Shown here piece after piece: positions 1-64,000 of a DNA stretch of 64,000 bases. This DNA is from an uncultured Eubacteriales bacterium (GTDB lineage: Bacteria > Bacillota > Clostridia > Oscillospirales > Acutalibacteraceae). The notes under the pieces were generated by a model. It was not told where the DNA came from, did no database searches, and worked only from the letters and a program-made list of their open reading frames with translations. Location of the stretch: NCBI GenBank assembly GCA_949292775.1, contig CASFBL010000017.1:2387-66386 (forward strand). The letters run 5' to 3'. Made by a program: the position numbers and the translations under genes. Within the stretch, counting starts at the first letter, position 1, and the number at the start of each line of letters is the position of its first letter.

Positions 1-1
1 C

Positions 2-319
2 GAATATAAGGGCTATTTGTATTCCTATTTAATTTCCGCAATCATCGGCTATGCCGCCGCCTATCTGATGAACCGCAAGCTGACATTCCGGTCCGATGTC
101 AATCCGCTGGTTTCCGGCATGATGTATGCGGTCATGGTCGTTTGCACCATTGCGTTTAACACATGGTTCGGCGCTTATCTCGGCACAGTCATCACCAACA
201 ACGGCTGGAACAGCTTTTTAGTGGATATGCTTGTAAAGCTCATTGTTATGACGCTGCCAACCGCCTGGACTTATCCGCTGAGCCGCTTTGTAATCCACAG
301 AAAGAAGAAGGTAGCTTAA
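2..319 (+). CDS. GtrA-family membrane protein, 5' end cut by window edge
   Basis: The frame is open from base 2 (EYKGYLYSYLISAIIGYAAAYLMNRKLTFRSDVN...). It parallels the next ORF almost motif for motif, including the tail WTYPLSRFVIHRKKK. Confidence 0.7.
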   Translation, partial: EYKGYLYSYLISAIIGYAAAYLMNRKLTFRSDVNPLVSGMMYAVMVVCTIAFNTWFGAYLGTVITNNGWNSFLVDMLVKLIVMTLPTAWTYPLSRFVIHRKKKVA

Positions 320-322
320 ACT

Positions 323-847
323 ATGCAGAACAACACCGCGCTTGCCGGCGAAAAACAGTCCTTTACCGTCCGGCACCCGGAATGGTGGAAATTCATCAAA
401 TTTAATATTTGCATTGTCGTAACAACGGCGCTGGATGTCGGCATCTATATGTTCCTGCAATACTTTGTGTTTGACGAACTCAATGCCGTGCCGGTTACCG
501 ACAATGCGCTGCTGCGCTTTCTGCGCATTGAATATCAGGGATATTTATATTCCTATGCCATTTCAACAACGGTGGGCTATGTTGCCGCCTACCTCATCAA
601 CCGAAAATTAACCTTTCATTCTGATGTCAACGCTGCACTCAGCAGCTTTTTGTATGTTATTATGGTCGCGTTCACGATTTTGTTTGACACCTGGCTCGGC
701 GGGGTCGTGGGCACGGTCATGCAGAACAATAACTGGAGCACGCCGCTGACTGAGATTCTAATGAAGTGCGTCATCATCAATGTCCCCACCATTTGGACTT
801 ACCCCTTAGAGCGCTTTGTAATTCAGCGGCAGAGAAAGAAGGCGTGA
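323..847 (+). CDS. GtrA-family membrane protein (tandem paralog)
   Basis: 174 aa and polytopic. It carries YLINRKLTFHSDVN and WTYPLERFVIQRQRKK, and starts 4 nt after the previous stop. Confidence 0.8.
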   Translation: MQNNTALAGEKQSFTVRHPEWWKFIKFNICIVVTTALDVGIYMFLQYFVFDELNAVPVTDNALLRFLRIEYQGYLYSYAISTTVGYVAAYLINRKLTFHSDVNAALSSFLYVIMVAFTILFDTWLGGVVGTVMQNNNWSTPLTEILMKCVIINVPTIWTYPLERFVIQRQRKKA

Positions 848-848
848 A

Positions 849-1691
849 ATGAAAATTCGCTTGTTTGCAACAGACTTAGACGGCACGCTGATTGGAAGCA
901 ACGGCGACATCAGCCGTGAAAATCTTGACGCGCTCGCACGCGCCGCAGAGCACTGTTTCGTTGTGCCCACAACCGGGCGCAGTTTTTATGAAATGCCGGA
1001 AATTTTGCGGCGCGAAAAGCCCTATACCCACTGTATTTGCTCCAACGGCGCAGTGCTTTATGACGGCGAAGGGGAGCGAATATGGGAAAGCTGCTTTGCG
1101 CCGTCGCTTGTGCGGCAGCTGTTTTCCATTTTATCTGAATATGACACAATGGTCGAAATGTATGCGGGCGGCGTGCCGGTCACAGACAGTGCCAAGCTCA
1201 ACGAAGCGGCATATGCGCATTACCGGGTAGAGGAAATTTATCACGCAGTGCTCACCAAAACGCGAAAAGGCGTTGCAGATTTCCCTGCGTTTTTAGAGGC
1301 GAACGCCGACCGTGCTGAAATGTTCAATATTTTCTTTCATGACGCGGCAGAGCGTGACGAAGCCTTCCGCCGCCTGGCAGCACTCGGCAGTGTTGAGCTG
1401 ACCACCTCCATGCAAAGCAATATGGAAATTTTGCAAAAAGGCGTCAATAAAGGCACGACCTTTGCGCGGCTTTTGCAAATGCTGGGCGTCGAGCGCGCCG
1501 AAACGGCCGCAATCGGCGACAGCCGAAACGATTTGACGCTGCTTTCTGCGGCAGGTCTGCCGCTCGCGGTCGAAAATGCCTGTGACGCGCTAAAAGAAAA
1601 AGCGGTAGCGGTGCTTTGCACCAACGATGAAAATGCAGTCGCGCAAGCGATTGAATCCTATGTGTTAGGGGGAAGCGGACATGCCGGGTGA
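849..1691 (+). CDS. Cof-type HAD-IIB hydrolase
   Basis: Shows the N-terminal DLDGTL motif, an internal TGRS, and a C-terminal GDSRND motif. Confidence 0.85.
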   Translation: MKIRLFATDLDGTLIGSNGDISRENLDALARAAEHCFVVPTTGRSFYEMPEILRREKPYTHCICSNGAVLYDGEGERIWESCFAPSLVRQLFSILSEYDTMVEMYAGGVPVTDSAKLNEAAYAHYRVEEIYHAVLTKTRKGVADFPAFLEANADRAEMFNIFFHDAAERDEAFRRLAALGSVELTTSMQSNMEILQKGVNKGTTFARLLQMLGVERAETAAIGDSRNDLTLLSAAGLPLAVENACDALKEKAVAVLCTNDENAVAQAIESYVLGGSGHAG

Positions 1692-2571
1692 GACGAAAAT
1701 TCATTTTTTGAATACAGCGCAGTCCGATTGTATTCTGCTGGAAAGCGAAGGGCATTTCGCGTTAGTCGATGCCGCAGAGGACAATGATTACCCGGCAGAA
1801 AAGCCCCATTTAAAGCGCAGGGGATATGAGCAGGCCGTCGTAGATTATTTGCTCGCACACGCGCGTGGCGCGGACGGGCTTGTTACACTGGATTTTGTAA
1901 TGGGCACACACGCGCACTCCGACCATCTCGGCGGCTTCGACACCGTCATTCTGCACCCCGAAATCCGCGTAAAGCGCGCATATCTGCGCCGCTACGATGA
2001 ACAGCGTGTATTCGTTTTTGAGCGCCTGCGCTGGGATAATAACGAGGTCTACACCCAAATGTGTGACGCGCTGCATAAGGTCGGCGCGCCCATAACAGAG
2101 GATTTTAACGGTGCCAAAACACAGCTTGGCGCGTTTCAAATCACCTTTCTTTATAATGAAAATGAGCCGCGCTTTCCGAAATACGGCGAAAATGTCAATT
2201 CGGTCGTGCTGTTAGCTGAAACCGGCAAGACGCGCGTTTTGCTTGCCGGAGACATGAATTATAAGACCGGCGACGAACGCCGCATTGCGAACCGCGTGGG
2301 CAAAATCGACTTGCTCAAAGTCGGCCACCACGGGCTTGTCGGGTCCTCTTCGGCCTACTTTTTAAAAAAGCTGTCGCCGCGCTATGCCGTTGTGCCAAAC
2401 AGCAAAAGAAAAATGTACCCGGATGTGAAATGGAAGCTGCGCCATGTGGCGCACGCTGAGGTGCACACAACCGTCGATGAAAACGGCGTGGTCGCCATTC
2501 TCGGCGACAACGGCGAAATCAAAATCCAATCCGGCGCGATGCCGCCAGGCACGCCGAATTCGCGTAGGTAG
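1681..2571 (+). CDS. MBL-fold metallo-hydrolase
   Basis: Has the HAHSDHLGG zinc motif and a later GHHG. It overlaps the upstream stop by 11 nt. Confidence 0.8.
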   Translation: MPGETKIHFLNTAQSDCILLESEGHFALVDAAEDNDYPAEKPHLKRRGYEQAVVDYLLAHARGADGLVTLDFVMGTHAHSDHLGGFDTVILHPEIRVKRAYLRRYDEQRVFVFERLRWDNNEVYTQMCDALHKVGAPITEDFNGAKTQLGAFQITFLYNENEPRFPKYGENVNSVVLLAETGKTRVLLAGDMNYKTGDERRIANRVGKIDLLKVGHHGLVGSSSAYFLKKLSPRYAVVPNSKRKMYPDVKWKLRHVAHAEVHTTVDENGVVAILGDNGEIKIQSGAMPPGTPNSRR

Positions 2572-2782
2572 CGAGATTTGAAATCCATTATCTCGACCCG
2601 GTATCGGCTTTGCGAAAACTTTTTGTAGGGGTGAGGGTTTTATCCTTGCCCCTATTATATGTAAACCAGCGGCTTTGCACCACTAATGTTGTAGGGGCGG
2701 CGTTCCACCGCCGCCCGCAAGATTTCCACAAATTTTAGGTCGGGTGGCAATTTTATTTTTGAAAAGACTACCTGCGCGCTTT

Positions 2783-2997
2783 CCCTGCGAACTCTCTCCC
2801 CCAGACGCACGGCGTGCGCCAGCTCCCCTCGTCAGAGGGGGCACAGTTTTGGTTGTAATTCCTCCGACTGTTTTTCTGATGGGGACATGTTCTTATGTGT
2901 GAAAAACATGCGGCTGTCCGCAGTTTTTCGGGTTCTTTTCCTCCCTCTGACGAGGGAGGTGGATTTTGCCGCAGGCAAAAGCCGGAGGGAGAGAAAG
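2783..2997. repeat. Composite intergenic repeat (type C), + orientation
   Basis: The left end is TCTCTCCCCCAGACGCACGGCGTGCGCC followed by the hairpin CCCCTCGTCAGAGGGG. The right half holds the hairpin CCTCCCTCTGACGAGGGAGG plus TTTTGCCGCAGGCAAAAGCCGGAGGGAGAGAAA. Related copies lie at 29641-29802 (inverted), 42208-42356 and 42880-42962. Confidence 0.7.
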
Positions 2998-3306
2998 ACG
3001 CGTATCAACGCGCGGTAAATCGCGGTGCCGTCGGGCACGCCGAATTCGCGCAGGTAGTACGAATAGAGCCTTTACTTGTATTGCCCGGCATCGGCTTTAC
3101 GCAAATTGCGTGTGTGGCTGATTATAGTAAAACCTTCATATATAAAAAGCACAGCGGAGAGAATCCTCCTGTTGTGCTTTTCTTTTTATATACAAACAGT
3201 TAAAATGCATCTACGCCGTTGACTCGTCGGCGGCGGGCTCTCGGCAGAAAAATTTTAAACGAATAAAAGGTGTATTAAATTGTCATGGAAAAAATCAAAT
3301 AAGCAG

Positions 3307-3360
3307 TTGACAAATTAGTCTACAAAGTGTAAACTAAAGGTAGTCTACAAGATGTAAACT
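3307..3360 (+). promoter_or_regulatory. blaI promoter with two BlaI/MecI-type operator boxes
   Basis: Promoter: TTGACA (3307-3312), 17 nt spacer, TAAACT (3330-3335). There are two direct copies of TAGTCTACAANNTGTAAACT at 3316-3335 and 3341-3360, each with a TACA-N-TGTA dyad. Confidence 0.6.
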
Positions 3361-3377
3361 TTATTGGAGGTGGTGAT

Positions 3378-3740
3378 ATGAGCGATTATCAGCTTGGAGC
3401 TGTTGAAGCCAAGTTTGCAGACATCATTTGGGATAATGAGCCGATTTCTTCCGCAGAACTGGTCCGAAAAAGCGCCCAAGAGCTCAGCTGGAAAAAATCC
3501 ACGACCTATACCGTATTAAAACGGCTTTGTGACAAAGGGATTTTTCAAAATCAAAAGGGCGTTGTAACTTCTCGGCTTTCTAAGCAGGAGTTTTACGCTT
3601 TGCAGAGCGAAAATTTTGTGAAAGAAAATTTTAACGGTTCTCTGCCGGCGTTTTTGGCGGCGTTTTCCACGCGCCAAAATTTGACCGACCAAGATGTTGC
3701 GCTTCTTCGCCGTATGGTTGAAGAATACGAGGAGGAATAA
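3378..3740 (+). CDS. blaI: BlaI/MecI/CopY-family transcriptional repressor
   Basis: 120 aa winged-helix repressor (KKSTTYTVLKRLCDKG). RBS GGAGG lies upstream and an M56 sensor gene follows immediately. Confidence 0.85.
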   Translation: MSDYQLGAVEAKFADIIWDNEPISSAELVRKSAQELSWKKSTTYTVLKRLCDKGIFQNQKGVVTSRLSKQEFYALQSENFVKENFNGSLPAFLAAFSTRQNLTDQDVALLRRMVEEYEEE

Positions 3741-3742
3741 CT

Positions 3743-5623
3743 ATGGAGGCGGTCTTTCTCAAACTTTTGAACATGAGCATTACAGCAAGCTGGCTTGTTT
3801 TAGCCGTGTTCTTTTTGCGGTTCATATTTCAAAAAGCGCCGAAATCCGTTTCAATGCTTTCGTGGGCGCTGGTGGGAGTAAGGCTTGTTTGTCCGTTTTC
3901 CTTTAAAAGCATTTTAAGCGTAATTCCAAACCCTGAACCGCTGCCGTCTGAAATTCTGACTGCCGAGCGCCCGGTCATTCAAAGCGGTATTCCTGCCGTG
4001 AACGAAGCGATGAACCCGGTGCTTGCCGAGACGCTCGCGCCGCGTGCCGAAACCGGCGTGTCGCCGTTAGGAAGCCTTGCGTTAATCGCTTCGGTTCTTT
4101 GGCTTTGCGGCATTGCGGGCTTGCTTTTCTATACAGCAGTCAGTTATTGGCGTGTGCACAAAAATGTGCGCGAAGCGGCGTTATATCAAGATAATATTTG
4201 GCTCTGTGACCACATTGACACACCTTTTATTTTAGGGGTGTGTCACCCGCGGATATTCCTGCCGTCCGATATAGAGAAGGCAGACCTGCCGTATGTGCTT
4301 GCCCACGAACAAGCGCACTTAAAATGGCGTGACCACCTTTGGAAGCCGCTCGGCTTTCTGCTGTTAACGGTTTATTGGTTTAACCCCATTTTATGGGCTG
4401 CGTACATTCTGTTTTGTAAAGATATGGAACGGGCTTGTGATGAACGGGTGCTCCGAACGCTCGGCGCTGCGTGCAAAAAGCCCTATTCCAACGCATTGAT
4501 TAACTGCAGTGTGCCGCGCAAACGCATTTCCGCTTGTCCTTTGGCTTTTGGCGAAACCGGTGTGAAAGAAAGGGTGAGATCGGTGTTGAACTATAAAAAA
4601 CCCGCATTTTGGCTTGCGGCGGTCGCTGTTGTCGCCGTTGCTGTCGCCGCGCTTGTTTTTTTGACCAACCCGAAGACCGAAAATGTGCAGACCCTTGCGG
4701 ACATCACGCAATCGAGCGCGCTGTTTGACAATGTCGAAACGCTGAAGCTGGTGGAAGAAAAAGGGGAAACTACCGCCCCTGCGGCGCAGACGCAAAGCAT
4801 TCTTTCCGACCTGCAGGATACGGAAATTTCTGTTGACCCCATCCCGGAAAATCGCGCGCAAGCAAAAGCGGTAAAACTTGTATTGGGCTATGGAGACGCG
4901 AGCGAAAAAGCGCTGTATTTTAACGACGCGTTTAGTGAAGTCTGGCTCGAAGACGGGATTGTCTATAAAGTCATGGACCCCGATAGCGCAAAACGCATTT
5001 TAGAGACGGTGCGCACCTCGGCCGTGACTGAACAGAATTCTGCCGACGGGAAAGACCCGGTGACAGCCGGCAGCGAAGAAACCGGTCTCACGCAAAAAGC
5101 GAACAGCGGGGCGGATAAAACGGAACCCAATACCCAAAACACGAACAGCCAGACAAAGCCCGCTGAAAAAGAAGTGAATTTGCCGGTCAACCGAGAGAAC
5201 CTCCCCTTCACCTTTGAGGGCACCGCAATGCTGAGCGCCGACCTGCAAAACCGCACTTCGGGCGGCGTGATTGTCAGAAGCTATGACGAGCTGAAAGCTA
5301 CCGTCGATTATGACGAGTTCACAAGTTGTACCTATCGCACCAATGCCGGCAGAAGTTACAACGGATTTTTAAGCGCATACGACGCGGCGTTTTTCAAGGA
5401 TAAGGCTTTGATTATTGTTTACGATATGTCCAACGGCGGCACCTATTCCGCAAGCCCGACGCACATTCAAACACAGGGTGCAAAGGCCACGGTGACGCTG
5501 ACGCAGAAAAAGGCGTCCGGCAGTCTTTGGGGCTCGGCGGAAATACAATATCTCCGCTATTTTATTGCGGTAGACAAAGACGACATAGCCGGCATCCAAA
5601 CCGTTGTCAGTACAAAAGCCTGA
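3743..5623 (+). CDS. BlaR1/MecR1-like M56 peptidase membrane sensor with a non-PBP C-terminal domain
   Basis: N-terminal TM helices and the HEQAHLKWRDH zinc motif (HEXXH). The C-terminal ~320 aa is low-complexity followed by an unassigned domain, with no SxxK/KTG penicillin-binding motifs seen. Confidence 0.8.
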   Translation: MEAVFLKLLNMSITASWLVLAVFFLRFIFQKAPKSVSMLSWALVGVRLVCPFSFKSILSVIPNPEPLPSEILTAERPVIQSGIPAVNEAMNPVLAETLAPRAETGVSPLGSLALIASVLWLCGIAGLLFYTAVSYWRVHKNVREAALYQDNIWLCDHIDTPFILGVCHPRIFLPSDIEKADLPYVLAHEQAHLKWRDHLWKPLGFLLLTVYWFNPILWAAYILFCKDMERACDERVLRTLGAACKKPYSNALINCSVPRKRISACPLAFGETGVKERVRSVLNYKKPAFWLAAVAVVAVAVAALVFLTNPKTENVQTLADITQSSALFDNVETLKLVEEKGETTAPAAQTQSILSDLQDTEISVDPIPENRAQAKAVKLVLGYGDASEKALYFNDAFSEVWLEDGIVYKVMDPDSAKRILETVRTSAVTEQNSADGKDPVTAGSEETGLTQKANSGADKTEPNTQNTNSQTKPAEKEVNLPVNRENLPFTFEGTAMLSADLQNRTSGGVIVRSYDELKATVDYDEFTSCTYRTNAGRSYNGFLSAYDAAFFKDKALIIVYDMSNGGTYSASPTHIQTQGAKATVTLTQKKASGSLWGSAEIQYLRYFIAVDKDDIAGIQTVVSTKA

Positions 5624-5631
5624 CCCCGGTG

Positions 5632-5747
5632 CGCGCCGGCGGACACCGAACGCGCGTAGGCAGTTCGTGCGGGGCAGAAGTCCTCTTGCCCGGCATCGGC
5701 TTTGTGCAAATTTTTGTAGGGGCGGGGTTCCAGCCCCGCCCGTATAT
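5632..5747. repeat. Modular intergenic repeat M1-M2-M3 (archetype copy)
   Basis: M1 is GGACACCGAACGCGCGTAGGCAG, M2 is TTGCCCGGCATCGGCTTTGTGCAAA, and M3 is the hairpin TGTAGGGGCGGGGTTCCAGCCCCGCCCGTAT. The same module order is seen at 41511-41613 and 29409-29524. Confidence 0.7.
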
Positions 5748-5834
5748 TATGGTAAGCCAGTGGCTTTACAGAACCCTTGCGGACAGGGGCAAACCGTGTC
5801 TCAACGAACGAATAAAACGGCATAAGAACAAAAG

Positions 5835-5860
5835 ACCCCCGTACTTTTCAGTACGGGGGT
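5835..5860. terminator. Bidirectional hairpin terminator between blaR1-like (+) and radical SAM (-)
   Basis: ACCCCCGTAC-TTTTCA-GTACGGGGGT, flanked by an A-run upstream and a T-rich run downstream. Confidence 0.6.
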
Positions 5861-5875
5861 TTGCTTTTTATTTGC

Positions 5876-7408
5876 TTATTCTGTTTTGCCGTCCGTGTTA
5901 GAATCGGCATCTTTGTCCGCCGTAGCGTCGGTACTTTCCGCGGTGCTCGACTGTGCGGCGGTGCAGGCTTGGCAATTCCCGGCGCAGCCGGCAAAATACG
6001 CTTTGCCCTCTTCGGTGTCGCGGAAATACTGGGTGTGGGTGTCGCGGTGCGGGCGGCTTTGCCAAATGCGGTCCGCTTCGGGCTTCCAGGCTGTGGCGAA
6101 ATCCACGCATTTGTCGCAAAGTGTGTCCACATCTTCCGGACAAATCAAGTCAGAGGATTTTGCGCCGGAACGCTTGACCATGTCGCGCAGAAGCTCCGGG
6201 TTTTCAAGCATCGGGCACGGGCGCAGGTGGTTGTCGTTAAACGGCTGACCGTGATAATACTCGGTAAACAGCGGGCTTTTGAGCGCTTCTTTGAGTGTGT
6301 GGGTGCGGATGTTCGTGTCAGAATAGTGAATGAACACGCACGGCTCAATGTCGCCCGCGGAATTGATGTGGAAATAGTTTCTGCCGCCGGCAATACAGCC
6401 GCCGACATATTCGGCGTCGTTTTGGAAGTCCATCACGAAGATCGGCTTGCCGGTTTTGGAGTTGCGGACCTTGCGCAGCCAGTTATACATATATTCGCGC
6501 TGTTCGGGGGTGGGAATCAGCTCTTTGTCGGCGTCGTGCCCGACCGGCATATAGTTAAAGCAAAGCGCATATTTCGCGCCTTTCTCGATGATCATGTCGA
6601 TAAACGCGTCGCTGGTGATATATTCGAGATTTTTGCGCGTGTAGCAAATCGAAACACCGAACAGGCACTTGTTTTTGTGCAGCAAATCCATGGCGTCAAT
6701 CGTGTGGCGGTAGGCGCCCTCGCCGCGCCGCCAGTCGTTGGATTCCTCGGTGCCCTCCAGGCTTAATGCAAGACCGATGTTGCCGACCTCGTTCATATCG
6801 TCACAGAATTTTTGGTCGACAAGCGTGGCGTTGGTATAAATGACAAACGCACAGTCGCGGTGCTTGCGTGCAAGCGCAATGATGTCGTTTTTGCGAATCA
6901 GCGGTTCGCCGCCGGTCAGCATATAAAAATGGGTGCCCATTTCTTTGCCTTGGGTCACAATCGAGTCCATTTCTTCGTTGGTAAGACTTTGTTTGTGACC
7001 GTATTCGGCCGCCCAGCAGCCCTTGCATTTTAAGTTGCAGGCGCTTGTCGGGTCAAAAAGAATAATAAACGGCACATTGCAGTGCAGCTCTTCACGAAGC
7101 GCGCGCACGGTTTTGGTGCCGTAAAGGCCTGCGTCCACGCCTAAAGACATAAGCATTTGCTTGACCACGCGCGGGTCTTCATCGCGCAGAATGCCTAAGG
7201 CATACTGTGTCCAAATGTTGTCGGGGTCGGCTGCCGCTTCCTTGAATTTTTTAAAGTTCTCCGGCGGAAACTGCCCCGAAAACAGCCTGCCGACACGGTC
7301 AGCCAATTTCACCAGGTTCGGGTAAGGGTCTTTGTAAATGTATTTCAGCAGCTTGTCGAGCGCCAGCTCAATGGCGGCACGCTGCAATTTATGGGATTTC
7401 TGCGCCAT
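5876..7408 (-). CDS. Radical SAM protein (unassigned subfamily)
   Basis: CNLKCKGCW matches the CxxxCxxC cluster motif, and the C-terminal half is Cys-containing. The preferred start is MAQKSHKL at 7408, preceded by GGAG. The 7516 start in the ORF track lacks an RBS. Confidence 0.8.
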   Translation of the reverse strand: MAQKSHKLQRAAIELALDKLLKYIYKDPYPNLVKLADRVGRLFSGQFPPENFKKFKEAAADPDNIWTQYALGILRDEDPRVVKQMLMSLGVDAGLYGTKTVRALREELHCNVPFIILFDPTSACNLKCKGCWAAEYGHKQSLTNEEMDSIVTQGKEMGTHFYMLTGGEPLIRKNDIIALARKHRDCAFVIYTNATLVDQKFCDDMNEVGNIGLALSLEGTEESNDWRRGEGAYRHTIDAMDLLHKNKCLFGVSICYTRKNLEYITSDAFIDMIIEKGAKYALCFNYMPVGHDADKELIPTPEQREYMYNWLRKVRNSKTGKPIFVMDFQNDAEYVGGCIAGGRNYFHINSAGDIEPCVFIHYSDTNIRTHTLKEALKSPLFTEYYHGQPFNDNHLRPCPMLENPELLRDMVKRSGAKSSDLICPEDVDTLCDKCVDFATAWKPEADRIWQSRPHRDTHTQYFRDTEEGKAYFAGCAGNCQACTAAQSSTAESTDATADKDADSNTDGKTE

Positions 7409-7480
7409 AGTAAAATCTCCTTTAACCGGGCGTACGCGCCGAGGCGGCACGCGGCAAAAATCTTGATGCTCTAAGAAAGT

Positions 7481-7509
7481 ATCATACCACGAGATTGCAT
7501 TTTTGTAAA
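7481..7509 (-). promoter_or_regulatory. Candidate sigma-A promoter of the radical SAM gene
   Basis: On the minus strand: TTTACA, 17 nt spacer, TATGAT. Confidence 0.45.
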
Positions 7510-7672
7510 CATGCACGCTTGTGAAATTTCCGTTAATTTCAAATCAACATTTTCGCCGGATACGCTGAAAAAAGGCACGCCGTATTATTTTTGCCCAAAG
7601 ACGCCGAATGATTCCTGCCGTTTTCGGGAATCCTTTTTAAAAGATACTTTTCTTAATGAAGGAAGGCGGCTT

Positions 7673-10600
7673 ATGAAAAAGGCACCGGTAAGAAAGTTAA
7701 AACGGCTTTTAGAAAAGCAGTTGCATGCACTCGCGTCTGCAAAAAAGGAAGAGGCAGCAAACAATTCTGCGCTTTTTGAAAATCGTGGGTATCTTTTGGC
7801 CGAGGGACAGGCGGTGGCAAGTGAACTGCGGCATATTCCGGCTTTAAATGCAGGGCAAAACGGTCTGCCGTCGGTGTTCTGTACGCTTTATTTGATGACC
7901 GAAAACGGAAAGCTCCCGGCGTTTGAACAGCTTGTGAAAACCCTGCGGGAAATTGGCTGCCGCGGGGTTGAAACCGATTATTGCGCGCTGTTTTTACGAG
8001 CCGCGCTGCTTTGCCGTGCGGCGGAAAGTCTGCCGCAAGACGCCGAAACGCTGCAAAACGCAGTCTCTTCTTTACGCGATTTGCCGGATTATCCGTTTGA
8101 GCGCGTGTATGCAGAAGTTTGCGACGCAGAAAAAATCCTTTTGCAGGATGCAGGCTACCGGGACTCGGACACAGCCAGCCGGGGCGTTTATCGGCGTCTG
8201 CTGGCTGAAAAAGCTGCCGCATGCGGGCAGACTGAAGCCCAGACTGCACAAGTGCTTTTCAGAACCGCCGAAGCGGAAAACACCACTGTTTTTCGTCTTC
8301 TGCAGCCGGAAAACGCGCAAACGCACCGGCTGGCTGTGCTGGGGGCGCTGTGCGGCGTGCCGCTTTTGCTGTCCGCCGCCGTTGGCTTTTTGTGCAGAAG
8401 TGCTTTTACAGGAATTTTCTTGTGGCTGCCGTTACAGGCGGCGTTGTCCGGGCTGTTAGCAAGGCTTTTGCTGCGCGGCGTACCGCCTGTGCCTGTGCTG
8501 CGATGCAATATCGACGCCATGCGTGACAGCAACGCCAAAACGGTGATTGCTGTCTCTGCGCTGTTGCCAAAGCCTGAAGCGCTTGGTGCCCTGCAAGCGC
8601 ATTTAGAAGATATTTATCTTTGCGCAGGCGCTAAAGATATACGCGTTTGCCTGCTTGCTGATTACAAGGCGGCGAAAAGCGCCGAGACCCCGGCCGACGA
8701 AGTGGATGCCCTTCGCACAGCGGAAATGATTGACGCGCTGAATTTAAAATATCCGAACGCGTTTTGTCTCCTTTTGCGCGGGCGAAGCTATTCGAAAACC
8801 CAAAGGGAATATATCGGCCGCGACCGCAAACGCGGGGCGATTGAAGATTTGCTTGCCGCCTTGCGCGGCAACTTTTCCGCGTTTTCTCTCTCGTGCGGCA
8901 AAACAGATGATTTTTCTGAATTTTCTTATCTTTTCGTGCTCGACAGCGATACCGAGCTGACCATAGACTGTCTGCAAGCCCTGCTTGCAGCGGCGCAGCA
9001 CCCGGAAAACAAGGCGGTCATCGACCCGGTGCGCCGTGTGGTCACGCGCGGCTACGGTGCGTTTGTGCCGCGTGCGGAACTATCGCTCGAAAGCGCTTAT
9101 AAGACCCGGTTTTCGCGTGCGCTTTCAGGTGTCGGCGGGGTCTCGGGCTATGATGTGCAAATCGGCGAGTTCTGGCAGGACCTGACCGGCTGCGGGCTGT
9201 TTACCGGCAAGGGGCTTTTCGATATTGATACTGCAAAGCAGGTGCTTACCGGCGCGTTTGTGCCGGAAACGGTTTTAAGTCACGATATTCCCGAGGGAGA
9301 GCTTTTGCGCTCGGCGTTTGTTTCTGACGCGCAAATCACTGACGGGGTGCCGGCAACGGCGCGCGCTTATTTTGCCCGCATGGAACGCTGGGTGCGCGGC
9401 GACGCGCAAAATCTTGTTTTTTTAGGAAAACGGCTGCCCGCCTCTGCCGCCAAAATAGAAAATCCGCTCTCCGGTTTATCCAAATGGAAGCTTTTGAAAA
9501 CCCTTGCCAACGCGCTTGTGCCGATTTGCAGTTTGCTGCTTTTGCTCGTCGGTGCGTTTTTACCCTTCCCGGCAAGCTTTGCCGCTGTTTTCGGCGCTGT
9601 AGTGGCATGCACAGCACAGGACCTTGCCGCGTTTTGCCGTGTGGTTTTGCGCGGTGGATTTCTGCGCGCAGCAGAGCGCCGATTTGGAAAAGCCATGCCC
9701 GCCGCCGAAAAACAGCTTTGCGACGCCGCATTGCACCTGATGCTTTTGCCGGTAACCGCCTGGACGAGCTGCACGGCGCTGTGCCGTGGGATATTCCGCC
9801 GGTTTGTGACAAAACGGCACATGCTCGACTGGGTCACTGCCGCCGACAGTGACCGCCTGCTTTCCAAGCGGGTCTCTTTTGCACGCGATTTGTTCCCGGT
9901 GCTTTGCGCTGCCCTTTTGTTTTTCGCGCCGTTTACCGCCGCGCGTGCGGTTGCGCTGTTTTTTCTTGCCGCGCCGGTTTTTTGCTGCGTTTCAGAAAAG
10001 CCTTACCGCGAAAAACACATTGCGCCGCCTGACGCACGCACAGCTGAAGTCCTAACTGCCGATGCCGCCGCCATGTGGAGATATTACACACGCTTTTGCA
10101 ACGCGCGCAATCATTTTCTGCCGCCCGACAATGTGCAGGAAACGCCGGTTCTGCGCGTGGCACACCGCACTTCGCCGACGAATATCGGCATGATGCTCTG
10201 CTCGTGCCTTGCCGCGCGCGATTTGTCGTTCATTTCCTCCGAAACGCTTTGCGATATGCTCGAAAGAACCTTGGAAAGCATCGAAAAGCTGCCGCGCTGG
10301 CACGGGAATCTGCTCAACTGGTATGACACCCAAACGCTCGAAGCGCTGTCGCCGCGCTATGTTTCGACTGTGGACAGCGGCAATTTTCTCTGTTGCCTGA
10401 CGGCCCTTTCCGAAGGGCTTTCCGAATATGCCCCACAGTGCCCCCGATTGTGGGGCGTGCGTGCGCGCGTGGAAGTTCTGCGCAAATCCTGCGACCTTTC
10501 GGCGCTTTATGACCGGCGGCGCAATTTGTTTTACATCGGTTATGACCTCGAAAAAGGCTGTTTCAGCGACGCACATTATGACCTTTTGATGAGCGAAGCG

Positions 10601-13600
10601 CGCATGACAAGCTATTATGCCGTTGCTTCGCGCCAGGTGCCGAAAAAGCACTGGGGCGCGCTCTCAAGAGTGATGTCGCGTTCCGGCGGCTTTACCGGCG
10701 CGCTTTCGTGGTCGGGCACGATGTTTGAATTTTTCATGCCGTATTTGTTTTTAGAGAGCCGCGAAAGCTCGCTGACCTTTGAGGCGCTGCAATATTGTGT
10801 GCACTGCCAGCGAAAGTTCGCCGCGGCAAACCATATCCCGTTCGGCATTTCCGAAAGCGGCTATTACCGGTTCGATGAACAGCAGAATTATCAATACAAG
10901 GCGCACGGCGTGCCGCTGCTCGCGCTGCGCCAAACAAAGGGAGATGAGCTTGTGGTTGCGCCTTATGCCTCTTTTCTTTGCCTGCCGCTTGCGCAAAAGG
11001 CGGCTTTTAAAAACCTGCGTGCTTTAGAAAAGTTAGGGGCGTCGGGCGAATGCGGATTTTATGAAGCCGTCGATTTTTCAAGCGGCCGCAAAAACGGACA
11101 GGCGTTTTCGCTGGTGCGAAGCTATATGGCGCACCATGTCGGCATGAGCCTTTTGTCGGTAGACAACCTGCTTTCTGACGGGGTAATGCAAAAACGCTTT
11201 CTTCGGGACAGGCAAATGCGCGCTGGGCGATCGCTTTTAGAGGAAAAAGTGCCGTCTGCGCCGCTGCTCATGCGCAAAAAAACACCGACAGACACTGCCA
11301 AACGCCAGGAACTGCCGCGCCCGGCAAGCACCCAAAGCCGTGCGCCCTCTCCCCTTTCGCCGCGCGCTGCCGTTTACGGCGACGGTGCGTGGACAAGTAT
11401 TTTAACAGACGGCGGCGCAGGGTACAGTCTGTTTTGCGGTCTGCCGGTCACGCGGGTCAGCCGCGATCTGCTGCACGCGCCGCAAGGTGTGTTCGGGGTG
11501 TTTCAGGCGGCCGAAAACACTCTGCCGCTCGTTTCTGTTTTAGACCGACAGAACCGCGCGCAGTATCAAACGGTATTCACCGAAAAATCCGCCGTGTTTT
11601 CCGCACAAAATGAAGTCCTGCGCGCCAAAACGGTGGTGACTGTGCACGGCAGGGGCCCGGTCGAGCTGCGCCGGTTTACCATTTGCAACCGCACCAATGC
11701 GCCCGTGCGCGGAAATCTGGTGCTGTATTTTGAGCCGTCTCTGCAAGACCCGCTTGCCGAAAAGGCGCATTTGGCGTTTCGAAAGCTTTTGGTTACCGCT
11801 TCACGCACAAAAGAGGGCGACGCGCTGTTTACCCGCCGTCCGCGGCAAGGAGAGCCGGCGCTTTTCTGCGGCTGCGGAATTTTAGAAGAGCTCCCCTATG
11901 CCTGCGCGTTGACCAGAGACAAAGTGCTCACGCGCACAAAAGGCGTGTTTTCGCTTTTAGAGGCAAATATTACCGGCAATGATGCTGCGGGCATAGCCGA
12001 TGTCTGCTTTTCGGCAAGCATACCGCTTGAAATACCGGCGCGCGGCGAGAAAAGCGTGACGCTGTTTCTTTGCTGCGGGCACACAAAAGAGGAAATTTCT
12101 TCGGTTATAGGCAATTTGCGCACGGCGGGCGTCCCGTCCGCACGAAAAGCATCGCGTGCCGCGTTTTGTGAGGATACCCCGAAAAGCGCCGCGGCAAACG
12201 CTGTTTTGCCCGCTCTGTTTTTTAATGCCGAGCGAATCCCATTGCAGATGACGGCCATGCGCGAGAACCGGCAGGGCGTCGAGGCGCTTTGGCGGCTGGG
12301 CATTTCCGGCGATCGCCCGATTTTAACGGTGACGCTGACCGCGCTTTCGGATTTTTCGGCGGCAAAGCCGTTTGTGCAGGCGTTTGCCCGCCTGCGGGCG
12401 CTTTCGGCGGCGTGTGATTTGGTGCTTTGCTTCTCGGGCTCTTTCGAGCAGAGAGAGGCGCTTTTGAAGCAGACGGAGGAACTGCTCGCCGAGGAAAGCT
12501 GCCCGGGACTGCGCTCCCAAGCAGGAAATGTATATGTATTACGCCGCGAAGAAATGTCGCTGCCCGACCAAACCACCCTTTTGGCGCTGTCCGATGCGGT
12601 TGTGCCGTTGGGCAGCCCCGACGAGGGCGCGGCAGAGAAAAAGCCGTTTTGTGAAGCCGCCGTTTCAGACTGCGCAGGCTCCAATCAGCCGAACTGTTTT
12701 TCAGAGCAAGGCGCGGAAATCCATCAAAAGCCGGTTTTGCCGTGGTGTTATGTGCTTGCAAATCCGACCTTCGGCACGCTGCTCGGCGACAGCACGCTCG
12801 GCACGACCTTTGCGCAAAATGCACGCTTAAATAAGCTGACATTGTTTTCCAACGACCCCATGCTCGACAATTTGGGCGAACGGTTGTTTTTGCGCGTAAA
12901 CGGCAAAATTTTTGATATATTGCGTGCGTCCTGTGCCCGGTTTGGGGACAATCGCGCGGAATACACCGCATCCGCCGCCGGAATCACATTGACGGTGACC
13001 GTCACGGTTCCGCGCCGCGGCATGCAGAAGCAGGTGGAAGTGATGCTTGAAAACCAAAGCGGCGTCCAAAAACAGGCCGAGGTTTGTTATTACACGCGCC
13101 CGGTGCTCGGCGAAGATGACCGGCGTGCAAAAAATCTGCAATCCCGGTTTTACGGCGGTGCGCTCGAAGTGCACAGCCCACTGTCACCGGCGTTTCCCGG
13201 CACGATGCGTCTTTCAGCACAGGGAGAAAATATCTTTTGGACGGTGCACGACGATGATTTTGCCGCGGGCGTTTGGGACAGCGGCGGCGATTTACCGCAG
13301 GCATTCGGCTGTGCCGCTGTGGGCAGAAAGCTGTATTTACCGCCGCGCCGCAAAGAACGCGTTCAATTTATTTTGGGCTTTTCGCGTTTTGCAGCGGGCG
13401 CGGAGCGCCTTGCCAAAGAAGATTTGCAACCGATGCAGCTCGGCGACCGGATTCGTGTAAAGACAAACGACAAGGCTTTTAACACGCTGTTTAATGCATT
13501 TTTACCCAATCAAATCGAAATGGGCCGCCTTTTTGCCCGCACCGGGTTTTATCAGTCCGGCGGCGCATTCGGCTTCCGTGACCAATTACAGGACGCCGCT

Positions 13601-14896
13601 GCGCTTTTGCCGGTGCGCCCGAAGCTTTGCCGGTTACAAATTTATCGCTGCTGCGCCGCGCAATTTGCGGAAGGCGATGTGCTCCACTGGTGGCACCCCG
13701 TCGCAAAAGCGGGCGAAGGCAAACACGGTGTGCGCACGCGCTACGGCGACGATCTGCTCTGGCTGCCGCTGACGGTGGCGCGCTATGTGCTTGCGACCGG
13801 CGACCGGGAAATACTCAAGAAGCAAATTGCCTTTTTAGATGCGGCGCCGCTGGAAGCGCAGGAAGAAGAGCGTTATTTTGCCGCGCACGCAGGAAAAGAA
13901 AAAGCGAGCGTTTTGGAGCACGCGAAACGGGCTTTGCAAAAAGGGTTGCAGTTTGGTGAACACGGGCTTCTCAAAATGGGCGCGGGCGACTGGAACGACA
14001 GCTTCAACAAAGTCGGCATCAAGGGAAAAGGCGAGAGCGTTTGGCTTTCGCAGTTTGCCGTGGTGGTGCTCGATGCATTTTCGGCGCTTTTGGAAGAGCT
14101 CGGCGAGGAAGCCGAAGCGTACCGCGCAACGGCACAGCAGCTTCGCGAAGCCATAGACCAATTTGCTTGGGACGGCGACCATTATTTGCGCGCCTTTTTT
14201 GACGACGGGCGAAAAATGGGGGCGAACGCCTGCGAAGAATGCAGAATCGACAGCCTGACGCAAAGCTTTGCCGTTTTTGCGAAAATGTCTGACAAAATGC
14301 GTGTGCAGGCGGCGCTGCATAGTGCATATGCGGCGCTGGTGGACGCTGAAAATGGGCTTGTCCGCCTGTTTTGGCCGCCTTTTTCGGGCAAAGACCGCTC
14401 GGCGGGCTATGTGGCAAGCTATCCGCCCGGCGTGCGGGAAAACGGCGGGCAATACACCCACGCCGCGGTGTGGTTCTGCCGCGCGCTGTTTGAAAGCGGC
14501 AATATGCAGGCGGGTGAGCGGGTCTTATCCCTTTTAAATCCGCTTAACAAAGACGAAGCGGTCTATAAAACCGAGCCTTATTATTTTGCAGGCGATGTGT
14601 ACGCGGCGGAAGAAGCTCCCGGACGCGGCGGCTGGAGCCTTTACTCAGGCTCGGCGGGGCAGTTTTATGCCTTTGTGACCGAGGTGCTTTTAGGGATTCG
14701 TCTAAAGGACGGGAACCTGTATTTTTGCCCGAACCCGCCGAAAAGCTGGGGTGCGTTTCAGTTCGCCTTGTACCTTGGCGGCGCAAAGATAGATGTTGCC
14801 GTTGCACAGAACGCTGCCGGGCGTGTGGAAATCGACGGCAAAACAGCTGCGTTTCTACGCCCGGACGGGAAAAATCATATTGTAAAAATATTTTGA
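7673..14896 (+). CDS. Cyclic beta-1,2-glucan synthase-like giant protein (GT84-type transferase plus GH94 phosphorylase domains)
   Basis: Start MKKAPV at 7673 follows GGAAGG. There are several TM stretches. Transferase-type motifs include VLDSDTEL and ERWVRGDAQN. The C-terminal GH94-like motifs are GFRDQLQD, HWWHP, YGDDLLWLP and GAGDWNDS. Confidence 0.8.
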   Translation: MKKAPVRKLKRLLEKQLHALASAKKEEAANNSALFENRGYLLAEGQAVASELRHIPALNAGQNGLPSVFCTLYLMTENGKLPAFEQLVKTLREIGCRGVETDYCALFLRAALLCRAAESLPQDAETLQNAVSSLRDLPDYPFERVYAEVCDAEKILLQDAGYRDSDTASRGVYRRLLAEKAAACGQTEAQTAQVLFRTAEAENTTVFRLLQPENAQTHRLAVLGALCGVPLLLSAAVGFLCRSAFTGIFLWLPLQAALSGLLARLLLRGVPPVPVLRCNIDAMRDSNAKTVIAVSALLPKPEALGALQAHLEDIYLCAGAKDIRVCLLADYKAAKSAETPADEVDALRTAEMIDALNLKYPNAFCLLLRGRSYSKTQREYIGRDRKRGAIEDLLAALRGNFSAFSLSCGKTDDFSEFSYLFVLDSDTELTIDCLQALLAAAQHPENKAVIDPVRRVVTRGYGAFVPRAELSLESAYKTRFSRALSGVGGVSGYDVQIGEFWQDLTGCGLFTGKGLFDIDTAKQVLTGAFVPETVLSHDIPEGELLRSAFVSDAQITDGVPATARAYFARMERWVRGDAQNLVFLGKRLPASAAKIENPLSGLSKWKLLKTLANALVPICSLLLLLVGAFLPFPASFAAVFGAVVACTAQDLAAFCRVVLRGGFLRAAERRFGKAMPAAEKQLCDAALHLMLLPVTAWTSCTALCRGIFRRFVTKRHMLDWVTAADSDRLLSKRVSFARDLFPVLCAALLFFAPFTAARAVALFFLAAPVFCCVSEKPYREKHIAPPDARTAEVLTADAAAMWRYYTRFCNARNHFLPPDNVQETPVLRVAHRTSPTNIGMMLCSCLAARDLSFISSETLCDMLERTLESIEKLPRWHGNLLNWYDTQTLEALSPRYVSTVDSGNFLCCLTALSEGLSEYAPQCPRLWGVRARVEVLRKSCDLSALYDRRRNLFYIGYDLEKGCFSDAHYDLLMSEARMTSYYAVASRQVPKKHWGALSRVMSRSGGFTGALSWSGTMFEFFMPYLFLESRESSLTFEALQYCVHCQRKFAAANHIPFGISESGYYRFDEQQNYQYKAHGVPLLALRQTKGDELVVAPYASFLCLPLAQKAAFKNLRALEKLGASGECGFYEAVDFSSGRKNGQAFSLVRSYMAHHVGMSLLSVDNLLSDGVMQKRFLRDRQMRAGRSLLEEKVPSAPLLMRKKTPTDTAKRQELPRPASTQSRAPSPLSPRAAVYGDGAWTSILTDGGAGYSLFCGLPVTRVSRDLLHAPQGVFGVFQAAENTLPLVSVLDRQNRAQYQTVFTEKSAVFSAQNEVLRAKTVVTVHGRGPVELRRFTICNRTNAPVRGNLVLYFEPSLQDPLAEKAHLAFRKLLVTASRTKEGDALFTRRPRQGEPALFCGCGILEELPYACALTRDKVLTRTKGVFSLLEANITGNDAAGIADVCFSASIPLEIPARGEKSVTLFLCCGHTKEEISSVIGNLRTAGVPSARKASRAAFCEDTPKSAAANAVLPALFFNAERIPLQMTAMRENRQGVEALWRLGISGDRPILTVTLTALSDFSAAKPFVQAFARLRALSAACDLVLCFSGSFEQREALLKQTEELLAEESCPGLRSQAGNVYVLRREEMSLPDQTTLLALSDAVVPLGSPDEGAAEKKPFCEAAVSDCAGSNQPNCFSEQGAEIHQKPVLPWCYVLANPTFGTLLGDSTLGTTFAQNARLNKLTLFSNDPMLDNLGERLFLRVNGKIFDILRASCARFGDNRAEYTASAAGITLTVTVTVPRRGMQKQVEVMLENQSGVQKQAEVCYYTRPVLGEDDRRAKNLQSRFYGGALEVHSPLSPAFPGTMRLSAQGENIFWTVHDDDFAAGVWDSGGDLPQAFGCAAVGRKLYLPPRRKERVQFILGFSRFAAGAERLAKEDLQPMQLGDRIRVKTNDKAFNTLFNAFLPNQIEMGRLFARTGFYQSGGAFGFRDQLQDAAALLPVRPKLCRLQIYRCCAAQFAEGDVLHWWHPVAKAGEGKHGVRTRYGDDLLWLPLTVARYVLATGDREILKKQIAFLDAAPLEAQEEERYFAAHAGKEKASVLEHAKRALQKGLQFGEHGLLKMGAGDWNDSFNKVGIKGKGESVWLSQFAVVVLDAFSALLEELGEEAEAYRATAQQLREAIDQFAWDGDHYLRAFFDDGRKMGANACEECRIDSLTQSFAVFAKMSDKMRVQAALHSAYAALVDAENGLVRLFWPPFSGKDRSAGYVASYPPGVRENGGQYTHAAVWFCRALFESGNMQAGERVLSLLNPLNKDEAVYKTEPYYFAGDVYAAEEAPGRGGWSLYSGSAGQFYAFVTEVLLGIRLKDGNLYFCPNPPKSWGAFQFALYLGGAKIDVAVAQNAAGRVEIDGKTAAFLRPDGKNHIVKIF

Positions 14897-14963
14897 ACAT
14901 GTGGAATTTTTTTCCACAGTATGCTAAAATATTTCTATTGACTTTAAAAAAGGGAGTAATCCA

Positions 14964-16253
14964 ATGCCGGTTGAACCTAAAGTTACGCAAATCGGTGAAA
15001 AGCTTCGGCTTTTGCGCGTGCGTACCCAAAACACAAAAACGACCTGTATCTCTGTTATTTTAATGATGCCTCTGTTAAAAAACACAGCGGAAAACACGGT
15101 GCTTGCGTCATTTCTTGCCCATGCGTCGGCGAAATATCCAACGCTTTCCCGGCTCAATGAACGCTTAGAGGAGCTTTACGGCGCCATTCTTTCTGCCGAT
15201 GTTTCCAAGCTCGGCGAGGGCTATCGCCTGCGGTTTTCACTGACCTGCATCCGTGACGATTTGGCGCTTGCAGGAGAGGAAAGGCTGAGCGTTGAGGCGC
15301 TTCGGCTGCTTTTGGAGCTGTTGTTCTCGCCGCATGCCGAAAACGGTGCGTTTGACAAGACGCAGCTGGAAACAGAAGTGCGCCTTTGCGTGGAAGATAT
15401 TGAAAGCGAGTTAAACGACAAGCGCGCTTACGCATTGTCACGGTGCCTTGAAATCATGTGTGCGGACGAGCCGTTTGGCGTGTCTAAAACCGAACTGTTA
15501 GAAGCGGTGCGCGCCGTTACGCCCGAAAGCATGTTTAACGCCTGGCAGCAGCTTTTGCGCGAAGCCACGGTCAGTGTGCAGGTAATCGGCAATGTGGATT
15601 TTGAACCGCTCGAGGAAATGCTGCGCGAGAAACTCGCGTCGCAGGAAGGCGACCGCGCCCCGGCGGAGATTCAGACTGTGTTTGTAGAGGCGGCGGAGGA
15701 TGTCACCGAGGTCACAGAGGAAATGGATGTGAACCAAAGCAAGCTGGTTTTGGGCTTCCGCACCGGTATGCGCGACTGTGACGATGACTATTTTGCCACC
15801 CGGCTGATGACCGATTTATTCGGCGGCGGGCCGTATTCGAGACTGTTTATGCATGTCCGCGAAAAGCTGAGCCTTTGCTATTACTGCTCGGCGCGGCTCG
15901 ACCGCTACAAAGGGCTTTTGATGGTGCAAAGCGGCATTGAGCGCAAAAACAAAGACGCGGCATTTAATGAAATTCAAAAGCAGTTACAAGTTATGCAAAA
16001 CGGCGAATTTACCGACGAGGAATTTGCCGCTTCCAAAGCGGCGCTGTGCGATGCGTTCCGCGGGATAGACGACACGCCGGAGGGGCTGGACGCCTATTAT
16101 GCCATGTCGCCCGACGGTGCGGTCCGCACGCCGGAGGATATGGTAAAAGGCTTGGCGGCGGTTACGCGCGAAGATGTTGTGCGCGCGGCAAAGCGGCTGA
16201 CGCTCGACACCGTGTATTTGCTTGCCGGAAAGGAGGAAGCGGTCAATGCCTGA
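14964..16253 (+). CDS. M16-family peptidase, non-catalytic subunit type
   Basis: 429 aa pitrilysin-like fold sequence without HxxEH. It is paired with a downstream catalytic-type M16. Confidence 0.8.
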   Translation: MPVEPKVTQIGEKLRLLRVRTQNTKTTCISVILMMPLLKNTAENTVLASFLAHASAKYPTLSRLNERLEELYGAILSADVSKLGEGYRLRFSLTCIRDDLALAGEERLSVEALRLLLELLFSPHAENGAFDKTQLETEVRLCVEDIESELNDKRAYALSRCLEIMCADEPFGVSKTELLEAVRAVTPESMFNAWQQLLREATVSVQVIGNVDFEPLEEMLREKLASQEGDRAPAEIQTVFVEAAEDVTEVTEEMDVNQSKLVLGFRTGMRDCDDDYFATRLMTDLFGGGPYSRLFMHVREKLSLCYYCSARLDRYKGLLMVQSGIERKNKDAAFNEIQKQLQVMQNGEFTDEEFAASKAALCDAFRGIDDTPEGLDAYYAMSPDGAVRTPEDMVKGLAAVTREDVVRAAKRLTLDTVYLLAGKEEAVNA

Positions 16254-17529
16254 CATTCGTGAAGTGAAAAGTGAAAGACTTAAAGAGAGCTATTTTGAAA
16301 TCGACCACCCTTCGGGGTTAAAAATCCTTGTCTACCCGAAGGCGAACTATGCCGCGACCTATGCCGTGTTCGGCACGCGCTACGGCTCTATCGACACAGA
16401 ATTCCGTTTGCGCGGCGAAGAGAACTTCACCTGTGTGCCGGAGGGCATTGCCCATTTCTTAGAGCATAAACTGTTTGAAAGCGAAGATTTAGACGCGTTT
16501 GAGCGCTATGCCAAAACCGGCGCGAGCGCCAACGCGTATACCTCCTTTGACAAAACCTGCTATTTGTTCAGCTGTACCGGCAAATTTCAAGAATCGCTTG
16601 AAATTTTGCTCGATTTTGTAACGCACCCGTATTTCACCGAAAAAACCGTGCAGAAAGAGCAGGGCATTATCGGGCAGGAAATTCAGATGTGCCGCGACGA
16701 AGCGGGCTGGGAAGCGTTGTTTTCCCTCTTGCGTGCGATGTATAAAACCCACCCGGTGCGCATCGACATTGCCGGAACGGTCGAATCCATTGCTGAAATC
16801 ACGCCGGAGCTGCTCTATAAATGCTATGAGACATTTTATAACTTTTCCAACATGGTGTTGTGTGTGGCGGGCAATGTCACACCCGACGAGGTGCTGTCTG
16901 TCGCCGACCGGCTGTTAAAGGCGCAGAAGCCGCTCCAAATTGAGCGCAAGTTCCACCGTGAGCCGCGCGAAGTGGCCGAAAGCTACACCGAAGAGACGCT
17001 TTCGGTGGCGTTCCCGATTTTCAGCCTTGGCTTTAAAGAGGCGGTGGCCACGCCCGAACGCTCCTTGCGGGAAATCCTTATCAGTGATTTGATTTTGGAA
17101 GCGATTGCGGGCAAGACCTCTGCGTTTTATTCAGAGCTTTTGGAAGCGGGGCTTATCAACACTTCGTTTGAAAAAGAATATTTCTGCGGCTACGGCTATG
17201 CGGCGTGGATTTTCACCGGCGAATCCCCCGACGGGCGCGAGGTGCAAAAACGCATTACCGAGCGCATTCTCGAGTTGCAGAAAACCGGTATTTCCGAAGC
17301 GGATTTTGAGCGTATCCGCAAAAAGCTCTACGGCAGAAGCATTATGACCTTTAACGACATTGACGGCATAGCAAACTCGATGGTTTCGGCGTATTTCTGC
17401 GGCGAGGGTCTGTTTGACGAGCCTGAAATTTTACAGTCTCTGACGCTCGACGAGGTAAACGCGCGGCTGCGCAGCGCGCTGCAAACGGATTGCGCGTCGC
17501 TCTCTGTCATCAAGCCGGAAGGAGAATAA
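16246..17529 (+). CDS. M16-family zinc peptidase (HxxEH)
   Basis: HFLEHKLFE is an inverted zinc motif. Start MPDIREV at 16246 follows AGGAGGA and overlaps the upstream stop. Confidence 0.85.
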   Translation: MPDIREVKSERLKESYFEIDHPSGLKILVYPKANYAATYAVFGTRYGSIDTEFRLRGEENFTCVPEGIAHFLEHKLFESEDLDAFERYAKTGASANAYTSFDKTCYLFSCTGKFQESLEILLDFVTHPYFTEKTVQKEQGIIGQEIQMCRDEAGWEALFSLLRAMYKTHPVRIDIAGTVESIAEITPELLYKCYETFYNFSNMVLCVAGNVTPDEVLSVADRLLKAQKPLQIERKFHREPREVAESYTEETLSVAFPIFSLGFKEAVATPERSLREILISDLILEAIAGKTSAFYSELLEAGLINTSFEKEYFCGYGYAAWIFTGESPDGREVQKRITERILELQKTGISEADFERIRKKLYGRSIMTFNDIDGIANSMVSAYFCGEGLFDEPEILQSLTLDEVNARLRSALQTDCASLSVIKPEGE

Positions 17530-17532
17530 GCT

Positions 17533-18585
17533 ATGACCTTTTTAACAGATTACACCGCCGTAAAATTTACCGGCATCGACCATATTTTCAATGTGTATTC
17601 CACCCTTTGTGAATTCACTGTATTCGGCCAAGAGGTCTCTATCAAATTTTACGGTGTTATCATTGCGTTCGGCTTTCTGCTCGCCGTTTTATTCGGCGGG
17701 CGGATGGCTTACAAATGGAAACTCGATTTAAACAAAATGCTCGACATTTTGCTGTTCGGCACAATCGGCGGCATTCTCGGCGCACGGATTTACTATGTGG
17801 CGTTTGAGTGGGACTATTACAGCCGTCATTTGTCTGAAATTCCGCAGATTTGGCAGGGCGGTCTTGCGATTTACGGCGGGCTTATCGGCGGCATTCTTGC
17901 TGCGTTTTTGGTCTGCCGTCACAACGGGCTGAATTTCCTGAAGCTTTTGGACCTTGCCGGCATGAGCTTTTTAATCGGCCAGGGCATCGGCCGCTGGGGC
18001 AATTATGCAAACCAGGAGGCGTTCGGTACAAATACTACCCTGCCTTGGGGCATGACCAGCGACAAAGTGGCGAGCTATATTGCAAATCACCAGTCCGAAT
18101 TTGCCGAAAAGGGCATCACAATGGATGCGTCTGTTCCTGTGCATCCGACATTTCTTTATGAATCGCTTTGGTGCATAGCGAGCTTCATCATTATTTATAT
18201 CGTTTGCAAAAAAGCCTATAAATTCAGCGGCCAGCTGATTCTCTGCTATGGCATTCTTTACGGTGCTGAGCGCGCGGTGGTTGAGGGGCTTCGCACCGAC
18301 AGCCTTTACATAGGCACGACCTCCCTGCGTGTTTCACAAGTGCTTTCCATGATTTTGGTGCTCATCTGCGCCGCAATTCTGATTGCGAAACTTGTAGAGC
18401 TCAAAAAGCACCCTGTGCCGTTTACGCCGGTGGAAACGCTTCCGGCAGAGCTTGACTATTCGCTTGAGGACGAAAAGGCGGAGAAGCGCGAAAAAAGCCG
18501 CCAGGTGAAAAAGGCAAAAGAAGCGAAAAATAAAATGCTCGAGAAAAAGCAGAAGGAGGAAGGCAAAAATGGCAGTGATTCTTGA
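17533..18585 (+). CDS. lgt: Prolipoprotein diacylglyceryl transferase with a Lys/Glu-rich C-terminal tail
   Basis: Shows GLAIYGGLIGG, GRWGNYANQEAFG and HPTFLYESLW. The last ~60 aa are charged low complexity. Confidence 0.9.
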   Translation: MTFLTDYTAVKFTGIDHIFNVYSTLCEFTVFGQEVSIKFYGVIIAFGFLLAVLFGGRMAYKWKLDLNKMLDILLFGTIGGILGARIYYVAFEWDYYSRHLSEIPQIWQGGLAIYGGLIGGILAAFLVCRHNGLNFLKLLDLAGMSFLIGQGIGRWGNYANQEAFGTNTTLPWGMTSDKVASYIANHQSEFAEKGITMDASVPVHPTFLYESLWCIASFIIIYIVCKKAYKFSGQLILCYGILYGAERAVVEGLRTDSLYIGTTSLRVSQVLSMILVLICAAILIAKLVELKKHPVPFTPVETLPAELDYSLEDEKAEKREKSRQVKKAKEAKNKMLEKKQKEEGKNGSDS

Positions 18586-19426
18586 CGGCAAGGCCGTTTC
18601 TGCAAAGGTAAAGGAAGAGGTGCGCGCCGAGGTTGCCGCACTAAATGAAAAAGGCGTTTCGGTGGGGCTTGCTGTAATTATCGTCGGCAACAACCCCGCG
18701 TCACGCACTTATGTCAACAATAAAAAGAAAGCTTGTGAAGCGGCGGGAATCGTTTCCGAAGAATACGCCCTGCCCGAAGAGACCACGCAGGAAGAGCTGC
18801 TCGCACTTGTGGAAGAACTCAACCGCAAAGATTCTATTAACGGGATTCTCTGCCAGCTGCCGCTGCCGAAGCATTTGGATGAAGAAGCCGTCATAGCCGC
18901 GATATCCGAGAAAAAAGATGTGGACGCGTTCCACGCAGTCAATGTCGGGCACATCATGATCGGCGACTATGCTTTTTTACCCTGCACCCCGGCGGGCATC
19001 ATGGAGATTCTCCGGCACTATAACATTGAAGTGGCCGGTAAGGAGTGCGTGGTCATTGGCCGCAGCAATATCGTAGGCAAGCCTATGGCGATGCTGCTGC
19101 TGCACCAGAACGGCACGGTGACCATTTGCCATTCCAAAACCAAAAACTTAAAAGAAGTGACTTCACGCGCCGATATCTTGGTTGCCGCGGTCGGCATTCC
19201 GCATTTTGTAACAGCGGATATGGTTAAGGACGGCGCGGTGGTTATTGATGTCGGCATGGACCGTGACGAAAACGGCAAGCTTTGCGGCGATGTGGATTTT
19301 GCCGCGGTCGAGCCGAAAGCGTCTTACATTACGCCCGTACCGGGTGGCGTCGGGCCGATGACGATTGCAACGCTTTTGAAAAATACCGTTACGGCGGCAA
19401 AGCTGCAAAACGGACTGGACAAATAA
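18569..19426 (+). CDS. folD: Bifunctional methylenetetrahydrofolate dehydrogenase/cyclohydrolase
   Basis: MAVILDGKAVS..., PLPKHLDE, GRSNIVGKPMAMLL and PGGVGPMTIA. Confidence 0.95.
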   Translation: MAVILDGKAVSAKVKEEVRAEVAALNEKGVSVGLAVIIVGNNPASRTYVNNKKKACEAAGIVSEEYALPEETTQEELLALVEELNRKDSINGILCQLPLPKHLDEEAVIAAISEKKDVDAFHAVNVGHIMIGDYAFLPCTPAGIMEILRHYNIEVAGKECVVIGRSNIVGKPMAMLLLHQNGTVTICHSKTKNLKEVTSRADILVAAVGIPHFVTADMVKDGAVVIDVGMDRDENGKLCGDVDFAAVEPKASYITPVPGGVGPMTIATLLKNTVTAAKLQNGLDK

Positions 19427-19450
19427 CCTGAAAAGCATATAAAAAGCAAA

Positions 19451-19480
19451 ATCCTCCGGCGATGTGCCGGGGGATTTTTT
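19451..19480 (+). terminator. Rho-independent terminator after folD
   Basis: ATCCTCCGGC-GATGT-GCCGGGGGAT followed by TTTTTT. Confidence 0.7.
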
Positions 19481-19548
19481 GACGGCATAAAAGAACAGCC
19501 TGCCTAAAAAGGCAGGCTGTCTTTAAAAGAATAGAGGGGGAAAACAAT

Positions 19549-19659
19549 TATTTCTTTCTGCGGGCAACCAGAGTAATAAATGCGGCGCCTGCAGCAACAG
19601 ACAGTGCAGAGAAGCCGATGGTCGCAGCGCTGCCGGTCGGCGGTGCGCTGCTTGGCACC
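19549..19659 (-). pseudogene. Remnant of a sortase-type C-terminal sorting signal
   Basis: The minus strand reads (stop)GGVPSSAPPTGSAATIGFSALSVAAGAAFITLVARRKK(stop). This is a PxTG-like motif, a hydrophobic span and a basic tail, but it is only 37 codons with an upstream in-frame stop. Confidence 0.35.
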
Positions 19660-19890
19660 CCGCCTTATGTCGGCCCGGGCGCACAGACGGTGGAATGTAC
19701 GCCGCTGCTTTTAAACGAAAGCTTGTTTTTCGGTGCTTCCGACGGGTTTTTCTATCGCGTTGCTGCCGACGGCAGCATTTTGGGAAAAGTGCAGCTCGGC
19801 GTGCCGGTGCTCAGCAGTGCGGCTTCTGACGGAAAACGGATATTTGTCACCGATTTTTCGGGCAGGGTCATGGCGCTTTCCGGCGTTTGA
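19618..19890 (+). pseudogene. C-terminal fragment of a PQQ-like beta-propeller protein
   Basis: The repeat-like sequence is GASDGFFYRVAADGSILGKVQLG...DGKRIFVTDFSGRVMAL. It has no RBS, no N-terminal part and no signal peptide. Confidence 0.4.
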
Positions 19891-19910
19891 ACATCTTATT
19901 TTAAAGAAAA

Positions 19911-19942
19911 AGCCCCGGTTGCTTAAAACGCCGGGGCTTTTT
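19911..19942 (+). terminator. Rho-independent terminator
   Basis: AGCCCCGG-12 nt-CCGGGGCT followed by TTTTT. Confidence 0.6.
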
Positions 19943-20040
19943 GCTGCTGAAACCCGGCAAAAGGGCGGGGCCTAAGCATTTTGTAATAATTTGTATACAA
20001 TTTTATTTTACAAATTCATAAACTTTTAACGATTTATCAG

Positions 20041-20069
20041 TTGAGAAATTCCCCGTTTCGGGGTATAAT
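20041..20069 (+). promoter_or_regulatory. Candidate sigma-A promoter of the mre operon
   Basis: TTGAGA, 17 nt spacer, TATAAT, about 55 nt upstream of the mreB start. Confidence 0.55.
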
Positions 20070-20122
20070 ATCCCCATAATTGGATTTTTATGCTTAATTG
20101 CGTTGGAGAAAGGAAGAAGAAT

Positions 20123-21142
20123 ATGTTGTTTTCACAGGATATCGGGATTGATCTCGGTACGGCAAATACGCTGGTGTTTCTGAAAGGAAAAGGCATTGTT
20201 ATCCGCGAGCCCTCCGTGGTGGCGGTCGATGTCAGCGCTTATCCGCAGAAGGTGGTTGCGGTCGGCAACAAAGCCAAGCAGATGATCGGCAGAACACCCG
20301 GCTCTATCACCGCAGTTCGTCCCCTGAAAGACGGCGTTATCGCGGACTTTGAAATCACTTCGGATATGCTCAAGGAATTTATCCGCATGGCTATTAACAA
20401 ATCGCCGTTTTCCAAAGCGCGCGTGCTTATCTGCATTCCCTCGGGCGTTACTGAGGTTGAGCGCAAAGCCGTGCATGATGCGGCGCGCAGTGCAGGTGCG
20501 AAATATGTAAGCTTAATTGAAGAACCCATGGCGGCGGCAATCGGCGCGGGGCTTCCGGTTTCGGAAGCGGTCGGCTCCATGGTCGTTGACATCGGCGGCG
20601 GTACCAGCGAAGTCGCGGTCATCTCGTTCGGCGACATCGTTACGGCGCAATCGGCGCGTGTGGCGGGCGATAACTTTGACGAGGCAATTATTGCCTATAT
20701 CCGCAAAAAGCATAATCTCCTGATCGGCGAGCGCACCGCCGAAGATATTAAAATCAAAATCGGTTCCGCTTACCCCTATGACGGCGAGGGCGCAATCGAT
20801 GTAAAAGGCCGTAATCTGCTTGACGGTCTGCCGAAGAACATTGAAATCACCTCTGAAGAAGTGCGCGAAGCGCTTGCTGACCCGGTCAACCAGATTTTGG
20901 ACGCGATTCGCTCCACGCTTGAGAAAACGCCCCCCGAACTTTCGGCGGACATCATTGACCGCGGCATTATGCTGACCGGCGGCGGCGCGCTGCTGCGCGG
21001 GCTTGACAAGCTCATCTCCATTGAGACCAAAATCCCGGTGCATGTGGCGGACAATCCGCTGGACTGCGTCGTGGACGGCACCGGCAAATGCCTCGAAAAC
21101 GACGAAGTTCTCGGCATCACCGGCAAAAAGCACTACGACTGA
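20123..21142 (+). CDS. mreB: Rod-shape-determining actin homolog MreB
   Basis: [18 protein letters not shown]..., [11 protein letters not shown] and [12 protein letters not shown]. The start follows GGAGAAAGGAAG. Confidence 0.95.
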
Positions 21143-21197
21143 TTCAATTTCTATTTAAACTTTTGATACACAAACACAGCAGAGGGACAGATTTGCA

Positions 21198-22043
21198 ATG
21201 CGTAATTTTTTGAGAAGCACAAGCTTTAAAATTCTGCTCACCGTGGCAGTCGTGCTGTTGGCGGGCGTCATTGCTGCTGCAGCACTTGCAGGCGGTACTT
21301 CTCCGCTGACCTCTGCCGTGGGTACTGTGTTTTCCCCGCTGTCGGATGCGGCTGCCTACATATCGGAAAAATTCGACAATTTTAAAGGCGGGTTTATTTC
21401 TTCACGCTCTTACATGAAGCGTGTCGAGGAACTTGAAGAACAAGTTGCCGATTATCAAAGCAAGCTTGTGGACTATGAAAAGCTCCAAAAGCAGGTCGAG
21501 GCTTATGAAAAATTCCTCGGCGTAAAAGAGAAAAACCCTGACTTCCAGTTTGTTGCCGGGACAGTCATCGGGCGTGACGCCGCCGATGTGTTCGGCTCGT
21601 TCGTGCTCAACTGCGGCAGCTCTGACGGGGTTGCGGTCGGTGACCCGGTGATAAGCGGCGAATATTTGATTGGCATTGTCAGCGAAACCGGACCCACCTC
21701 CTGCACGGTGCTGTCTGTCTGCGACCCGAAGTTCAGCGCCGCGGCGTATGAAATCCGCACCGGCGAAGCGGGCTACACACAAACCACGACCAAGCTTGGT
21801 GTGCAAGGTGTTTTAAAGTTGTCGGGGCTCGAACGCGACACGGCTGTGGCCGAGGGCGGCATCGTCTGCACTTCCGGCGTAGGCGGCGTGTTCCCCAGAG
21901 GGCTTATCATCGGCACGGTTACGACCGTTCAAAAAGAAGAGGGCGACATTTCTTATTATGCAGAAGTGAAGCCCGAAATCGAGATTTCCGAGGTGCAGGA
22001 CGCTTTCGTCATCACCGATTTTGAGGGTAAGGGCGATGCGTAA
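21198..22043 (+). CDS. mreC: Rod-shape-determining protein MreC
   Basis: N-terminal TM, a coiled-coil stretch and a C-terminal GVFPRGLIIGTV motif. Its position after mreB supports the call. Confidence 0.85.
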   Translation: MRNFLRSTSFKILLTVAVVLLAGVIAAAALAGGTSPLTSAVGTVFSPLSDAAAYISEKFDNFKGGFISSRSYMKRVEELEEQVADYQSKLVDYEKLQKQVEAYEKFLGVKEKNPDFQFVAGTVIGRDAADVFGSFVLNCGSSDGVAVGDPVISGEYLIGIVSETGPTSCTVLSVCDPKFSAAAYEIRTGEAGYTQTTTKLGVQGVLKLSGLERDTAVAEGGIVCTSGVGGVFPRGLIIGTVTTVQKEEGDISYYAEVKPEIEISEVQDAFVITDFEGKGDA

Positions 22044-22554
22044 AAGAACCGGAATTTTATGGCTGCGGCGCGGCATATTTGCACTGCTTTTGCTTGCGGC
22101 GCACATGTTACAGAATACGCCCGGTTATTTTCCCGAAATTTTCGGCGTTCGGGCGTATTTTTTAATTTCCCTGACGGTCTGTATCGCGCTGTTTGAGCGT
22201 GAAGTCGTCGGTGCGCTGTTCGGGCTGTTTGCCGGCGCGCTTTGGGATTGGGTCTCGCCCATGGGCGATGGCTTTAACGCTTTGTTTTTGATGCTCGTGG
22301 GCGCCGCCTGCGGCATTCTCATTAACACGCTGATGCGCAACAACCTGTTTACGGCGCTTTTGCTTGCCGGCTGTGCGCATTTTCTGTATGTTTGCTTATA
22401 TACCGTATTCTTCGTAGTCGCCGAAGGGGTGGGCTCTTCCGGCTGGCTGTTCTTACGGTATTATTTGCCCAGTGTTTTATATTCCGTTGTATTTTTGCCG
22501 GTATTCTATCTTGTTGTGCGTGCGGTCATGAACCGGACGCGTCTGCGCACATAG
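22036..22554 (+). CDS. mreD: Rod-shape-determining protein MreD
   Basis: Small polytopic protein directly after mreC. The ATG at 22036 overlaps the mreC stop. Confidence 0.7.
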   Translation: MRKRTGILWLRRGIFALLLLAAHMLQNTPGYFPEIFGVRAYFLISLTVCIALFEREVVGALFGLFAGALWDWVSPMGDGFNALFLMLVGAACGILINTLMRNNLFTALLLAGCAHFLYVCLYTVFFVVAEGVGSSGWLFLRYYLPSVLYSVVFLPVFYLVVRAVMNRTRLRT

Positions 22555-22582
22555 ATAGGGTCTCGGAGAAAGGAGCCGGCGC

Positions 22583-24679
22583 ATGAAGAAGAAAAGTCTG
22601 AAAATTCGCACAACCGCATTTTTGGTTGCAATTGCGGTGTTCTTTTCTGTATTTTTTGTGGATTTGTTCCGCATTCAGGTGGTCAACGCGGGGGACTACA
22701 CAACGCAAAAAGTCACCATGTCCTCTTCGGAAACCACGATAGAAGCCGCGCGCGGCGAGATTCTCGACTGCAACGGCGTGCCGCTGGTTACCAACGAACA
22801 GGGCAACTCCATTGTGCTCAACGCTTCTTATTTCCCCTCAACACGCGAACAGGCAAAGCGCAATGAAATTTTATATAATCTGATTACCTTAACAGAGCAA
22901 AGCGGCGTGGCGTGGAACGACGACCTGCCGCTGGTGTTTGACGCAAACGGCAACATTCAGTTTAAAGCCGATGCCGAGTCAGACATTGAATTTTTAAAAT
23001 CGCGCGATGTGCTCCATTTGAATTCCTACGCAACCGCGCAAAACTGCTTTGATGAGCTTATCAAAAAATTTGAACTCGAAAATTATTCACCCGCCGATGC
23101 GCGCAAAATCGCTTCAGTTTGTTACAGCCTGAAGAAAATCCAGTTTTCGGCGGCGAATCCCTATACCTTCGCAGACGATGTGCCTGACGCGCTCGCGGCC
23201 AATATTAAAGAAAACAGCGCCAAATTCCAAGGCGTGGATATTGAGGTCGTAAGCAAAAGAAGCTATACCGACGGCACAATCGCGCCGCACATCATCGGCG
23301 TGGTCGGCGCGCTCAACGAGTCGGAATATAAAGAAAAGAAAGAAGCTTATGAAACCGCCGCGGCAGACGAAACCCTTTCTGCGGAAGACCGCCAGCTTTT
23401 GTCTTTGCGCGCATACGCGATGGATGGCATCATCGGTAAATTCGGCATTGAAAGCGCAATGGAAGATTATCTGCGCGGGACAAACGGCATTATGACGACC
23501 ACGACCGACTCCGAGGGCAACAAAACCTCGGAAATCACCGTCGCGCCCGAAGAGGGCAACTCTGTCATCCTGACCATTGAATCCGGCTTCCAGAAGCAGG
23601 TGCAGAACGCGCTGGCCGCCTTTATTGAAGATTACCGCGATAAGGAATCCATTCCGGCGGTCGGGTCTGCGGTTGTAATCGATGTCAATTCCGGCGCTGT
23701 ACTCGCCTGCGCGACCTATCCGAGCTACGACCTTGCGACCTATTATGATGATTACAGCATTCTGGCTTCGGACACAAGCTCGCCTTTGTGGAACCGCGCG
23801 CTGATGAGTACCTATGCACCCGGTTCGACGATGAAGCCCGCCATTGCACTCGCGGGTCTCGAAGAGGGCGTTATCACCAAGACTTCCACTTTTAAATGCA
23901 CGCGCATTTACACGCAGTTCCCGGACACACCGTTCAAATGCACCGGTTATCACGGGAATATTGATGTGCGCGAAGCGCTGAATAAATCGTGCAACATCTT
24001 TTTCTATGAAACCGGCCGGCTGTTGGGCATCGAAAAAATGAACGACTATTGCTCGCGTTTCGGCCTCGGGCAGAAAACCGGCGTTGAGATTAACGAATCC
24101 GCAGGCGTGCTCGCCAGCATCTCTTACCGTGAAGCGCACGGCGGCGTTTGGTACCCCGGCGACACGGTACAGGCGGCAATCGGTCAGTCTGACAACCTGT
24201 TCACGCCGATTCAGCTTGCAAACTACACGGCGACCATTGCCAACGGCGGCACACGCTACCAGGCGCATTTCGTGAAAAGCATAAAATCGAGCGATTATTC
24301 CGAAACTATATTGGAAAACACCGGCACCGTGTTAAATGAGATCGGCGCTTCCGAAGAAAATATACAGACCGTCAAAGAAGGTATGCTGCGAATGGGTACG
24401 CGCCTTTCCGCATTCAAGGGTCTGCCGTTCCAGGTGGCGTGTAAGAGCGGTACCGCGGAATCCAAAGCGAAGGTAGAAGGCAAAATCGTCGAAGGCCTTA
24501 ACGGTTTTATGATTTCGTTTGCGCCTTATGACGATCCGGAAATCGCGGTTGCCGTGGCAATCGAGAATCTTTCCAGCGGTTCCGCGACAGCCGTGCTGGT
24601 TGCCGAAATTTACAAAGCGTATTTCCAGTCCGGCAGCGAAGTGCAAGCCGAACAGAGCTATAACACCGTTTTGCAGTAA
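22583..24679 (+). CDS. mrdA: Penicillin-binding protein 2 (class B transpeptidase)
   Basis: N-terminal TM, plus STMKP (SxxK), KSCN (SxN) and KSGTAE (KSG) motifs. Confidence 0.9.
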   Translation: MKKKSLKIRTTAFLVAIAVFFSVFFVDLFRIQVVNAGDYTTQKVTMSSSETTIEAARGEILDCNGVPLVTNEQGNSIVLNASYFPSTREQAKRNEILYNLITLTEQSGVAWNDDLPLVFDANGNIQFKADAESDIEFLKSRDVLHLNSYATAQNCFDELIKKFELENYSPADARKIASVCYSLKKIQFSAANPYTFADDVPDALAANIKENSAKFQGVDIEVVSKRSYTDGTIAPHIIGVVGALNESEYKEKKEAYETAAADETLSAEDRQLLSLRAYAMDGIIGKFGIESAMEDYLRGTNGIMTTTTDSEGNKTSEITVAPEEGNSVILTIESGFQKQVQNALAAFIEDYRDKESIPAVGSAVVIDVNSGAVLACATYPSYDLATYYDDYSILASDTSSPLWNRALMSTYAPGSTMKPAIALAGLEEGVITKTSTFKCTRIYTQFPDTPFKCTGYHGNIDVREALNKSCNIFFYETGRLLGIEKMNDYCSRFGLGQKTGVEINESAGVLASISYREAHGGVWYPGDTVQAAIGQSDNLFTPIQLANYTATIANGGTRYQAHFVKSIKSSDYSETILENTGTVLNEIGASEENIQTVKEGMLRMGTRLSAFKGLPFQVACKSGTAESKAKVEGKIVEGLNGFMISFAPYDDPEIAVAVAIENLSSGSATAVLVAEIYKAYFQSGSEVQAEQSYNTVLQ

Positions 24680-24689
24680 GGAGGGCGTT

Positions 24690-25439
24690 TTGTTGGCGAA
24701 GCAATATTTGATTTGTTCCGGCAAAGGCGGCGTGGGAAAATCCACCCTGTCCGTCTGCCTTGCGCGCGCCCTTTGCCGCCGCGGCAAGCGGGTGCTTTTG
24801 GTAGACTGTGACAAGGGCTTTCGAACGCTGGACCTTTTAACAGGGCTTGGCGGCGAAGCGGTGTATGACTGGCAAGATGTGCTGCTTGCGCGCTGCGCGC
24901 CGCAGGACGCTGTCTTAAAAACGCCGGACGGCATGCTCGGCCTTTTGGTGCCGCCAGCGAACCCGGATGCCGAACCCGACGCGGAAGATTTTTTCGCGAT
25001 GCTGTCCTCTCTCGTGCCGGAATACGATTTTTGCTTTTTAGATGCGCCCGCAGGAGCGAGTGAATGGGTGCGTACTCTTGCGCGCGGCGTGGAAAACGCC
25101 CTGCTTGTGGCAACGCCGGACGCGGTCAGTGTGCGCGCGGCTGCCAACACCGCCCAAAGCATCTGCGACGGGGTTTCTGTTCCCGAAATGCGGCTGCTTA
25201 TCAATCGGTTTGACGCAGACGCTGTGCGCAGCGGCGAGTGTTACAGTGCGGACAGAGTCATTACGGAAACCTGTGTGCGCCTGCTTGGTGCGGTGCCGGA
25301 AGATGTGCATCTTTCGAAACTTGCGGCGGGAAAAAAGCCTGCGCGCCAAACAGAAGCGGCGCTCGACCGCATTGCCGGCAGGCTTTTGGGCGAGGAAATC
25401 CCGTTCCGTGAAAAAAAGATAAAATCCACATTGTTTTGA
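24690..25439 (+). CDS. MinD/ParA-family P-loop ATPase
   Basis: CSGKGGVGKSTL is a deviant Walker A. The TTG start at 24690 (or 24693) follows AAGGAGGG. The upstream part of the tracked ORF overlaps PBP2 and is unlikely to be coding. Confidence 0.75.
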   Translation: MLAKQYLICSGKGGVGKSTLSVCLARALCRRGKRVLLVDCDKGFRTLDLLTGLGGEAVYDWQDVLLARCAPQDAVLKTPDGMLGLLVPPANPDAEPDAEDFFAMLSSLVPEYDFCFLDAPAGASEWVRTLARGVENALLVATPDAVSVRAAANTAQSICDGVSVPEMRLLINRFDADAVRSGECYSADRVITETCVRLLGAVPEDVHLSKLAAGKKPARQTEAALDRIAGRLLGEEIPFREKKIKSTLF

Positions 25440-25447
25440 AAAAATTG

Positions 25448-25476
25448 TTGAAATCTTGCAAAAGATTTGATATGAT
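25448..25476 (+). promoter_or_regulatory. Candidate sigma-A promoter of mgsA
   Basis: TTGAAA, 17 nt spacer, TATGAT. Confidence 0.5.
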
Positions 25477-25529
25477 AGCAGTTGGATTGGTGTTTTCAAA
25501 CAGAAATTTAGCGAAAGTGAGGAGAATCT

Positions 25530-25931
25530 ATGAACATTGCTCTTATGGCGCACGACTCAAAAAAAGAGCTGCTGACGCAGTTTTGTATTGCTTATTGCGG
25601 CATTCTTTCCCGCCACAACCTCTGTGCTACCGGAACAACCGGCAAACTCATCGCTGAGGCGACAGGCTTGAATATCGTACGCTTTCTGAGTGGTTCCCAG
25701 GGCGGCGACCAGCAAATCGGTGCACGCATTGCCTGCAATGAGATCGACCTGTTGCTGATTTTCCGCGACCCGCTGAATCCGAAGCCTCACGAGCCCAAAG
25801 AAAACAATTTGCTGCGGCTGTGCGATGTGCACAACATTCCGGTGGCGACCAACATTGCGACCGCCGAAGCGATCATTCATTCTCTGGAGCGCGGCGATTT
25901 GGATTGGCGCGACATTGTGAACCCGAAATAA
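25530..25931 (+). CDS. mgsA: Methylglyoxal synthase
   Basis: [29 protein letters not shown] and [23 protein letters not shown]. Confidence 0.9.
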
Positions 25932-26012
25932 ACAAAGGTTTTCGCCCCCTTCTTTTCCGGGAGGGGGCAAAGTTTATCTTATCGACATTTTTCCAAAATA
26001 AGGACGGATACT

Positions 26013-27362
26013 ATGGCATTGATCACCAACGCAATCAAAGGCACGCTGGACTTATTGCCGGCCGAAAGCTACAAAACGCAATATGTGGAAGCAGCGGTGC
26101 GTGAGATTGCAGAAAATTTTGGCTTTTACGAAATGCGCACGCCCGTTTTTGAGCACACCGAGCTGTTCCAGCGCTCGGTCGGCGAGACGACGGATGTTGT
26201 GCAAAAGGAAATGTATACTTTTTCAGATAAGGGCGGCCGTTCGATTACGCTTCGCCCCGAGGGCACGGCGGGCGCAGCGCGCGCGTTTCTCGAAAACGGG
26301 CTTTTCAACGCCCCCCTGCCGCAAAAAATCTATTACCTGACCTCCTGCTATCGCTATGAAAAGCCGCAGGCAGGTCGGCTTCGTGAATTCCACCAGTTCG
26401 GCGTGGAAGCTTTCGGCGCGGACGCACCTGCGCAGGATGCAGAAATCATTGCGCTGGCACACGCGGTTTTCCAATATCTCGGCGTAAAAAATCTTACGCT
26501 TGAAATCAACTCTATCGGCTGCCCAGCATGCAGACAGGAATTTCAAAAAGCCCTGAAAGCCTATTTTGAAAGCTATAAGGGCGAGCTTTGCGAAACCTGC
26601 CTTTCGCGCCTTGACCGCAATCCGATGCGCATTTTGGACTGCAAAAGCCCGGTCTGCTCTCAAATCGGCAAAGGTGCGCCGAAAATTCTCGACTACCTCT
26701 GCGATGACTGCCGCGCCCACTTCGAGGCGGTGCAGGGCTATCTGGACGCGATGAGCATTGCCTACACCGTGAACCCGGAAATTGTCCGCGGGCTTGATTA
26801 TTACACCCGCACTGTGTTTGAATTTGTTTCTAATGAGATTGGCGCCCAGGGCACCGTCTGCGGCGGCGGACGCTATGACGGGCTTTTGGAAGAGCTCGGC
26901 GGCAAACCGATGCCGGCGTGTGGCTTCGCCATGGGCATTGAGCGTCTGCTGCTCCTTATGGAAGCGCAGAAAACGCCGTTTCCGGAAGCAAAGCGCTGTG
27001 ACATTTATCTTGCTTCCATGGGTGATACCGCCAACCGCGAAGCCGCGCGTCTTGCGCAGGAACTGCGGGAAGAGGGCATCGCGGCGCAGTTTGACACCTT
27101 CGGGCGTTCTTTAAAGGCGCAAATGAAATATGCAGACAAGCTTGGCGCGGCGTATACCGTCGTTTTGGGCGACAGCGAACTTGAAAGCGGCAAGGCGCAG
27201 CTGAAAAACATGGGCGACGGCACGCTTTCGGATATTGCGCTTGATGATTTCACCGGGGCGTTTCAGTCTATGGTCATTCGTGACGCACTTGCGGGTGTAG
27301 AGGGCGCAGACGCTGATTTGAGCGAAACCGATCTTTCACAACTTCTTGGAGGCTTGAAATAA
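26013..27362 (+). CDS. hisS: Histidyl-tRNA synthetase
   Basis: Class II motifs: LRPEGTAG, YRYEKPQAGRLREFHQ and GGGRYDGL. The C-terminal anticodon-binding domain is present. Confidence 0.95.
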   Translation: MALITNAIKGTLDLLPAESYKTQYVEAAVREIAENFGFYEMRTPVFEHTELFQRSVGETTDVVQKEMYTFSDKGGRSITLRPEGTAGAARAFLENGLFNAPLPQKIYYLTSCYRYEKPQAGRLREFHQFGVEAFGADAPAQDAEIIALAHAVFQYLGVKNLTLEINSIGCPACRQEFQKALKAYFESYKGELCETCLSRLDRNPMRILDCKSPVCSQIGKGAPKILDYLCDDCRAHFEAVQGYLDAMSIAYTVNPEIVRGLDYYTRTVFEFVSNEIGAQGTVCGGGRYDGLLEELGGKPMPACGFAMGIERLLLLMEAQKTPFPEAKRCDIYLASMGDTANREAARLAQELREEGIAAQFDTFGRSLKAQMKYADKLGAAYTVVLGDSELESGKAQLKNMGDGTLSDIALDDFTGAFQSMVIRDALAGVEGADADLSETDLSQLLGGLK

Positions 27363-27363
27363 T

Positions 27364-29154
27364 ATGGACAGTATGCAAGGCATCAAACGGACGCATTACT
27401 GCGGCGACCTGCGCGCGGCGGATATCGGCAAAACCGTGACCGTGTGCGGCTGGGTGCAGAAGCAGCGCGATCTCGGCGCATTGATTTTTGTCGATTTGCG
27501 CGACAGAACCGGCATTTTGCAGCTTGCGTTTACCGAAAGCACGGACCGCGAGGTCTTCGGCAAGGCATTCACACTTCGCAGCGAATATGTGGTGGCGGCA
27601 ACCGGCGTTGTGCGCGAGCGCGCGGCGAAAAATCCGGAGCTTCCCACCGGCGATGTGGAACTGGAAGTGCAGGCACTTTCCCTGCTTGCCAAAAGCGAGA
27701 CCCCGCCGTTTGAAATTGTTGAAAACTCGCAGACCTCGGAGCTGACGCGGTTAAAATATCGTTATCTTGATTTGCGACGCCCGGATTTGCAGAAAAATAT
27801 TTTGATGCGGCACAAAATTGCCAAAATCACGCGGGATTTCTTTGACGAAAACGGGTTTATTGAAATTGAAACCCCCATGCTGATTCGTTCCACGCCGGAA
27901 GGGGCGCGCGACTTCCTGGTGCCGTCCAGAATCCACAAAGGCAGCTTTTATGCCCTCCCGCAATCGCCCCAGCTTTACAAACAGCTTTCCATGGTCGCGG
28001 GCTTTGACCGTTACATGCAAATTGCGCGCTGCTTCCGCGATGAGGATTTGCGCGCCGACCGTCAGCCGGAATTCACCCAAATCGACCTTGAAATGTCGTT
28101 TGTCGATATGGAAGATGTTTTGGAAATGGGCGAGCGCTATATTCAGCGTGTGTTTAAGGACGCAATCGGTGTGGATATCGCTCTGCCCCTGCCGCGGCTG
28201 ACTTACCGCGAGGCAATGGAGCGTTACGGCTCAGACAAGCCCGATACCCGTTACGGCATGGAGCTTTGCAATTTGACCGATGCGGTGCGCGGGAGCGAGT
28301 TTGCCGTGTTCCGCGGCGCAATTGAAGGCGGCGGCAGTGTCCGTGCCATCAACGCGAAAAACGCCGCAAGTGTTTTAACGCGCAAAGAGATTGATAAATT
28401 GACCGAATTCGTCCGCGGCATCGGCGCGAAAGGCCTTGCCTGGGTGCGCATGAATCCCGACGGCATGGCGTCTTCGTTTGCGAAATTTATGACGGATGCC
28501 GAAATGCAGGCGATTTTAGAAAAAACCGGCGCCGAAACCGGCGATGTTTTGCTGGTTGTGGCGGATGCCAACGACAGCCATGTGCTGTCTGTGCTCGGCG
28601 CGCTGCGCCAGACTGTCGCGCAGAAGCTCGACATTATTCCGAAAGACCAGTTTAACCTTTTGTGGATTACCGAATTCCCGTTCTTTGAATATGACGAAGA
28701 ACTCGGCGAATTTGTCGCGATGCACCACCCGTTCACCGCGCCCATGGATGAATGCCTGCCTTATCTCGAATCCGACAAAGCGCGTGTGCGCGCCAAGGCA
28801 TATGACATGGTGCTCAACGGCATTGAGCTGTCGAGCGGCTCTATTCGTATCACCGACCCCGAGCTGCAGGGCAGAATTTTCACCCTCTTAGGGCTTTCCG
28901 ACGAAGAAGCCAAGGAAAAATTCGGCTATCTGCTGGAAGCTTTCCGTTACGGCGCACCGCCGCACGGCGGTATGGGGCTTGGCCTTGACCGGCTTTGCAT
29001 GCAGATGCTGCAAACGGAGTCGCTTCGCGATGTTGTCGCCTATCCGAAGGTGCAGAACGCTTCCGAGCCGATGACCGAGTGCCCCGCCGCGGTAGATGAC
29101 CTCCAGCTTTCCGACCTCGGCATTGCCGTGACGCAAAAAGAAAAACAGGAATAA
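27364..29154 (+). CDS. aspS: Aspartyl-tRNA synthetase
   Basis: N-terminal OB-fold, then FRDEDLRADRQPEFTQID, GIELSSGSIRI and the C-terminal GGMGLGLDRL. Confidence 0.95.
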   Translation: MDSMQGIKRTHYCGDLRAADIGKTVTVCGWVQKQRDLGALIFVDLRDRTGILQLAFTESTDREVFGKAFTLRSEYVVAATGVVRERAAKNPELPTGDVELEVQALSLLAKSETPPFEIVENSQTSELTRLKYRYLDLRRPDLQKNILMRHKIAKITRDFFDENGFIEIETPMLIRSTPEGARDFLVPSRIHKGSFYALPQSPQLYKQLSMVAGFDRYMQIARCFRDEDLRADRQPEFTQIDLEMSFVDMEDVLEMGERYIQRVFKDAIGVDIALPLPRLTYREAMERYGSDKPDTRYGMELCNLTDAVRGSEFAVFRGAIEGGGSVRAINAKNAASVLTRKEIDKLTEFVRGIGAKGLAWVRMNPDGMASSFAKFMTDAEMQAILEKTGAETGDVLLVVADANDSHVLSVLGALRQTVAQKLDIIPKDQFNLLWITEFPFFEYDEELGEFVAMHHPFTAPMDECLPYLESDKARVRAKAYDMVLNGIELSSGSIRITDPELQGRIFTLLGLSDEEAKEKFGYLLEAFRYGAPPHGGMGLGLDRLCMQMLQTESLRDVVAYPKVQNASEPMTECPAAVDDLQLSDLGIAVTQKEKQE

Positions 29155-29164
29155 CAAAACCTAA

Positions 29165-29192
29165 AGGACCGTCATTTGACGGTCCTTTTTTG
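29165..29192 (+). terminator. Rho-independent terminator after aspS
   Basis: AGGACCGTC-ATTT-GACGGTCCT followed by TTTTTT. Confidence 0.75.
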
Positions 29193-29280
29193 TGGCGTGT
29201 GCCGACGCGCGGCGAATCGAGGCATTTACTTTGTAATAAAAACAGCCTTGTCCTCCCGACATCAGCATTGATGAAATAAT

Positions 29281-30287
29281 GTAGGGGGCGGCGTTCCACC
29301 GCCGCCCTTAGTGCCGCCGGGCACACCGAATTCGAGCAGATAGTGTGTGCAGGAGGAAATTTTTTGCCCGGTATCGGCTTTGCGCGTGTCACGGTGACGG
29401 CGCACAGTGCCGCCGGGCACACCGAATCGCGTAGAGAGCAGTTGTAAGGCTTTATTTCAAAAGCCCGGTATCGACTTTCATCAAATTGTCATTTGTAGGG
29501 GCGGGACTCCGTGCCCGCCCGTATGGTTACAGCGATGCTGCTGCCGGGTTAAGAAAATCAAGGTAAAATTCCACTACCTGCGCGCATTTGCCGTGCGGCA
29601 GCCCGCACCACGATTCGCTGCGGTCGGCACCGCCGCAATTTTCTCTCCCTCCGTCTTTTGCCTGCGGCAAAATCCACCTCCCTCGTCAGAGGGAGGAAAA
29701 GAAACCACAAGCTTGCAAACAGTCACCGTTTTTTCGCGCCTAAAAACCGTGCCCCCTCTGACGAGGGGGCTGTCGCACCTCGTGCGACTGGGGGAGAGAA
29801 TACAAGACACGCGGACAGGGGCAAGGGCTGTCCGTCAAAGTTTACACAAAGCCGGTGAAAAGATAAATAAACGCGGGCGGGCACGGAGTCCCGCCCCTAC
29901 AACGCATACAATAACACATCAGCAAAGCCGCTTCCGGGTTGCGAAAGAAAAAGCAAAATCAGACCGCCTACGCGAATTCGTTGCAAGCCGGCGCGTGCCG
30001 GGGAACCCCCGGCGAGGGTTCCCCACGACAAAACAGTCCACCGGACTGTTTTGTCTCCCCTCCTGCGCTTTATAAGGCAAGAAATTTCGCTCCGTGCGCG
30101 GAGCGACCAAAGGCTTTACCTTTGGATTCCACCGCCTTTGAAAAGGCGGGCGAAACTTTATATGCGGGCAGATGGTTTGCGAAAAACGATACATTTCCGC
30201 CCGACCGAAGGGCTCATCTATCTGTAGGGGCGGGGTTTCATCCCCGCCCGCAAGGTTACAGCAAAGCTGCTTCCGGGTTAAGAAAGT
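29281..30287. repeat. About 1 kb gene-free array of modular repeats (M1, M2, M3, M4 and type C) in both orientations
   Basis: M3 hairpins lie at 29281-29310, 29494-29524, 29871-29903 (inverted) and 30225-30255. M1 lies at 29313-29345, 29409-29440 and 29965-29990 (inverted). M2 lies at 29365-29395 and 29463-29480. M4 (GGTTACAGC..CCGGGTTAAGAAA) lies at 29524-29555 and 30255-30287. Confidence 0.7.
29641..29802. repeat. Composite intergenic repeat (type C), inverted orientation
   Basis: TTCTCTCCCTCCG...CCTCCCTCGTCAGAGGGAGG...CCCCCTCTGACGAGGGGG...CTGGGGGAGAGAA is the reverse complement of the 2783-2997 element. Confidence 0.7.
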
Positions 30288-30348
30288 TTTGCCTTGTACA
30301 TAGTCCCTACACGCGTTCGCCGTGCGCCGGCGCGCACCAAAGTTTTTG

Positions 30349-30377
30349 TTGAGATATAGGCAAAAGTGTGTTATACT
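30349..30377 (+). promoter_or_regulatory. Candidate sigma-A promoter of proBA
   Basis: TTGAGA, 17 nt spacer, TATACT. Confidence 0.55.
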
Positions 30378-30422
30378 GTTTATACTTATAACTATGTCTA
30401 TTTTTAGAGTGAGGCGGAGATT

Positions 30423-31217
30423 TTGGCAGTTTTGAAACAAGTAAAACGCATGGTTGTCAAGGTGGGTACCTCCACGCTGACCTATGACACCGGGCGGACG
30501 AATATCCGAAGAATGCACAAGCTCGTGTCGGTGCTTTCCGACATTGTCAATTCCGGCATTGAGGTCGCACTGGTGACCTCGGGCGCTATCGGCGTCGGCG
30601 TTGGGAAACTGGGGCTTTCCTGCCGTCCCGAAGACACTCCCGGCCGACAGGCAGCCGCCACCGTCGGGCAGTGTGAGCTGATGTTTATGTATGATAAGCT
30701 TTTCGCCGAATACGGGCACACCGTCGGGCAAATGCTCATCACCAAAAGCGATGTGGACAACGCTGAACGCCGCCAAAACTTAATCAACGCCTTTGAAAAG
30801 ATATTTGAATTCGGGGCAATCCCGATTATCAACGAAAACGACAGCGTTGCCGTCGAAGAAATCGTCTACGGCGACAACGACAGCCTTTCCGCTATCGTGG
30901 CGGAACTCATCGGCGCGGACGCGCTGGTGATTTTAACCGACATTGACGGGCTTTATGACGCGAACCCCACCGAAAACGAGGACGCGCGCCTCATTCCGGA
31001 AGTCCGGGAAATCACGCCGGCGCTTTTGGAAATTGCCGGCGGTCACGGCTCGCGGTTCTCGACAGGCGGCATGGTCACAAAGCTCCACGCCGCGCAGATT
31101 GCGATGGACGCCGGAATCGATGTTATTGTTATGAACGGTTCTGCGCCGGAAGCGATTTATAAAGCGCTCGACGGCAAACAGGTCGGCACCTTCTTTGTCG
31201 GCAAAAAAGAGAAATAA
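30423..31217 (+). CDS. proB: Glutamate 5-kinase (short form without PUA domain)
   Basis: VVKVGTSTLT, VTSGAIGVG and NENDSVA. The start is a TTG after GGAG. An alternative ATG lies at 30450. Confidence 0.9.
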   Translation: MAVLKQVKRMVVKVGTSTLTYDTGRTNIRRMHKLVSVLSDIVNSGIEVALVTSGAIGVGVGKLGLSCRPEDTPGRQAAATVGQCELMFMYDKLFAEYGHTVGQMLITKSDVDNAERRQNLINAFEKIFEFGAIPIINENDSVAVEEIVYGDNDSLSAIVAELIGADALVILTDIDGLYDANPTENEDARLIPEVREITPALLEIAGGHGSRFSTGGMVTKLHAAQIAMDAGIDVIVMNGSAPEAIYKALDGKQVGTFFVGKKEK

Positions 31218-31245
31218 TACGGATTTTCCGGGAAAGCGTGTTCCT

Positions 31246-32493
31246 ATGACGACAATGGAAGCCCTCGGCGCGCGGGCAAAAGCCGCCGCAAGACCGCTTC
31301 AGACAGCGGCAACCGAAACCAAAAATCAGGCGCTATTGAAAATTGCAGACGCACTTTTAAAAAACTGCGCCTATATTCTTTCTGAAAATGAAAAAGATTT
31401 ACAAGCCGGGCGCAAAAACGGCATGGCGCCGTCTCTTTTAGACAGATTGGCTTTAAGCGAAGCGCGTGTCGCCGGCATGGCAAAGGGCGTCAGCGATGTG
31501 GCAAAGCTTCCTGACCCGGTCGGCGCGGTGCTTTCCGAAACCGAGCGCGAAAACGGGCTGAAAATTCAAAAGGTCGCCGTGCCCTTGGGCGTCATCGCCG
31601 TGATTTTTGAGGCACGCCCCAATGTCACAAGCGACGCCGCGGCGCTTTGCTTAAAATCCGGCAACGCGGTGATTTTGCGCGGCGGCAAGGAAGCAATTCA
31701 CTCCAACACCGCGATTACCAAAGTTATGCGTGACGCGCTTGGGGAAACAGAGTTGCCTGCGGATTGTGTGCAGCTTGTCGAAGACACCTCGCGTGAGAGC
31801 GCGACCGCACTCATGCGCTTAAACGGCTATGTCGATGTGCTGATTCCGCGTGGCGGGGCGGGACTTATCCGCTCTGTGGTAGAAAACGCGACCGTGCCGG
31901 TGATTGAAACCGGTGTGGGCAACTGCCATATTTATATCGACAAAGACGCCGACATTCAAATGGCGGTGGATATTACCTATAACGCCAAAGCCTCGCGCGT
32001 GTCCGTGTGCAACGCGGCGGAAAGTTTGCTTGTGCACAAAGATATTGCCGAAAAGGTCCTGCCGCCCCTAAAAGCGAAACTCGACGAGAAAAATGTCGAA
32101 CTGCGCGGCGATGAAGCTACGCGCGCTATTCTGCCGGGGATAAAAGCGGCGACCGAAGAAGATTACGCGACCGAATATCTTGACTATATCCTTTCGGTAC
32201 ATATCGTGGATAGTATAGAAGAAGCGATTGACCACATTTACCGCTATTCCACCGGTCACAGCGAGTGCATCGTCACCGAAAATAAAGCGGCGGCAGAAAA
32301 ATTCCTCGCCGAAGTGGATTCCGCGGCGGTCTATCACAACGCCAGCACCCGCTTTACCGACGGCGGCGAATTCGGATTCGGTGCGGAAATCGGCATTTCC
32401 ACCCAAAAACTGCATGCGCGCGGGCCTTTGGGTCTGCCGCAGCTGACTTCGGTCAAATATAAAATTTACGGCAACGGCCAAAGGAGAGAATAA
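31246..32493 (+). CDS. proA: Gamma-glutamyl phosphate reductase
   Basis: Aldehyde-dehydrogenase-type sequence with VCNAAESLLVH and HNASTRFTDGGEFGFGAEIGIST. Start MTTMEAL. Confidence 0.9.
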   Translation: MTTMEALGARAKAAARPLQTAATETKNQALLKIADALLKNCAYILSENEKDLQAGRKNGMAPSLLDRLALSEARVAGMAKGVSDVAKLPDPVGAVLSETERENGLKIQKVAVPLGVIAVIFEARPNVTSDAAALCLKSGNAVILRGGKEAIHSNTAITKVMRDALGETELPADCVQLVEDTSRESATALMRLNGYVDVLIPRGGAGLIRSVVENATVPVIETGVGNCHIYIDKDADIQMAVDITYNAKASRVSVCNAAESLLVHKDIAEKVLPPLKAKLDEKNVELRGDEATRAILPGIKAATEEDYATEYLDYILSVHIVDSIEEAIDHIYRYSTGHSECIVTENKAAAEKFLAEVDSAAVYHNASTRFTDGGEFGFGAEIGISTQKLHARGPLGLPQLTSVKYKIYGNGQRRE

Positions 32494-32495
32494 CC

Positions 32496-33308
32496 ATGGC
32501 GAAAACGACCAAAAAACATAAAAGAGGTGCGCGCCGCTGGGCGTTCCCTCTGGGGCTTCTGATTGCCGTTTTGGCGGTCGTCGGTGCGGTCACGGTTGTT
32601 GTGGCGGGCGTCCGCGTGACCAAAGACGCAATCGACAGCAGCCGGAATTTTGACGAATACAACACCCTGCTCACGCCCGTCGTGATGAACGACCCCGACG
32701 AGTTCGATGACATTACCAAGGCAAATCCGTCGCAGCTTATTGACATTTCGATTTGGTCGATTCTTAAAAGCAACCTTTCCCCCGACCAGTACGAATACGG
32801 CGAGACCGGCATGATTATTCCCGAAGCCGATGTCACTGCCGAATTCCAAAAGCTGTTCGGCACAGAAGTGCAGCCCACCCACGGGACGGTGTCGGGCTAC
32901 GGCTATGAATTCACCTATGACGCGACCAAACAGACCTATTCCATCCCGCTGACCGGCGTTGTGCCGACCTACACCCCCAAGGTTGTAGAGGTGGATAAAA
33001 GCGGCAGCACCATTGTGCTGACCGTCGGCTACCTCGGCGGCGACCAGTGGGCGCAGGACGCAGAGGGCAATATGGTTGCGCCTGAGCCCGATAAATATAT
33101 GAAAGTGACCCTGCGCGAGCGCGACGGGGCATATTATATCAGTGCTTTGCAGTCTACGCTTCCGCCGGAGACCGCGACAACAGCCGCGACCAGCGCGCCG
33201 GAAGAGACTGAAACCCAAACCGAGACCCAAACCGCGGCAGCGGATACAACAGCGGCCGCACAAACAGCGACAGCCGCAGCGGATACGACTGCTGCAGCTG
33301 CGCAATAA
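32496..33308 (+). CDS. Hypothetical membrane-anchored protein with a Thr/Ala-rich repetitive tail
   Basis: Basic N-terminus, one TM helix and a ~190 aa extracytoplasmic domain. The tail is ETETQTETQTAAADTTAAAQTATAAADTTAAAAQ. It lies 2 nt after the proA stop. Confidence 0.6.
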   Translation: MAKTTKKHKRGARRWAFPLGLLIAVLAVVGAVTVVVAGVRVTKDAIDSSRNFDEYNTLLTPVVMNDPDEFDDITKANPSQLIDISIWSILKSNLSPDQYEYGETGMIIPEADVTAEFQKLFGTEVQPTHGTVSGYGYEFTYDATKQTYSIPLTGVVPTYTPKVVEVDKSGSTIVLTVGYLGGDQWAQDAEGNMVAPEPDKYMKVTLRERDGAYYISALQSTLPPETATTAATSAPEETETQTETQTAAADTTAAAQTATAAADTTAAAAQ

Positions 33309-33322
33309 AGGAGAAAACAACA

Positions 33323-33979
33323 ATGGTTCTTATTTCCCCGTCGATTCTTTCCGCCGATTACGGCAATTTGGAAAGGGAGCTCAAACGCCTGACCGCCGCA
33401 GGGGCGGACATGGTGCATATCGATGTGATGGACGGTCACTTTGTGCCGAACATTACACTCGGCGCGCCGGTCGTAAAATGCATCCGCAAAGCGACCAGCC
33501 TGCCGTTTGATGTGCATTTGATGATTGACGACCCGATGAAGTATGTGCCCGATTTCGTCAAAGCCGGTGCTGACCGCATTACCTTCCATGTCGAATGCGG
33601 CAGCGACACCGAAAAGACGATTGATGAGATTTTAGACGCCGGTGTTGAGGCGGGTCTTGCCGTGAAACCCGGCACCCCGGTCGAAACCGTGTTCCCTTAT
33701 CTCGACAAGCTTTCCATGGTGCTTGTGATGACGGTGGAACCGGGCTTCGGCGGGCAGAGCTTTATGGCGGAAACCATGCCGAAAATCGAGCTGCTTCGCC
33801 AAAAATTGCAGGAACTCGGCAAAGAGATGGATATTCAGGTAGACGGCGGCATCAACGCCGAAACGATTGGTGTTGCCGCGCGTGCGGGCGCGAATGTGTT
33901 TGTTTCGGGCAACGCGCTGTTTTCCGCCGAGGACATGCGTGCGCGCATTGCAGAATTCAAGGCGCTTGCCGAAGTCTAA
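33323..33979 (+). CDS. rpe: Ribulose-phosphate 3-epimerase
   Basis: SILSAD, HIDVMDGHFVPN, TVEPGFGGQ and VDGGIN. Confidence 0.95.
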   Translation: MVLISPSILSADYGNLERELKRLTAAGADMVHIDVMDGHFVPNITLGAPVVKCIRKATSLPFDVHLMIDDPMKYVPDFVKAGADRITFHVECGSDTEKTIDEILDAGVEAGLAVKPGTPVETVFPYLDKLSMVLVMTVEPGFGGQSFMAETMPKIELLRQKLQELGKEMDIQVDGGINAETIGVAARAGANVFVSGNALFSAEDMRARIAEFKALAEV

Positions 33980-34502
33980 CGGGCGCGGCGTGCTCTTTTA
34001 AATAGGCCAGCGACTGGGGCGTTACGCGGCAAAGCGTGCCGTATTCCGACAGGCGCATGGCGGCGCGGCGCGTTTCCAGAACGCTCGCAAAACGAAAAAC
34101 ACCGGCAAAGCGGTCGCCGTCTTTGTAAAATGTATAGGCGGACGGCGAAAAAAGCCCGGCTTTCAGCTGTAAAAGCAGGTCGAGAAAATCGTCTGTGCTC
34201 TGTGTATGCAGCAAAAGCGTTCGGTTTTCCGCTTTGACCAGCAGCCGTTTTTCGTGCGCTGTGGAGGAAAGCAAAACAATGCAGCCTCCCCCAGAACCGG
34301 GCAGGACATCGACCCGCAGCATTCTTGCGGCAGGGTTCGTCCAGCCAAGCGTAGTTTTGGCACGCGTCAAAATATCGTGCAGGAGATGAACGGTTTGTTC
34401 GTTCTCCATGCGCATTTCTTCAAAAGTGACCCGGTAACCGTGCAGATCCTCCTGCGTCAGCTCGGCGATCAGGCGGCTCTCCGAGGTTTTATGTAGATGC
34501 AT
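33957..34502 (-). CDS. MecA-like adaptor protein (short form)
   Basis: The start MHLHKTS follows GGGAGGG. The N-terminal LIAELTQEDLHGYRVTFEEM and C-terminal LSEYGTL...YLKEHAAPV resemble the MecA N- and C-terminal signatures. Assigned from memory of the family only. Confidence 0.55.
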   Translation of the reverse strand: MHLHKTSESRLIAELTQEDLHGYRVTFEEMRMENEQTVHLLHDILTRAKTTLGWTNPAARMLRVDVLPGSGGGCIVLLSSTAHEKRLLVKAENRTLLLHTQSTDDFLDLLLQLKAGLFSPSAYTFYKDGDRFAGVFRFASVLETRRAAMRLSEYGTLCRVTPQSLAYLKEHAAPVRLRQAP

Positions 34503-34577
34503 AATACCCTCCCAGATAAACAAATTACGGTTACTATTATCATATTGCGCGGACGAGCTTCTCGCAATGCATAATTT

Positions 34578-35753
34578 ATGGAAAACGAGGTGGATTTTTT
34601 GCGCTCAGAAGAACTTCCGGTACAAAATGGGCAGGTATTTACGCCGGAACTGAAAGCCGAAATACGGCCTACGCGAAAATACATGCTGGATATATTGGCG
34701 ATGCTGTTTGCACCGGTCGTTATGGCGTGGTACTATTACGGCAGCCGTGCGCTTTGGCTGATGGTCATTTCTGTGCTGACAGCCGTTTTTTGCGAACATG
34801 TCGGCGCGCACCTGATTAAATCTCTGCCGACGCTTCGGGACCTTTCTGCGGTGGTGACGGGGCTTCTCGTTGCACTGTGCCTGCCGGTTTCTGTGCCGGT
34901 CTGGGTCGTAATCCTGGCAAGCGCCTTTGCGATTTTGGCTGCCAAACTGCCGTTCGGCAATGCACGAAGCGTGCTGTTTTCCCCGGCGGCGGCCGGACTT
35001 GCGTTTGTAACGATTTGCTTTCCGGATTATGTGTTTGCTTATCCGGCAATTCCCGGCAGCGGCGAGCAGGTCGGCGTTTTTGGGACTTCCACTTTCACCG
35101 CGGGCATGTCTCTTTCGCAAATGCTTACGCAAAGCACCTCGGTGGGCGGCGGCGCGGCAAGCTATTTGGATATTTTAATCGGCAATTTCCCCGGGGCAAT
35201 GGGCACCGGGTGCGTTATTGCGCTTATCGGCGCACTGCTCTATATGGCGGTGCGGCGCAGAAAGATGTTTGGCGTGGCAGCGGCATTCCTTGTGACCTGC
35301 GCGGTTTATGCCTTTTTGTTCCCCCGCATTATGACCGGCAGACTGGAGTCGGTTTTCATGGAGCTTTCCGGCGGTATGTTGTTATTTGCCGGTGTGCTTA
35401 TTTTGCCGTATGAGGGGCTTTTGCCCAAACGGTTTTACGGCAGGCTGGTCTATGGCGCGGCGGCGGGCCTTATCTGCATGCTGTTTCGCACCTTCGGCAC
35501 TTTTGAAGAGGGTGCGGTGTTTGCCGTTTTAATTGCGAACGCGCTTTCCGGCGCGTGCGACAAAATGCCGGTCTCCCGCTGGGAAAAGAAAGCGCGGGCA
35601 AAGCAAAAGCGCCTTGCACTGGAAGAAGCCCAGCAAAAAGAACAGGAGCAGAAGCGTGCCCAGTGGCTGGAAGAAGACGCTTCCGCAGAAGCGGCACCGG
35701 CCGAAACAGCTGTGACCGATGAAAAAGAACAGGGAGGTGCCGAGCATGTCTGA
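34578..35753 (+). CDS. RnfD/NqrB-family membrane protein, divergent, with a charged C-terminal tail
   Basis: Polytopic. DLSAVVTGLLVALCLP and the overall hydrophobic pattern match RnfD. I could not find an SGAT-type flavinylation motif. Confidence 0.75.
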   Translation: MENEVDFLRSEELPVQNGQVFTPELKAEIRPTRKYMLDILAMLFAPVVMAWYYYGSRALWLMVISVLTAVFCEHVGAHLIKSLPTLRDLSAVVTGLLVALCLPVSVPVWVVILASAFAILAAKLPFGNARSVLFSPAAAGLAFVTICFPDYVFAYPAIPGSGEQVGVFGTSTFTAGMSLSQMLTQSTSVGGGAASYLDILIGNFPGAMGTGCVIALIGALLYMAVRRRKMFGVAAAFLVTCAVYAFLFPRIMTGRLESVFMELSGGMLLFAGVLILPYEGLLPKRFYGRLVYGAAAGLICMLFRTFGTFEEGAVFAVLIANALSGACDKMPVSRWEKKARAKQKRLALEEAQQKEQEQKRAQWLEEDASAEAAPAETAVTDEKEQGGAEHV

Positions 35754-36831
35754 GCGAAACCGAAAGATTTTGGACGGCATCCGCAACAGCGCGCTGATTA
35801 AAAACCCGGTTCTGTTTGAAGCCATTGGTATTGCGCCGATTGCAGCGATTGCGGTGTCCTTAAAGACGGCAATCATTTTGGCTGTGGCATCGTGTCTGGA
35901 ACTTGTGGTTATTGAGCTGTTTACCTGCCTGGCGCTTAAAAAGGTCAAAAGCTATTTCCGAATGCCGGTTTATGCCGCCCTGGGTGTGCTTATCAATTTG
36001 CCGGTGTTCATGTTCTTCTCAAAATTTACACCGAATGAAACGCTCAATGTCGGCATTTTCCTGCCGCTTTTGGCGGTCAATTCGCTGATTGCGCTGCACT
36101 GTGAGCGATTCGCGGTCAAAAATAATTTTAAAGATACCTTTATCGATGCCATTTCCGCAGCGGGCGGTTATGCGTTTGTTTTGCTGTTGGTTGGCACGGC
36201 GCGTGAAATCTTAGGCAGCGGCACGATTTATTCCGTGGATTTGCACCTGCCGGTGCAGTTAAGCGGTATGCTTATGCCGTTCGGCGGGCTTTTGCTGGTT
36301 GGTTTCCTTGCGGCGGCGGTCAAGGCGCTGATTGCAAAACGCTACCCGGAGGAAAAGCCTGAGGACGCGTTCCGCATGCAGGAAATCTCCGAATCGCATG
36401 TCGGTTCGTTCCGCGCGCTGGCGCAGACCGATTTTAACCCCTATGACGATGCGGATGATGAGGAGAAGCCCCGTGCGAAGCGGGAAAAAGTGAAAAAAGA
36501 AAAGCCCGAAAAAGAAAAGCACGGCAAAGAAAAGGCCAAAAAAGAGAAAATCAAAAAAGAGAAACCGAAGAAAAAAGAAAAGCCGCTGAAAAAAGCGGTG
36601 CATTTGGATACAAAATCGGAAAAAGCGCCGGAAAACACACCGGTGCAGGCGCCCGAGCGCCCCGCTCGCCGCGCACGGCACGCAGAGGACGACTACCTGC
36701 TGGAATTTGACGAAATGCTTTCTGAACTGGATTCCTTCAAGAAAAAGCAGGAGCAGTCCAACACAGAAGAGGTGCCCGCTGAAACACCGGCGTCTTCTGA
36801 AGAAACCAAGCAGGACGGTGAAGAGAAATGA
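35746..36831 (+). CDS. RnfE/NqrD-family membrane protein, divergent, with a ~170 aa Lys/Glu-rich tail
   Basis: NPVLFEAIGIAPIAA aligns to the RnfE region N..LVQLLGLCPLLAV, and LPLLAVNSLIALHCERFA aligns to IPLIVTNCIVVGRAEAFA. The start follows GGAGG and overlaps the upstream stop. Confidence 0.75.
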   Translation: MSERNRKILDGIRNSALIKNPVLFEAIGIAPIAAIAVSLKTAIILAVASCLELVVIELFTCLALKKVKSYFRMPVYAALGVLINLPVFMFFSKFTPNETLNVGIFLPLLAVNSLIALHCERFAVKNNFKDTFIDAISAAGGYAFVLLLVGTAREILGSGTIYSVDLHLPVQLSGMLMPFGGLLLVGFLAAAVKALIAKRYPEEKPEDAFRMQEISESHVGSFRALAQTDFNPYDDADDEEKPRAKREKVKKEKPEKEKHGKEKAKKEKIKKEKPKKKEKPLKKAVHLDTKSEKAPENTPVQAPERPARRARHAEDDYLLEFDEMLSELDSFKKKQEQSNTEEVPAETPASSEETKQDGEEK

Positions 36832-37421
36832 GTATACTCGGCAGTTTATTTTCCACAGCACTGTTTGCCTGCCTGTTTCAAAACTTGATTTTTACAGGGG
36901 CATACGGTGCGGATGAAGCCATCCGCATGGCGGCAAAACCCCGGCAGCTTTTCCCGCTGAGCGCGTTTATTGTCTATCTTTCCACCGTGGTGTCGCTCAT
37001 TTGCGTTTTGCTCGAGCAAAACGCGCGCGTGCGCGCACTCAACACCTATGTTCATGCCGCAATTTTTGTCGGTGTGCTCATTGTGGTGTATCTTATCACC
37101 CTGCTGTTTGTCAAGGTGGTTTTGAAGGTGAAAAAACGCACCGTCCGGCGTTTGGGCGTTGCGGCGTTCAACACGCTGGTGCTCGCGGTGCCGTTTATCA
37201 ACTATCGAGCGGCGTTCGGTATTTATGAAGCTATCGGCGCGGGGCTGGGCGCGGGCATTGCGTTCGTTGTAGCGGTGCTGCTCATCAATTTCGGGCTGCG
37301 CGCCATTGACAAAAACAAGCAGATTCCAGAGGCGTTTAAAGGCACGCCCGCCATTTTTATTTATGTCGCCATTCTCTCCCTTGCCTTTACAGGCATTGTG
37401 GGCAGAGGCATCAATCTGTAA
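36828..37421 (+). CDS. RnfA/NqrE-family membrane protein, divergent
   Basis: The C-terminal AFKGTPAIFIYVAILSLAFTGIVG matches RnfA [24 protein letters not shown]. The N-terminal FQNLIFTGAYG sits where NNFVLVKFLGLCPF is expected. It overlaps the upstream gene by 4 nt (ATGA). Confidence 0.75.
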   Translation: MSILGSLFSTALFACLFQNLIFTGAYGADEAIRMAAKPRQLFPLSAFIVYLSTVVSLICVLLEQNARVRALNTYVHAAIFVGVLIVVYLITLLFVKVVLKVKKRTVRRLGVAAFNTLVLAVPFINYRAAFGIYEAIGAGLGAGIAFVVAVLLINFGLRAIDKNKQIPEAFKGTPAIFIYVAILSLAFTGIVGRGINL

Positions 37422-37448
37422 AGCTAAAGCCGTCAGAAGGAAAAAGCC

Positions 37449-38630
37449 ATGTTTAAAAACGACCGGGACTTAAAGCCCCGCAAAAAAAGCTATTATGCAT
37501 TTTCCAAAAATTATCCGGGCCGCCGCACCGGCACAAAATATGCCATCGGCGAAAGCCGGGCACGGCATAAACGGGAGCGCAACAAAAACATTTTGTTCGG
37601 CGTTTCGCTTTGCTTTCTGTTTGTCGCGGTGTTTTGTGTGGTGTTTATCGCGCTCTCTTTGTCCAAAAAACCTTTGGAGCAGGGCGGAGAGGCCGTGGCG
37701 GTCGAAAACGGGAATTACCATGCTGTTTATATGACGAGCAATGAGCTTTCGGGCGGAATCGCGTTTGACTTGTTCCGGCAAAAGTTGTCTGAAAGCGGCG
37801 CCAACGCAGTTTTGGTCGATTTCAAGACCGATGACGGCGAACTGGTCTTTCCAAGCGCGGTGCAGGCGGCGCAGGATATCGGCGCTTGCACACATACGGT
37901 GGAAAATGCACCGGACACCGTGCGCCAGCTTCAGGAAAAAGGATATGCAGTTATTTTCCGGGTCTCTTGTTTTGAGGATGCGCTCGCGGCCGCCTATCTG
38001 CCCGGCGCAGCCGTGACTGAAGCGGACGGAAAAACCGTTTGGCTTGATGACAGTGCACAGAATAACGGCAGCGGCTGGCTCAATCCATATTCAGATACGG
38101 CCAAGCTGTATCTGCTGCAAATCGTAGAGGATGCAGTTGCGTTCGGCGCGGATATGGTGCTTCTGGACGGGGTCAGCTTCCCCGCCGGACGCTATTTGGA
38201 GCGCGCCGTTTTCCCGGGCGAAGCGGAAAGTACTTTCAGCCGCAACGCCGTGCTGCACGATTTTATTGAGCAGGCAAAGCAGGTGACCGGCGATGTGCCG
38301 CTGGCGGTTTCCATGTCGCTTCCCGCGGCGCTTTCGGGCGATCAGACCTTATACAGCGGTGGGATTTTTGACAGCGCGGCAGATTACGCTGTGGTGGATT
38401 TTCGGCGCAGCACGCTTATAGACGGTGTTGCTTTAGGCGAGACGGCTTACAGCGCAGATATGTCGCAAGAGGCGTTTGTAAACGCCGCCTGCTCGGCGCT
38501 TTCGCTTCGGCTTGATGAAAATTATCGCACAAAAGGGCTTTTACCTGTCACGGACACGGCGGAAGATGTATCTTTGCTGCAAAATGCGGGCATAGATAGA
38601 TATATACAAATTTCAGAAGAACCCGCTTGA
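37449..38630 (+). CDS. Membrane-anchored putative glycoside-hydrolase-like TIM-barrel protein (DUF4015-like)
   Basis: Basic N-terminus and one TM helix. YHAVYMTSNEL...ANAVLVDFKTDDGELVFPS and WLNPYSD...GADMVLLDGVSFP resemble the putative glycosyl hydrolase domain family. Assigned from memory. Confidence 0.55.
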   Translation: MFKNDRDLKPRKKSYYAFSKNYPGRRTGTKYAIGESRARHKRERNKNILFGVSLCFLFVAVFCVVFIALSLSKKPLEQGGEAVAVENGNYHAVYMTSNELSGGIAFDLFRQKLSESGANAVLVDFKTDDGELVFPSAVQAAQDIGACTHTVENAPDTVRQLQEKGYAVIFRVSCFEDALAAAYLPGAAVTEADGKTVWLDDSAQNNGSGWLNPYSDTAKLYLLQIVEDAVAFGADMVLLDGVSFPAGRYLERAVFPGEAESTFSRNAVLHDFIEQAKQVTGDVPLAVSMSLPAALSGDQTLYSGGIFDSAADYAVVDFRRSTLIDGVALGETAYSADMSQEAFVNAACSALSLRLDENYRTKGLLPVTDTAEDVSLLQNAGIDRYIQISEEPA

Positions 38631-38655
38631 CAAGTGTTCATTATTGTGCTACACT
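38626..38655 (+). promoter_or_regulatory. Candidate sigma-A promoter of the riboswitch-ATPase unit
   Basis: TTGACA, 18 nt spacer, TACACT. Confidence 0.5.
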
Positions 38656-38675
38656 GAACGATAATGAAAATATTT

Positions 38676-38762
38676 CCTGAAGGGGAGTAGCTTTTACCCG
38701 ACTGTCAACATCGTGCCGTTTGGCTGGCAGGCGAGCCTGTTTTCAGGTAGCAAGACCTTCGG
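38676..38762 (+). promoter_or_regulatory. yybP-ykoY (Mn2+) riboswitch aptamer
   Basis: The conserved blocks GAAGGGGAGTAGC, GTCAACAT, TTTGGC and GTAGCAAGACCTTC occur in the order and spacing of the yybP-ykoY motif. The P1 helix pairs GAAGG with CCTTC. Confidence 0.8.
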
Positions 38763-38796
38763 CGGGCTTTTTAGCTTCGCCGAAGGCTTTTTTTCT
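38756..38796 (+). terminator. Riboswitch expression-platform terminator
   Basis: CCTTCGGCG-14 nt-CGCCGAAGG followed by CTTTTTTT. Its 5' arm shares CCTTC with the 3' strand of aptamer P1, so the two folds are mutually exclusive. Confidence 0.7.
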
Positions 38797-38838
38797 TAAT
38801 CGGCACATGAAATAATCCAATTTTTTGGAGGTATCAAC

Positions 38839-41470
38839 ATGAAACAGTATCTGCAATCCGCAGAGGAGGTCTTCAAAGCGGTGCAAAGCTCTCCGCAGGG
38901 CCTTTCTACGGCGGAAGCGGAAAAAAGGCTTTTGGAAAACGGCAAAAACAAGCTGGAAGAGGGTAAGAAAAAATCCCTTGCCCGCCGGTTGTTTGAACAG
39001 TTCACCGACCCCATGATTCTGATTTTGATCGCGGCAGCAATCATTTCTGCCGTGACTGCTGTCATGGAAAAAGAATTCCCCGCCGATGTCATCATCATTT
39101 TGGTGGTGGTTGTCATCAACGCTGTGCTCGGCGTCTATCAGGAAAGCAAAGCCGAAAAAGCGATTGAGGCCTTGCAGGAAATGGCGGCGGCAACTTCCAA
39201 AGTGCTTCGTGACGGCGATGTCGTCGAGATTCACAGTGAAGACCTGACCGTCGGCGATGTGATTTTGCTCGAAGCAGGCGATGCTGTGCCGGCAGACGCG
39301 CGTATCATTGAAAGCGCAAGCCTGAAAATTGAAGAGGCGGCGCTCACGGGCGAATCCGTCCCCGTCAACAAGTTTATCGACGCCATTTCGTTGGGCGACA
39401 AAAAGGATGTGCCCCTGGGCGACCGCAAAAACATGATGTATATGGGTTCGTCGGTCGTTTACGGCCGTGGGCGCGCGGTGGTCACGGGCGTGGGCATGAA
39501 CACCGAAATGGGCAAAATCGCCGGGGCGCTCGCCGCGGCAGCAGCTTTCTAAAATTTTGAGCTTCCTGGTGCTCGGCATTTGTGTGTTTATGTTCATTTT
39601 CGGCATCGTCCGGCAGTATATCACCGGCGGAACGCCCGATTTTAATTTCCTGCTTGACACCTTTATGCTCGCCGTTTCGCTGGCGGTTGCCGCCATTCCC
39701 GAAGGGCTTGCAGCTGTTGTGACGGTGGTGCTTTCCATCGGCGTGACCAACATGTCTAAGAAAAATGCGATTATCCGCCGCCTGACTGCGGTGGAAACGC
39801 TCGGCTGTGCGCAGATTATCTGCTCAGATAAGACCGGCACGCTCACACAAAATAAAATGACCGTTGTGGAGCATTACGGCGATAATGAAATGCTGCTCGC
39901 CAAAGGCATGGCGCTTTGCACCGATGTCAATATTGACCACAGCGGCAATTTGGTCGGCGAGCCTACGGAGGCGGCGTTGGTTGCCTATGCATTAAGCTTG
40001 GGGCTGAATAAGAACGACATGCTCAAAGCCGCGCCCCGCGTGGCGGAAGCGCCGTTTGACTCCATGCGCAAAATGATGACAACGGTGCACAAAACGGCTG
40101 ACGGCATTTTGCAGTTCACCAAAGGCGCGCCGGATGAAATTTTGAAAAACTGCACCCATATTTTGAAAAACGGTGAACCGGTCGAAATCACGCAGGCGGA
40201 CCGCGACGCCATTATGGCGCAGAACAAAGCCTATGCTGACCGCGCGCTGCGCGTGCTGGCCTGCAGCTTCCGCACGCTGGACGAAGTTCCGGCGGACCAA
40301 AGCCCCGAAGCGCTTGAGCACGACCTTGTCTTTATCGGTCTTACCGGCATGATTGACCCGGTGCGTCCCGAAGTGAAGGCGGCAATCGAGGAATGCCGCA
40401 CCTCCGGTATTCGTCCGATCATGATTACCGGCGACCACAAAGACACGGCAGTGGCAATCGCCATGGAGCTTGGCATTATCACCAGCCCCTCTGAAGCCAT
40501 CACCGGTGCGGAGCTCGATGAAATCTCTGACGAGGAATTTAAAGACGCTGTTGAAAAGTATTCGGTTTATGCGCGTGTGCAGCCCGAGCACAAGGTCCGC
40601 ATTGTCAACGCTTGGCGTGCGCGCGGCAAGATTACCGCAATGACCGGCGACGGCGTCAACGACGCACCCTCCATTAAGAGCGCTGACATCGGCGTGGGCA
40701 TGGGCATCACGGGTACCGATGTTACCAAAAATGTGGCGGATATGGTGCTTGCCGACGACAACTTTGCCACAATCGTAACCGCGGTGGAAGAAGGCCGCCG
40801 CATTTACGACAACATCCGCAAATCGATTCAGTTCCTGCTCGCTTCCAACTTAAGCGAAGTCATGTCGATTTTCTTCGCAAACATTTTGGGCTTCACCATT
40901 TTGAAGCCGGTGCACCTGTTGTGGATTAACCTTGTGACGGACAGCTTCCCGGCACTTGCGCTGAGCATGGAAAAAGGCGAGAAAAACATTATGAAACGCC
41001 CGCCCAGAAAGTCAACGGACGGTATTTTCGCCGGCGGTGTCGGCGGGGACATTGCTTATCAGGGCTTCTTAGTCACGCTTTTGACCCTTGCGGCATATTT
41101 CATAGGTCACTTTATTGAGTCCGGCCGTTGGGAAATCGTTGACAGCCCGGACGGCATGACCATGGCATTCCTGACTATGTCCATGTGCGAGATTTTCCAC
41201 TCGCTCAATATGCGCTCGCAGCGCGGTTCTATCATTAAAATGGCATTCCAGGGCAGCCACAATAAATATTTGGCTTTGTCCACGATTGCGTCGTTTGTGA
41301 CGACCACCGCGGTCATCTATGTTCCGGGGCTTAACGATGCGTTCGGCTTCGAGCATATCGACCTTCAGGAATATGTAATCGCGCTGGCACTCGCGTTTGC
41401 GATTATCCCGCTTGTGGAAATCATCAAAGCGTTTGAGCGGCTGTATGCGAAGCGCAAAAAGAAAAAATAA
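38839..41470 (+). pseudogene. P2-type cation-transporting P-type ATPase (Ca2+/Mn2+ type) split by a frameshift near 39526-39552
   Basis: ORF1 (38839-39552) covers the N-terminus, M1-M2 and the A domain. ORF2 (39557-41470) carries DKTGTLT, TGDHKDTA, MTGDGVNDAPS and M5-M10. Frame +1 reads QQLSKILSFLVLG across the stop. The usual TPLQ segment before M3 is missing. Confidence 0.6.
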
Positions 41471-41510
41471 AACGCAAAAAATAAAAAGCACGGCGGCGCG
41501 GGCTGCCGCG

Positions 41511-41613
41511 CGACAAATTCGCGCAGGCAGAGGAATTTTGTCAAAGGTTTCTTGCCCGGCAACGGCTTTGATAAAATTTTATATAATGTAGGGGCGGGGT
41601 TCCATCCCCGCCC
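41511..41613. repeat. Modular intergenic repeat M1-M2-M3
   Basis: CGACAAATTCGCGCAGGCAGAGG ... TTGCCCGGCAACGGCTTTG ... TGTAGGGGCGGGGTTCCATCCCCGCCCG. Confidence 0.7.
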
Positions 41614-41673
41614 GAATTATTGCAAACCATTTCTTTTAGCTTTGCTTCCGTATTAACAATAGAGGAACAGAAA

Positions 41674-42126
41674 ATGGAAATTGAAATTAAAAAATGTGAA
41701 TGGAACGACAATAGCATAGATGCAGTTGTTGAGCTGTCTCGAAAATGGGAAAGCGAAGACGCAACCTTTGGATATTGTGCGAACGACCAAAATGATTTAA
41801 TCGGAAGCGATTTGGTTGCCGCATATTTGGGTGATGAAATGGTCGGTTATTTATTCGGCAAATGCATCGTGCTCCAAGAAGCAATTGCGCCGATTGAAAA
41901 GGGTAAGAAATGTTTTGAAATCGGCGAAATTTATGTAACAGAGAAATACCGTTCAAAGGGTATAGGACAGGCACTTTTTAAATTTATCGAGAATTACTAT
42001 AAGCAAAAAGCGGATTATATTACACTTTCTACGGCGACGAAAAATTATAAAAGTATTCTGCATTTTTATATTGAAAAAATGGGTATGACCTTTTGGTCTG
42101 CAAAGTTATTTAAGGAAATAAAATAA
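41674..42126 (+). CDS. GNAT-family N-acetyltransferase (AT-rich gene)
   Basis: Start MEIEIKK follows AGAGGAAC. YVTEKYRSKGIGQALF is an acetyl-CoA-binding Q/RxxGxG/A-type motif. Base composition is visibly AT-rich relative to the flanks. Confidence 0.75.
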   Translation: MEIEIKKCEWNDNSIDAVVELSRKWESEDATFGYCANDQNDLIGSDLVAAYLGDEMVGYLFGKCIVLQEAIAPIEKGKKCFEIGEIYVTEKYRSKGIGQALFKFIENYYKQKADYITLSTATKNYKSILHFYIEKMGMTFWSAKLFKEIK

Positions 42127-42161
42127 CAGTTTGGAGAAAACAAAGCACTGAATTTGTAAAA

Positions 42162-42200
42162 ACACGCACCGCAGGGACAGTCTGTCCCTGCGGTGCGTGT
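42162..42200 (+). terminator. Perfect 19-bp inverted repeat after the GNAT gene
   Basis: ACACGCACCGCAGGGACAG-T-CTGTCCCTGCGGTGCGTGT followed by a T-rich stretch. Related shorter hairpins accompany other type C repeats. Confidence 0.55.
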
Positions 42201-42207
42201 TGTGTGT

Positions 42208-42356
42208 TCTTTCTCCCAGTCGCACGATGTGCGCCGGCCCCCTCGTTAGAGGGGGCACGGGCTTTATGTGTAAAAAAACACAACGATTTGCAAATCTGCA
42301 CTTTTTTCCTCCCTCTGACGAGGGAGGTGGCTTTTGCCTGTAGAGGGAGAGAAAAG
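42208..42356. repeat. Composite intergenic repeat (type C), + orientation
   Basis: TTCTTTCTCCCAGTCGCACGATGTGCGCC...CCCCTCGTTAGAGGGGG...CCTCCCTCTGACGAGGGAGG...GAGGGAGAGAAAAG. Confidence 0.7.
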
Positions 42357-42376
42357 TGAGCGCCGGTATGCCGCAA

Positions 42377-42736
42377 TTATTTTTGATATTTTTCGGGCAG
42401 GATTTCAATATCGCTTATCATATCGCCGTTTAAAAGCCTGCTTTTCCCTTTTTCATCCACTTTTATCCAGTTTTCCTCAGTTGCTTCAATTTTTGCAGTG
42501 ATGCTGCTGCTTGTATTAAACATTGTGATGGAACATACCTTTCCGATAAAATCTTTCATGAGTCCGGCTGGCAGCATTCTGGGTTCTCCTTTCTTTTTTC
42601 GGTTGATTAAATTCAAATACAGTTTGTTTCGGTTGCGTGTAGGGATGATAATTACAAACACAATAATAAGTAACCATATAATCCAAAGGCTGCTGTTGAT
42701 AATGATCACCCGCTTTCCAACTTTATTTGAGGGCAT
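42377..42736 (-). CDS. Hypothetical small membrane protein (AT-rich gene)
   Basis: The start is placed at MPSNKVGKR. It has one TM helix (LWIIWLLIIVFVIII) and a ~65 aa soluble C-terminal domain. The longer 212-aa tracked ORF runs into repeat sequence and is rejected. Confidence 0.45.
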   Translation of the reverse strand: MPSNKVGKRVIIINSSLWIIWLLIIVFVIIIPTRNRNKLYLNLINRKKKGEPRMLPAGLMKDFIGKVCSITMFNTSSSITAKIEATEENWIKVDEKGKSRLLNGDMISDIEILPEKYQK

Positions 42737-42829
42737 TATAGCATACGATTGAAATATAATGCAAGACAAAGCTATGATGCCATAGTCGCCGTGCAGCAAA
42801 TACGCGCGCAGCGGGATTTTATCAAAGTT

Positions 42830-42962
42830 TCCTCGCCCGGCAACGGTTCGGATAAAATCTCCTGCGAGTTGCAAATTTGCACTTTTGAACTTTCTTTTCC
42901 TCCCTCTGACGAGGGAGGGGGCTTTTGCCGCAGGCAAAAGCCGGAGGGAGAGAAAAGTTGCC
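42830..42962. repeat. M2 module fused to the right half of a type C repeat
   Basis: CTCGCCCGGCAACGGTTCGG ... TTTTCCTCCCTCTGACGAGGGAGGGGGCTTTTGCCGCAGGCAAAAGCCGGAGGGAGAGAAAAG. Confidence 0.65.
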
Positions 42963-42974
42963 TGTCCGTTTAAA

Positions 42975-43022
42975 AGACAACAAAAAGCAAAAAGAACCCC
43001 CCGTGTGCTTTGCACGCGGGGG
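42975..43022 (-). terminator. Candidate terminator after tRNA-Cys
   Basis: Hairpin CCCCCGCGTGC-AAA-GCACACGGGGGG on the minus strand, followed by TTCTTTTTGCTTTTTG. Confidence 0.45.
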
Positions 43023-43028
43023 TTTTAC

Positions 43029-43102
43029 TGGAGGCGACACCCAGATTTGAACTGGGGATCAGGGTTTTGCAGACCCATGCCTTACCACTTGGCTATGTCG
43101 CC
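43029..43102 (-). tRNA. tRNA-Cys (GCA), CCA encoded
   Basis: GGCGACATAGCCAAGTGGTAAGGCATGGGTCTGCAAAACCCTGATCCCCAGTTCAAATCTGGGTGTCGCCTCCA folds as a cloverleaf with anticodon loop CTGCAAA. Confidence 0.93.
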
Positions 43103-43119
43103 GGATTTGTGTCACTGGT

Positions 43120-43157
43120 GTAAAAAAGGACGCTTAAAAAGGTTTTAAGCGTCCTTT
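43120..43157 (-). terminator. Rho-independent-type terminator between tRNA-Gly and tRNA-Cys
   Basis: A 14-bp stem (AAGGACGCTTAAAA with TTTTAAGCGTCCTT) and a 3-nt loop. On the minus strand it is followed by TTTTTTA. Confidence 0.55.
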
Positions 43158-43158
43158 G

Positions 43159-43234
43159 TGGAGCGGATGACGAGGCTCGAACTCGCTACCTCCACCTTGG
43201 CAAGGTGGCGCTCTACCGGATGAGCTACATCCGC
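43159..43234 (-). tRNA. tRNA-Gly (GCC), CCA encoded
   Basis: GCGGATGTAGCTCATCCGGTAGAGCGCCACCTTGCCAAGGTGGAGGTAGCGAGTTCGAGCCTCGTCATCCGCTCCA. All four arms pair. Confidence 0.95.
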
Positions 43235-43241
43235 ATAAAAA

Positions 43242-43317
<76 letters not shown>

Positions 43318-43322
43318 AAATG

Positions 43323-43395
43323 TGGCGACCCGGAACGGGGAACCTGTGACCCTCTGCTTGTAAGGCAGATGCTCTCCCAGCTGAGCTATGCTCCC
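43323..43395 (-). tRNA. tRNA-Val (UAC)-like sequence with an aberrant 3' third (possible pseudo-tRNA)
   Basis: GGGAGCATAGCTCAGCTGGGAGAGCATCTGCCTTACAAGCAGAGGGTC gives a normal acceptor 5' strand, D arm and anticodon arm. The following ACAGGTTCCCCGTTCCGGGTCGCCA forms neither a T stem nor a complement to GGGAGCA. Confidence 0.45.
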
Positions 43396-43426
43396 GAACT
43401 GCCGCCCTTCATTTGACGGCTGAATA

Positions 43427-43455
43427 AGAATATCACAAAATACGCTTTCTGTCAA
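43427..43455 (-). promoter_or_regulatory. Candidate sigma-A promoter of the tRNA operon
   Basis: On the minus strand: TTGACA, 17 nt spacer, TATTCT, about 30 nt upstream of the Val-like tRNA. Confidence 0.6.
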
Positions 43456-43625
43456 CCGAATTTTGAAAAAAATCTAAAAAATTTTTCGACTTTTTTGAAA
43501 GCACAACATCTTGTGTCCATCTATTTCCTGCATACATTTTTCTGCTGTTTGCCTGTTTACTTTTCAAGTTTAATGTGCTAAAATGCATGGTAGAGATTTA
43601 TGAAAAAGAGACGGAGGTCTATAGG

Positions 43626-43934
43626 ATGAACAACAGCAAAATCAAAAGCGACAACATGGACTTTTTGTTTCAGTGTATATTGTCTTTGCAGTCTATGGAG
43701 GAGTGCTATGACTTCTTTGAGGACCTTTGCACGGTAAACGAGTTACAGGCGATTTCCCAGCGCATCGTGGTGGCAAAAATGCTTTCCGAAAAGCGGGTCT
43801 ATTCCGACATCGTCCGCGAGACCGGCGCTTCCACCGCGACCATAAGCCGCGTCAACCGTTCTTTGCAGTTCGGCTGCAACGGCTATGAAAAATTGTTCGC
43901 CCGCGTGGCCGAAAAGGAAAAAAGTGCGCAATGA
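43626..43934 (+). CDS. YerC/YecD (TrpR-related) family protein
   Basis: Start MNNSKIK follows GGAGG. CTVNELQAISQRIVVAKML...ETGASTATISRVNRSL is typical of the family. Confidence 0.8.
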   Translation: MNNSKIKSDNMDFLFQCILSLQSMEECYDFFEDLCTVNELQAISQRIVVAKMLSEKRVYSDIVRETGASTATISRVNRSLQFGCNGYEKLFARVAEKEKSAQ

Positions 43935-44677
43935 GCTACGGCGTTTTTTCAGAATTTTATGACGCGCTGACGGCGAATGTGTCTTATGACACGGTGGCGC
44001 AAGTCCTCGGCTCTCTGCTGACCCGCTACGGTAAAGGCAGGGGGCTTTTGTTGGATTTGGCGTGCGGCACGGGGTCGGTTTCCGTGCGGCTGGCCGAAAA
44101 AGGCTATGAGGTCATCGGCGTGGATTTGTCGCCCGAAATGCTTTCGGAAGCGCAGAACAAGGCGTACAAGAACGGGCAAAACATTTTGTTTTTGTGCCAG
44201 GACATGACAAAGCTTGATTTATACGGCACTGTGGACGCGGCAGTTTGCACGCTCGACGGGCTTTGCCACCTGCCGGACGAAGAAAGCGTTTCGGCGGCAC
44301 TCGGAAAAGTTTCGCTGTTTATGAATCCCGGCGGTGTGTTTTTGTTTGATGTCAATTCTGTTTACAAGCACCGCGCGGTTTTGGGGAATAATACCTTTGT
44401 GTACGATACAGACGAAGTGTACTGCGTGTGGCAAAACACTTTGCTTTCCGACGGCGTAACGGTGCAAATGGATTTGGATTTTTTTGAGCCGGTTTCCGAC
44501 GAGGGCGACTATGTGCGGCAAAGCGAACGCTTTACCGAGCGCGCTTATCCGAGAGAGGCCCTTGAAGCAATGCTCCAAAAAGCTGGATTTACCGTGCTCG
44601 GCGTTTTCGACGGGTATACGGAAAACCCGGCGCATGACACGAGCGAACGGCTGCTTTATGCAGTCAGAAAGGATTAA
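43931..44677 (+). CDS. Class I SAM-dependent methyltransferase
   Basis: LLDLACGTGSVS (motif I) and VIGVDLSPEML. It overlaps the upstream gene by 4 nt. Confidence 0.8.
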   Translation: MSYGVFSEFYDALTANVSYDTVAQVLGSLLTRYGKGRGLLLDLACGTGSVSVRLAEKGYEVIGVDLSPEMLSEAQNKAYKNGQNILFLCQDMTKLDLYGTVDAAVCTLDGLCHLPDEESVSAALGKVSLFMNPGGVFLFDVNSVYKHRAVLGNNTFVYDTDEVYCVWQNTLLSDGVTVQMDLDFFEPVSDEGDYVRQSERFTERAYPREALEAMLQKAGFTVLGVFDGYTENPAHDTSERLLYAVRKD

Positions 44678-44681
44678 AATC

Positions 44682-45551
44682 ATGCAAAATCTTGTTAGAA
44701 TGATGGACGAAGACGGCGTGCTTTGCGTGCTCGCTGTGGATTCAACCGAAACGGTGCGTGAAATGCACGCGCTGCATAATACTTCTAAGGTGGTTTCTGC
44801 GGCGCTCGGTCGGCTTTTGACCGGCGCAACGCTTATGGGCAGCATGCTCAAAGGCGAACAGGATACGATTTCGCTGAATATCCGCGCTGACGGGCCTTGC
44901 TCGCCGCTGACGGCGGTTTCCGACAGCCGCGGCTTTGTGCGCGGCTACGCGGGGAAAGAACGCGTGGACTTGCCGCTCAACGAAAAAGGCAAGTTGGATG
45001 TTTCCGGGGCGGTCGGCAAAAACGGCACGCTCACAGTTGTCAAAGACATGGGGCTTCGCGAGCCTTATGTCGGGCAGGTGCCTCTGGTTTCCGGCGAAAT
45101 CGCCGAAGACATTACCGCCTATTACGCAGCAAGCGAGCAAACGCCGACGGTGTGCGCGCTCGGCGTTTTGACCGACAAGGAAACCGAGGGCATTCTCTGC
45201 GCGGGCGGGTTTATGATTCAGCTTTTGCCCACCGCGACCGACGACACCATTGACAAGGTTGAAAACGGGCTTCAGAACATCCGCCCCGTGACCACGATGC
45301 TGTTTGAGGGCATGACGCCCGAAGAAATCTGCCGCACGGTTCTGCCGGAGTTTAAGCTTTCGGTGCTCGACACCGCTGAAACGCGTTATTTTTGCCCCTG
45401 CTCACGCGAGCGCATGGAAAAAGCGCTGCTTTCGACCGGTAAACAGGCGCTTTCGGAAATGGCCGAGGACGAACAGACCGAAGTCATCTGCAATTTCTGC
45501 AACCGAAAATATGTGTTTACAAGAGATGAAATTTTGGGGCTGATGAAATGA
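44682..45551 (+). CDS. hslO: Hsp33-family redox-regulated chaperone
   Basis: Start MQNLVRMM at 44682. The C-terminal zinc centre is CPCSRER...CNFCNRKY (CxC...CxxC). Confidence 0.9.
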   Translation: MQNLVRMMDEDGVLCVLAVDSTETVREMHALHNTSKVVSAALGRLLTGATLMGSMLKGEQDTISLNIRADGPCSPLTAVSDSRGFVRGYAGKERVDLPLNEKGKLDVSGAVGKNGTLTVVKDMGLREPYVGQVPLVSGEIAEDITAYYAASEQTPTVCALGVLTDKETEGILCAGGFMIQLLPTATDDTIDKVENGLQNIRPVTTMLFEGMTPEEICRTVLPEFKLSVLDTAETRYFCPCSRERMEKALLSTGKQALSEMAEDEQTEVICNFCNRKYVFTRDEILGLMK

Positions 45552-45931
45552 TAGAGATTTCTGCGTCCGGCAATGCTGTTGCCGTCGTGCTCGGACTCGG
45601 CGCTTTCGTGATTTTGGCGGCGATTCTCGTTTCTTATTTGAGAAAGAACCGAAAAAAGCATGTGGAGGAAAAGGAAGAGGAACCCTTTTCCGAGCCTATA
45701 TATGAACCCGTCGTTAAACCGGCGACCGCCGTTGCAAAACAAGTGATTATGCGCCAAAAGGGTTCTGTGAAAAGGCCTTCTCACCAGCTGGAGTTTGAAG
45801 TGCGCTTCGTCTGCGAGGACGGCGAAGAAATCGTGCTGACCGTTGAGCCGGAGGCTTACGAGCGCATTCCGGAAAACCAGCCCGGCACGCTGGCACTTGT
45901 CAACGGCGCGTTTTTGGATTTTCAGGTGTGA
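45548..45931 (+). CDS. Small membrane-anchored hypothetical protein (DUF2500-like?)
   Basis: One N-terminal TM helix and a ~80 aa soluble domain ending GTLALVNGAFLDFQV. It overlaps the hslO stop by 4 nt. The family assignment is from memory and is weak. Confidence 0.55.
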   Translation: MIEISASGNAVAVVLGLGAFVILAAILVSYLRKNRKKHVEEKEEEPFSEPIYEPVVKPATAVAKQVIMRQKGSVKRPSHQLEFEVRFVCEDGEEIVLTVEPEAYERIPENQPGTLALVNGAFLDFQV

Positions 45932-45961
45932 GACCGCGCCCTTTCAAAATCCGCAATTTGG

Positions 45962-45990
45962 TTGAAAACACAGGAAAAAGCTGATATAAT
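45962..45990 (+). promoter_or_regulatory. Candidate sigma-A promoter of metG-tatD
   Basis: TTGAAA, 17 nt spacer, TATAAT. Confidence 0.55.
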
Positions 45991-46031
45991 ATAATGTCTA
46001 AAACTTTTACACACAGAAAGGAAGAAATACC

Positions 46032-47978
46032 ATGTGTGAGAAACCCAAATTTTATATCACCACTGCCATTGCCTACACTTCGCGCAAGCCGCATATCGGC
46101 AACAGCTATGAAATCGTGCTGACCGACGCTATTGCGCGCTACAAACGAATGTTGGGCTATGATGTATTCTTCCTGACCGGCACTGACGAACACGGGCAAA
46201 AAATCGAGGAATACGCCAAAGAAGCCGGTGTAACGCCGAAAGAATATGTGGACAAGGTCGCCGGCGAAATCCGCGGGATTTGCGATTCGCTCAACACGAC
46301 CTATGATAAATTCATCCGCACCACCGACGATTACCACGAAAAAACGGTGCAGAAGATTTTCAAAAAGCTCTATGACCAGGGCGATATTTACAAAAGCGAA
46401 TATGAGGGACTTTACTGCACCCCGTGCGAAAGCTTCTGGACCGAAAGCCAGTTAGACGAAAACGGCTGCTGCCCCGACTGCCACCGCCCGGTGCAAAAGG
46501 CGAAAGAGGAAGCCTATTTCCTGCGCCTTTCCAAATATCAGAAACAGCTGGAAGAATTCATTGAAAGCCACGAAAACTTCATTTACCCCGAAGCGCGCAA
46601 AAAAGAGATGCTCAACAACTTCATAAAACCCGGTCTTCAGGACCTTTGCGTTTCACGCACCTCGTTCAAATGGGGCATTCCGGTCACCTTTGACGAAAAA
46701 CATGTGGTTTATGTCTGGGTGGACGCGCTTTCCAACTATATCACTGCCCTCGGTTATGACCCCGACGGCAGCAGCGACCTTTATAAAAAATACTGGCCGG
46801 CAGATGTGCATATCATCGGCAAAGACATTGTCCGTTTCCACACGATTTACTGGCCGATTATGCTCATGGCGCTCGGCGAGCCGCTCCCGAAGCAGGTCTA
46901 CGGTCACCCGTGGCTTTTGTTCGGCGAGGATAAAATGTCGAAGTCGCGCGGCAATGTGATTTACGCAGACGACCTGATTTCGGTGTTCGGCGTGGACGCG
47001 GTGCGTTATTACCTGCTTTCCGAAATGCCGCACGCGGCAGACGGCTCGATTACCTATGAAACGATGATTGAGCGCTACAACTCCGATCTTGCTAACACCA
47101 TCGGCAACCTTGTCAACCGCACGGTCGCCATGCAGAATAAATATTTTGGCGGCGTTGTGCAGCCCGGCAATGTGACCGGGGAATTTGACGATGAAGTGAA
47201 AGCTTTGGCCGTTCAGACGCTTCGTGATGTCGACCGCTGCTTTAACGAATACAAAATCAGCGACAGCGTGGCGTGCATTCTGACGCTTGCGCGCCGTTTG
47301 AACAAATACATTGACGAAACCATGCCCTGGGCGCTCGCAAAAGACGAAGAAAAGAAAGCAAGACTCGGCACGGTGCTTTATAACCTTTTGGAGGGCATTC
47401 GCTACCTTGCAATTTTGCTTTCCCCCTATATGCCCGATACTTCTAACGCAATCTTTGAACAGCTCGGCACCGATGTGCGCGATTATGATTCCTTGCGCAC
47501 CTTCGGCGGTTTGAAGGCCGGCGAAAAGGTCGGCGAAGCAAAACCGCTGTTTAACCGCATTGACGCTGAAAAGCTGATTGCGGAGCTGACTGCCGCGCAG
47601 AAAGAAAAGCAGGCAGAAGAAAAGAAAGTGGCCGCCGAGGTCGAGGGCCTTGCACAAATCGGCATTGAAGATTTCGGCAAAGTCGAGCTTCGCGTTGCCG
47701 AAGTGACGGCGTGCGAGCCGATTAAACGCGCGAAAAAGCTGTTAAAACTTACGCTCGACGACGGCACAGGCACGCCGAGAACGGTTGCGAGCAGCATAGC
47801 CAAATGGTATGCGCCCGACGACCTGGTCGGCAAAAAGGTGATTGTTGTTGCAAATTTGAAGCCCGCAGTGCTTTGCGGCGTGGAAAGCAACGGTATGATT
47901 CTGGCGGCAGACTGCGCCGAGGACGATGTGAAAGTCGTGTTTGTAGACGGCATGCCGAACGGTGCAAAAATTCGATGA
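46032..47978 (+). CDS. metG: Methionyl-tRNA synthetase with a C-terminal tRNA-binding domain
   Basis: PHIGNSYE (HIGH), KMSKSRGN (KMSKS) and a CxxC...CPDC zinc knuckle. The C-terminal region is OB-fold-like (GKVELRVAEV...VANLKP). Confidence 0.95.
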   Translation: MCEKPKFYITTAIAYTSRKPHIGNSYEIVLTDAIARYKRMLGYDVFFLTGTDEHGQKIEEYAKEAGVTPKEYVDKVAGEIRGICDSLNTTYDKFIRTTDDYHEKTVQKIFKKLYDQGDIYKSEYEGLYCTPCESFWTESQLDENGCCPDCHRPVQKAKEEAYFLRLSKYQKQLEEFIESHENFIYPEARKKEMLNNFIKPGLQDLCVSRTSFKWGIPVTFDEKHVVYVWVDALSNYITALGYDPDGSSDLYKKYWPADVHIIGKDIVRFHTIYWPIMLMALGEPLPKQVYGHPWLLFGEDKMSKSRGNVIYADDLISVFGVDAVRYYLLSEMPHAADGSITYETMIERYNSDLANTIGNLVNRTVAMQNKYFGGVVQPGNVTGEFDDEVKALAVQTLRDVDRCFNEYKISDSVACILTLARRLNKYIDETMPWALAKDEEKKARLGTVLYNLLEGIRYLAILLSPYMPDTSNAIFEQLGTDVRDYDSLRTFGGLKAGEKVGEAKPLFNRIDAEKLIAELTAAQKEKQAEEKKVAAEVEGLAQIGIEDFGKVELRVAEVTACEPIKRAKKLLKLTLDDGTGTPRTVASSIAKWYAPDDLVGKKVIVVANLKPAVLCGVESNGMILAADCAEDDVKVVFVDGMPNGAKIR

Positions 47979-48745
47979 ACTATCAAAATATTTTTGACAG
48001 CCACGCCCATTACGACGACGAGCGGTTTTCCGATGACCGCGAAGCGCTTTTGGCGACTTTTGAGGAAAGCGGCGTGTGCGGCGTGGTTTCCTGCGGCGTT
48101 AGCCCCGAAACCTGCAAGTTTTCGGTGTCGCTTTCAGAAAAATATCCGTTTATTTACGCGGCGGCGGGCTTTCACCCGCTGAACCTCCGCGAAGTGCCGG
48201 AAGATATTGAAAGTGCGCTCGCGCCGTTTTTTGACTACCAGAAATGTGTGGCGGTCGGCGAAATCGGGCTGGACTATCATTATGAAAAAGAAACGCGCGC
48301 ACAACAGCTCGTGCTGTTTGAACGCCAGCTGCAATTTGCGTGCGAACGGGATTTGCCCGTGATTGTGCATGACCGCGAAGCGCACGCCGACACCTTGGCG
48401 CTTTTGCAAAAATACAAACCGCGCGGCGTGGTGCACTGCTTTACGGGCAGTGTGGAAATGGCGCGCGAGGTGCTGAAACTGGGCATGTACATAGGTCTCG
48501 GCGGCGCAGTGACCTTTAAAAACGCCGTGAAGCCGGTCGAGGTCGCGGCGATGGTGCCCGACGACCGTTTGCTTGTCGAAACCGACGCGCCTTATATGAC
48601 GCCGGTGCCGTTCCGCGGCAAACGCTGTGATTCGCGGCACATTGCCTACACCGCCGAACGCCTTGCAGAGATTCGCTCGACGGATACACAGGCGATTTTG
48701 GACAAGACCTGTCAGAACGCGAAAGACCTTTTCGGCATCGCATAA
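47975..48745 (+). CDS. tatD: TatD-family metal-dependent hydrolase
   Basis: Start MNYQNIFDSHAHYDD overlaps the metG stop (ATGA). EIGLDYHY and ETDAPYMTP are also present. Confidence 0.9.
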   Translation: MNYQNIFDSHAHYDDERFSDDREALLATFEESGVCGVVSCGVSPETCKFSVSLSEKYPFIYAAAGFHPLNLREVPEDIESALAPFFDYQKCVAVGEIGLDYHYEKETRAQQLVLFERQLQFACERDLPVIVHDREAHADTLALLQKYKPRGVVHCFTGSVEMAREVLKLGMYIGLGGAVTFKNAVKPVEVAAMVPDDRLLVETDAPYMTPVPFRGKRCDSRHIAYTAERLAEIRSTDTQAILDKTCQNAKDLFGIA

Positions 48746-48760
48746 ATTCGGAGGCTTTTT

Positions 48761-49495
48761 GTGGAAACCTTTTCGATTGCAAAACTGAATGTCCGTTTTG
48801 AAGCCGCGGGCGACTTGTTATATACCCGCACGCGCGCTTATCTTGCACCCGAACAGAACGCAAAAGCGGACATCACGATTGATTTACCCGAATCATTTTT
48901 CAAAGAAAAACACCGGCAGTTTCCAACATTGACGCTTGACGAGTGCCGCTATGTTTGGGTGGGCGAAGCGTTTTATGCAGGACTTCTTCGGCACGACGGG
49001 CTGTTGATGCACGCTTCGTGCGTGGAACGAAACGGCGGCGCCTATTTGTTTTCCGCAAAAAGCGGCACGGGAAAATCCACCCACACAAAGCTTTGGTTAC
49101 AGGAATTTTCCGACTGCAAAATGATTAACGATGACAAACCGGCTCTAAGACGCATGGACGGGCAGTTTTACGCCTGCGGCACGCCGTTTAGCGGCAAACA
49201 TGATGAAAGCCGCAATGTGCAGGTGCCCGTGCGCGCAATCGTATTTTTAGAGCGCGGCGAAAAAAATGAGGTCGCACCGCTGACATCTGCCGAGGCAATC
49301 CCGCTGTTTTTGTCGCAGACATTGCGCCCGCCGAAAAAAGAATTGATGGCGCAAATGCTCGACCTTTTGGGCGGGTTGCTCGAAAGCGTGCCGGCTTTTC
49401 GGCTTCGGTGCAATATGGAGCCGTCCGCGGCGCATATCGCCTGTCAAAGCATCGAAAACTATATTCAACAAAACAAAAAAGAGGGCTTAAAATGA
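48761..49495 (+). CDS. HPr-kinase-related P-loop protein
   Basis: The GTG start follows GGAGG. SAKSGTGKSTHTKLW is a Walker-A-like loop, followed by INDDKP. Size and layout resemble the HprK C-terminal domain-like proteins found next to PqqD genes. Confidence 0.65.
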   Translation: METFSIAKLNVRFEAAGDLLYTRTRAYLAPEQNAKADITIDLPESFFKEKHRQFPTLTLDECRYVWVGEAFYAGLLRHDGLLMHASCVERNGGAYLFSAKSGTGKSTHTKLWLQEFSDCKMINDDKPALRRMDGQFYACGTPFSGKHDESRNVQVPVRAIVFLERGEKNEVAPLTSAEAIPLFLSQTLRPPKKELMAQMLDLLGGLLESVPAFRLRCNMEPSAAHIACQSIENYIQQNKKEGLK

Positions 49496-49758
49496 AAATA
49501 AAAGAGGGCTTTTTGCTGCGCGAGGTCGCGGGCAGCAACATTGTGGTTCCCGTCGGTAAAGCGGAGCTGGATTTCGGTGGCATGCTGACTTTGAACCCTG
49601 TCGGCGCGTTTATTTGGAATCAGTTAAGCGAGGACACGACCGAAGAAAAAATCGTCCAAGCGGTGCTTGACGCTTATGAAATCGACGAAGCAACCGCGCG
49701 GCGCGACACCCACGCTTTTTTGGAAAAGTTGCGTGAGCAAGGGCTTCTTGAGGACTGA
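49492..49758 (+). CDS. PqqD-family protein (RiPP recognition element-like)
   Basis: 88 aa. MKIKEGFLLREVAGSNIVVP...LNPVGAFIWNQL...EEKIVQAVLDAYEIDEATARRDTHAFLEKLREQGLL is a typical PqqD layout. The ATG overlaps the upstream stop (ATGA). Confidence 0.75.
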   Translation: MKIKEGFLLREVAGSNIVVPVGKAELDFGGMLTLNPVGAFIWNQLSEDTTEEKIVQAVLDAYEIDEATARRDTHAFLEKLREQGLLED

Positions 49759-49764
49759 ATCTGT

Positions 49765-50214
49765 ATGGAAAAGAAAAAGGTTCGCCTTTCCCAAATGCTC
49801 CCGGCTATGGAAGAAACGCTCGCGGCAGGCGGCACGGTGAAACTGCCGATTACCGGCACAAGCATGCTTCCGCTTTTGGTCGCCGGGCGCGACACCGTGA
49901 TTTTGAAAAAACCGGCACTGCCGCTGAAACGGTTTGATTTGCCGCTTTACAGGCGCAAAGACGGCGCGTTTGTTTTACACCGTGTCGTAGCGGTCGAAAA
50001 GGACGGCACTTACACCATGTGCGGCGACAACCAGTGGGTCAAAGAGCCGGGCATTTCCGGCGAACAGTTTATCGGGGTTGTCGAAGCGGTGGAGCGAAAA
50101 GGGAAATTGCTGCCGGTTCAGTCGTTTCGTTACCGTGCTTATGTGCGGTTTTGGCACGCGCTGTTTCCGGTGCGCAAATATCTTGTGAAATTGAGAGGAA
50201 AGCTGAAAAAGTGA
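49765..50214 (+). CDS. Soluble S26B/S24-like serine peptidase (SipW/Sec11-type motifs)
   Basis: GTSMLPLL (Ser nucleophile box), FVLHRVV (His box) and CGDNQ (GDN box). No N-terminal TM helix is visible. Confidence 0.65.
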   Translation: MEKKKVRLSQMLPAMEETLAAGGTVKLPITGTSMLPLLVAGRDTVILKKPALPLKRFDLPLYRRKDGAFVLHRVVAVEKDGTYTMCGDNQWVKEPGISGEQFIGVVEAVERKGKLLPVQSFRYRAYVRFWHALFPVRKYLVKLRGKLKK

Positions 50215-51884
50215 AAAATCCGACTGCACTTCGCTGGATATGGTCCCGCACGAAGCGGGAAACACCGCTTTTGGTGCTGCTGACTTTCAGCAACGCCCTG
50301 CTTTCGGTGTGCTCGGTTTCACTTGCACTGCTCGCAAAGCAGATTGTAGACGCGGCGGTAAGCGCCGACCGTAACCACCTCGTTCGCCATTCTGTGGTTT
50401 TGCTCTGTGTAATTTTATTGCAGGTGCTTTTGCGCGTTTTAATTAAAAGTCTGGAAGTGCGCGTTTCGGGCCGCATGGAAATGGAATACAAACGCGTGCT
50501 GTTCGGCGAGATTTTGTCAAAGGACTATTCTTGTGTGACCGCCTTTCACTCCGGCGAATTGCTGACGCGGCTGACAAGCGACATCACACTTGTGACCGAC
50601 ACGGTAACGACGCTTGTGCCGTCTGTTGCGGCGATGCTCACAAAACTCGTCTGCGCATTTTTGGTTATTTTATCACTCGACAAATGGTTCGCTGCGATTT
50701 TGCTGGTCGGCGGGCTTTTGGTGTTTTCGGGCACGCGGCTTTTCCGCGGCAAAATCAAGTCTATGCACCGCCGCGTGCAGGAGACCGACGGAAGCCTTCG
50801 GTCGTTTTTACAGGAATCGATTGAGAGCCTTTTGGCAGTTCAGGTGTTCGGCGTCCAGAAAAAGGTCGAGGCACAGGCGCTCGAACGCGCCGAAGAAAAT
50901 TATGACGCAAAACTTAAACGCAACCGCTGGGCAATTTTTGCCAATACGGGCTTTTCCGCGGCGTTTGCGTTCGGTTTTTTGTTTGCGCTGGTATTCGGCG
51001 GTTTTCGGCTTTGTGCCGGCGAAATTTCGTTTGGCACGCTGACAGCGCTCTTGCAGCTGGTCAATCAGGTGCAGACCCCGTTTTCGAGCCTTTCCGGCAT
51101 CGTGCCGAAATATTACAGCATGCTCGCGTCGGCAGAACGCTTAATGGAAATCGAAGCCCTGCCGAAAGATGACCCCGAAACGGCGGCGACCGACACCGCG
51201 GCGCTGTGCGAGGGCTTCCAAAGCATTCGATTTGACGGCGTTTCGTTTGCTTACGGGCAAAATGAAGTGCTCACGGACGCAACCTTTGCAATTCAGAAGA
51301 ATGATTTTGTTGTGCTTTCCGGCATTTCCGGCATAGGCAAAAGCACATTGTTTAAACTATTGTTGGGCGTGCTTTCGCCTGATTCCGGCACGATTACCGT
51401 GCAGTCCGGCGGCAAAGCTTATAAAGCGGGAAAAGATACCCGCGCGCTGTTTGCCTATGTGCCGCAGGGAAATCTGTTGTTTTCCGGCACGGTGCGCGAC
51501 AATATTCGGTTCATCCGCGAGGACGCAACGGACGAGGAAGTGAAAGAGGCGGTACGCATCAGCTGTGCCGACAGTTTTGTCTATGATTTACCGAAAGGCC
51601 TTGACACGGTGCTCGGCGAGGGCGGCCGCGGGCTTTCCGAAGGGCAGATTCAGCGCCTTGCTGTGGCGCGCGCCGTGCTGACGGATGCGCCGATTTTGCT
51701 TTTAGATGAGGCAACCTCCGCTTTGGACGAAGAAACCGAACGCCGCTTGCTTGAGAATGTTCGCGCCATGCAAAATAAAACCTGCATCATCATTTCTCAC
51801 AAAAAAGCAGCTTATGCCATTTGTGAGAAAGAAGTGAAAATTTCAGAAAAGCAGGCAGTTTTGCAAAAAATCAGGGAAAAATAA
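50211..51884 (+). CDS. ABC exporter, fused permease-ATPase half transporter
   Basis: The GTG start overlaps the upstream stop (GTGA). It has a six-TM exporter domain, GISGIGKST (Walker A), LSEGQIQRLA (signature) and ILLLDEATSALD (Walker B). There is no N-terminal C39 peptidase domain. Confidence 0.85.
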   Translation: MKNPTALRWIWSRTKRETPLLVLLTFSNALLSVCSVSLALLAKQIVDAAVSADRNHLVRHSVVLLCVILLQVLLRVLIKSLEVRVSGRMEMEYKRVLFGEILSKDYSCVTAFHSGELLTRLTSDITLVTDTVTTLVPSVAAMLTKLVCAFLVILSLDKWFAAILLVGGLLVFSGTRLFRGKIKSMHRRVQETDGSLRSFLQESIESLLAVQVFGVQKKVEAQALERAEENYDAKLKRNRWAIFANTGFSAAFAFGFLFALVFGGFRLCAGEISFGTLTALLQLVNQVQTPFSSLSGIVPKYYSMLASAERLMEIEALPKDDPETAATDTAALCEGFQSIRFDGVSFAYGQNEVLTDATFAIQKNDFVVLSGISGIGKSTLFKLLLGVLSPDSGTITVQSGGKAYKAGKDTRALFAYVPQGNLLFSGTVRDNIRFIREDATDEEVKEAVRISCADSFVYDLPKGLDTVLGEGGRGLSEGQIQRLAVARAVLTDAPILLLDEATSALDEETERRLLENVRAMQNKTCIIISHKKAAYAICEKEVKISEKQAVLQKIREK

Positions 51885-51892
51885 ATTTCGTA

Positions 51893-51921
51893 TTGCGTAT
51901 ACAACGGATTTTTGCTATAAT
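51893..51921 (+). promoter_or_regulatory. Candidate sigma-A promoter of the Wzz/BY-kinase gene
   Basis: TTGCGT, 17 nt spacer, TATAAT. Confidence 0.55.
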
Positions 51922-51978
51922 CTATCATGTTGCAATTTGGGTTATTGTACCCGCGAACCAAAGGGGAATAGAATACAA

Positions 51979-53409
51979 ATGGATTATAATTCTGTTTCAA
52001 AAAAAGACGAGGAAGGGATCAGCATTGAAACCGTGCTGATTTACATCAGAAAAGTATTGGAGCGCTGGTGGATTGTTGCTGTGTCCGCTGTTTTGTTGGC
52101 GGTTGTTGGATTCAGTGCGGCTACCATCACTTATGTGCCGACTTATTCCTCGCAAATTATGTTTATTGCGAGCAACCGGCAAACTTCTATGATTGTTTCC
52201 GGCCAAAGCTCGTCGGATATCAACGCTTCGGTGACACTGGCAACCAGTTACCAGTATGTGTTCACAACGACAGAGCTCGCCACAAAAGTGGCACAGAACT
52301 GTGGCTATAAGGATATTTCGGCAGAGGAAATCAAGCGCTTTGTTTCTGTGCAGTCTGTTGAGGACACGGCGATTGTTAACCTGACCGTCACCACGACCAA
52401 TGCAGATTTATCCTATTCAATTGCAAAGGCCTATCAGAGCCTATATGAAGAAGCCATCACAGCGGCGTTCCCCAGCACTACACTGACGGTGATTGACCCG
52501 CCGCTTCTTCCCGAAAAGCCGAATGCCGACAACAGTGCGCTGATTTATACGCTTCTTGGCTTTGCGGCTGGTCTTGCGCTCTCGGTTTTGGGAATCCTTT
52601 GCAGCGTGATTTTGAAAGACACCGTCAAGAGTACGGACGATGTGCAGAGCAAGCTGGGCTTGAAAATTATCGGCACGGTCAATCATGTTGCCAACAAGTC
52701 GAAAAAGAAAAAGGGTGAAAAGACCAGCATTCTGATTACCGACCGAAAATCAGGCTTCGGGTTTATCGAAACCTTTAAGCTGATCCGCACCAAAATGGAC
52801 CATATCAGTGCCCGCAAAAACATGAAAGCGTTTATTGTGACCAGCACGATGGAAAACGAGGGCAAAACGACCACGGCGGTCAATCTGGCGTTGGCGCTTG
52901 CCAAAAACGGCAAAGAGGTGCTGCTGATTGACGGTGACTTGCGCAAGCCCGCGGTTGCGAAGTCCCTTGGCATCAATGCAGGGGACGACACCGGCATTCT
53001 CGGCATTGTGGAAGGGCAAAAGTCTTTGGCGGATTCCATTAAATATTCTGAAAAATATAATTTGTATTTGCTTTTGAACGGCCGCGCGGTTGTCGACCCT
53101 TCAGAGATGCTCTCCACCTCGCAGACAGAAGAAATCATTGCCCGCGCCAAGCAGGAATTTGATTATGTGGTGATTGACACCGCGCCCAGCGGCGTCGTGG
53201 CAGATGCTTCGATTCTTGCAGGCTTTGCCGATGGCATTGTTTTGGTGATCCGGCAGGATGTTGCACCGCAGCGCCGCATTAAGCGTGCCATAGAAAACCT
53301 CGACAATTCCGGCACGGAAATCATCGGCTGCATTTATAATGATGCCAGCAATGGCAAATATGTTTCCCGCGCATATAACAAACGCTACGGCTACGGTTAC
53401 GGTGAATAA
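51979..53409 (+). CDS. Fused Wzz-type chain-length determinant and bacterial tyrosine (BY) kinase
   Basis: Start MDYNSVSK. Two TM helices flank an extracytoplasmic Wzz-like domain. The C-terminal kinase domain has TSTMENEGKTTT (Walker A), LLIDGDLRKP and VVIDTAP. The tail is Tyr-rich (RAYNKRYGYGYGE). Confidence 0.85.
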   Translation: MDYNSVSKKDEEGISIETVLIYIRKVLERWWIVAVSAVLLAVVGFSAATITYVPTYSSQIMFIASNRQTSMIVSGQSSSDINASVTLATSYQYVFTTTELATKVAQNCGYKDISAEEIKRFVSVQSVEDTAIVNLTVTTTNADLSYSIAKAYQSLYEEAITAAFPSTTLTVIDPPLLPEKPNADNSALIYTLLGFAAGLALSVLGILCSVILKDTVKSTDDVQSKLGLKIIGTVNHVANKSKKKKGEKTSILITDRKSGFGFIETFKLIRTKMDHISARKNMKAFIVTSTMENEGKTTTAVNLALALAKNGKEVLLIDGDLRKPAVAKSLGINAGDDTGILGIVEGQKSLADSIKYSEKYNLYLLLNGRAVVDPSEMLSTSQTEEIIARAKQEFDYVVIDTAPSGVVADASILAGFADGIVLVIRQDVAPQRRIKRAIENLDNSGTEIIGCIYNDASNGKYVSRAYNKRYGYGYGE

Positions 53410-53460
53410 ACCTGCCTAAAGAGCTACGGCTACACGGGGTTACAAAAATATGCAAAAAAA

Positions 53461-53494
53461 AGTAACAAAACCGCATGTTTTGTTACTTTTTTTG
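53461..53494 (+). terminator. Rho-independent terminator after the BY-kinase gene
   Basis: AGTAACAAAAC-CGCAT-GTTTTGTTACT followed by TTTTTTT. Confidence 0.75.
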
Positions 53495-53613
53495 TTTGTG
53501 TCAAAATCAAAAATACACCCTTGTTACAGACGATAAAACACCATATATTGTGCAAAGCGTAAAAAAGAATCTTCCAAAACAGAAAAAAACATGTCAAAGA
53601 GTATAAAAAAAGA

Positions 53614-53642
53614 TTGACGAAGTGCAAAAATTAGGATAAAAT
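53614..53642 (+). promoter_or_regulatory. Candidate sigma-A promoter of the pilus operon
   Basis: TTGACG, 17 nt spacer, TAAAAT, within an AT-rich 300-nt intergenic region. Confidence 0.55.
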
Positions 53643-53716
53643 ACAAAGTGAATAACCGTATGTGGAATTGTTGTGTGTCGTTCCCTGCGGGGCGGAACCT
53701 GGAGGTTTTTGTATCT

Positions 53717-54247
53717 ATGGATATGAATATGGATGTAAAAGATCTTATTGCTATGCTGAAAAACAAAACCGGCAAGGGCAAGGGGACAAAGAAGGACTCG
53801 CGCGGCGGCAGTTCCTTTGTGAATTTCTTTGAAAAGAATCCAAAGATGAAAATCATCCTGCCTGCGTTCCTGATTTTGATTGCTGTTGCGGTTGCCGTGG
53901 TGCTGATTGTGACCGGCATTCAGACCGAAACCGATGTTGACCCAGATTCGGCGGTCGCCGGTGCGGCAGTCGAGGTTTTGCCAATGCAGGAGCGCACAGA
54001 AGGGGAGACGCTTGCAGACGGCGTAGATCCGTTTGCAGAAGATGTAATCGCCAACGCCAAACTGCGCGGTTTGATTTATAACAGTGACGGTTACTGGACG
54101 GCGATTGTTGACACACAATATGCTTCCTATACACTGCAAGTCGGCGACTATGTTGGTTCTTCGTCTTGGCTTGTTGAGGAGATCACCTCGAACACCGTGA
54201 CCTTCTCTCTCGGGGAAAAGACAAGAACCATTGAAATGAAAACCTGA
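53717..54247 (+). CDS. Bitopic PilP / GspC-HR-like protein
   Basis: The start follows GGAGG. It has a Lys-rich N-terminus and one TM helix. DPFAEDV...LRGLIYNSDGYWTAIVDTQYASYTLQVGDYVGSSSWLVEEITSNTVTFSL has the DPF-plus-beta-sandwich pattern of PilP/GspC HR domains. Confidence 0.5.
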   Translation: MDMNMDVKDLIAMLKNKTGKGKGTKKDSRGGSSFVNFFEKNPKMKIILPAFLILIAVAVAVVLIVTGIQTETDVDPDSAVAGAAVEVLPMQERTEGETLADGVDPFAEDVIANAKLRGLIYNSDGYWTAIVDTQYASYTLQVGDYVGSSSWLVEEITSNTVTFSLGEKTRTIEMKT

Positions 54248-54301
54248 GTTTTAACGGATTTAAACCGGATACAGATTTATTCAGTTTAAGGGGAGAAAAA
54301 T

Positions 54302-56032
54302 ATGAACAGTTCTAAAAAAACACTGAAAGCGGTTCTGGTGTTTGTGCTGGCGGTTTTGCTGCTGTCCAACGCCGTGCTGCCGATGTCCGTCATGGGTTCG
54401 GACAATGACGGTGCTGCCGATTATCAGTATTATTCCGTTAAGTCGGGAGATACGCTGTCACGCATTGCCAAAAACTATGGCGTGACGATCAGTGATATTA
54501 TGACGGCGAACGATTTGTCTGATGCGGACCGCATTTATACCGGGCAAATCATCAAGGTGCCGCTGAGTTCCGCGTCCGGTCAGGGCAGCGCCTTGGTTTC
54601 CTCGCGCATTTCTCTGAATGTGGTGGACGCCAATATTAAAGATGTTCTGTCGGCAATTGCGCTCAATGCAGGCTATACCATTATTTTGGAAGACCCGTCT
54701 GTTTCGTCCACCGTTACCGTTCAGCTGGAGGAAATGTCTCCGCTGAAGGCGATTGATTATGTCACGCGCTTTGTGGACATGACCTATCTAAAAGACGGCA
54801 ACACCATTATGGTTGGCACAGCGGAAGCGCTGAACAGCACCTTTGTCGATAAAACGGTTCTCTCCAAAATAACACTGAAATACATATCTGCTGAAGGGCT
54901 GCAAACGCAAATGTCGGCGCTTGGACTTTCCAATGTGCAGATTGTCAGCACCAATAATAAAGACGAGTTTTATGTTTCCGGTTACCCAAAGGAGCTCGCA
55001 AAAGTTTCAGAGCTTGTCAAGCTGTTGGATGTCAGCTCCAACATTATGGCGGGCGGCGGGCTTATCCCCTCTAATTTCTCGGCGCTGGAGCTTGAACATA
55101 TCACTGCGGAAGAATTCAACGGCCTTTTGGGCAACCTGGGCTTGAGCCAGGGTATCGTGTTGGCTTCGCGCCCCTACACGCTTTACGTGTATGTGACCGG
55201 CGCGAATCTGACGGATATTAAAACCATTAAAAATATTGTGGACAGACCTTTATCCGGCGCGAATCTGACTGCGACAACGCAGCCGTCGGGCAGCGGCGAT
55301 GTTACGGTCCCCGAAACTACAACCGGTTCGCAGGACAGCGGTACGACGGCGCCGCAGGGCGGCTCCGGCGACGGCGGCACAACAACTTCCGGACCGACTA
55401 TTTTGCGCGAAATCCAGTTGACGGTCATTGACCGTGTCGCGGCGGTAGAAATTCTGGAAAGCTTCCCGCTGGAAGTTCAGATTTACGGACCTGAAAAGAT
55501 GACGAAGAAAATTTGGATTGCCGGTACACAGACGCAGGTGGATCAGGCAGAAAGCTATATCCGCCAGTTCGACAGCGAGGAATATGCCTCATCTGTGCTC
55601 AATGACAAGAGCTTCTTTGCTTATCAGCTTCAGAACTGCACGGCGTCAGAAATGCTTGAAAGACTGTCTAACCTGACGCTGGAGGGCGTAACCTTTAAGA
55701 CCAATGCATATCCTGCGGCAACGAAATCCCTGTTGGTTTATTGCGATTCTTATTTGGTAGAGGCGACAAAGGCGCTGCTTGCTGAAATGGATACCACTTC
55801 CACAGGTGAAAAGGCGAACCGCGCAATTGAAGCAACGCCGGATTCTGGTACGGCGCAGGCTCGTATTGATGCGCTCAAAGACCTTTACCCTGAGTTGCAG
55901 AACTATCAGTTCACCTTGAAGACCATTCCGAATAAATCCGGCGAGACCAGATGCATTACCTATGTCATGGCAACTACGGAAGATGCGGATTATATCAAGG
56001 CGCTGTTTACTGAATTGGATACAGCGGCATAA
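54302..56032 (+). CDS. Secreted LysM protein with 5-6 secretin-N/ring-building-motif-like modules and no secretin barrel
   Basis: Signal or anchor peptide, then LysM at aa 43-87 (YSVKSGDTLSRIAKNYGVTISDIMTANDL...GQIIKVP). An N0/STN-like module follows (ISLNVVDANIKDVLSAIALNAGYTIILED...). Repeated ~60-aa modules each end in ..L(L/V)xxxD. A Gly/Thr/Ser linker is present. No VP.LGDIP.LG..F-type secretin motif was seen. Confidence 0.6.
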   Translation: MNSSKKTLKAVLVFVLAVLLLSNAVLPMSVMGSDNDGAADYQYYSVKSGDTLSRIAKNYGVTISDIMTANDLSDADRIYTGQIIKVPLSSASGQGSALVSSRISLNVVDANIKDVLSAIALNAGYTIILEDPSVSSTVTVQLEEMSPLKAIDYVTRFVDMTYLKDGNTIMVGTAEALNSTFVDKTVLSKITLKYISAEGLQTQMSALGLSNVQIVSTNNKDEFYVSGYPKELAKVSELVKLLDVSSNIMAGGGLIPSNFSALELEHITAEEFNGLLGNLGLSQGIVLASRPYTLYVYVTGANLTDIKTIKNIVDRPLSGANLTATTQPSGSGDVTVPETTTGSQDSGTTAPQGGSGDGGTTTSGPTILREIQLTVIDRVAAVEILESFPLEVQIYGPEKMTKKIWIAGTQTQVDQAESYIRQFDSEEYASSVLNDKSFFAYQLQNCTASEMLERLSNLTLEGVTFKTNAYPAATKSLLVYCDSYLVEATKALLAEMDTTSTGEKANRAIEATPDSGTAQARIDALKDLYPELQNYQFTLKTIPNKSGETRCITYVMATTEDADYIKALFTELDTAA

Positions 56033-56043
56033 TTCACAAATAT

Positions 56044-56064
56044 GGGTGCGGGTTTCCCGCACCC
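56044..56064 (+). other. Intercistronic GC hairpin without a U-tract
   Basis: GGGTGCGGG-TTT-CCCGCACCC lies between the LysM-module gene and pilT. Confidence 0.4.
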
Positions 56065-56106
56065 TAAAGTGATTTTCCATACTCAACATAAGGAGTGCAG
56101 ACAGGC

Positions 56107-57204
56107 TTGAATATTACAGGAAAACCCAGCAATTACCCGCACACATTAGAAGACCTTCTCCGCCTGACCGTAGAAAAAGGCGGCTCTGACCTGCATTTGG
56201 TCGCCGGTATCCAACCGTGCATCCGCGTCAACGGCGACTTGCTTCGGCAGGATATGCCGGTGCTGCAGCCGGAAGACATTGAAGTGATGCTGTTTTCTAT
56301 GATGACAGAGGAGCAAAAGCAATCGTTTTTAGAAGAGTGGGAGCTGGACCTTGCACTGTCTGTTCCGCAGTGTGCACGGTTCAGAGGCAATATAATTGTT
56401 CAGCGCGGCACGCTGGCTGCGGTGTTCCGTGCGATTCCGTTTGAAGTGCCGGATTTGGATAAACTCGGGCTTCCGCAGGATGTTAAGCGGCTGTGTAATC
56501 TGCCGCGAGGCCTTGTTTTGGTTACCGGACCTACCGGCAGCGGTAAATCCACAACTTTGGCCGCGATGATTAAATACATAAACGAACGCTATGAAACCAA
56601 TATTGTAACGGTTGAAGACCCGATTGAATTTTTGCACACGCACATCAAATCTACGGTGCGTCAGCGTGAAATCGGCACGGATACCCACAGCTTTGCAAAT
56701 GCATTGCGCACGGTGCTGCGTCACGACCCGGACACCATTATGATCGGCGAAATGCGCGATCCGGAAAGCATCTCTATTGCAATTACAGCGGCAGAGACCG
56801 GGCACTTGGTGTTTTCCACACTTCACACACAGACTGCGCCGATGACCATTTCGAGAATCATTGACTCTTTCCCGGAAGGGCAGAAAGGACAGATTCGCCA
56901 GCAGTTGGCGAACTCTTTGAAAGCGGTTATTTCTCAGCAGCTTATTCCGACCGTGAACGGAAAGGGCAGAGTGCTGGCTGTGGAATATATGACGGATACG
57001 CCATCGGTGCGCAACCTGATTCGTGAAGAAAAAGAGCATCAGCTTTATGCAACTATGCAGACCGCACAGCTGCAGGGCATGCAGACGATGGATCAGGCGC
57101 TTTTGAAGCTCTGCCGCGAGCAGAAAATCAGCAAGGAATCCGTTGTTGAATACTGCGTGGATGAAAAAGAAGTCCGGCGGCTTCTTTCAACAATGGGTTA
57201 TTAA
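56107..57204 (+). CDS. pilT: Type IV pilus retraction ATPase PilT
   Basis: GPTGSGKST (Walker A), Asp and His boxes, and SVRNLIREEK, which corresponds to the PilT AIRNLIRE signature. The start is uncertain: TTG at 56107 follows AGGAG, while the tracked GTG at 56095 overlaps the RBS. Confidence 0.9.
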   Translation: MNITGKPSNYPHTLEDLLRLTVEKGGSDLHLVAGIQPCIRVNGDLLRQDMPVLQPEDIEVMLFSMMTEEQKQSFLEEWELDLALSVPQCARFRGNIIVQRGTLAAVFRAIPFEVPDLDKLGLPQDVKRLCNLPRGLVLVTGPTGSGKSTTLAAMIKYINERYETNIVTVEDPIEFLHTHIKSTVRQREIGTDTHSFANALRTVLRHDPDTIMIGEMRDPESISIAITAAETGHLVFSTLHTQTAPMTISRIIDSFPEGQKGQIRQQLANSLKAVISQQLIPTVNGKGRVLAVEYMTDTPSVRNLIREEKEHQLYATMQTAQLQGMQTMDQALLKLCREQKISKESVVEYCVDEKEVRRLLSTMGY

Positions 57205-57216
57205 GGAGGCGGTTTT

Positions 57217-58419
57217 TTGGCAGCCTTTACATATGACGGCTTAAACCGTCAGGGACAAAATGTGCACGGCGAGGTTGTGGCGGACAATTCCGGCGCCGCA
57301 ATTGAAAAGCTCCGTGAAGCGGGTGTGCTGGTTACCGATATCAGTGAAAAGACGGTTAAACAGGCGCGGCGGCGCGGCGGAAAAAAGGTCACGCTGACAG
57401 ACACTTCCCTGTTCAGTCGGCAGCTTGCCGCCATGCTTTCGGCCGGTGTGCCGGTCACAAGAGCGCTTGCCACTTTGGCGAAGCAGACGACCAACCCCAC
57501 ACTTGCTGCGGCGATTGAAGATATTTCAAAAAATGTTGAAAGCGGCGGCACGCTGGCAGACGCGTTTGCGCAATACCCTAAAATTTTTAATAAGCTTTTT
57601 GTTTCGATGATAGAAACCGGTGAACTGGGCGGTATTTTGGAACAGTCCCTAATGAGCCTGTCTACCCAGTTGCAAAAGGAAAAGAATCTGAAGGATAATA
57701 TCAAGTCAGCTGTTTCGTATCCGAAAAACATCGGCATTTTCGCACTGTTCCTTTTGCTGGCAATGCTGGCGTTTATGGTGCCGATGTTCCAGAAAATGAT
57801 ACCGGCAGATACAGAATTGAATGCGTTGACGAATGCAATTTTCCTTGTGTCCGGCAGCTTGCGCAGTCAGTGGTATCTTTGGCTTGTTTGTGCTGCAATT
57901 CTAATCGGGGTGCTCGTGCTTATCAAACGCAGCAAGCCGGCGCACCAGTTTTGGGAAAACACCAAGCTGCGAATGCCTATGTTTGGTTCGTTTATTACCA
58001 AAATGTGTGTTGCGCGCTTTTGCCGCACGCTTGCAACCTTAATTTCCGGCGGCGTGACTGCGGTGGACGCGCTGCAAAGCGCTGGCCCGACAGCGGGCAG
58101 TGACTTAATTGAAAACGCAGTGAACGACGCCATAGCTGATATAGAAGAGGGCAAGGCAATTTCGGAATCCTTAGATAAAAGCGGACTTTTCCCGCCGATG
58201 GTCATTGGTATGATCGCAATCGGTGAGGAAGCCGGTACTTTGCCGGAGCTGCTTGATAAGGTTGCTGAATTTTATGAAGAAGATGTTGAAGTCACCTCGC
58301 GGAACCTGCGTTCCATGATTGAGCCAATCGCATTGATTTTGGTCGGTGCGTTGGTCGGCGGTATGTTGATTTCACTGTATTTGCCCATTTTCTCGGCAAC
58401 AACTGCGGTGGGTTCATAA
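57217..58419 (+). CDS. pilC: Type IV pilus platform protein PilC (GspF family)
   Basis: Two GspF repeats and three TM segments. The TTG start follows AGGAGG. Confidence 0.9.
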   Translation: MAAFTYDGLNRQGQNVHGEVVADNSGAAIEKLREAGVLVTDISEKTVKQARRRGGKKVTLTDTSLFSRQLAAMLSAGVPVTRALATLAKQTTNPTLAAAIEDISKNVESGGTLADAFAQYPKIFNKLFVSMIETGELGGILEQSLMSLSTQLQKEKNLKDNIKSAVSYPKNIGIFALFLLLAMLAFMVPMFQKMIPADTELNALTNAIFLVSGSLRSQWYLWLVCAAILIGVLVLIKRSKPAHQFWENTKLRMPMFGSFITKMCVARFCRTLATLISGGVTAVDALQSAGPTAGSDLIENAVNDAIADIEEGKAISESLDKSGLFPPMVIGMIAIGEEAGTLPELLDKVAEFYEEDVEVTSRNLRSMIEPIALILVGALVGGMLISLYLPIFSATTAVGS

Positions 58420-58512
58420 CCCCGTTTGCGCGTGCCGTGGCGGCGCGAAACAGATGTTGGCCCCTAAAGCGAAAAAACGGTTTTGGGAGCACGATTACAG
58501 GAGACGGATAAT

Positions 58513-59502
58513 ATGGCAAAGAACAAAAGCATAATCGGATTTGAGGTGGACACCTCTGAAATTCGTGCTGTGGAGCTGACCCGGGTCAACGGGGCATACA
58601 GCGTTTTGGCCTGCGGGAAAATTCCGTTGGAGGATGGCACGGTAGAAGAAGGATTTGTTCGGAATACAGAGGCGTTTTGCAAAGCGCTTGCCGAACTGCT
58701 GCAAAACGGCAGCTTCAAATCCGCAGATGTTGTTGTTGGCGTCAACAACGAAAATGTTATTATGCGTTACGCCTCTTTCCCGAAAATCGCTGAAGATAAA
58801 CTGCGCAACATGGTTCTTTTGCAGGCGCAAGAGTTTATTCCCATTCCGGTGCAGGAAATGGAGATTGACTATGTAATTGCCGGGGAAGATTTGAGCAATG
58901 ACGAGCAGCCCATGATCAATGTTTTGCTTGTCGCGGCGCGCCGCAATATGCTGGAACAGATTATTACGCTTCTGAACACTGCCAAGCTGCAGGTCGTAGA
59001 TATTGACTCGTCGGTGCTTTCCTTGTGCCGTGCGCTCGGAGCTGTCGCGGGCAATAAAAAATATGCGCTTTTAAATTTGACCGACGATATGCTGAATTTT
59101 TTGGTGATTCGCGGGCAGGAAATTTCCATGGTGCGTTCCATCGCTGTACCGGAACGCGCACAGGAAGCTGTTGAGGAACTGTTCCAGGGGACAATCAGCG
59201 GTGAGATTTCCGATGCCGTGCTGTCGGAAGTCGGCGCTATGCTGGCGGCTGAAACCTCTTCTTCTGTCAGTTACTATACCATGCAGAACATGGAAGACCC
59301 GATTGAGCATATCTATTTAGTTTCCGGCGCCGGTAGGACAGATGAGCTTGCAAAAATGATTTCAGATGCTGTTTATACCATCCCGGTGGAGGTTCCCCGA
59401 TTCTATGAAGGGCTGAACCTTGGGCTTGAGCCGGATGTAATTAAGGAATTTGCCGGATGCATCGGCCTTGCCGTGCAGGCATTGGAGGGATACCGTGTTT
59501 AA
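58513..59502 (+). CDS. pilM: Type IV pilus assembly protein PilM (actin-like)
   Basis: Start MAKNKSIIGFEVDTSEIRAVEL. The actin-fold layout is typical of PilM. Confidence 0.85.
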   Translation: MAKNKSIIGFEVDTSEIRAVELTRVNGAYSVLACGKIPLEDGTVEEGFVRNTEAFCKALAELLQNGSFKSADVVVGVNNENVIMRYASFPKIAEDKLRNMVLLQAQEFIPIPVQEMEIDYVIAGEDLSNDEQPMINVLLVAARRNMLEQIITLLNTAKLQVVDIDSSVLSLCRALGAVAGNKKYALLNLTDDMLNFLVIRGQEISMVRSIAVPERAQEAVEELFQGTISGEISDAVLSEVGAMLAAETSSSVSYYTMQNMEDPIEHIYLVSGAGRTDELAKMISDAVYTIPVEVPRFYEGLNLGLEPDVIKEFAGCIGLAVQALEGYRV

Positions 59503-60223
59503 AGTCAGTTTGTTGCCTGCTTCTTACAGAAAACGGCTGGAAGAACAGCAGAAGAAAAATATGCTTGCCAAGGTGGCGCTGATCGTTCTGCTTTGTCTGC
59601 TGATTGTGTTGGGCGGCGTATTTGTAAAAGGACAAATCCTTAACAGCAAGCTCAAAAAGCTTGAGCAGCAAAATGAACAGCTGCGGCAGCAGTTCCCTGC
59701 TCTGCAGCAGTACCAAACCATTTTTAATGATTTACAGGCGGCAAAGCAAATGGTTGAAAGCGTTTCTCCGCAGGACCCGGAAGCGGTAGAGTTCCTGACC
59801 ATTGTTGCCAACCAAACGCCGGATTATATCCAGATTTCAGAAATCAATTTGGAAAATTGGTTTACGGCGGGCGTTTGCACCCTGACTTGCACCTGTATGG
59901 ATTACAGTGACTTAAACGATTATAAGGCGTTGTTTGAAACAGAGGAAATGCAGAAAACGGTCAAGCTTGTGCAGCTGACCAGTGTTACGCGCAAGGTGGA
60001 TGAGGAAGGCAACAAAGCCATCACCTTTACGCTGGCATTAAGCATGTCAAATGCCGTTGAAGTGCCGACAGAGGCGCCGAAGGTCGAGGTTGTGACCAAC
60101 AAGAAGGGCGAAGCGGTCACCAACGAAGAAGGCGAGACGGAAACCACAATTATCACTACAAAGCCGGCAACTACCGAAAAGACGGATGCAAGCACTACGG
60201 CTGCGGCCACCACAGAGAAGTAA
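59495..60223 (+). CDS. pilN: PilN-like bitopic protein with a Thr/Glu-rich tail
   Basis: The GTG start overlaps the pilM stop. The N-terminal VSLLP corresponds to the PilN INLLP motif. It has one TM helix and a coiled coil. Confidence 0.75.
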   Translation: MFKVSLLPASYRKRLEEQQKKNMLAKVALIVLLCLLIVLGGVFVKGQILNSKLKKLEQQNEQLRQQFPALQQYQTIFNDLQAAKQMVESVSPQDPEAVEFLTIVANQTPDYIQISEINLENWFTAGVCTLTCTCMDYSDLNDYKALFETEEMQKTVKLVQLTSVTRKVDEEGNKAITFTLALSMSNAVEVPTEAPKVEVVTNKKGEAVTNEEGETETTIITTKPATTEKTDASTTAAATTEK

Positions 60224-60235
60224 GGGGGATTGGAC

Positions 60236-60844
60236 ATGGCTTTTCGAATCAATGTTAAAACCAAGGCTCCCGCTTCCGGCCTTTCCAAGGGAAAAAATAT
60301 TTTAGAAGATATCCGTGTTTTTGCGGTTTTGATGCTGATTGCCTGTGCCGGCTTGATTGCTTTCATTGTGCTCGGGTTTCAGCATATTGATGACACGAAT
60401 GCGGAAATCAAAAAAGAAATGAAAACCTATCAGGAAAGCCAGCTTTCCATTGCCAATTTGAAGGCACTGCAAAGCAAAAGCGAAGAATATGAGGCACAGC
60501 GCGATGCTTACAATGCGATGATTCCGGAATCGCTCGATCAGCAGCAAATTATGATTGAAATGGAAACCCGCACGGAAAGCATGAACTGTGTTTTGACGGA
60601 TATCAGCTTCGGCAGCGAGAGCGCCGACGAGAAAAAAGGGAATGCTGCGGCTTCAAGCGGGCTGGTTAATCAGATGCAGGTGCAAATCAGCGTGCGCGGC
60701 AGCTATACAGATATCATGCGGCTTGCTGAGAGCTTGGTTACGGATGAAGAGCTGATGCGTGTGGACGCCATTCGCATTACACCAATGTCCCAAAACGGCC
60801 TGAAAGAAGCCCAGATTACGATTATGAAATTTTCAAAGCTTTGA
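60236..60844 (+). CDS. pilO: PilO-like bitopic protein
   Basis: One TM helix, a coiled coil and a C-terminal alpha/beta domain. Called mainly from its position after pilN. Confidence 0.6.
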   Translation: MAFRINVKTKAPASGLSKGKNILEDIRVFAVLMLIACAGLIAFIVLGFQHIDDTNAEIKKEMKTYQESQLSIANLKALQSKSEEYEAQRDAYNAMIPESLDQQQIMIEMETRTESMNCVLTDISFGSESADEKKGNAAASSGLVNQMQVQISVRGSYTDIMRLAESLVTDEELMRVDAIRITPMSQNGLKEAQITIMKFSKL

Positions 60845-60875
60845 TTTTTGATTTCTTACAGGGAGCACGATACAC

Positions 60876-62561
60876 ATGGAAAACGCAGCGTTATTTCCGG
60901 GCAGCATTTGCTCGAGACTCGTAGACGCAGGCATCGTAACGGAAGCGCAGGTGCAGGAAGCGCTGGAAATTCAAAAAACCAGCAAGGCGCTCATCGGCAG
61001 CATCCTGACACAGCTCGGTTATTGTACGGAAGATGATATTGCGCGAACAATGGCTGAGAAAAGCGGCTATCGGTATGTGTCTATCAACGAGAGTGGGGTA
61101 AATGTTGCGGCTGCAAACCTGATTACCCCGGAAATGGCTTTGCGCAACAATGTTTTGCCGCTCTATCAAGAGGGAAAAACGCTGTATGTCGCAATGAAAA
61201 ATCCGAACGACATCATCACCATAGATAATTTGCATTTGATGACAGGGCTGGAAATCTGCCCGTTGGTCGTTGCGGATATGGAGCTTGCCGCGGCGATTGA
61301 AAACTTTGCAAACATGAATTCCTCGGTAGAAAGCTATGACGAGGATGATCTGCCCGACACGCAGGAGGAAGGCGAAGAGCTCTCGCTGGATGACAAACCC
61401 GCTGTGCAGTTGGTCAATCAGATCATCAACAACGCAATCAAAAGCGGTGCTTCCGATGTGCACATTGAAGCGCTTGAGAAAATTTTGCGTGTGCGGTTCC
61501 GCATTGACGGCGTGCTGCAGGAAGTTATGCAAAACCCGATTAAGATTTTTCCGTCTGTTGTCTCTCGTGTAAAGGTGCTCGGCGGCATGGACATCGCTGA
61601 AAAACGCGTCCCGCAGGACGGTCGTGCAACGGTGCGTTACGAAGATAAAACGCTGGATGTTCGTATTGCGACCATGCCCACGGTTTACGGTGAGAAAATT
61701 GTTATGCGTCTTTTGGAACGCAACAAAGGCAACATTTCCATAAAAGATATTCATTTTTCAGAACGGCAGTTCCCCCGGTTCGACAAGGCAATCCATATGC
61801 CTTACGGGTTCGTGCTGGTTACAGGCCCTACCGGAAGCGGTAAATCCACCACGCTGTATGCAACACTGGCCGAAATCAGCACGCTCGAGAAAAATGTGAT
61901 TACACTGGAGGATCCCGTCGAACGGCGGATGGCGGGCATCAATCAGGTGCAAATGAACAACCGCGCCGGCATGACCTTTGCTGCCGCACTTCGTTCTGTG
62001 TTGCGTTCCGACCCTGACATCGTGATGGTCGGTGAGATTCGTGACGGAGAAACCGCAAAAATCGCCGTGGAAGCGGCATTGACCGGGCACATGGTTTTGT
62101 CTACCTTACATACCAACGATGCGGCCGGTGCAGTCACGCGACTGGAAGAAATGGGCGTAGAGCCGTTTTTGACAGCTTCGTCTTTGGTCGGCGTTCTGGC
62201 GCAGAGACTTGTGCGTAAACTCTGCCCGAAATGCAAAGAAGAATATACGCTGACCCGTGAAGAGATGCTCAAGATTTTGCCCGACTTCCCGGTGGAGGAA
62301 TATCCGCAGGAGGTTTACAGGGTTTATAAACCGAAGGGCTGCCTGACCTGTAACAACACGGGGTATAAGGGCCGCGAAGCGGTGTTTGAATTTTTAACTG
62401 TTACCGAAGAAATGAAAAAATTGATTTTGGACCGTGCCAACGGCTCTCAAATCAAAAAGCTTGCCATGGAGCAGGGCATGTTTACGCTGAAAAACGAAGG
62501 TATTTATAAGGTTATGGAAGGCAGAACTTCCATTGAAGAGCTGCTGCGTGTTATTGTCTGA
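60876..62561 (+). CDS. pilB: Type IV pilus extension ATPase PilB (GspE family)
   Basis: N-terminal MshEN-type domain, GPTGSGKST, and the tetracysteine motif CPKC...CLTC. Confidence 0.93.
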   Translation: MENAALFPGSICSRLVDAGIVTEAQVQEALEIQKTSKALIGSILTQLGYCTEDDIARTMAEKSGYRYVSINESGVNVAAANLITPEMALRNNVLPLYQEGKTLYVAMKNPNDIITIDNLHLMTGLEICPLVVADMELAAAIENFANMNSSVESYDEDDLPDTQEEGEELSLDDKPAVQLVNQIINNAIKSGASDVHIEALEKILRVRFRIDGVLQEVMQNPIKIFPSVVSRVKVLGGMDIAEKRVPQDGRATVRYEDKTLDVRIATMPTVYGEKIVMRLLERNKGNISIKDIHFSERQFPRFDKAIHMPYGFVLVTGPTGSGKSTTLYATLAEISTLEKNVITLEDPVERRMAGINQVQMNNRAGMTFAAALRSVLRSDPDIVMVGEIRDGETAKIAVEAALTGHMVLSTLHTNDAAGAVTRLEEMGVEPFLTASSLVGVLAQRLVRKLCPKCKEEYTLTREEMLKILPDFPVEEYPQEVYRVYKPKGCLTCNNTGYKGREAVFEFLTVTEEMKKLILDRANGSQIKKLAMEQGMFTLKNEGIYKVMEGRTSIEELLRVIV

Positions 62562-62599
62562 CGAAAAGCGGCGGCAAAACAACAACGGAGGCGATCCCG

Positions 62600-64000
62600 A
62601 TGCGGACACGAATCAAAGAGCAGTTGCAGAACAACCAGGGCGTTGCGTTGTCAATGGTTTTGGTTTTGCTTGTGGTTATGTCTATTTTAGGGACCGCCAT
62701 GTATGCTTACACCATGCAGTCGCTCAAGATTTTAGAGTTCGGAACGGCGCGGCAGAAAGCCGAATATTTAGCGCGTTCCGGGGTTGAGGCTTCGGTGTTT
62801 ATGTATCAGGACGCCATGCTGAAATATAATACGGAAGAGGAACTCCGTGATTTCATTGATTCAGCGACAGATGACGGCAATCCCGATACGGATGAGACTA
62901 TTGTTACAAACTGGGTCTATTTGCTCGATGACGGCAAGACTTATGTGGACGGCGGAAACGGCGAAGAACCCGCACCTATTTCAGAGGATTATGTTGGGTA
63001 TTATCGCGTAACAATTACCAACGACCAAAAAGCTTATGAGATGCCGGACGGGCAGGGCGGCACACAGACCAAAACAGAATATATTAAACGGTTTACCTCT
63101 GTGGGCTACTGCGGCAACACGGCAGCGACGAAAAAAGCTTATATTGTGCCGCTGGTTGATATCACCGGTAAGGGGTGGGTGCAGTCTGACGGAGAAATCA
63201 GCCTGAACAACGCGCAGAGCGACGACACCTCTATTATTGTGCAGAGCACGGTTACCGTTGACTGCGGCATTATTGATACTGTTATTAACCGATTCCCGGG
63301 CATTTTCGGCAATTATGCTGCCGGGCGGGTGAAAGATCAGCCGCTGTATCTGGGCTGCACCTCCGGCAACATGGTCATTACCAAGCCGTCGGATTCCGAT
63401 TCCATACATTTTGCTTCTGAAGCGGCCGATCACATGGCAGGTTTTGTCTCGCTCGGAAATTTGTTTGTGGAAGCAGACATTGATGTGCAGCCTCTTTCCA
63501 AGCAGTTTAATATTCTGTATTTGCGCGGAAATCAGATTGTTGTGGACGGCGACATCAATATGTATGTGTATGACCCCGGCACCAACAACGCCAATGGATT
63601 TACAAGCTGGGTCACCGGGCTTGCTGCAAAAATTGCGCGAAACTACCGGCTTTCCACTGTGGTAATTGGTACGCCTTCAACGATTACATCTTCGGTTACC
63701 GACCCAATGCCGACAGATGCCGGCGGACTTGGCGAGTGCGGGCAGATTTTCTTTGGCGGCGATGTTTATGTGAATCTGATTTCACGCAACACCACGCGCA
63801 AATACAAGGTGTTTTCCGCAGGGGACATTTGTTATTTTGACGGCAACTTTGTTTTCCAGGGTCAGCCTTATGGTGTGGATCTTGTAAAATACTTTTTAGA
63901 TACAGCGATTGAAGAAGGCAACTACTCCTCGACAGTGCTTACGCAGTTTGAAAGAACACGACAGTTTTATTACAGCGAAACACAGGAGGAATATTCCAAC
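62600..64000 (+). CDS. PilX-like large pseudopilin/minor pilin, 3' end beyond the window
   Basis: Not in the supplied ORF track because no stop falls in the window. ATG at 62600 follows GGAGG, and the frame is open for 467 codons to base 64000. The N-terminus MRTRIKEQLQNNQGVALSMVLVLLVVMSILGTAMYAYT is PilX_N-like, and a large non-repetitive C-terminal domain follows. Confidence 0.6.
   Translation, partial: MRTRIKEQLQNNQGVALSMVLVLLVVMSILGTAMYAYTMQSLKILEFGTARQKAEYLARSGVEASVFMYQDAMLKYNTEEELRDFIDSATDDGNPDTDETIVTNWVYLLDDGKTYVDGGNGEEPAPISEDYVGYYRVTITNDQKAYEMPDGQGGTQTKTEYIKRFTSVGYCGNTAATKKAYIVPLVDITGKGWVQSDGEISLNNAQSDDTSIIVQSTVTVDCGIIDTVINRFPGIFGNYAAGRVKDQPLYLGCTSGNMVITKPSDSDSIHFASEAADHMAGFVSLGNLFVEADIDVQPLSKQFNILYLRGNQIVVDGDINMYVYDPGTNNANGFTSWVTGLAAKIARNYRLSTVVIGTPSTITSSVTDPMPTDAGGLGECGQIFFGGDVYVNLISRNTTRKYKVFSAGDICYFDGNFVFQGQPYGVDLVKYFLDTAIEEGNYSSTVLTQFERTRQFYYSETQEEYSN

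Follow-up and report, generated by a model that had tools for sequence, protein, structure and literature searches.

A putative Rnf/Nqr-derived membrane complex linked to a DUF4015 protein in gut Clostridia may have given up its ferredoxin:NAD+ oxidoreductase role

What might a membrane core related to the Rnf complex do in a locus that lacks the subunits through which Rnf takes up and delivers electrons? The question is raised by four intact, translationally coupled and closely spaced genes at positions 34578-38630 of the 64-kb stretch of DNA analysed here (the window). Three of them encode relatives of RnfD, RnfE and RnfA, designated D', E' and A', and the fourth a DUF4015 protein. Canonical Rnf includes the electron-input and -output subunits RnfB and RnfC together with the periplasmic flavoprotein RnfG, whereas this locus has none of the three. 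An earlier note had remarked on their absence from the operon; in fact, no gene for RnfC, RnfG or RnfB was found anywhere in the 64-kb window, nor any other ORF that is Rnf-like or bears the ferredoxin motif CxxCxxCxxxCP. Our tentative answer, to which we give slightly less than even chances when all its parts are taken jointly, is that the four genes are a single operon encoding an Rnf/Nqr-derived membrane complex that has given up the role of a ferredoxin:NAD+ oxidoreductase. A literature search found no description of a system combining D'E'A' with DUF4015, and databases wrongly label the trio, which occurs in common gut bacteria, as an electron-transport complex.

Homology of the trio and its former cofactor sites

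The homology to RnfD, RnfE and RnfA, initially read from the letters only, is fully supported by profile and structure comparisons. D' (34578-35753, + strand, 391 aa) is a polytopic membrane subunit matching Pfam PF03116 (NQR2_RnfD_RnfE, E 9e-58) and the RnfD chain 9eri_D (phmmer 9e-25, residues 23-330). Its AF2 model (pLDDT 89) has TM-scores of 0.82-0.85 to the RnfD chains 9eri_D and 7zc6_D; after RnfD/NqrB, the closest folds are urea transporters. E' (35719-36831, +, 370 aa), a six-helix subunit with a 165-aa tail, and A' (36828-37421, +, 197 aa), also of six helices, both match PF02508 (Rnf-Nqr; E 1e-28 and 2e-13, respectively). phmmer links E' to 9eri_E (7e-16) and 7xk3_D (3e-15), and A' to 7zc6_A (5e-8, residues 6-192). 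The best NCBIfam matches are rnfD (TIGR01946), rnfE/rsxE and rnfA, with 132, 78 and 40 bits against trusted cut-offs of 207, 213 and 229. D', E' and A' share the folds of RnfD, RnfE and RnfA, but differ from them in missing the cluster cysteines, the riboflavin ligands and the flavinylation motif.

The loss of the cysteines, claimed earlier from a hand alignment, holds when E' and A' are aligned to solved Rnf/Nqr chains: all four Cys ligands of the intramembrane [2Fe-2S] centre have been replaced. In E', the first ligand (canonical GMCP) is replaced with Ala in GIAP (35827..35838, +) and the second (canonical VNC) with Ser (VNS) in AVNSLIALHCERF (36073..36111, +). In A', the first (canonical LGICPFL) has become Asp, followed by Glu, in YGADEAI (36903..36923, +), and the second (canonical TTNCAVL) Thr in AAFNTLV (37161..37181, +). 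An exhaustive phmmer search with A' retrieved 459 cluster representatives. The best 150 matches include 118 full-length sequences; the first Cys is missing in 114 of these and both are missing in 76. Judging by these sequences, the trio is a sizeable family and no single oddity. Among 79 Cys-less representatives, the residue after the first A' Cys position is Glu in just 31 and Arg in 22, so a fixed carboxylate replacing the cluster is not a family-wide feature. As to E', Cys is still present at the first ligand position in some relatives (L003, L005, L006 and the L058 group), and a clade-specific conserved Cys (HCE) lies seven residues after the second. E' also keeps the equivalents of both residues of the RnfE ion pair R67-E115 of A. 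woodii (PMC11889175), the Arg being part of YFRMP (35953-35967) and the Glu lying within the segment 36073..36111.

The flavin sites of D' require a more careful statement. Where clostridial RnfD has the canonical FMN-attachment motif TTATPL, D' reads TAGMSLS (35097..35117, +). Its 7-mer TFTAGMS matches two of the five specified positions of the flavinylation motif D-x-x-[ST]-G-A-[ST] (PMC12052999), and the complete motif occurs in only 1 of 120 family D' sequences. The canonical ApbE motif is therefore absent, as had been noted. However, MAFFT aligns a Ser with the FMN-threonine of A. woodii RnfD (Thr156) in 117 of the 120 family members, with Gly at −2 in 94, and ApbE is able to use Ser (PMC12052999); the pairwise HMMER alignment has Met, not Ser, at this position of D'. 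With this near-invariant Ser aligned to the FMN-threonine, the flavin site has probably, but not certainly, been lost. The riboflavin ligands known in A. woodii RnfD, N123 and D249 (PMC11889175), are both gone: Asn is replaced with Ser in FSPAAAG (34977..34997, +) and Asp (motif TDYASSP) with Tyr in LPYEGLLP (35403..35426, +). The Asn (FNPAAAG) is kept only in those distant relatives that also bear C', an extra subunit, degenerate and derived from RnfC, whose two 4Fe-4S motifs (CxxCxxCxxxCP) are intact; their D' retains the Asp as well in four of five cases (Glu in L095). Because C' keeps these motifs, the loss of cofactors looks stepwise, and some redox or redox-sensing chemistry may persist in the family taken as a whole.

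Both D' and E' end in the Lys/Glu-rich tails described previously, and both tails contain conserved SLiMs. The D' tail (35574..35753, +) consists of a Lys/Glu/Gln-rich helix (aa 334-371, AF2 pLDDT 90-97), an acidic linker and the conserved C-terminal QGGAEHV; the terminal motif GG[AGE]x[DNEH]x is kept in many relatives, while linkers vary. The E' tail (36337..36828, +) is rich in KEKxKKEKP-type stretches (31 K and 30 E in the last 165 aa) and includes the conserved amphipathic motif DDYLLEFDEMLSELDSFKKK (36688-36747, +) and an acidic, Gly-containing C-terminal peptide, KQDGEEK here and GG[DE]E[KAQ] in most relatives. Across relatives, Y..EFD.[IL]L.EL[DE].[YF] and the terminal GG[DE]E[KAQ] are kept, the linkers being otherwise unalignable. 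By analogy with RnfD topology (PMC11889175), the D' tail is presumably cytoplasmic, and the E' tail is predicted to be so too.

Gene organization, distribution and selection

The reading frames proposed earlier stand, but two of the true starts are probably further downstream. D' probably begins at TTG 34599 (384 aa), where its homologues begin and with a Shine-Dalgarno sequence, GAGGTG, 6 nt 5'; the likely E' start is ATG 35746 (361 aa), which gives an 8-nt overlap with the D' stop, and in near-identical contigs E' is called at 361-365 aa. E' and A' overlap by ATGA, an overlap also kept in relatives, and 27 nt separate A' from the DUF4015 gene on the same strand, exactly as reported before. 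A sequence scan revealed no convincing terminator within the four genes. A candidate extended −10 element, TGCATAAT (34567..34574, +), might belong to the operon promoter; a consensus scan of the + strand near it found no full sigma-70 site. The divergent neighbour is a gene for a MecA-like ClpC adaptor (33957..34523, −; PF05389 MecA, E 8.5e-10, 39 bits against a cut-off of 22.5).

The neighbourhood survey is consistent with the suggested coupling of the trio to a membrane-anchored TIM-barrel protein. About 100 loci of Oscillospirales-type gut Clostridia, with identities as low as 25%, show the order rpe - mecA(−) - D'-E'-A' - DUF4015, and D'-E'-A'-DUF4015 is contiguous in nearly all of them, down to 25% A' identity. 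The adjacency holds at 25-36% identity although both flanks differ. All carriers appear to be Oscillospirales-like gut Clostridia, and closer relatives share the syntenic block proB-proA-x-rpe-mecA-...-ATPase. The mecA gene is next to and divergent from the cluster in most of the loci, including those at 25-36% identity, and is missing in L022, L024 and L025; its functional link with the cluster is unproven. The two units occasionally part: L056 has rpe-mecA-DUF4015, including the N-terminal motif of the latter, with no D'E'A' adjoining, and L095 has C'D'E'A' without DUF4015. Downstream genes vary by lineage, and include a translationally coupled polysaccharide deacetylase gene (L098/L099) and an LCP (LytR_cpsA_psr) gene (L009/L096). 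The operon genes are under purifying selection, with dN/dS values of 0.115 (D'), 0.135 (E'), 0.047 (A', the lowest in the operon) and 0.104 (DUF4015), similar to those of flanking housekeeping genes; the value for the MecA-like gene is 0.24.

The DUF4015 protein

The fourth gene (37449-38630, +, 393 aa) encodes a single-pass protein with an extracytoplasmic, glycoside-hydrolase-like (beta/alpha)8-barrel (PF13200 DUF4015, E 1.5e-25; phmmer to 4s1a, 1e-13). In a Foldseek search with its AF2 model (pLDDT 84.5), 4s1a (8e-14) is followed by GH36, GH31, GH13, GH66, GH114 and GH191 barrels. The TIM barrel is predicted to be of alpha-glycosidase type and to lie outside the membrane. The presumed nucleophile, D240, is kept in just 73% of homologues, and some family members may have an ectodomain without catalytic activity. 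The N-terminal cytoplasmic peptide KPRKKSYYAFSKNYPGRRTGTKYAIGESRARHKRE (37473..37577, +) combines an 'FSK' box with a juxtamembrane box of the 'SYxE[KR]RR' type. It can be recognised in every subgroup, and across 36 aligned sequences its conservation exceeds that of the barrel. In L004 and L006 the barrel is gone, and this peptide and the TM helix are kept. The anchor (37590..37661, +) is oriented N-in by the positive-inside rule, its N-terminal flank being strongly basic; residues 35-72 are helical in the AF2 model, and F58 and F62 are at least 90% conserved. DUF4015 has also been found fused to a YkyA domain, as have polysaccharide deacetylases (PMC12700454).

Possible roles of the complex

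Could the trio simply be the decaying remnant of a former rnf operon? The lost ligands, the three lost subunits and the scores far below trusted cut-offs might suggest so, but the window and about 100 relatives have unbroken reading frames, AF2 gives models of high confidence, and the proteins have acquired new conserved features (tail motifs, the HCE Cys, the N-terminal peptide). Together, the synteny across these loci and dN/dS of 0.05-0.14 effectively refute pseudogenes, an explanation now hardly worth considering; the earlier view that there is no decay was right. Functional independence of D'E'A' and the DUF4015 gene, their adjacency (like that of rpe and mecA) being synteny inherited within one clostridial order, is quite improbable. 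It would fit the restriction of carriers to Oscillospirales-like Clostridia, the larger block shared by closer relatives and the separate losses seen in L056, L095 and L022-25. Nevertheless, the adjacency is still there at 25-36% identity, where both flanks have changed, the gap is 27 nt on the same strand, and the fourth protein has kept its peptide and TM helix even where its barrel is lost.

Equally improbable is a complex that is still a redox enzyme or sensor, using non-canonical ligands, non-covalent cofactors or partner subunits encoded elsewhere, for example with flavin sited at either the conserved D' Ser or the new E' cysteine (HCE). That Ser with its Gly, the clade-specific Cys and the Fe-S motifs and riboflavin ligands of C'-bearing relatives speak for it; yet the form in the window has no C', no cluster Cys, neither riboflavin ligand and two of five flavinylation positions, the 64 kb hold no electron-donor or -acceptor module, and established Rnf/Nqr structures (PMC11889175) offer no known transmembrane electron path in the absence of the cluster and RnfG. 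Somewhat less remote, though still unlikely, is a redox-independent transporter or channel, with a urea/ammonia-transporter-like D' pore or an E'/A' rocker-switch. Its cargo, imported or exported, would be a cation or a small molecule tied to the DUF4015 enzyme, such as a sugar or glycan fragment released outside. The D' fold, the alternating access by which E'/A' homologues operate (PMC11889175) and the glycosidase-like partner are all in keeping with this. On the other hand, no gene for a substrate-binding protein or sugar metabolism is consistently linked, downstream genes varying among lineages, long tails with conserved end motifs suit docking or regulation better than they suit a simple permease, and L004/L006 dispense with the barrel while the core is still there.

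From homology, ligand loss, selection and the coupling to DUF4015, it follows that a repurposed, non-redox Rnf core, as originally proposed, is the best reading for the window; beyond it, the C' subunit and riboflavin ligands of distant relatives may mean residual redox activity. D'E'A' is very probably a non-redox derivative, and its most likely role would be to anchor or control an extracytoplasmic glycan-acting enzyme. A physical complex with the DUF4015 protein is reasonably probable, and cation-coupled control of the ectodomain is doubtful. Some observations tell against the proposal: the separate units in L056 and L095, the incomplete conservation of D240, the A' carboxylate that is not family-wide, the near-invariant D' Ser and distant Fe-S C' that would allow some remaining flavin or redox chemistry, and a synteny confined to a single order, which can be inherited without functional coupling.

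In the non-redox complex that we favour, the DUF4015 protein would dock on the D'E'A' core via its N-terminal peptide and TM helix, thereby filling the topological role of the RnfG stalk helix. The E'/A' pair might remain an alternating-access cation module, with the entry pair equivalent to RnfE Arg67-Glu115 kept and acidic residues at the former cluster site. The helical tails of D' and E' might receive signals through their conserved terminal motifs; tails as docking elements have a precedent, since RnfD termini dock RnfC in Rnf (PMC11889175). Either a conformational change in E'/A' or signals from the tails could then position or switch the outward-facing enzyme on a cell-wall or surface glycan. 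The translocation of ions or substrates and the cell-envelope glycan processing envisaged earlier may both find a place here. The R67-E115 equivalents in E' and the Asp-Glu at the first A' Cys position hint at ion handling, and the downstream deacetylase and LCP genes, the YkyA-fusion precedent and the alpha-glycosidase-clan barrel at a role in the cell envelope.

A conserved four-gene operon with an Rnf-derived membrane core

The operon at window positions 34578-38630 begins with three genes for homologs of RnfD, RnfE and RnfA, referred to here as D′, E′ and A′. D′ (34578-35753, plus strand, 391 aa) matches the Pfam family NQR2_RnfD_RnfE (PF03116; E-value 9e-58), and both E′ (35719-36831, plus strand, 370 aa) and A′ (36828-37421, plus strand, 197 aa) match Rnf-Nqr (PF02508; E-values 1e-28 and 2e-13, respectively). 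These matches exceed the Pfam gathering scores, and all three proteins align over their full length with solved Rnf/Nqr chains. Their best NCBIfam names are rnfD, rnfE/rsxE and rnfA, with scores that are all below the trusted cut-offs (131.8 vs 207 bits for TIGR01946 rnfD, 77.6 vs 213 for TIGR01948 rnfE and 40.5 vs 229 for TIGR01943 rnfA). The fourth gene (37449-38630, plus strand) encodes a 393-aa DUF4015 protein (PF13200; E-value 1.5e-25, 90.4 bits vs a cut-off of 27) with a single transmembrane helix and an outward TIM barrel. The divergent upstream neighbor, mecA (33957-34523, minus strand), belongs to the MecA family of ClpC adaptors (PF05389; 39.1 bits vs a cut-off of 22.5, with the C-terminal domain covered). 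The earlier note had reported that the D, E and A homologs are found here without RnfC, RnfG and RnfB, and this was borne out by Pfam, by the full-length alignments and by a scan of the 64 kb for ORFs and motifs. Neither a further Rnf-like ORF nor a CxxCxxCxxxCP motif is present in the window, the Pfam and ORF scan of the window found neither an FMN_bind/RnfG-like gene nor a PF00175 domain, and near relatives likewise have no further Rnf-like genes.

Start codons were re-set from gene calls in 99%-identical contigs, homolog N-termini and upstream sequence. For D′ the most likely start is TTG 34599, with GAGGTG 6 nt upstream; for E′ it is ATG 35746, which gives an 8-nt overlap with the D′ stop. 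The junction of E′ and A′ is an ATGA overlap, 27 nt separate A′ from the DUF4015 gene, and no convincing terminator is present within the operon. Judging by the sequence, the four genes have the layout of one translationally coupled operon. The surroundings are an ordinary chromosomal stretch (mreB, mreC, a PBP, hisS, aspS, proBA, rpe and metG); membership in a defense system was dropped, as PADLOC gave no matches.

The operon is under purifying selection. Relative to the 80%-identical orthologous locus L001, dN/dS is 0.115 for D′, 0.135 for E′, 0.047 for A′ and 0.104 for the DUF4015 gene, next to 0.03-0.08 for flanking housekeeping genes. On these values a pseudogene or relic was rejected, and the reading frames are intact in every relative examined. 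As a side observation, the four operon genes have dS values relative to L001 of 0.85-1.10, about double those of proA, rpe and a gene lying between them (0.37-0.57); this difference may reflect codon constraints or recombination history. The product of the intervening gene (32496-33308) is a conserved, membrane-anchored protein of 270 aa whose C-terminal tail is rich in Thr and Ala; it matches no Pfam family, and the gene is syntenic in closer relatives (L001, L002, L007 and others).

The four-gene module is deeply conserved. Searches anchored on D′ yielded 183 protein clusters and six genome loci, and a metagenome scan anchored on DUF4015 yielded at least 535 relatives, 80 loci being retained; the latter scan is skewed towards loci having the DUF4015 gene, which is partly offset by look-ups anchored on D′ and A′. 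Viewed with 10-kb flanks, nearly all loci with sufficient flanking DNA show the order rpe - mecA(-) - D′ - E′ - A′ - DUF4015, which includes the D-E-A plus DUF4015 arrangement singled out in the earlier note. When A′ was compared exhaustively by phmmer with 1.84 billion cluster representatives, 459 matched at E ≤ 1e-3, 141 of them at E ≤ 1e-10. Three distant A′ representatives (25-32% identical) again lie in rpe - mecA(-) - [C′] - D′ - E′ - A′ - DUF4015, where C′ is an RnfC-derived subunit. Named carriers include Ca. Fimenecus / Eubacterium sp. CAG:180, Acutalibacteraceae and 'Ruminococcaceae' MAGs and the isolate Ligaoa zhengdingensis, and human-gut data are especially rich in two clusters, which have about 1,900 and about 4,000 member sequences. 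The exceptions are informative: L056 has rpe-mecA-DUF4015 without D′E′A′, mecA is missing from L022, L024 and L025, and in L095 C′D′E′A′ is followed by an amidohydrolase gene and not by DUF4015. In one sublineage, a CAP/SCP-domain (PF00188) lipoprotein with a Ser/Thr-rich linker is encoded between D′ and E′ (L004, 8837-9763; L006, 8942-9694). The fourth gene of these two loci is reduced to 121 aa, comprising the N-terminal peptide, the transmembrane helix and a short Ser/Thr-rich stub. Since this sublineage gained the lipoprotein while its fourth gene lost the DUF4015 barrel, the extracytoplasmic partner of the D′E′A′ core would seem to be exchangeable.

Cofactor sites across the family

Cofactor positions were read from alignments to solved Rnf and Nqr chains together with family alignments. 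In E′, GIAP stands at the first cysteine site, against G[MV]C[PS] in RnfE/NqrD (GMCP in RnfE, GVCS in V. cholerae NqrD), and VNS at the second, against [VT]NC. In A′, GADE stands for the GICP of RnfA and FNT for TNC. The four [2Fe-2S] ligand positions are thus occupied by Ala and Ser in E′ and by Asp and Thr in A′, and the claim that the cluster cysteines of RnfE and RnfA are lost here held at all four. Among the 118 full-length A′ sequences in the best 150 of the 459 matches, 76 lack both cysteines, 38 have only the second, three only the first and one has both; the first is therefore absent in 114 of the 118. We also considered whether carboxylates might stand in for the Fe-S cluster and rejected this candidate, as the Asp-Glu at the first A′ site is not family-wide and many members have Arg.

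A. woodii RnfD carries covalent FMN on Thr156 and holds riboflavin through N123 and D249 (PMC11889175). Both riboflavin ligands are replaced in D′, N123 by Ser (FSPAAAG) and D249 by Tyr (LPYEGLLP). Opposite Thr156, pairwise HMMER places Met and a 123-sequence MAFFT alignment places Ser; in the latter, Ser occupies the position in 117 of 120 family members and Gly the −2 position in 94 of 120. The recognition motif of the flavin transferase ApbE is D-x-x-[S/T]-G-A-[S/T], and Ser is able to act as an acceptor (PMC12052999). However, of the five positions that the motif specifies, the D′ heptamer TFTAGMS fits only two, and one of 120 members has D....A[ST] in full, so covalent flavinylation of D′ is unlikely. 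The loss of the FMN attachment motif proposed in the earlier note therefore stands as far as the ApbE motif is concerned, but a near-invariant Ser remains at the acceptor position of the MAFFT alignment, alone among the cofactor features considered here.

More distant relatives retain some of what the window has lost. An RnfC-derived C′ gene precedes D′ in L011 (1788-3152), L097 (6932-8011), L100 (4857-6104), L101 (1573-2646) and probably L095. C′ consists of an SLBB domain and two intact CxxCxxCxxxCP (4Fe-4S) motifs, and its FMN/NADH domain is a degenerate, sub-threshold remnant (22 bits vs a cut-off of 31). In all five C′-bearing loci, D′ retains the riboflavin-ligand Asn (FNPAAAG), and in four of them also the Asp ([TG]DPxTxP), L095 having Glu instead (SEPSTSP). 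The second A′ cysteine is present in L095, L100 and L101, as well as in the C′-less L098, and absent in L011 and L097 (FNS and FNT). In C′-less forms, the riboflavin Asn is replaced, and in the window clade so is the Asp; some C′-less lineages have the first E′ cysteine still in place. E′ of C′-bearing forms is short and has no tail; most C′-less forms have long D′ and E′ tails, L098 being without them. RnfG and RnfB are missing from every form examined.

Judging by this graded retention of ligands and subunits, the family has apparently lost its Rnf cofactors step by step, and the window form is the most reduced one. The C′D′E′A′-DUF4015 clusters of other Oscillospirales, such as that of Ligaoa zhengdingensis and those of L011, L097, L100 and L101, share with the window the position next to rpe - mecA(-), the D′, E′, A′ and DUF4015 families, the absence of G and B and the loss of most or all cluster cysteines. 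They differ in possessing C′, in keeping Asn and Asp in D′ and often the second cysteine in A′, and in their tail-less E′. The window form thus looks like a further-reduced derivative of a C′D′E′A′-type cluster, and the C′-bearing form may have been its redox-sensing ancestor.

Terminal peptides and the extracytoplasmic barrel

Conserved motifs were gained in the D′ and E′ tails and at the N-terminus of the DUF4015 protein. The Lys/Glu-rich tails described in the earlier note are indeed present on both membrane subunits. The D′ tail forms a predicted 38-residue helix in the AF2 model of D′ (aa 334-371, pLDDT 90-97), and a variable acidic linker follows. The tail of E′ is 165 aa long, including 31 Lys and 30 Glu. 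A conserved C-terminal peptide, GG[AGE]x[DNE]x, closes most D′ tails (QGGAEHV in the window D′), and a related one, GG[DE]E[KAQ], closes most E′ tails; in the window E′ it is down to a single Gly (KQDGEEK). Amid otherwise unalignable sequence, E′ tails conserve an amphipathic motif, Y..EFD.[IL]L.EL[DE].[YF], the window version being DDYLLEFDEMLSELDSF; E′ also has a clade-specific Cys (ALHCERF). By homology with the topology of RnfD and RnfE, both tails are probably cytoplasmic. In Rnf, the termini of RnfD dock RnfC (PMC11889175).

The DUF4015 protein has a basic N-terminal peptide, predicted to be cytoplasmic, in which an 'FSK' box and a juxtamembrane 'SYxE[KR]RR' box can be recognized. Conservation is higher in this peptide than in the barrel itself, and Phe58 and Phe62 are conserved on the same face of the transmembrane helix. 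MecA is known to recognize the peptides FMLYPK in ComK and IILYPR in ComS (PMC8138137). A ComK/ComS-like MecA degron within the N-terminal peptide SYYPFSKNYPSR was considered, but its Tyr-Pro is not conserved in the group typified by L058 (FSKHAAGG), which leaves it a weak lead only.

The AF2 model of the ectodomain is a (β/α)8 barrel (pLDDT 84.5). The one close structural match is Cthe_0052 (PDB 4S1A), an uncharacterized DUF4015 protein (Foldseek E-value 8e-14, TMt 0.88, rmsd 1.9 Å; phmmer E-value 1e-13), with which it shares the motifs WLNPY and GxD...FP. Weaker Foldseek matches are α-glycosidase barrels of GH36, GH31, GH13, GH66, GH114 and GH191. No member of the DUF4015/4S1A family has a demonstrated activity, and the window subfamily differs in the added cytoplasmic peptide and membrane anchor. 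By a tentative analogy with GH13, GH36 and GH31, Asp240 at the end of β4 would be the nucleophile and Asp317 at the end of β6 the acid/base. The window protein has both, and they are conserved in 73% and 92% of 154 homologs, respectively; K126, D177, D200, N212 and D235 are conserved in about 99-100%. D240 is thus variable across the subfamily. Catalytic competence is therefore plausible for the window protein and at most possible for the family as a whole.

Genes found near the barrel hint at cell-envelope glycans. A polysaccharide deacetylase gene overlaps the DUF4015 stop codon in L098 and L099, and an LCP (LytR_cpsA_psr) gene and a GH13 gene lie downstream in L009 and L096. The YkyA domain, to which DUF4015 is known to be fused, is also found fused to polysaccharide deacetylases (PMC12700454).

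Possible function, known systems and surrounding genes

What might such a complex do? The sequence features of D′E′A′ argue against ferredoxin:NAD+ oxidoreductase activity coupled to ion translocation. We suggest instead, with modest confidence in the model as a whole, that the four proteins would form one complex, that the E′/A′ pair may still move cations by alternating access, and that the D′E′A′ core might anchor and control an outward barrel working on envelope glycan. Equivalents of the RnfE Arg67-Glu115 pair at the cytoplasmic Na+ entry are kept in E′. A more specific version, which we regard as rather improbable, would make D′E′A′ a redox-independent transducer of energy or signals, in which cation flux through an E′/A′ rocker switch drives or gates an extracytoplasmic glycan-acting enzyme, or cytoplasmic partners on the tail motifs gate it; the enzyme's transmembrane helix would hold it where RnfG sits, and the C′-bearing relatives would be the redox-sensing version. 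If true, Gram-positive gut bacteria would possess a new class of 'stator-like' envelope machine.

Other explanations deserve consideration. D′E′A′ could be a solute transporter; the AF2 model of D′ (pLDDT 89) is closest to RnfD chains, with target-normalized TM-scores of 0.82-0.85, and its next-best folds are urea transporters. Some residual redox or redox-sensing chemistry might persist in the complex. The four-gene linkage might also be mere inherited synteny. The adjacency of mecA to the cluster is very persistent, yet the units have been separately lost in some loci. Next to these alternatives, we retain a cation-moving complex controlling the barrel as our working model.

The comparison with known systems places the window apart from each of them. 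Rnf, the Na+/H+-translocating ferredoxin:NAD+ oxidoreductase (RnfCDGEAB; 9ERI, 7ZC6, 8AHX), shares the D, E and A homologs, the D...E-A order and the Arg67-Glu115 equivalents, but all six of its subunits are encoded together. The window lacks C, G and B, the cluster cysteines, the flavinylation motif and the riboflavin ligands, and adds long cytoplasmic tails on D′ and E′ and an ectoenzyme-like DUF4015 subunit at the operon end. Na+-NQR has the same three membrane folds in its NqrB/D/E core. Its NqrA, an RnfC homolog without cofactors, is an earlier example of an Rnf-derived subunit that has lost them all (PMC12174285); however, Na+-NQR keeps the NqrD/E Fe-S center, covalent FMN on NqrB and NqrC, riboflavin, NqrF and NqrA, whereas in the window the membrane core itself has been stripped. 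The window has its membrane folds in common with Rnf and Na+-NQR and departs from both at every cofactor and subunit tested.

A different reuse of Rnf parts is seen in two-subunit 'Nqr/Rnf-like' complexes (Meheust 2021; Huang et al. 2024), which are still electron carriers. They combine a flavinylated RnfG/NqrC-like ectosubunit with an RnfD-like domain that lacks the flavinylated Thr and is fused to an NAD-binding domain (PF00175), and have been proposed to transport electrons outward (Huang et al. 2024, mSystems, PMC11334425). Like the window, they reuse a subset of Rnf/Nqr subunits and miss the conserved flavinylated Thr in the RnfD-like subunit; unlike it, they have a G-like subunit and an NAD-binding domain, where the window has E′, A′ and a glycosidase-like barrel. 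FtsEX provides ATP-driven control of extracytoplasmic cell-wall hydrolases. Its likeness to the window system would be conceptual only, that of a polytopic complex relaying a cytoplasmic or energetic signal to an outward glycan or peptidoglycan hydrolase; the two have no sequence or fold relationship, and nothing in the window system binds nucleotide.

Full-text literature searches turned up no account of DUF4015 paired with a D/E/A(+C′) module; the only related report was that of the two-subunit Nqr/Rnf-like system, and reviews of Rnf/Nqr do not mention incomplete clusters. The D′E′A′-DUF4015 system is real, widespread and mis-annotated. Public records label its genes 'RnfABCDGE type electron transport complex subunit D' or 'Na+-translocating ferredoxin:NAD+ oxidoreductase', with A′ often hypothetical. 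Because of these electron-transport labels, abundant gut Oscillospirales could be credited in metabolic reconstructions with an Rnf-based energy conservation that they do not derive from these genes; the clusters affected are those with about 1,900 and about 4,000 member sequences. The family also offers a graded series, from the canonical pump through C′D′E′A′ with partial ligands to cofactor-free D′E′A′, and with it a natural experiment on the Rnf/Nqr membrane scaffold without redox chemistry, which bears on the debate over the ion-conducting subunits. In addition, it ties an ancient bioenergetic scaffold to an uncharacterized glycosidase-like DUF4015 protein with cell-wall-related neighbors, giving a handle on the function of both.

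Several other features of the window were noted in passing. In 38627-38810, a near-consensus promoter, TTGACA-17-TGcTACACT, begins at the DUF4015 stop codon and is followed by a leader of about 180 nt. The end of this leader, immediately ahead of the start of a P-type cation ATPase gene, is a hairpin that strongly resembles a terminator (GCCTTCGGCGGGC...GCCGAAGGC plus a T-run). This leader looks like a riboswitch or attenuator, and it has no match in Rfam even at E ≤ 1. The ATPase region (38839-41470) is split into two frames, 38839-39552 and 39557-41470, and its relatives encode one protein of about 892 aa. At about position 39541, the window is 34 nt shorter than the 99%-identical contig L012 and 37 nt shorter than L001; the gene is frameshifted because of the 34 nt missing relative to L012, which makes it either a strain-specific pseudogene or an assembly error. 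Further upstream, a giant ORF of 2461 aa (7511-14896) comprises a GT2 glycosyltransferase region, a glucoamylase-like domain and C-terminal GH94 supersandwich and catalytic domains. This architecture is similar to that of cyclic β-1,2-glucan synthases and is unusual in a gut clostridial genome. Finally, an interspersed REP- or MITE-like repeat of about 80-120 nt, 80-90% identical and with internal palindromes (CCTCCCTCTGACGAGGGAGG; TTTTGCCGCAGGCAAAA), occurs between genes at 2875-2996, 29640-29761 (inverted) and 42876-42956, and possibly at 5628-5704 and 30262-30338; the tRNA cluster at 43032-43389 is one of several gene blocks that it flanks.

Follow-up and report, generated by a model that had tools for sequence, protein, structure and literature searches.

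Comparison with phosphorylated lasso peptide clusters

Among the closest described systems to the locus analyzed here are the phosphorylated and phosphoglycosylated lasso peptide clusters that occur in Firmicutes and Proteobacteria (paeninodin, pseudomycoidin and BsfA type). In lasso systems the PqqD-like protein B1 both assists the kinase and brings the leader to the protease, and the leader carries a YxxPxL motif and a Thr at −2 (PMC10368454). Firmicutes clusters encode a nucleotidyltransferase between B2 and D, sometimes fused to B2 (PMC8498205).

The window, a 64-kb stretch of a gut Clostridia genome, contains four closely packed genes at 48761–51884 on the + strand. With the lasso clusters this cassette shares an HprK-homologous kinase, a standalone PqqD (B1) and an ABC exporter (D) (PMC8498205, PMC10368454), and its relatives likewise have an optional NTP_transf_5-type gene after the leader peptidase, sometimes as a fusion. 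It differs from them in that neither an asparagine-synthetase-like cyclase nor a transglutaminase-like B2 protease was detected in the window or within 10 kb in 80 related loci. The B2 position is instead occupied by a Ser/His peptidase of the S24/S26 fold, and the precursor gene can be distal.

Layout of the four-gene cassette

The initial annotation had described a translationally coupled chain encoding an HPr-kinase-related P-loop protein (SGTGKST), an 88-aa PqqD-family protein, a 149-aa peptidase with SipW/Sec11-type boxes but no membrane anchor and a half-size ABC exporter that lacks a C39 domain, with neither an obvious precursor ORF nor genes for a lasso cyclase, a transglutaminase-type protease or a radical SAM enzyme. 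All of these descriptive claims were borne out. The four open reading frames are present on the + strand and the junctions read as claimed: the kinase-like gene starts with GTG at 48761, with GGAGG 8 nt upstream; its stop shares ATGA (49492–49495) with the PqqD start; 6 nt lie between the PqqD stop (49758) and the peptidase ATG (49765); and the peptidase stop and ABC start share GTGA (50211–50214). The genes are intact and under purifying selection, with dN/dS values of 0.05–0.15 against the related locus L002 (0.14 for the kinase-like gene and 0.05 for PqqD), comparable to those of tatD and the BY-kinase gene that flank the cassette.

Because the stop codon of the tatD-like gene (47975–48745, +; PF01026, identical contig) lies only 15 nt before it, the cassette is probably co-transcribed with metG–tatD. 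No promoter-like site was found between tatD and the kinase-like gene; the best one, at 45962–45990 upstream of metG, had 11 of 12 matches and a TG. Downstream, positions 51979–53409 (+) encode a Wzz-like and ParA/BY-kinase-like protein (AAA_31, CbiA and ParA matches, with a weak Wzz match) with a Tyr-rich C-terminus (YNKRYGYGYGE), followed by a terminator-like hairpin at 53455–53493. A type IV pilus gene set, recognized by Pfam matches and conserved neighborhood, occupies 53717–62561 (+). It comprises a LysM and secretin-N-domain protein, PilT-like, PilC, PilM, PilN-like, PilO-like and PilB-like proteins and a membrane protein of unknown family with no Pfam match.

Kinase-like and PqqD proteins

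The 244-aa product of the first gene (48761–49495, +), a presumed peptide kinase, has an HprK/PEPCK-type P-loop fold and probably belongs to the ScmC family. Its top NCBIfam match was ScmC (TIGR04249; E 1.1e-12, 47.9 bits against a cut-off of 125), followed by HprK_rel_A (E 3.5e-5, below cut-off), and the precomputed Pfam family PF27840 (ScmC) covers the protein and all 120 homologs listed. The AF2 model (pLDDT 94) was compared with the PDB by Foldseek, and the top hits were HprK/P (1kkl), 1kkm, 2qmh and PEPCK, at E values of 2.5e-6 and above, the best being the L. casei HprK/P (E 2.5e-6, probability 1.0). The Walker motif S101-G-x-G-K-S-T107 is invariant, with T or V at position 103, as is N123-D-D-K-P-A128. 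The likeness to HprK/P lies in the P-loop and the PEPCK-like kinase fold; identity is about 15%, TM-scores are 0.3–0.5, the N-terminal half is unlike, and a sequence-level search of the PDB gave no match. The genomic partner also differs, being PqqD rather than ptsH or carbon-catabolite genes.

The second gene (49492–49758, +) encodes the PqqD-family protein (PF05402, E 5.5e-21; 75 bits, cut-off 23.4), the counterpart of the B1 leader-recognition protein of lasso clusters and presumably a leader-peptide recognition element. Its NCBIfam matches were led by two models of lasso-type PqqD chaperones, NF033530 and NF033536, though without reaching the cut-off (44.7 against 70 bits). The pairing of a P-loop protein with a PqqD-family protein also recalls ScmC and ScmD (TIGR04249 and TIGR04248) of SynChlorMet (SCM) cassettes, although the equivalog cut-offs are far above the scores here (47.9 against 125 bits and 27.8 against 100). 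Those cassettes also include radical SAM/SPASM partners (ScmE and ScmF of the NCBIfam SCM models); such partners are absent from the present locus, which has a peptidase and an ABC exporter instead.

An anchorless Ser/His peptidase and the ABC exporter

The third gene (49765–50214, +) encodes a presumed leader peptidase, assigned to the S24/S26 fold by its boxes and predicted structure. It matched the archaeal/Sec11-type signal peptidase I model TIGR02228 weakly (E 3.6e-4; 20.4 bits against a cut-off of 51.85). Among 16 homologs, G31-T-S-M34, P36, H72-R73, C86-G-D88 and Q90 are invariant, so that the catalytic-type residues S33, H72 and D88 lie within invariant GTSM.P, HR and CGD.Q boxes. The AF2 model (pLDDT 86, with low confidence at the active-site loop, residues 32–35) gave LexA, SipA, SpsB and SEC11A as top Foldseek folds, at E values of about 1e-3 to 1e-2, and also matched UmuD. 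With the Sec11/SipW (S26B) signal peptidases the protein shares the LexA/signal-peptidase fold, the GTSM.P Ser box, an HR(V/I) box in which His replaces the Lys of S26A and a GDN-like box. Unlike them, it is only 149 aa long, ends in two basic helices (helix 121–148 carries a net charge of +9) and is encoded beside PqqD rather than beside secreted-protein genes. No hydrophobic or transmembrane segment was found (maximum 19-residue Kyte–Doolittle value 1.21, versus 2.48 in the ABC protein), and the peptidase is predicted to be cytoplasmic because it has no transmembrane anchor.

The fourth gene (50211–51884, +) encodes a 557-aa half-size ABC exporter with a TMD followed by an NBD (ABC_membrane, E 5.9e-30; ABC_tran, E 1.4e-24). 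A C39 peptidase domain is absent: the TMD already begins at residue 22, and alignments to C39-type models begin at model positions 134–155.

Search for core enzymes and a precursor

The core enzymes of a canonical lasso cluster were not detected. No open reading frame in any frame of the window has the PP-loop motif of lasso cyclases, and no Asn_synthase match occurs in the window annotation. A scan for PP-loop SGGxDS in open reading frames of at least 300 aa across the 80 loci returned only GuaA (in L044), and thus no cyclase within 10 kb. A transglutaminase-like B2 protease was absent from the Pfam matches of the window genes scanned, and no B2-type gene occurred among the conserved neighbors of the 80 loci, whose clustering was spot-checked by Pfam rather than scanned exhaustively. 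Radical SAM families were found neither in the window annotation nor among the conserved neighbors. A profile of the peptide family described below gave no match in the window (best E 5.3). Pfam annotation, covering most window genes, otherwise yielded only housekeeping and type IV pilus genes.

Conservation across relatives

Relatives of the peptidase form 1,748 clusters at 50% identity (E ≤ 1e-10) and occur in at least 513 GTDB species genomes. In a co-occurrence survey of the kind called for by the initial annotation, 73 of 79 related loci had PqqD next to the peptidase, and in most cases the kinase was there as well (present in about 64, missing in about 15). The constant core is the PqqD–peptidase pair. 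The four-gene order holds in the window but not as a conserved unit, as the kinase is not always kept and the ABC exporter lies downstream of the peptidase in only 33 of the 79 loci. The fourth gene may be an ABC exporter, an NTP_transf_5 nucleotidyltransferase (E 1e-39; fused to the peptidase in five loci) or a CapD-like gene. In other organisms the peptidase is fused to NTP_transf_5, GNAT or ATPgrasp_ST.

A family of small acidic peptides

In sister lineages, an undescribed family of acidic peptides of 34–60 aa is encoded directly upstream of the kinase gene. In 16 of 80 genome loci, which together encode 29 of the peptides, frequently in tandem, the genes are placed with surface-protein genes on one side and the kinase gene on the other. 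The same placement was seen in 11 peptide-centered metagenome loci among those with enough downstream sequence, whereas about 60 of the 80 related loci, the majority, had no detectable adjacent peptide. Of the small open reading frames on the upstream side of the cassette, this family alone is genuinely conserved and not a shadow frame; it is widespread in gut Oscillospirales and matched none of the known precursor models.

The peptides follow the leader pattern M..Y-x-x-P-x-[L/I/F]...[D/E]-[V/I]-[I/L]-T-x-S. Across 120 peptide clusters, the aromatic residue at −19, Pro(−16) and Ser(+1) occur in all 120 and Thr(−2) in 119. The T-x-S sequence agrees with the −3/−1 rule of type I signal peptidases. 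Y-x-x-P-x-L, Thr(−2) and a small residue at +1 are common to these peptides and lasso precursors, from which they differ in a leader spacing that is two residues longer (17 residues from Tyr to Thr versus 15 in canonical lasso leaders) and in a C-terminal residue that, instead of Ser, is mostly hydrophobic or Tyr.

The peptide gene shows tighter linkage to a surface-protein operon of cohesin/dockerin type (c12–c13–c16) than to the cassette. Its closest genomic partner is not the cassette, because it stays with that operon whenever the two blocks separate (L082–87, L098, L112, L121, L141 and L143). In MAG JBJEPS01, a cassette of the window type lies on contig 63 (L005) and the peptides on contig 20 (L141). 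A further window-type locus (L028) is carried by OZ007023.1.

Proposed function of the cassette

On balance we favor the reading that the four genes form a leader-guided, RiPP-type maturation and export module that is related to lasso clusters, has no cyclase and acts on a distally encoded precursor. Gene content, folds, conservation and synteny are observed, as are the peptide family with its distribution and its distal position in a comparable genome; we infer both that the peptide is the substrate of the cassette and each catalytic step of the pathway. PqqD would bind the N-terminal leader of the 34–60-aa acidic precursor. ScmC (HprK-like), aided by PqqD, would phosphorylate the peptide, most likely on the invariant Ser. 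The cytoplasmic S26-type Ser/His peptidase, standing in for the transglutaminase-like B2 protease of lasso clusters, would cut off the leader at the invariant T-x-S, and the ABC half-transporter would export the product. As no cyclase is present, the product would most simply be a linear, possibly phosphorylated peptide. By analogy with JBJEPS01, which has the same cassette context and its peptides on another contig, the precursor gene of this genome should lie elsewhere, 3′ of a cohesin/dockerin surface-protein operon.

The initial annotation had suggested a minimal system that phosphorylates, processes and exports a peptide encoded at a distance. That suggestion is strengthened by the upstream peptide family, its YxxPxL/Thr leader and JBJEPS01. 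Phosphorylation and dedicated export are not universal, however, since the kinase is missing from about 15 loci and the ABC exporter from 46. No precursor lies in the window, and the link to the peptides is thus by analogy. Polysaccharide or BY-kinase genes recurrently follow the cassette, which could point to a different substrate.

Such a substrate is central to the strongest competing explanation, which we consider unlikely: that the cassette serves the surface locus that follows it (BY-kinase-like, type IV pilus, capsule or exopolysaccharide genes), processes or modifies a protein, lipid or glycan component of that apparatus and has nothing to do with the peptides. The alternative link to tyrosine-kinase and pilus genes raised in the initial annotation is indeed supported as conserved synteny. 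The BY-kinase-like gene follows in 44 of 79 loci despite differing upstream contexts (metG–tatD, c12–c13–c16 and others), and the pilus gene set follows in the same order in 29. Other genera have Polysacc_synt_2 (E 4.6e-122), Bac_transf, GT1, GT2 or UDP-GlcNAc 2-epimerase genes downstream of the peptidase, whose domain is elsewhere fused to 'sugar-transfer associated ATP-grasp' and GNAT domains, and the peptide gene travels with the surface-protein operon, not with the cassette. However, synteny inside a single bacterial order can reflect common descent instead of function, and an extended −10 promoter-like sequence precedes the BY-kinase gene in the window, so the two units may be separate. 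PqqD-family proteins are peptide-binding chaperones by their Pfam and NCBIfam names, and the peptides have exactly the leader features expected of a lasso-type PqqD partner. Kinase, PqqD, nucleotidyltransferase and ABC exporter together make up the accessory set of lasso clusters (PMC8498205).

A second alternative, which we regard as improbable, retains the peptides as substrates but makes them lasso-like macrolactams by a non-canonical route, with the S26-type peptidase replacing B2 and the HprK-like enzyme replacing the cyclase by activating Asp/Glu8, for example as an acyl phosphate, for ring closure onto the new N-terminus. The core is lasso-like: Ser(+1) occurs in every cluster, the modal length is 17, 74 cores have Trp14, and position 8 is acidic in 86 of 120 clusters against an acidic background of 19%, although the clusters are interrelated and the position-8 count is not one of independent observations. 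The leader motif and Thr(−2) are also present (compare PMC10368454), and none of the 80 loci has a PP-loop cyclase within 10 kb. Against this route, the known HprK-type enzymes of lasso clusters phosphorylate Ser hydroxyls only (PMC8498205, PMC10368454), positions 7–9 are never acidic in one large peptide subtype (S-S-V-V-T-T-x-P...), the kinase is missing from about 15 loci, and a canonical cyclase could sit elsewhere in the genomes. In its fullest form, a long shot, the Oscillospirales peptides would be lasso-like Ser1–Asp/Glu8 macrolactams with a Trp14 plug, made with neither the canonical B2 protease nor the asparagine-synthetase-like cyclase. An RRE-guided, cytoplasmic S26-type peptidase would free the N-terminus, the HprK-like P-loop enzyme would activate the acidic side chain, and the product may act on the neighboring cohesin/dockerin adhesin and type IV pilus machinery of the cell surface.

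That the cassette is the decayed remnant of an ordinary lasso or sactipeptide cluster, with no function of its own, would fit accessory genes (kinase, PqqD and ABC) of phosphorylated lasso clusters found without core enzymes, but is very improbable and largely refuted by a core kept in hundreds of species without cyclase or B2, by intact, coupled genes under purifying selection like that on their neighbors, and by a window in which no radical SAM gene was found.

Implications

If the leader-guided maturation module is the correct reading, RiPP leader peptidases would gain a new type, a PqqD-guided Ser/His enzyme that belongs to the signal-peptidase clan but has no anchor. Abundant gut bacteria would likewise have a new family of peptides, small and acidic, that current genome-mining rules keyed to lasso cyclases or radical SAM enzymes would probably miss. 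Kinase, PqqD, nucleotidyltransferase and exporter would then work apart from lasso cyclization, as a modular accessory set. Genes for adhesin-like surface proteins, a BY-kinase-like protein and a type IV pilus are consistent neighbors of the cassette and its peptides, and under this reading their placement suggests that the peptide may serve these commensals as a signal or cofactor in cell-surface functions.

Architecture and protein content of the cassette

The four co-oriented genes proposed in the initial annotation at 48761-51884 (+) were borne out by the ORF listing and junction sequences. The first gene, encoding a 244-aa protein, starts with GTG at 48761, 8 nt downstream of a GGAGG, and an ATGA overlap joins its stop to the ATG of the 88-aa gene. 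The 149-aa gene begins 6 nt past the stop of the 88-aa gene, and its own stop forms a GTGA overlap with the GTG of the 557-aa gene. Just 15 nt separate the tatD stop from the first cassette gene. As judged from consensus matches only, the sole strong promoter-like site upstream of the cassette is at 45962-45990, before metG, while the gene downstream of the cassette is preceded by an extended -10-like sequence and followed by a strong hairpin terminator at 53455-53493. An Rfam scan of the window from 45 to 55 kb returned no match.

The 244-aa protein had no match in the Pfam scan; precomputed annotation places it in the newer Pfam family PF27840 (ScmC), which is also assigned to all 120 listed homologs. 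Its best NCBIfam matches are ScmC (E = 1.1e-12), HprK-related kinase A and PEPCK. A sequence-level PDB search with this kinase found no match, and fold comparison was needed: a confident AlphaFold model (pLDDT 94, built on 26 homologs) gave L. casei HprK/P (E = 2.5e-6) and ATP-dependent PEPCKs as the top PDB matches. Conserved motifs include the Walker sequence SG(T/V)GKST and NDDKPA. Assignment of the 88-aa protein to the PqqD family is clear (PF05402, E = 5.5e-21), and the top NCBIfam matches of this protein, under cut-off, are lasso-type PqqD chaperones. The 557-aa protein is a TMD-NBD ABC half-transporter without a peptidase domain.

The 149-aa protein gave a single, weak profile match, to an archaeal/Sec11-type signal peptidase model (E = 3.6e-4), and a sequence-level PDB search with its profile retrieved signal peptidase I only, marginally (E = 0.82). 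Residues G31-T-S-M34, P36, H72-R73, C86-G-D88 and Q90 are invariant in 16 homologs (to 49% identity). The model (pLDDT 86) resembles LexA, UmuD, lambda repressor, SipA, SpsB and human SEC11A. No hydrophobic segment was found in the protein, and its C terminus consists of two helices with a net charge of +9. Because of the invariant boxes, the model matches and the lack of a hydrophobic segment, the proposal of an anchorless Ser/His enzyme of the S24/S26 clan is upheld, as distinct from a bona fide membrane signal peptidase. For all four cassette genes, dN/dS against the nearest related locus is 0.05-0.15, with similar values for tatD and the BY-kinase gene; these low ratios indicate that the cassette is functional and not a relic.

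Distribution and genomic context

The window derives from an organism resembling Candidatus Fimenecus (Oscillospirales). Relatives of the peptidase form 1,748 50%-identity clusters in the protein library (E <= 1e-10) and were confirmed in 513 species-representative genomes; at the nearest locus, L002, the peptidase is 89% identical. Among the 79 best loci with a scorable peptidase, PqqD adjoins the peptidase in 73 and an ScmC-like kinase is near it in ~64. The fourth gene is an ABC exporter in 33 of these loci and an NTP_transf_5 nucleotidyltransferase (PF14907, E = 1e-39) in 21, with fusion to the peptidase in five. A CapD-like Polysacc_synt_2 gene (E = 4.6e-122) occurs in 11, and BY-kinase-like and type IV pilus genes lie downstream in 44 and 29, respectively. 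Context upstream of the peptidase loci differs from locus to locus; downstream, other genera carry sugar transferases, GT1 and GT2 glycosyltransferases and UDP-GlcNAc 2-epimerase. A description of the system and of the peptide family presented below was found neither in the searchable literature nor in Pfam or NCBIfam.

In metagenomes, the anchorless peptidase domain is also fused to a GNAT acetyltransferase (P0178, P0185, P0201 and P0217) and, in P0209, to a 'sugar-transfer associated ATP-grasp' domain (ATPgrasp_ST), which hints at more tailoring chemistries tied to the same peptidase.

Pfam annotation, which takes in most window genes, identified a GH94 giant protein, two M16 peptidases, lgt, folD, mreBCD, a PBP2-like transpeptidase, hisS, aspS, proBA, rnf genes, a P-type ATPase, hsp33, metG and tatD, with the BY-kinase-like gene and then a type IV pilus set downstream of the cassette. 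The 2,461-aa GH94/glycoamylase-type protein (7511-14896), a possible glucan synthase or phosphorylase whose gene is followed by the two M16 genes, is unrelated to the cassette finding. At 39552/39557 the reading frame of the P-type cation ATPase (38839-41470) changes, leaving two ORFs, which points to either an error in the assembly or a pseudogene created by a frameshift. The gene at 51979-53409, between the cassette and the pilus genes and with no glycosyltransferases nearby, encodes a Wzz-like plus ParA/BY-kinase-like protein with a Tyr-rich tail (YGYGYGE). Within the pilus cluster, 54302-56032 encodes a 576-aa protein with LysM and secretin N-terminal domains (N0 and Secretin_N) that did not match the secretin pore domain; in this presumably single-membrane member of the Clostridia, it may be a wall-spanning ring for the pilus.

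A family of candidate precursor peptides

Directly upstream of the kinase gene, 16 of 80 genome loci have a single small ORF or a pair of them on the + strand. All belong to one family, whose leader aligns without gaps as M..Y-x-x-P-x-[L/I/F]-x8-[D/E]-[V/I]-[I/L]-T-x-S and whose cores are Gly/Asp-rich, most of them ending in ...G-W-x-[D/E]-[I/V/L], ...G-[D/E]-W-Y or ...GGDGYIDFDDIL; a Fimenecus-type example is MKQVYTAPAFDVSVYDVDDIITLSIGTGPVEGGDDGWVEI. The family was recovered by unbiased clustering of small intergenic ORFs around the 80 loci and is the only truly conserved non-shadow small ORF upstream of the cassette. The other conserved clusters were rejected, being nearly all shadow ORFs antisense to PqqD or neighboring genes, with the exception of SpoIIIAC-like genes and one 25-aa downstream ORF.

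A profile search of the protein collection retrieved 315 peptide clusters, none with an informative name, and the family has no meaningful match among Pfam and NCBIfam models. In the 120 best of these clusters, Ser(+1), Pro(-16) and an aromatic residue at -19 are present in all 120 and Thr(-2) in 119. Core length has a mode of 17, Trp occupies core position 14 in 74 of the 120, and 86 have an acidic residue at core position 8, compared with an acidic background of 19%. Since T-x-S agrees with the -3/-1 rule of type I signal peptidases, cleavage could take place before or after the invariant Ser.

Six loci, all with nucleotidyltransferase-type cassettes, share the conserved 25-aa ORF (MKYTRIGVVCPK...LDIFNT..E) in the stretch that separates the BY-kinase-like gene from the first pilus gene (L038 4026-4100, L040 4990-5064, L043 13877-13951, L046 13659-13733, L065 14174-14248 and L069 13168-13242). 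This ORF may encode a small protein, or its conservation may reflect a regulatory region. Repeat-like gaps of 200-350 bp separate tatD from the kinase gene in related Fimenecus loci (L004, L006, L007, L010, L017 and L019; for example, L004 3081-3390, L006 1-370, L007 1-360 and L010 4881-5150). Translation of the repeats gives a motif, ...ILSEAKDLKQHK...RLTAQNDK, found repeatedly inside single loci and also shared among loci. A search of these gaps for a precursor found no conserved ORF; the window has no such gap.

Distal placement of the peptides and linkage to surface-protein genes

Neither a lasso-leader regular expression nor two HMMs built from the relatives' peptides found a precursor in the window (best E = 5.3), and the loci most closely related to the window's, L002-L019 and L028, have no family member within 10 kb on either side. 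In the MAG GCA_051881355.1 (JBJEPS01, Ca. Fimenecus sp. PUUB15_bin.004), the cassette and peptides are on separate contigs. Contig 63 (L005) has the window's order, metG-tatD-kinase-PqqD-peptidase-ABC-BY-kinase-pilus, with a 73% identical peptidase; contig 20 (L141) has two tandem 40-aa peptide genes, after genes for 1,732-aa, cohesin-like and 380-aa proteins and before the S10 ribosomal operon. Similarly, the peptide P0326 is recorded on a 2,270,698-bp contig, and OZ007023.1, which carries the window-type locus L028, is equally long; on readable contigs, P0326 is preceded by an 872-aa beta-helix protein and a LuxR-type regulator. Because of these two cases, the distal substrate gene suggested at the outset looks realistic by analogy.

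In the peptide-centered metagenome loci that keep upstream sequence and whose peptides are more than ~60% identical, the genes immediately ahead of the peptide belong to the surface-protein families c12 (dockerin), c13 (cohesin-like) and c16, or encode a protein with the c16 C-terminal domain, with or without the cassette behind the peptide. Some peptide contigs are too short for upstream genes, a few weak peptide matches lack surface genes, and the scan covered peptides related to its query, the Fimenecus-type subset. The operon upstream of the peptide genes (L020 546-8367, L141 1794-9817 and L088-L130) has three genes. The first product, ~1,700 aa long, bears a dockerin; the second is cohesin-like, has ~375 aa and ends in a motif that by eye resembles a dockerin; and in the third, of ~390 aa, the C-terminal domain is conserved. 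A tblastn search of the window found no match to these genes. Some separated peptide genes have varied neighbors (L121 10774-13879, L082 5840-7051 and L112 8934-13067), namely a response regulator and histidine kinase, a LuxR-type regulator, or a MarR-like gene and two ABC exporters, contexts typical of peptide signaling or bacteriocin loci.

The ancestral order appears to be surface proteins-peptide(s)-kinase-PqqD-peptidase-X-BY-kinase-pilus. The peptide stands at the junction of both blocks, which leaves room for a functional tie to the surface apparatus. The main rival reading, that the cassette acts as part of the neighboring BY-kinase, pilus or polysaccharide apparatus, draws its chief argument from this position and from the peptide remaining beside the surface-protein genes, not the cassette, when the blocks are apart; we regard it as rather unlikely.

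Relationship to lasso peptide clusters and likely function

Among known systems, the cassette comes nearest to the Firmicutes clusters for phosphorylated or phosphoglycosylated lasso peptides, which comprise an HprK homolog (K), PqqD (B1), B2 protease, cyclase (C) and ABC exporter (D). A nucleotidyltransferase (N) is sometimes present between B2 and D, and B2 fusions occur (PMC8498205); in rumen lasso clusters, an 'uncharacterized nucleotidyltransferase' is also common (PMC7533575). In a phosphorylated lasso system, B1 speeds the HprK-type kinase and passes the leader to the protease (PMC10368454). The cassette shares K, B1 and D (with N instead in sister lineages), and peptidase-N fusions likewise occur among its relatives, but an S26-type peptidase sits exactly in the B2 slot. 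The initial annotation had seen no standard lasso core nearby, and C and B2 are indeed missing from the window and, by motif scan for C and spot-checked neighborhood clustering for B2, from all 80 related neighborhoods. None of the Pfam-annotated window genes is asparagine-synthetase-like, transglutaminase-like or radical SAM, and a motif scan found the lasso-cyclase PP-loop motif in no window ORF. Published lasso leaders carry YxxPxL from -17 to -12 together with Thr(-2) (PMC10368454), whereas the Tyr-Thr spacing in the peptide family is two residues longer.

Because C and B2 are absent, the cassette is not a lasso cluster by membership; by analogy, its plausible role is that of the half of such a cluster that recognizes the leader, tailors the peptide and exports it. 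A lasso or macrolactam product made by a non-canonical route is attractive as a minority interpretation, though we consider it improbable. A lasso-cluster fragment or sactipeptide locus was rejected given the absence of cyclase, B2 and radical SAM genes from the window and related loci and the purifying selection on the cassette genes, as was a SynChlorMet cassette, for which radical SAM partners are absent and scores fall under cut-off.

The initial reading as a minimal peptide phosphorylation, processing and export system is supported in part and made more precise, with its underlying observation confirmed. We favor, by a modest degree of confidence, RRE-guided processing, probably phosphorylation, and export of a distally encoded small acidic peptide as the likeliest function of the cassette, and this peptide-processing role and a role at the cell surface are not mutually exclusive.
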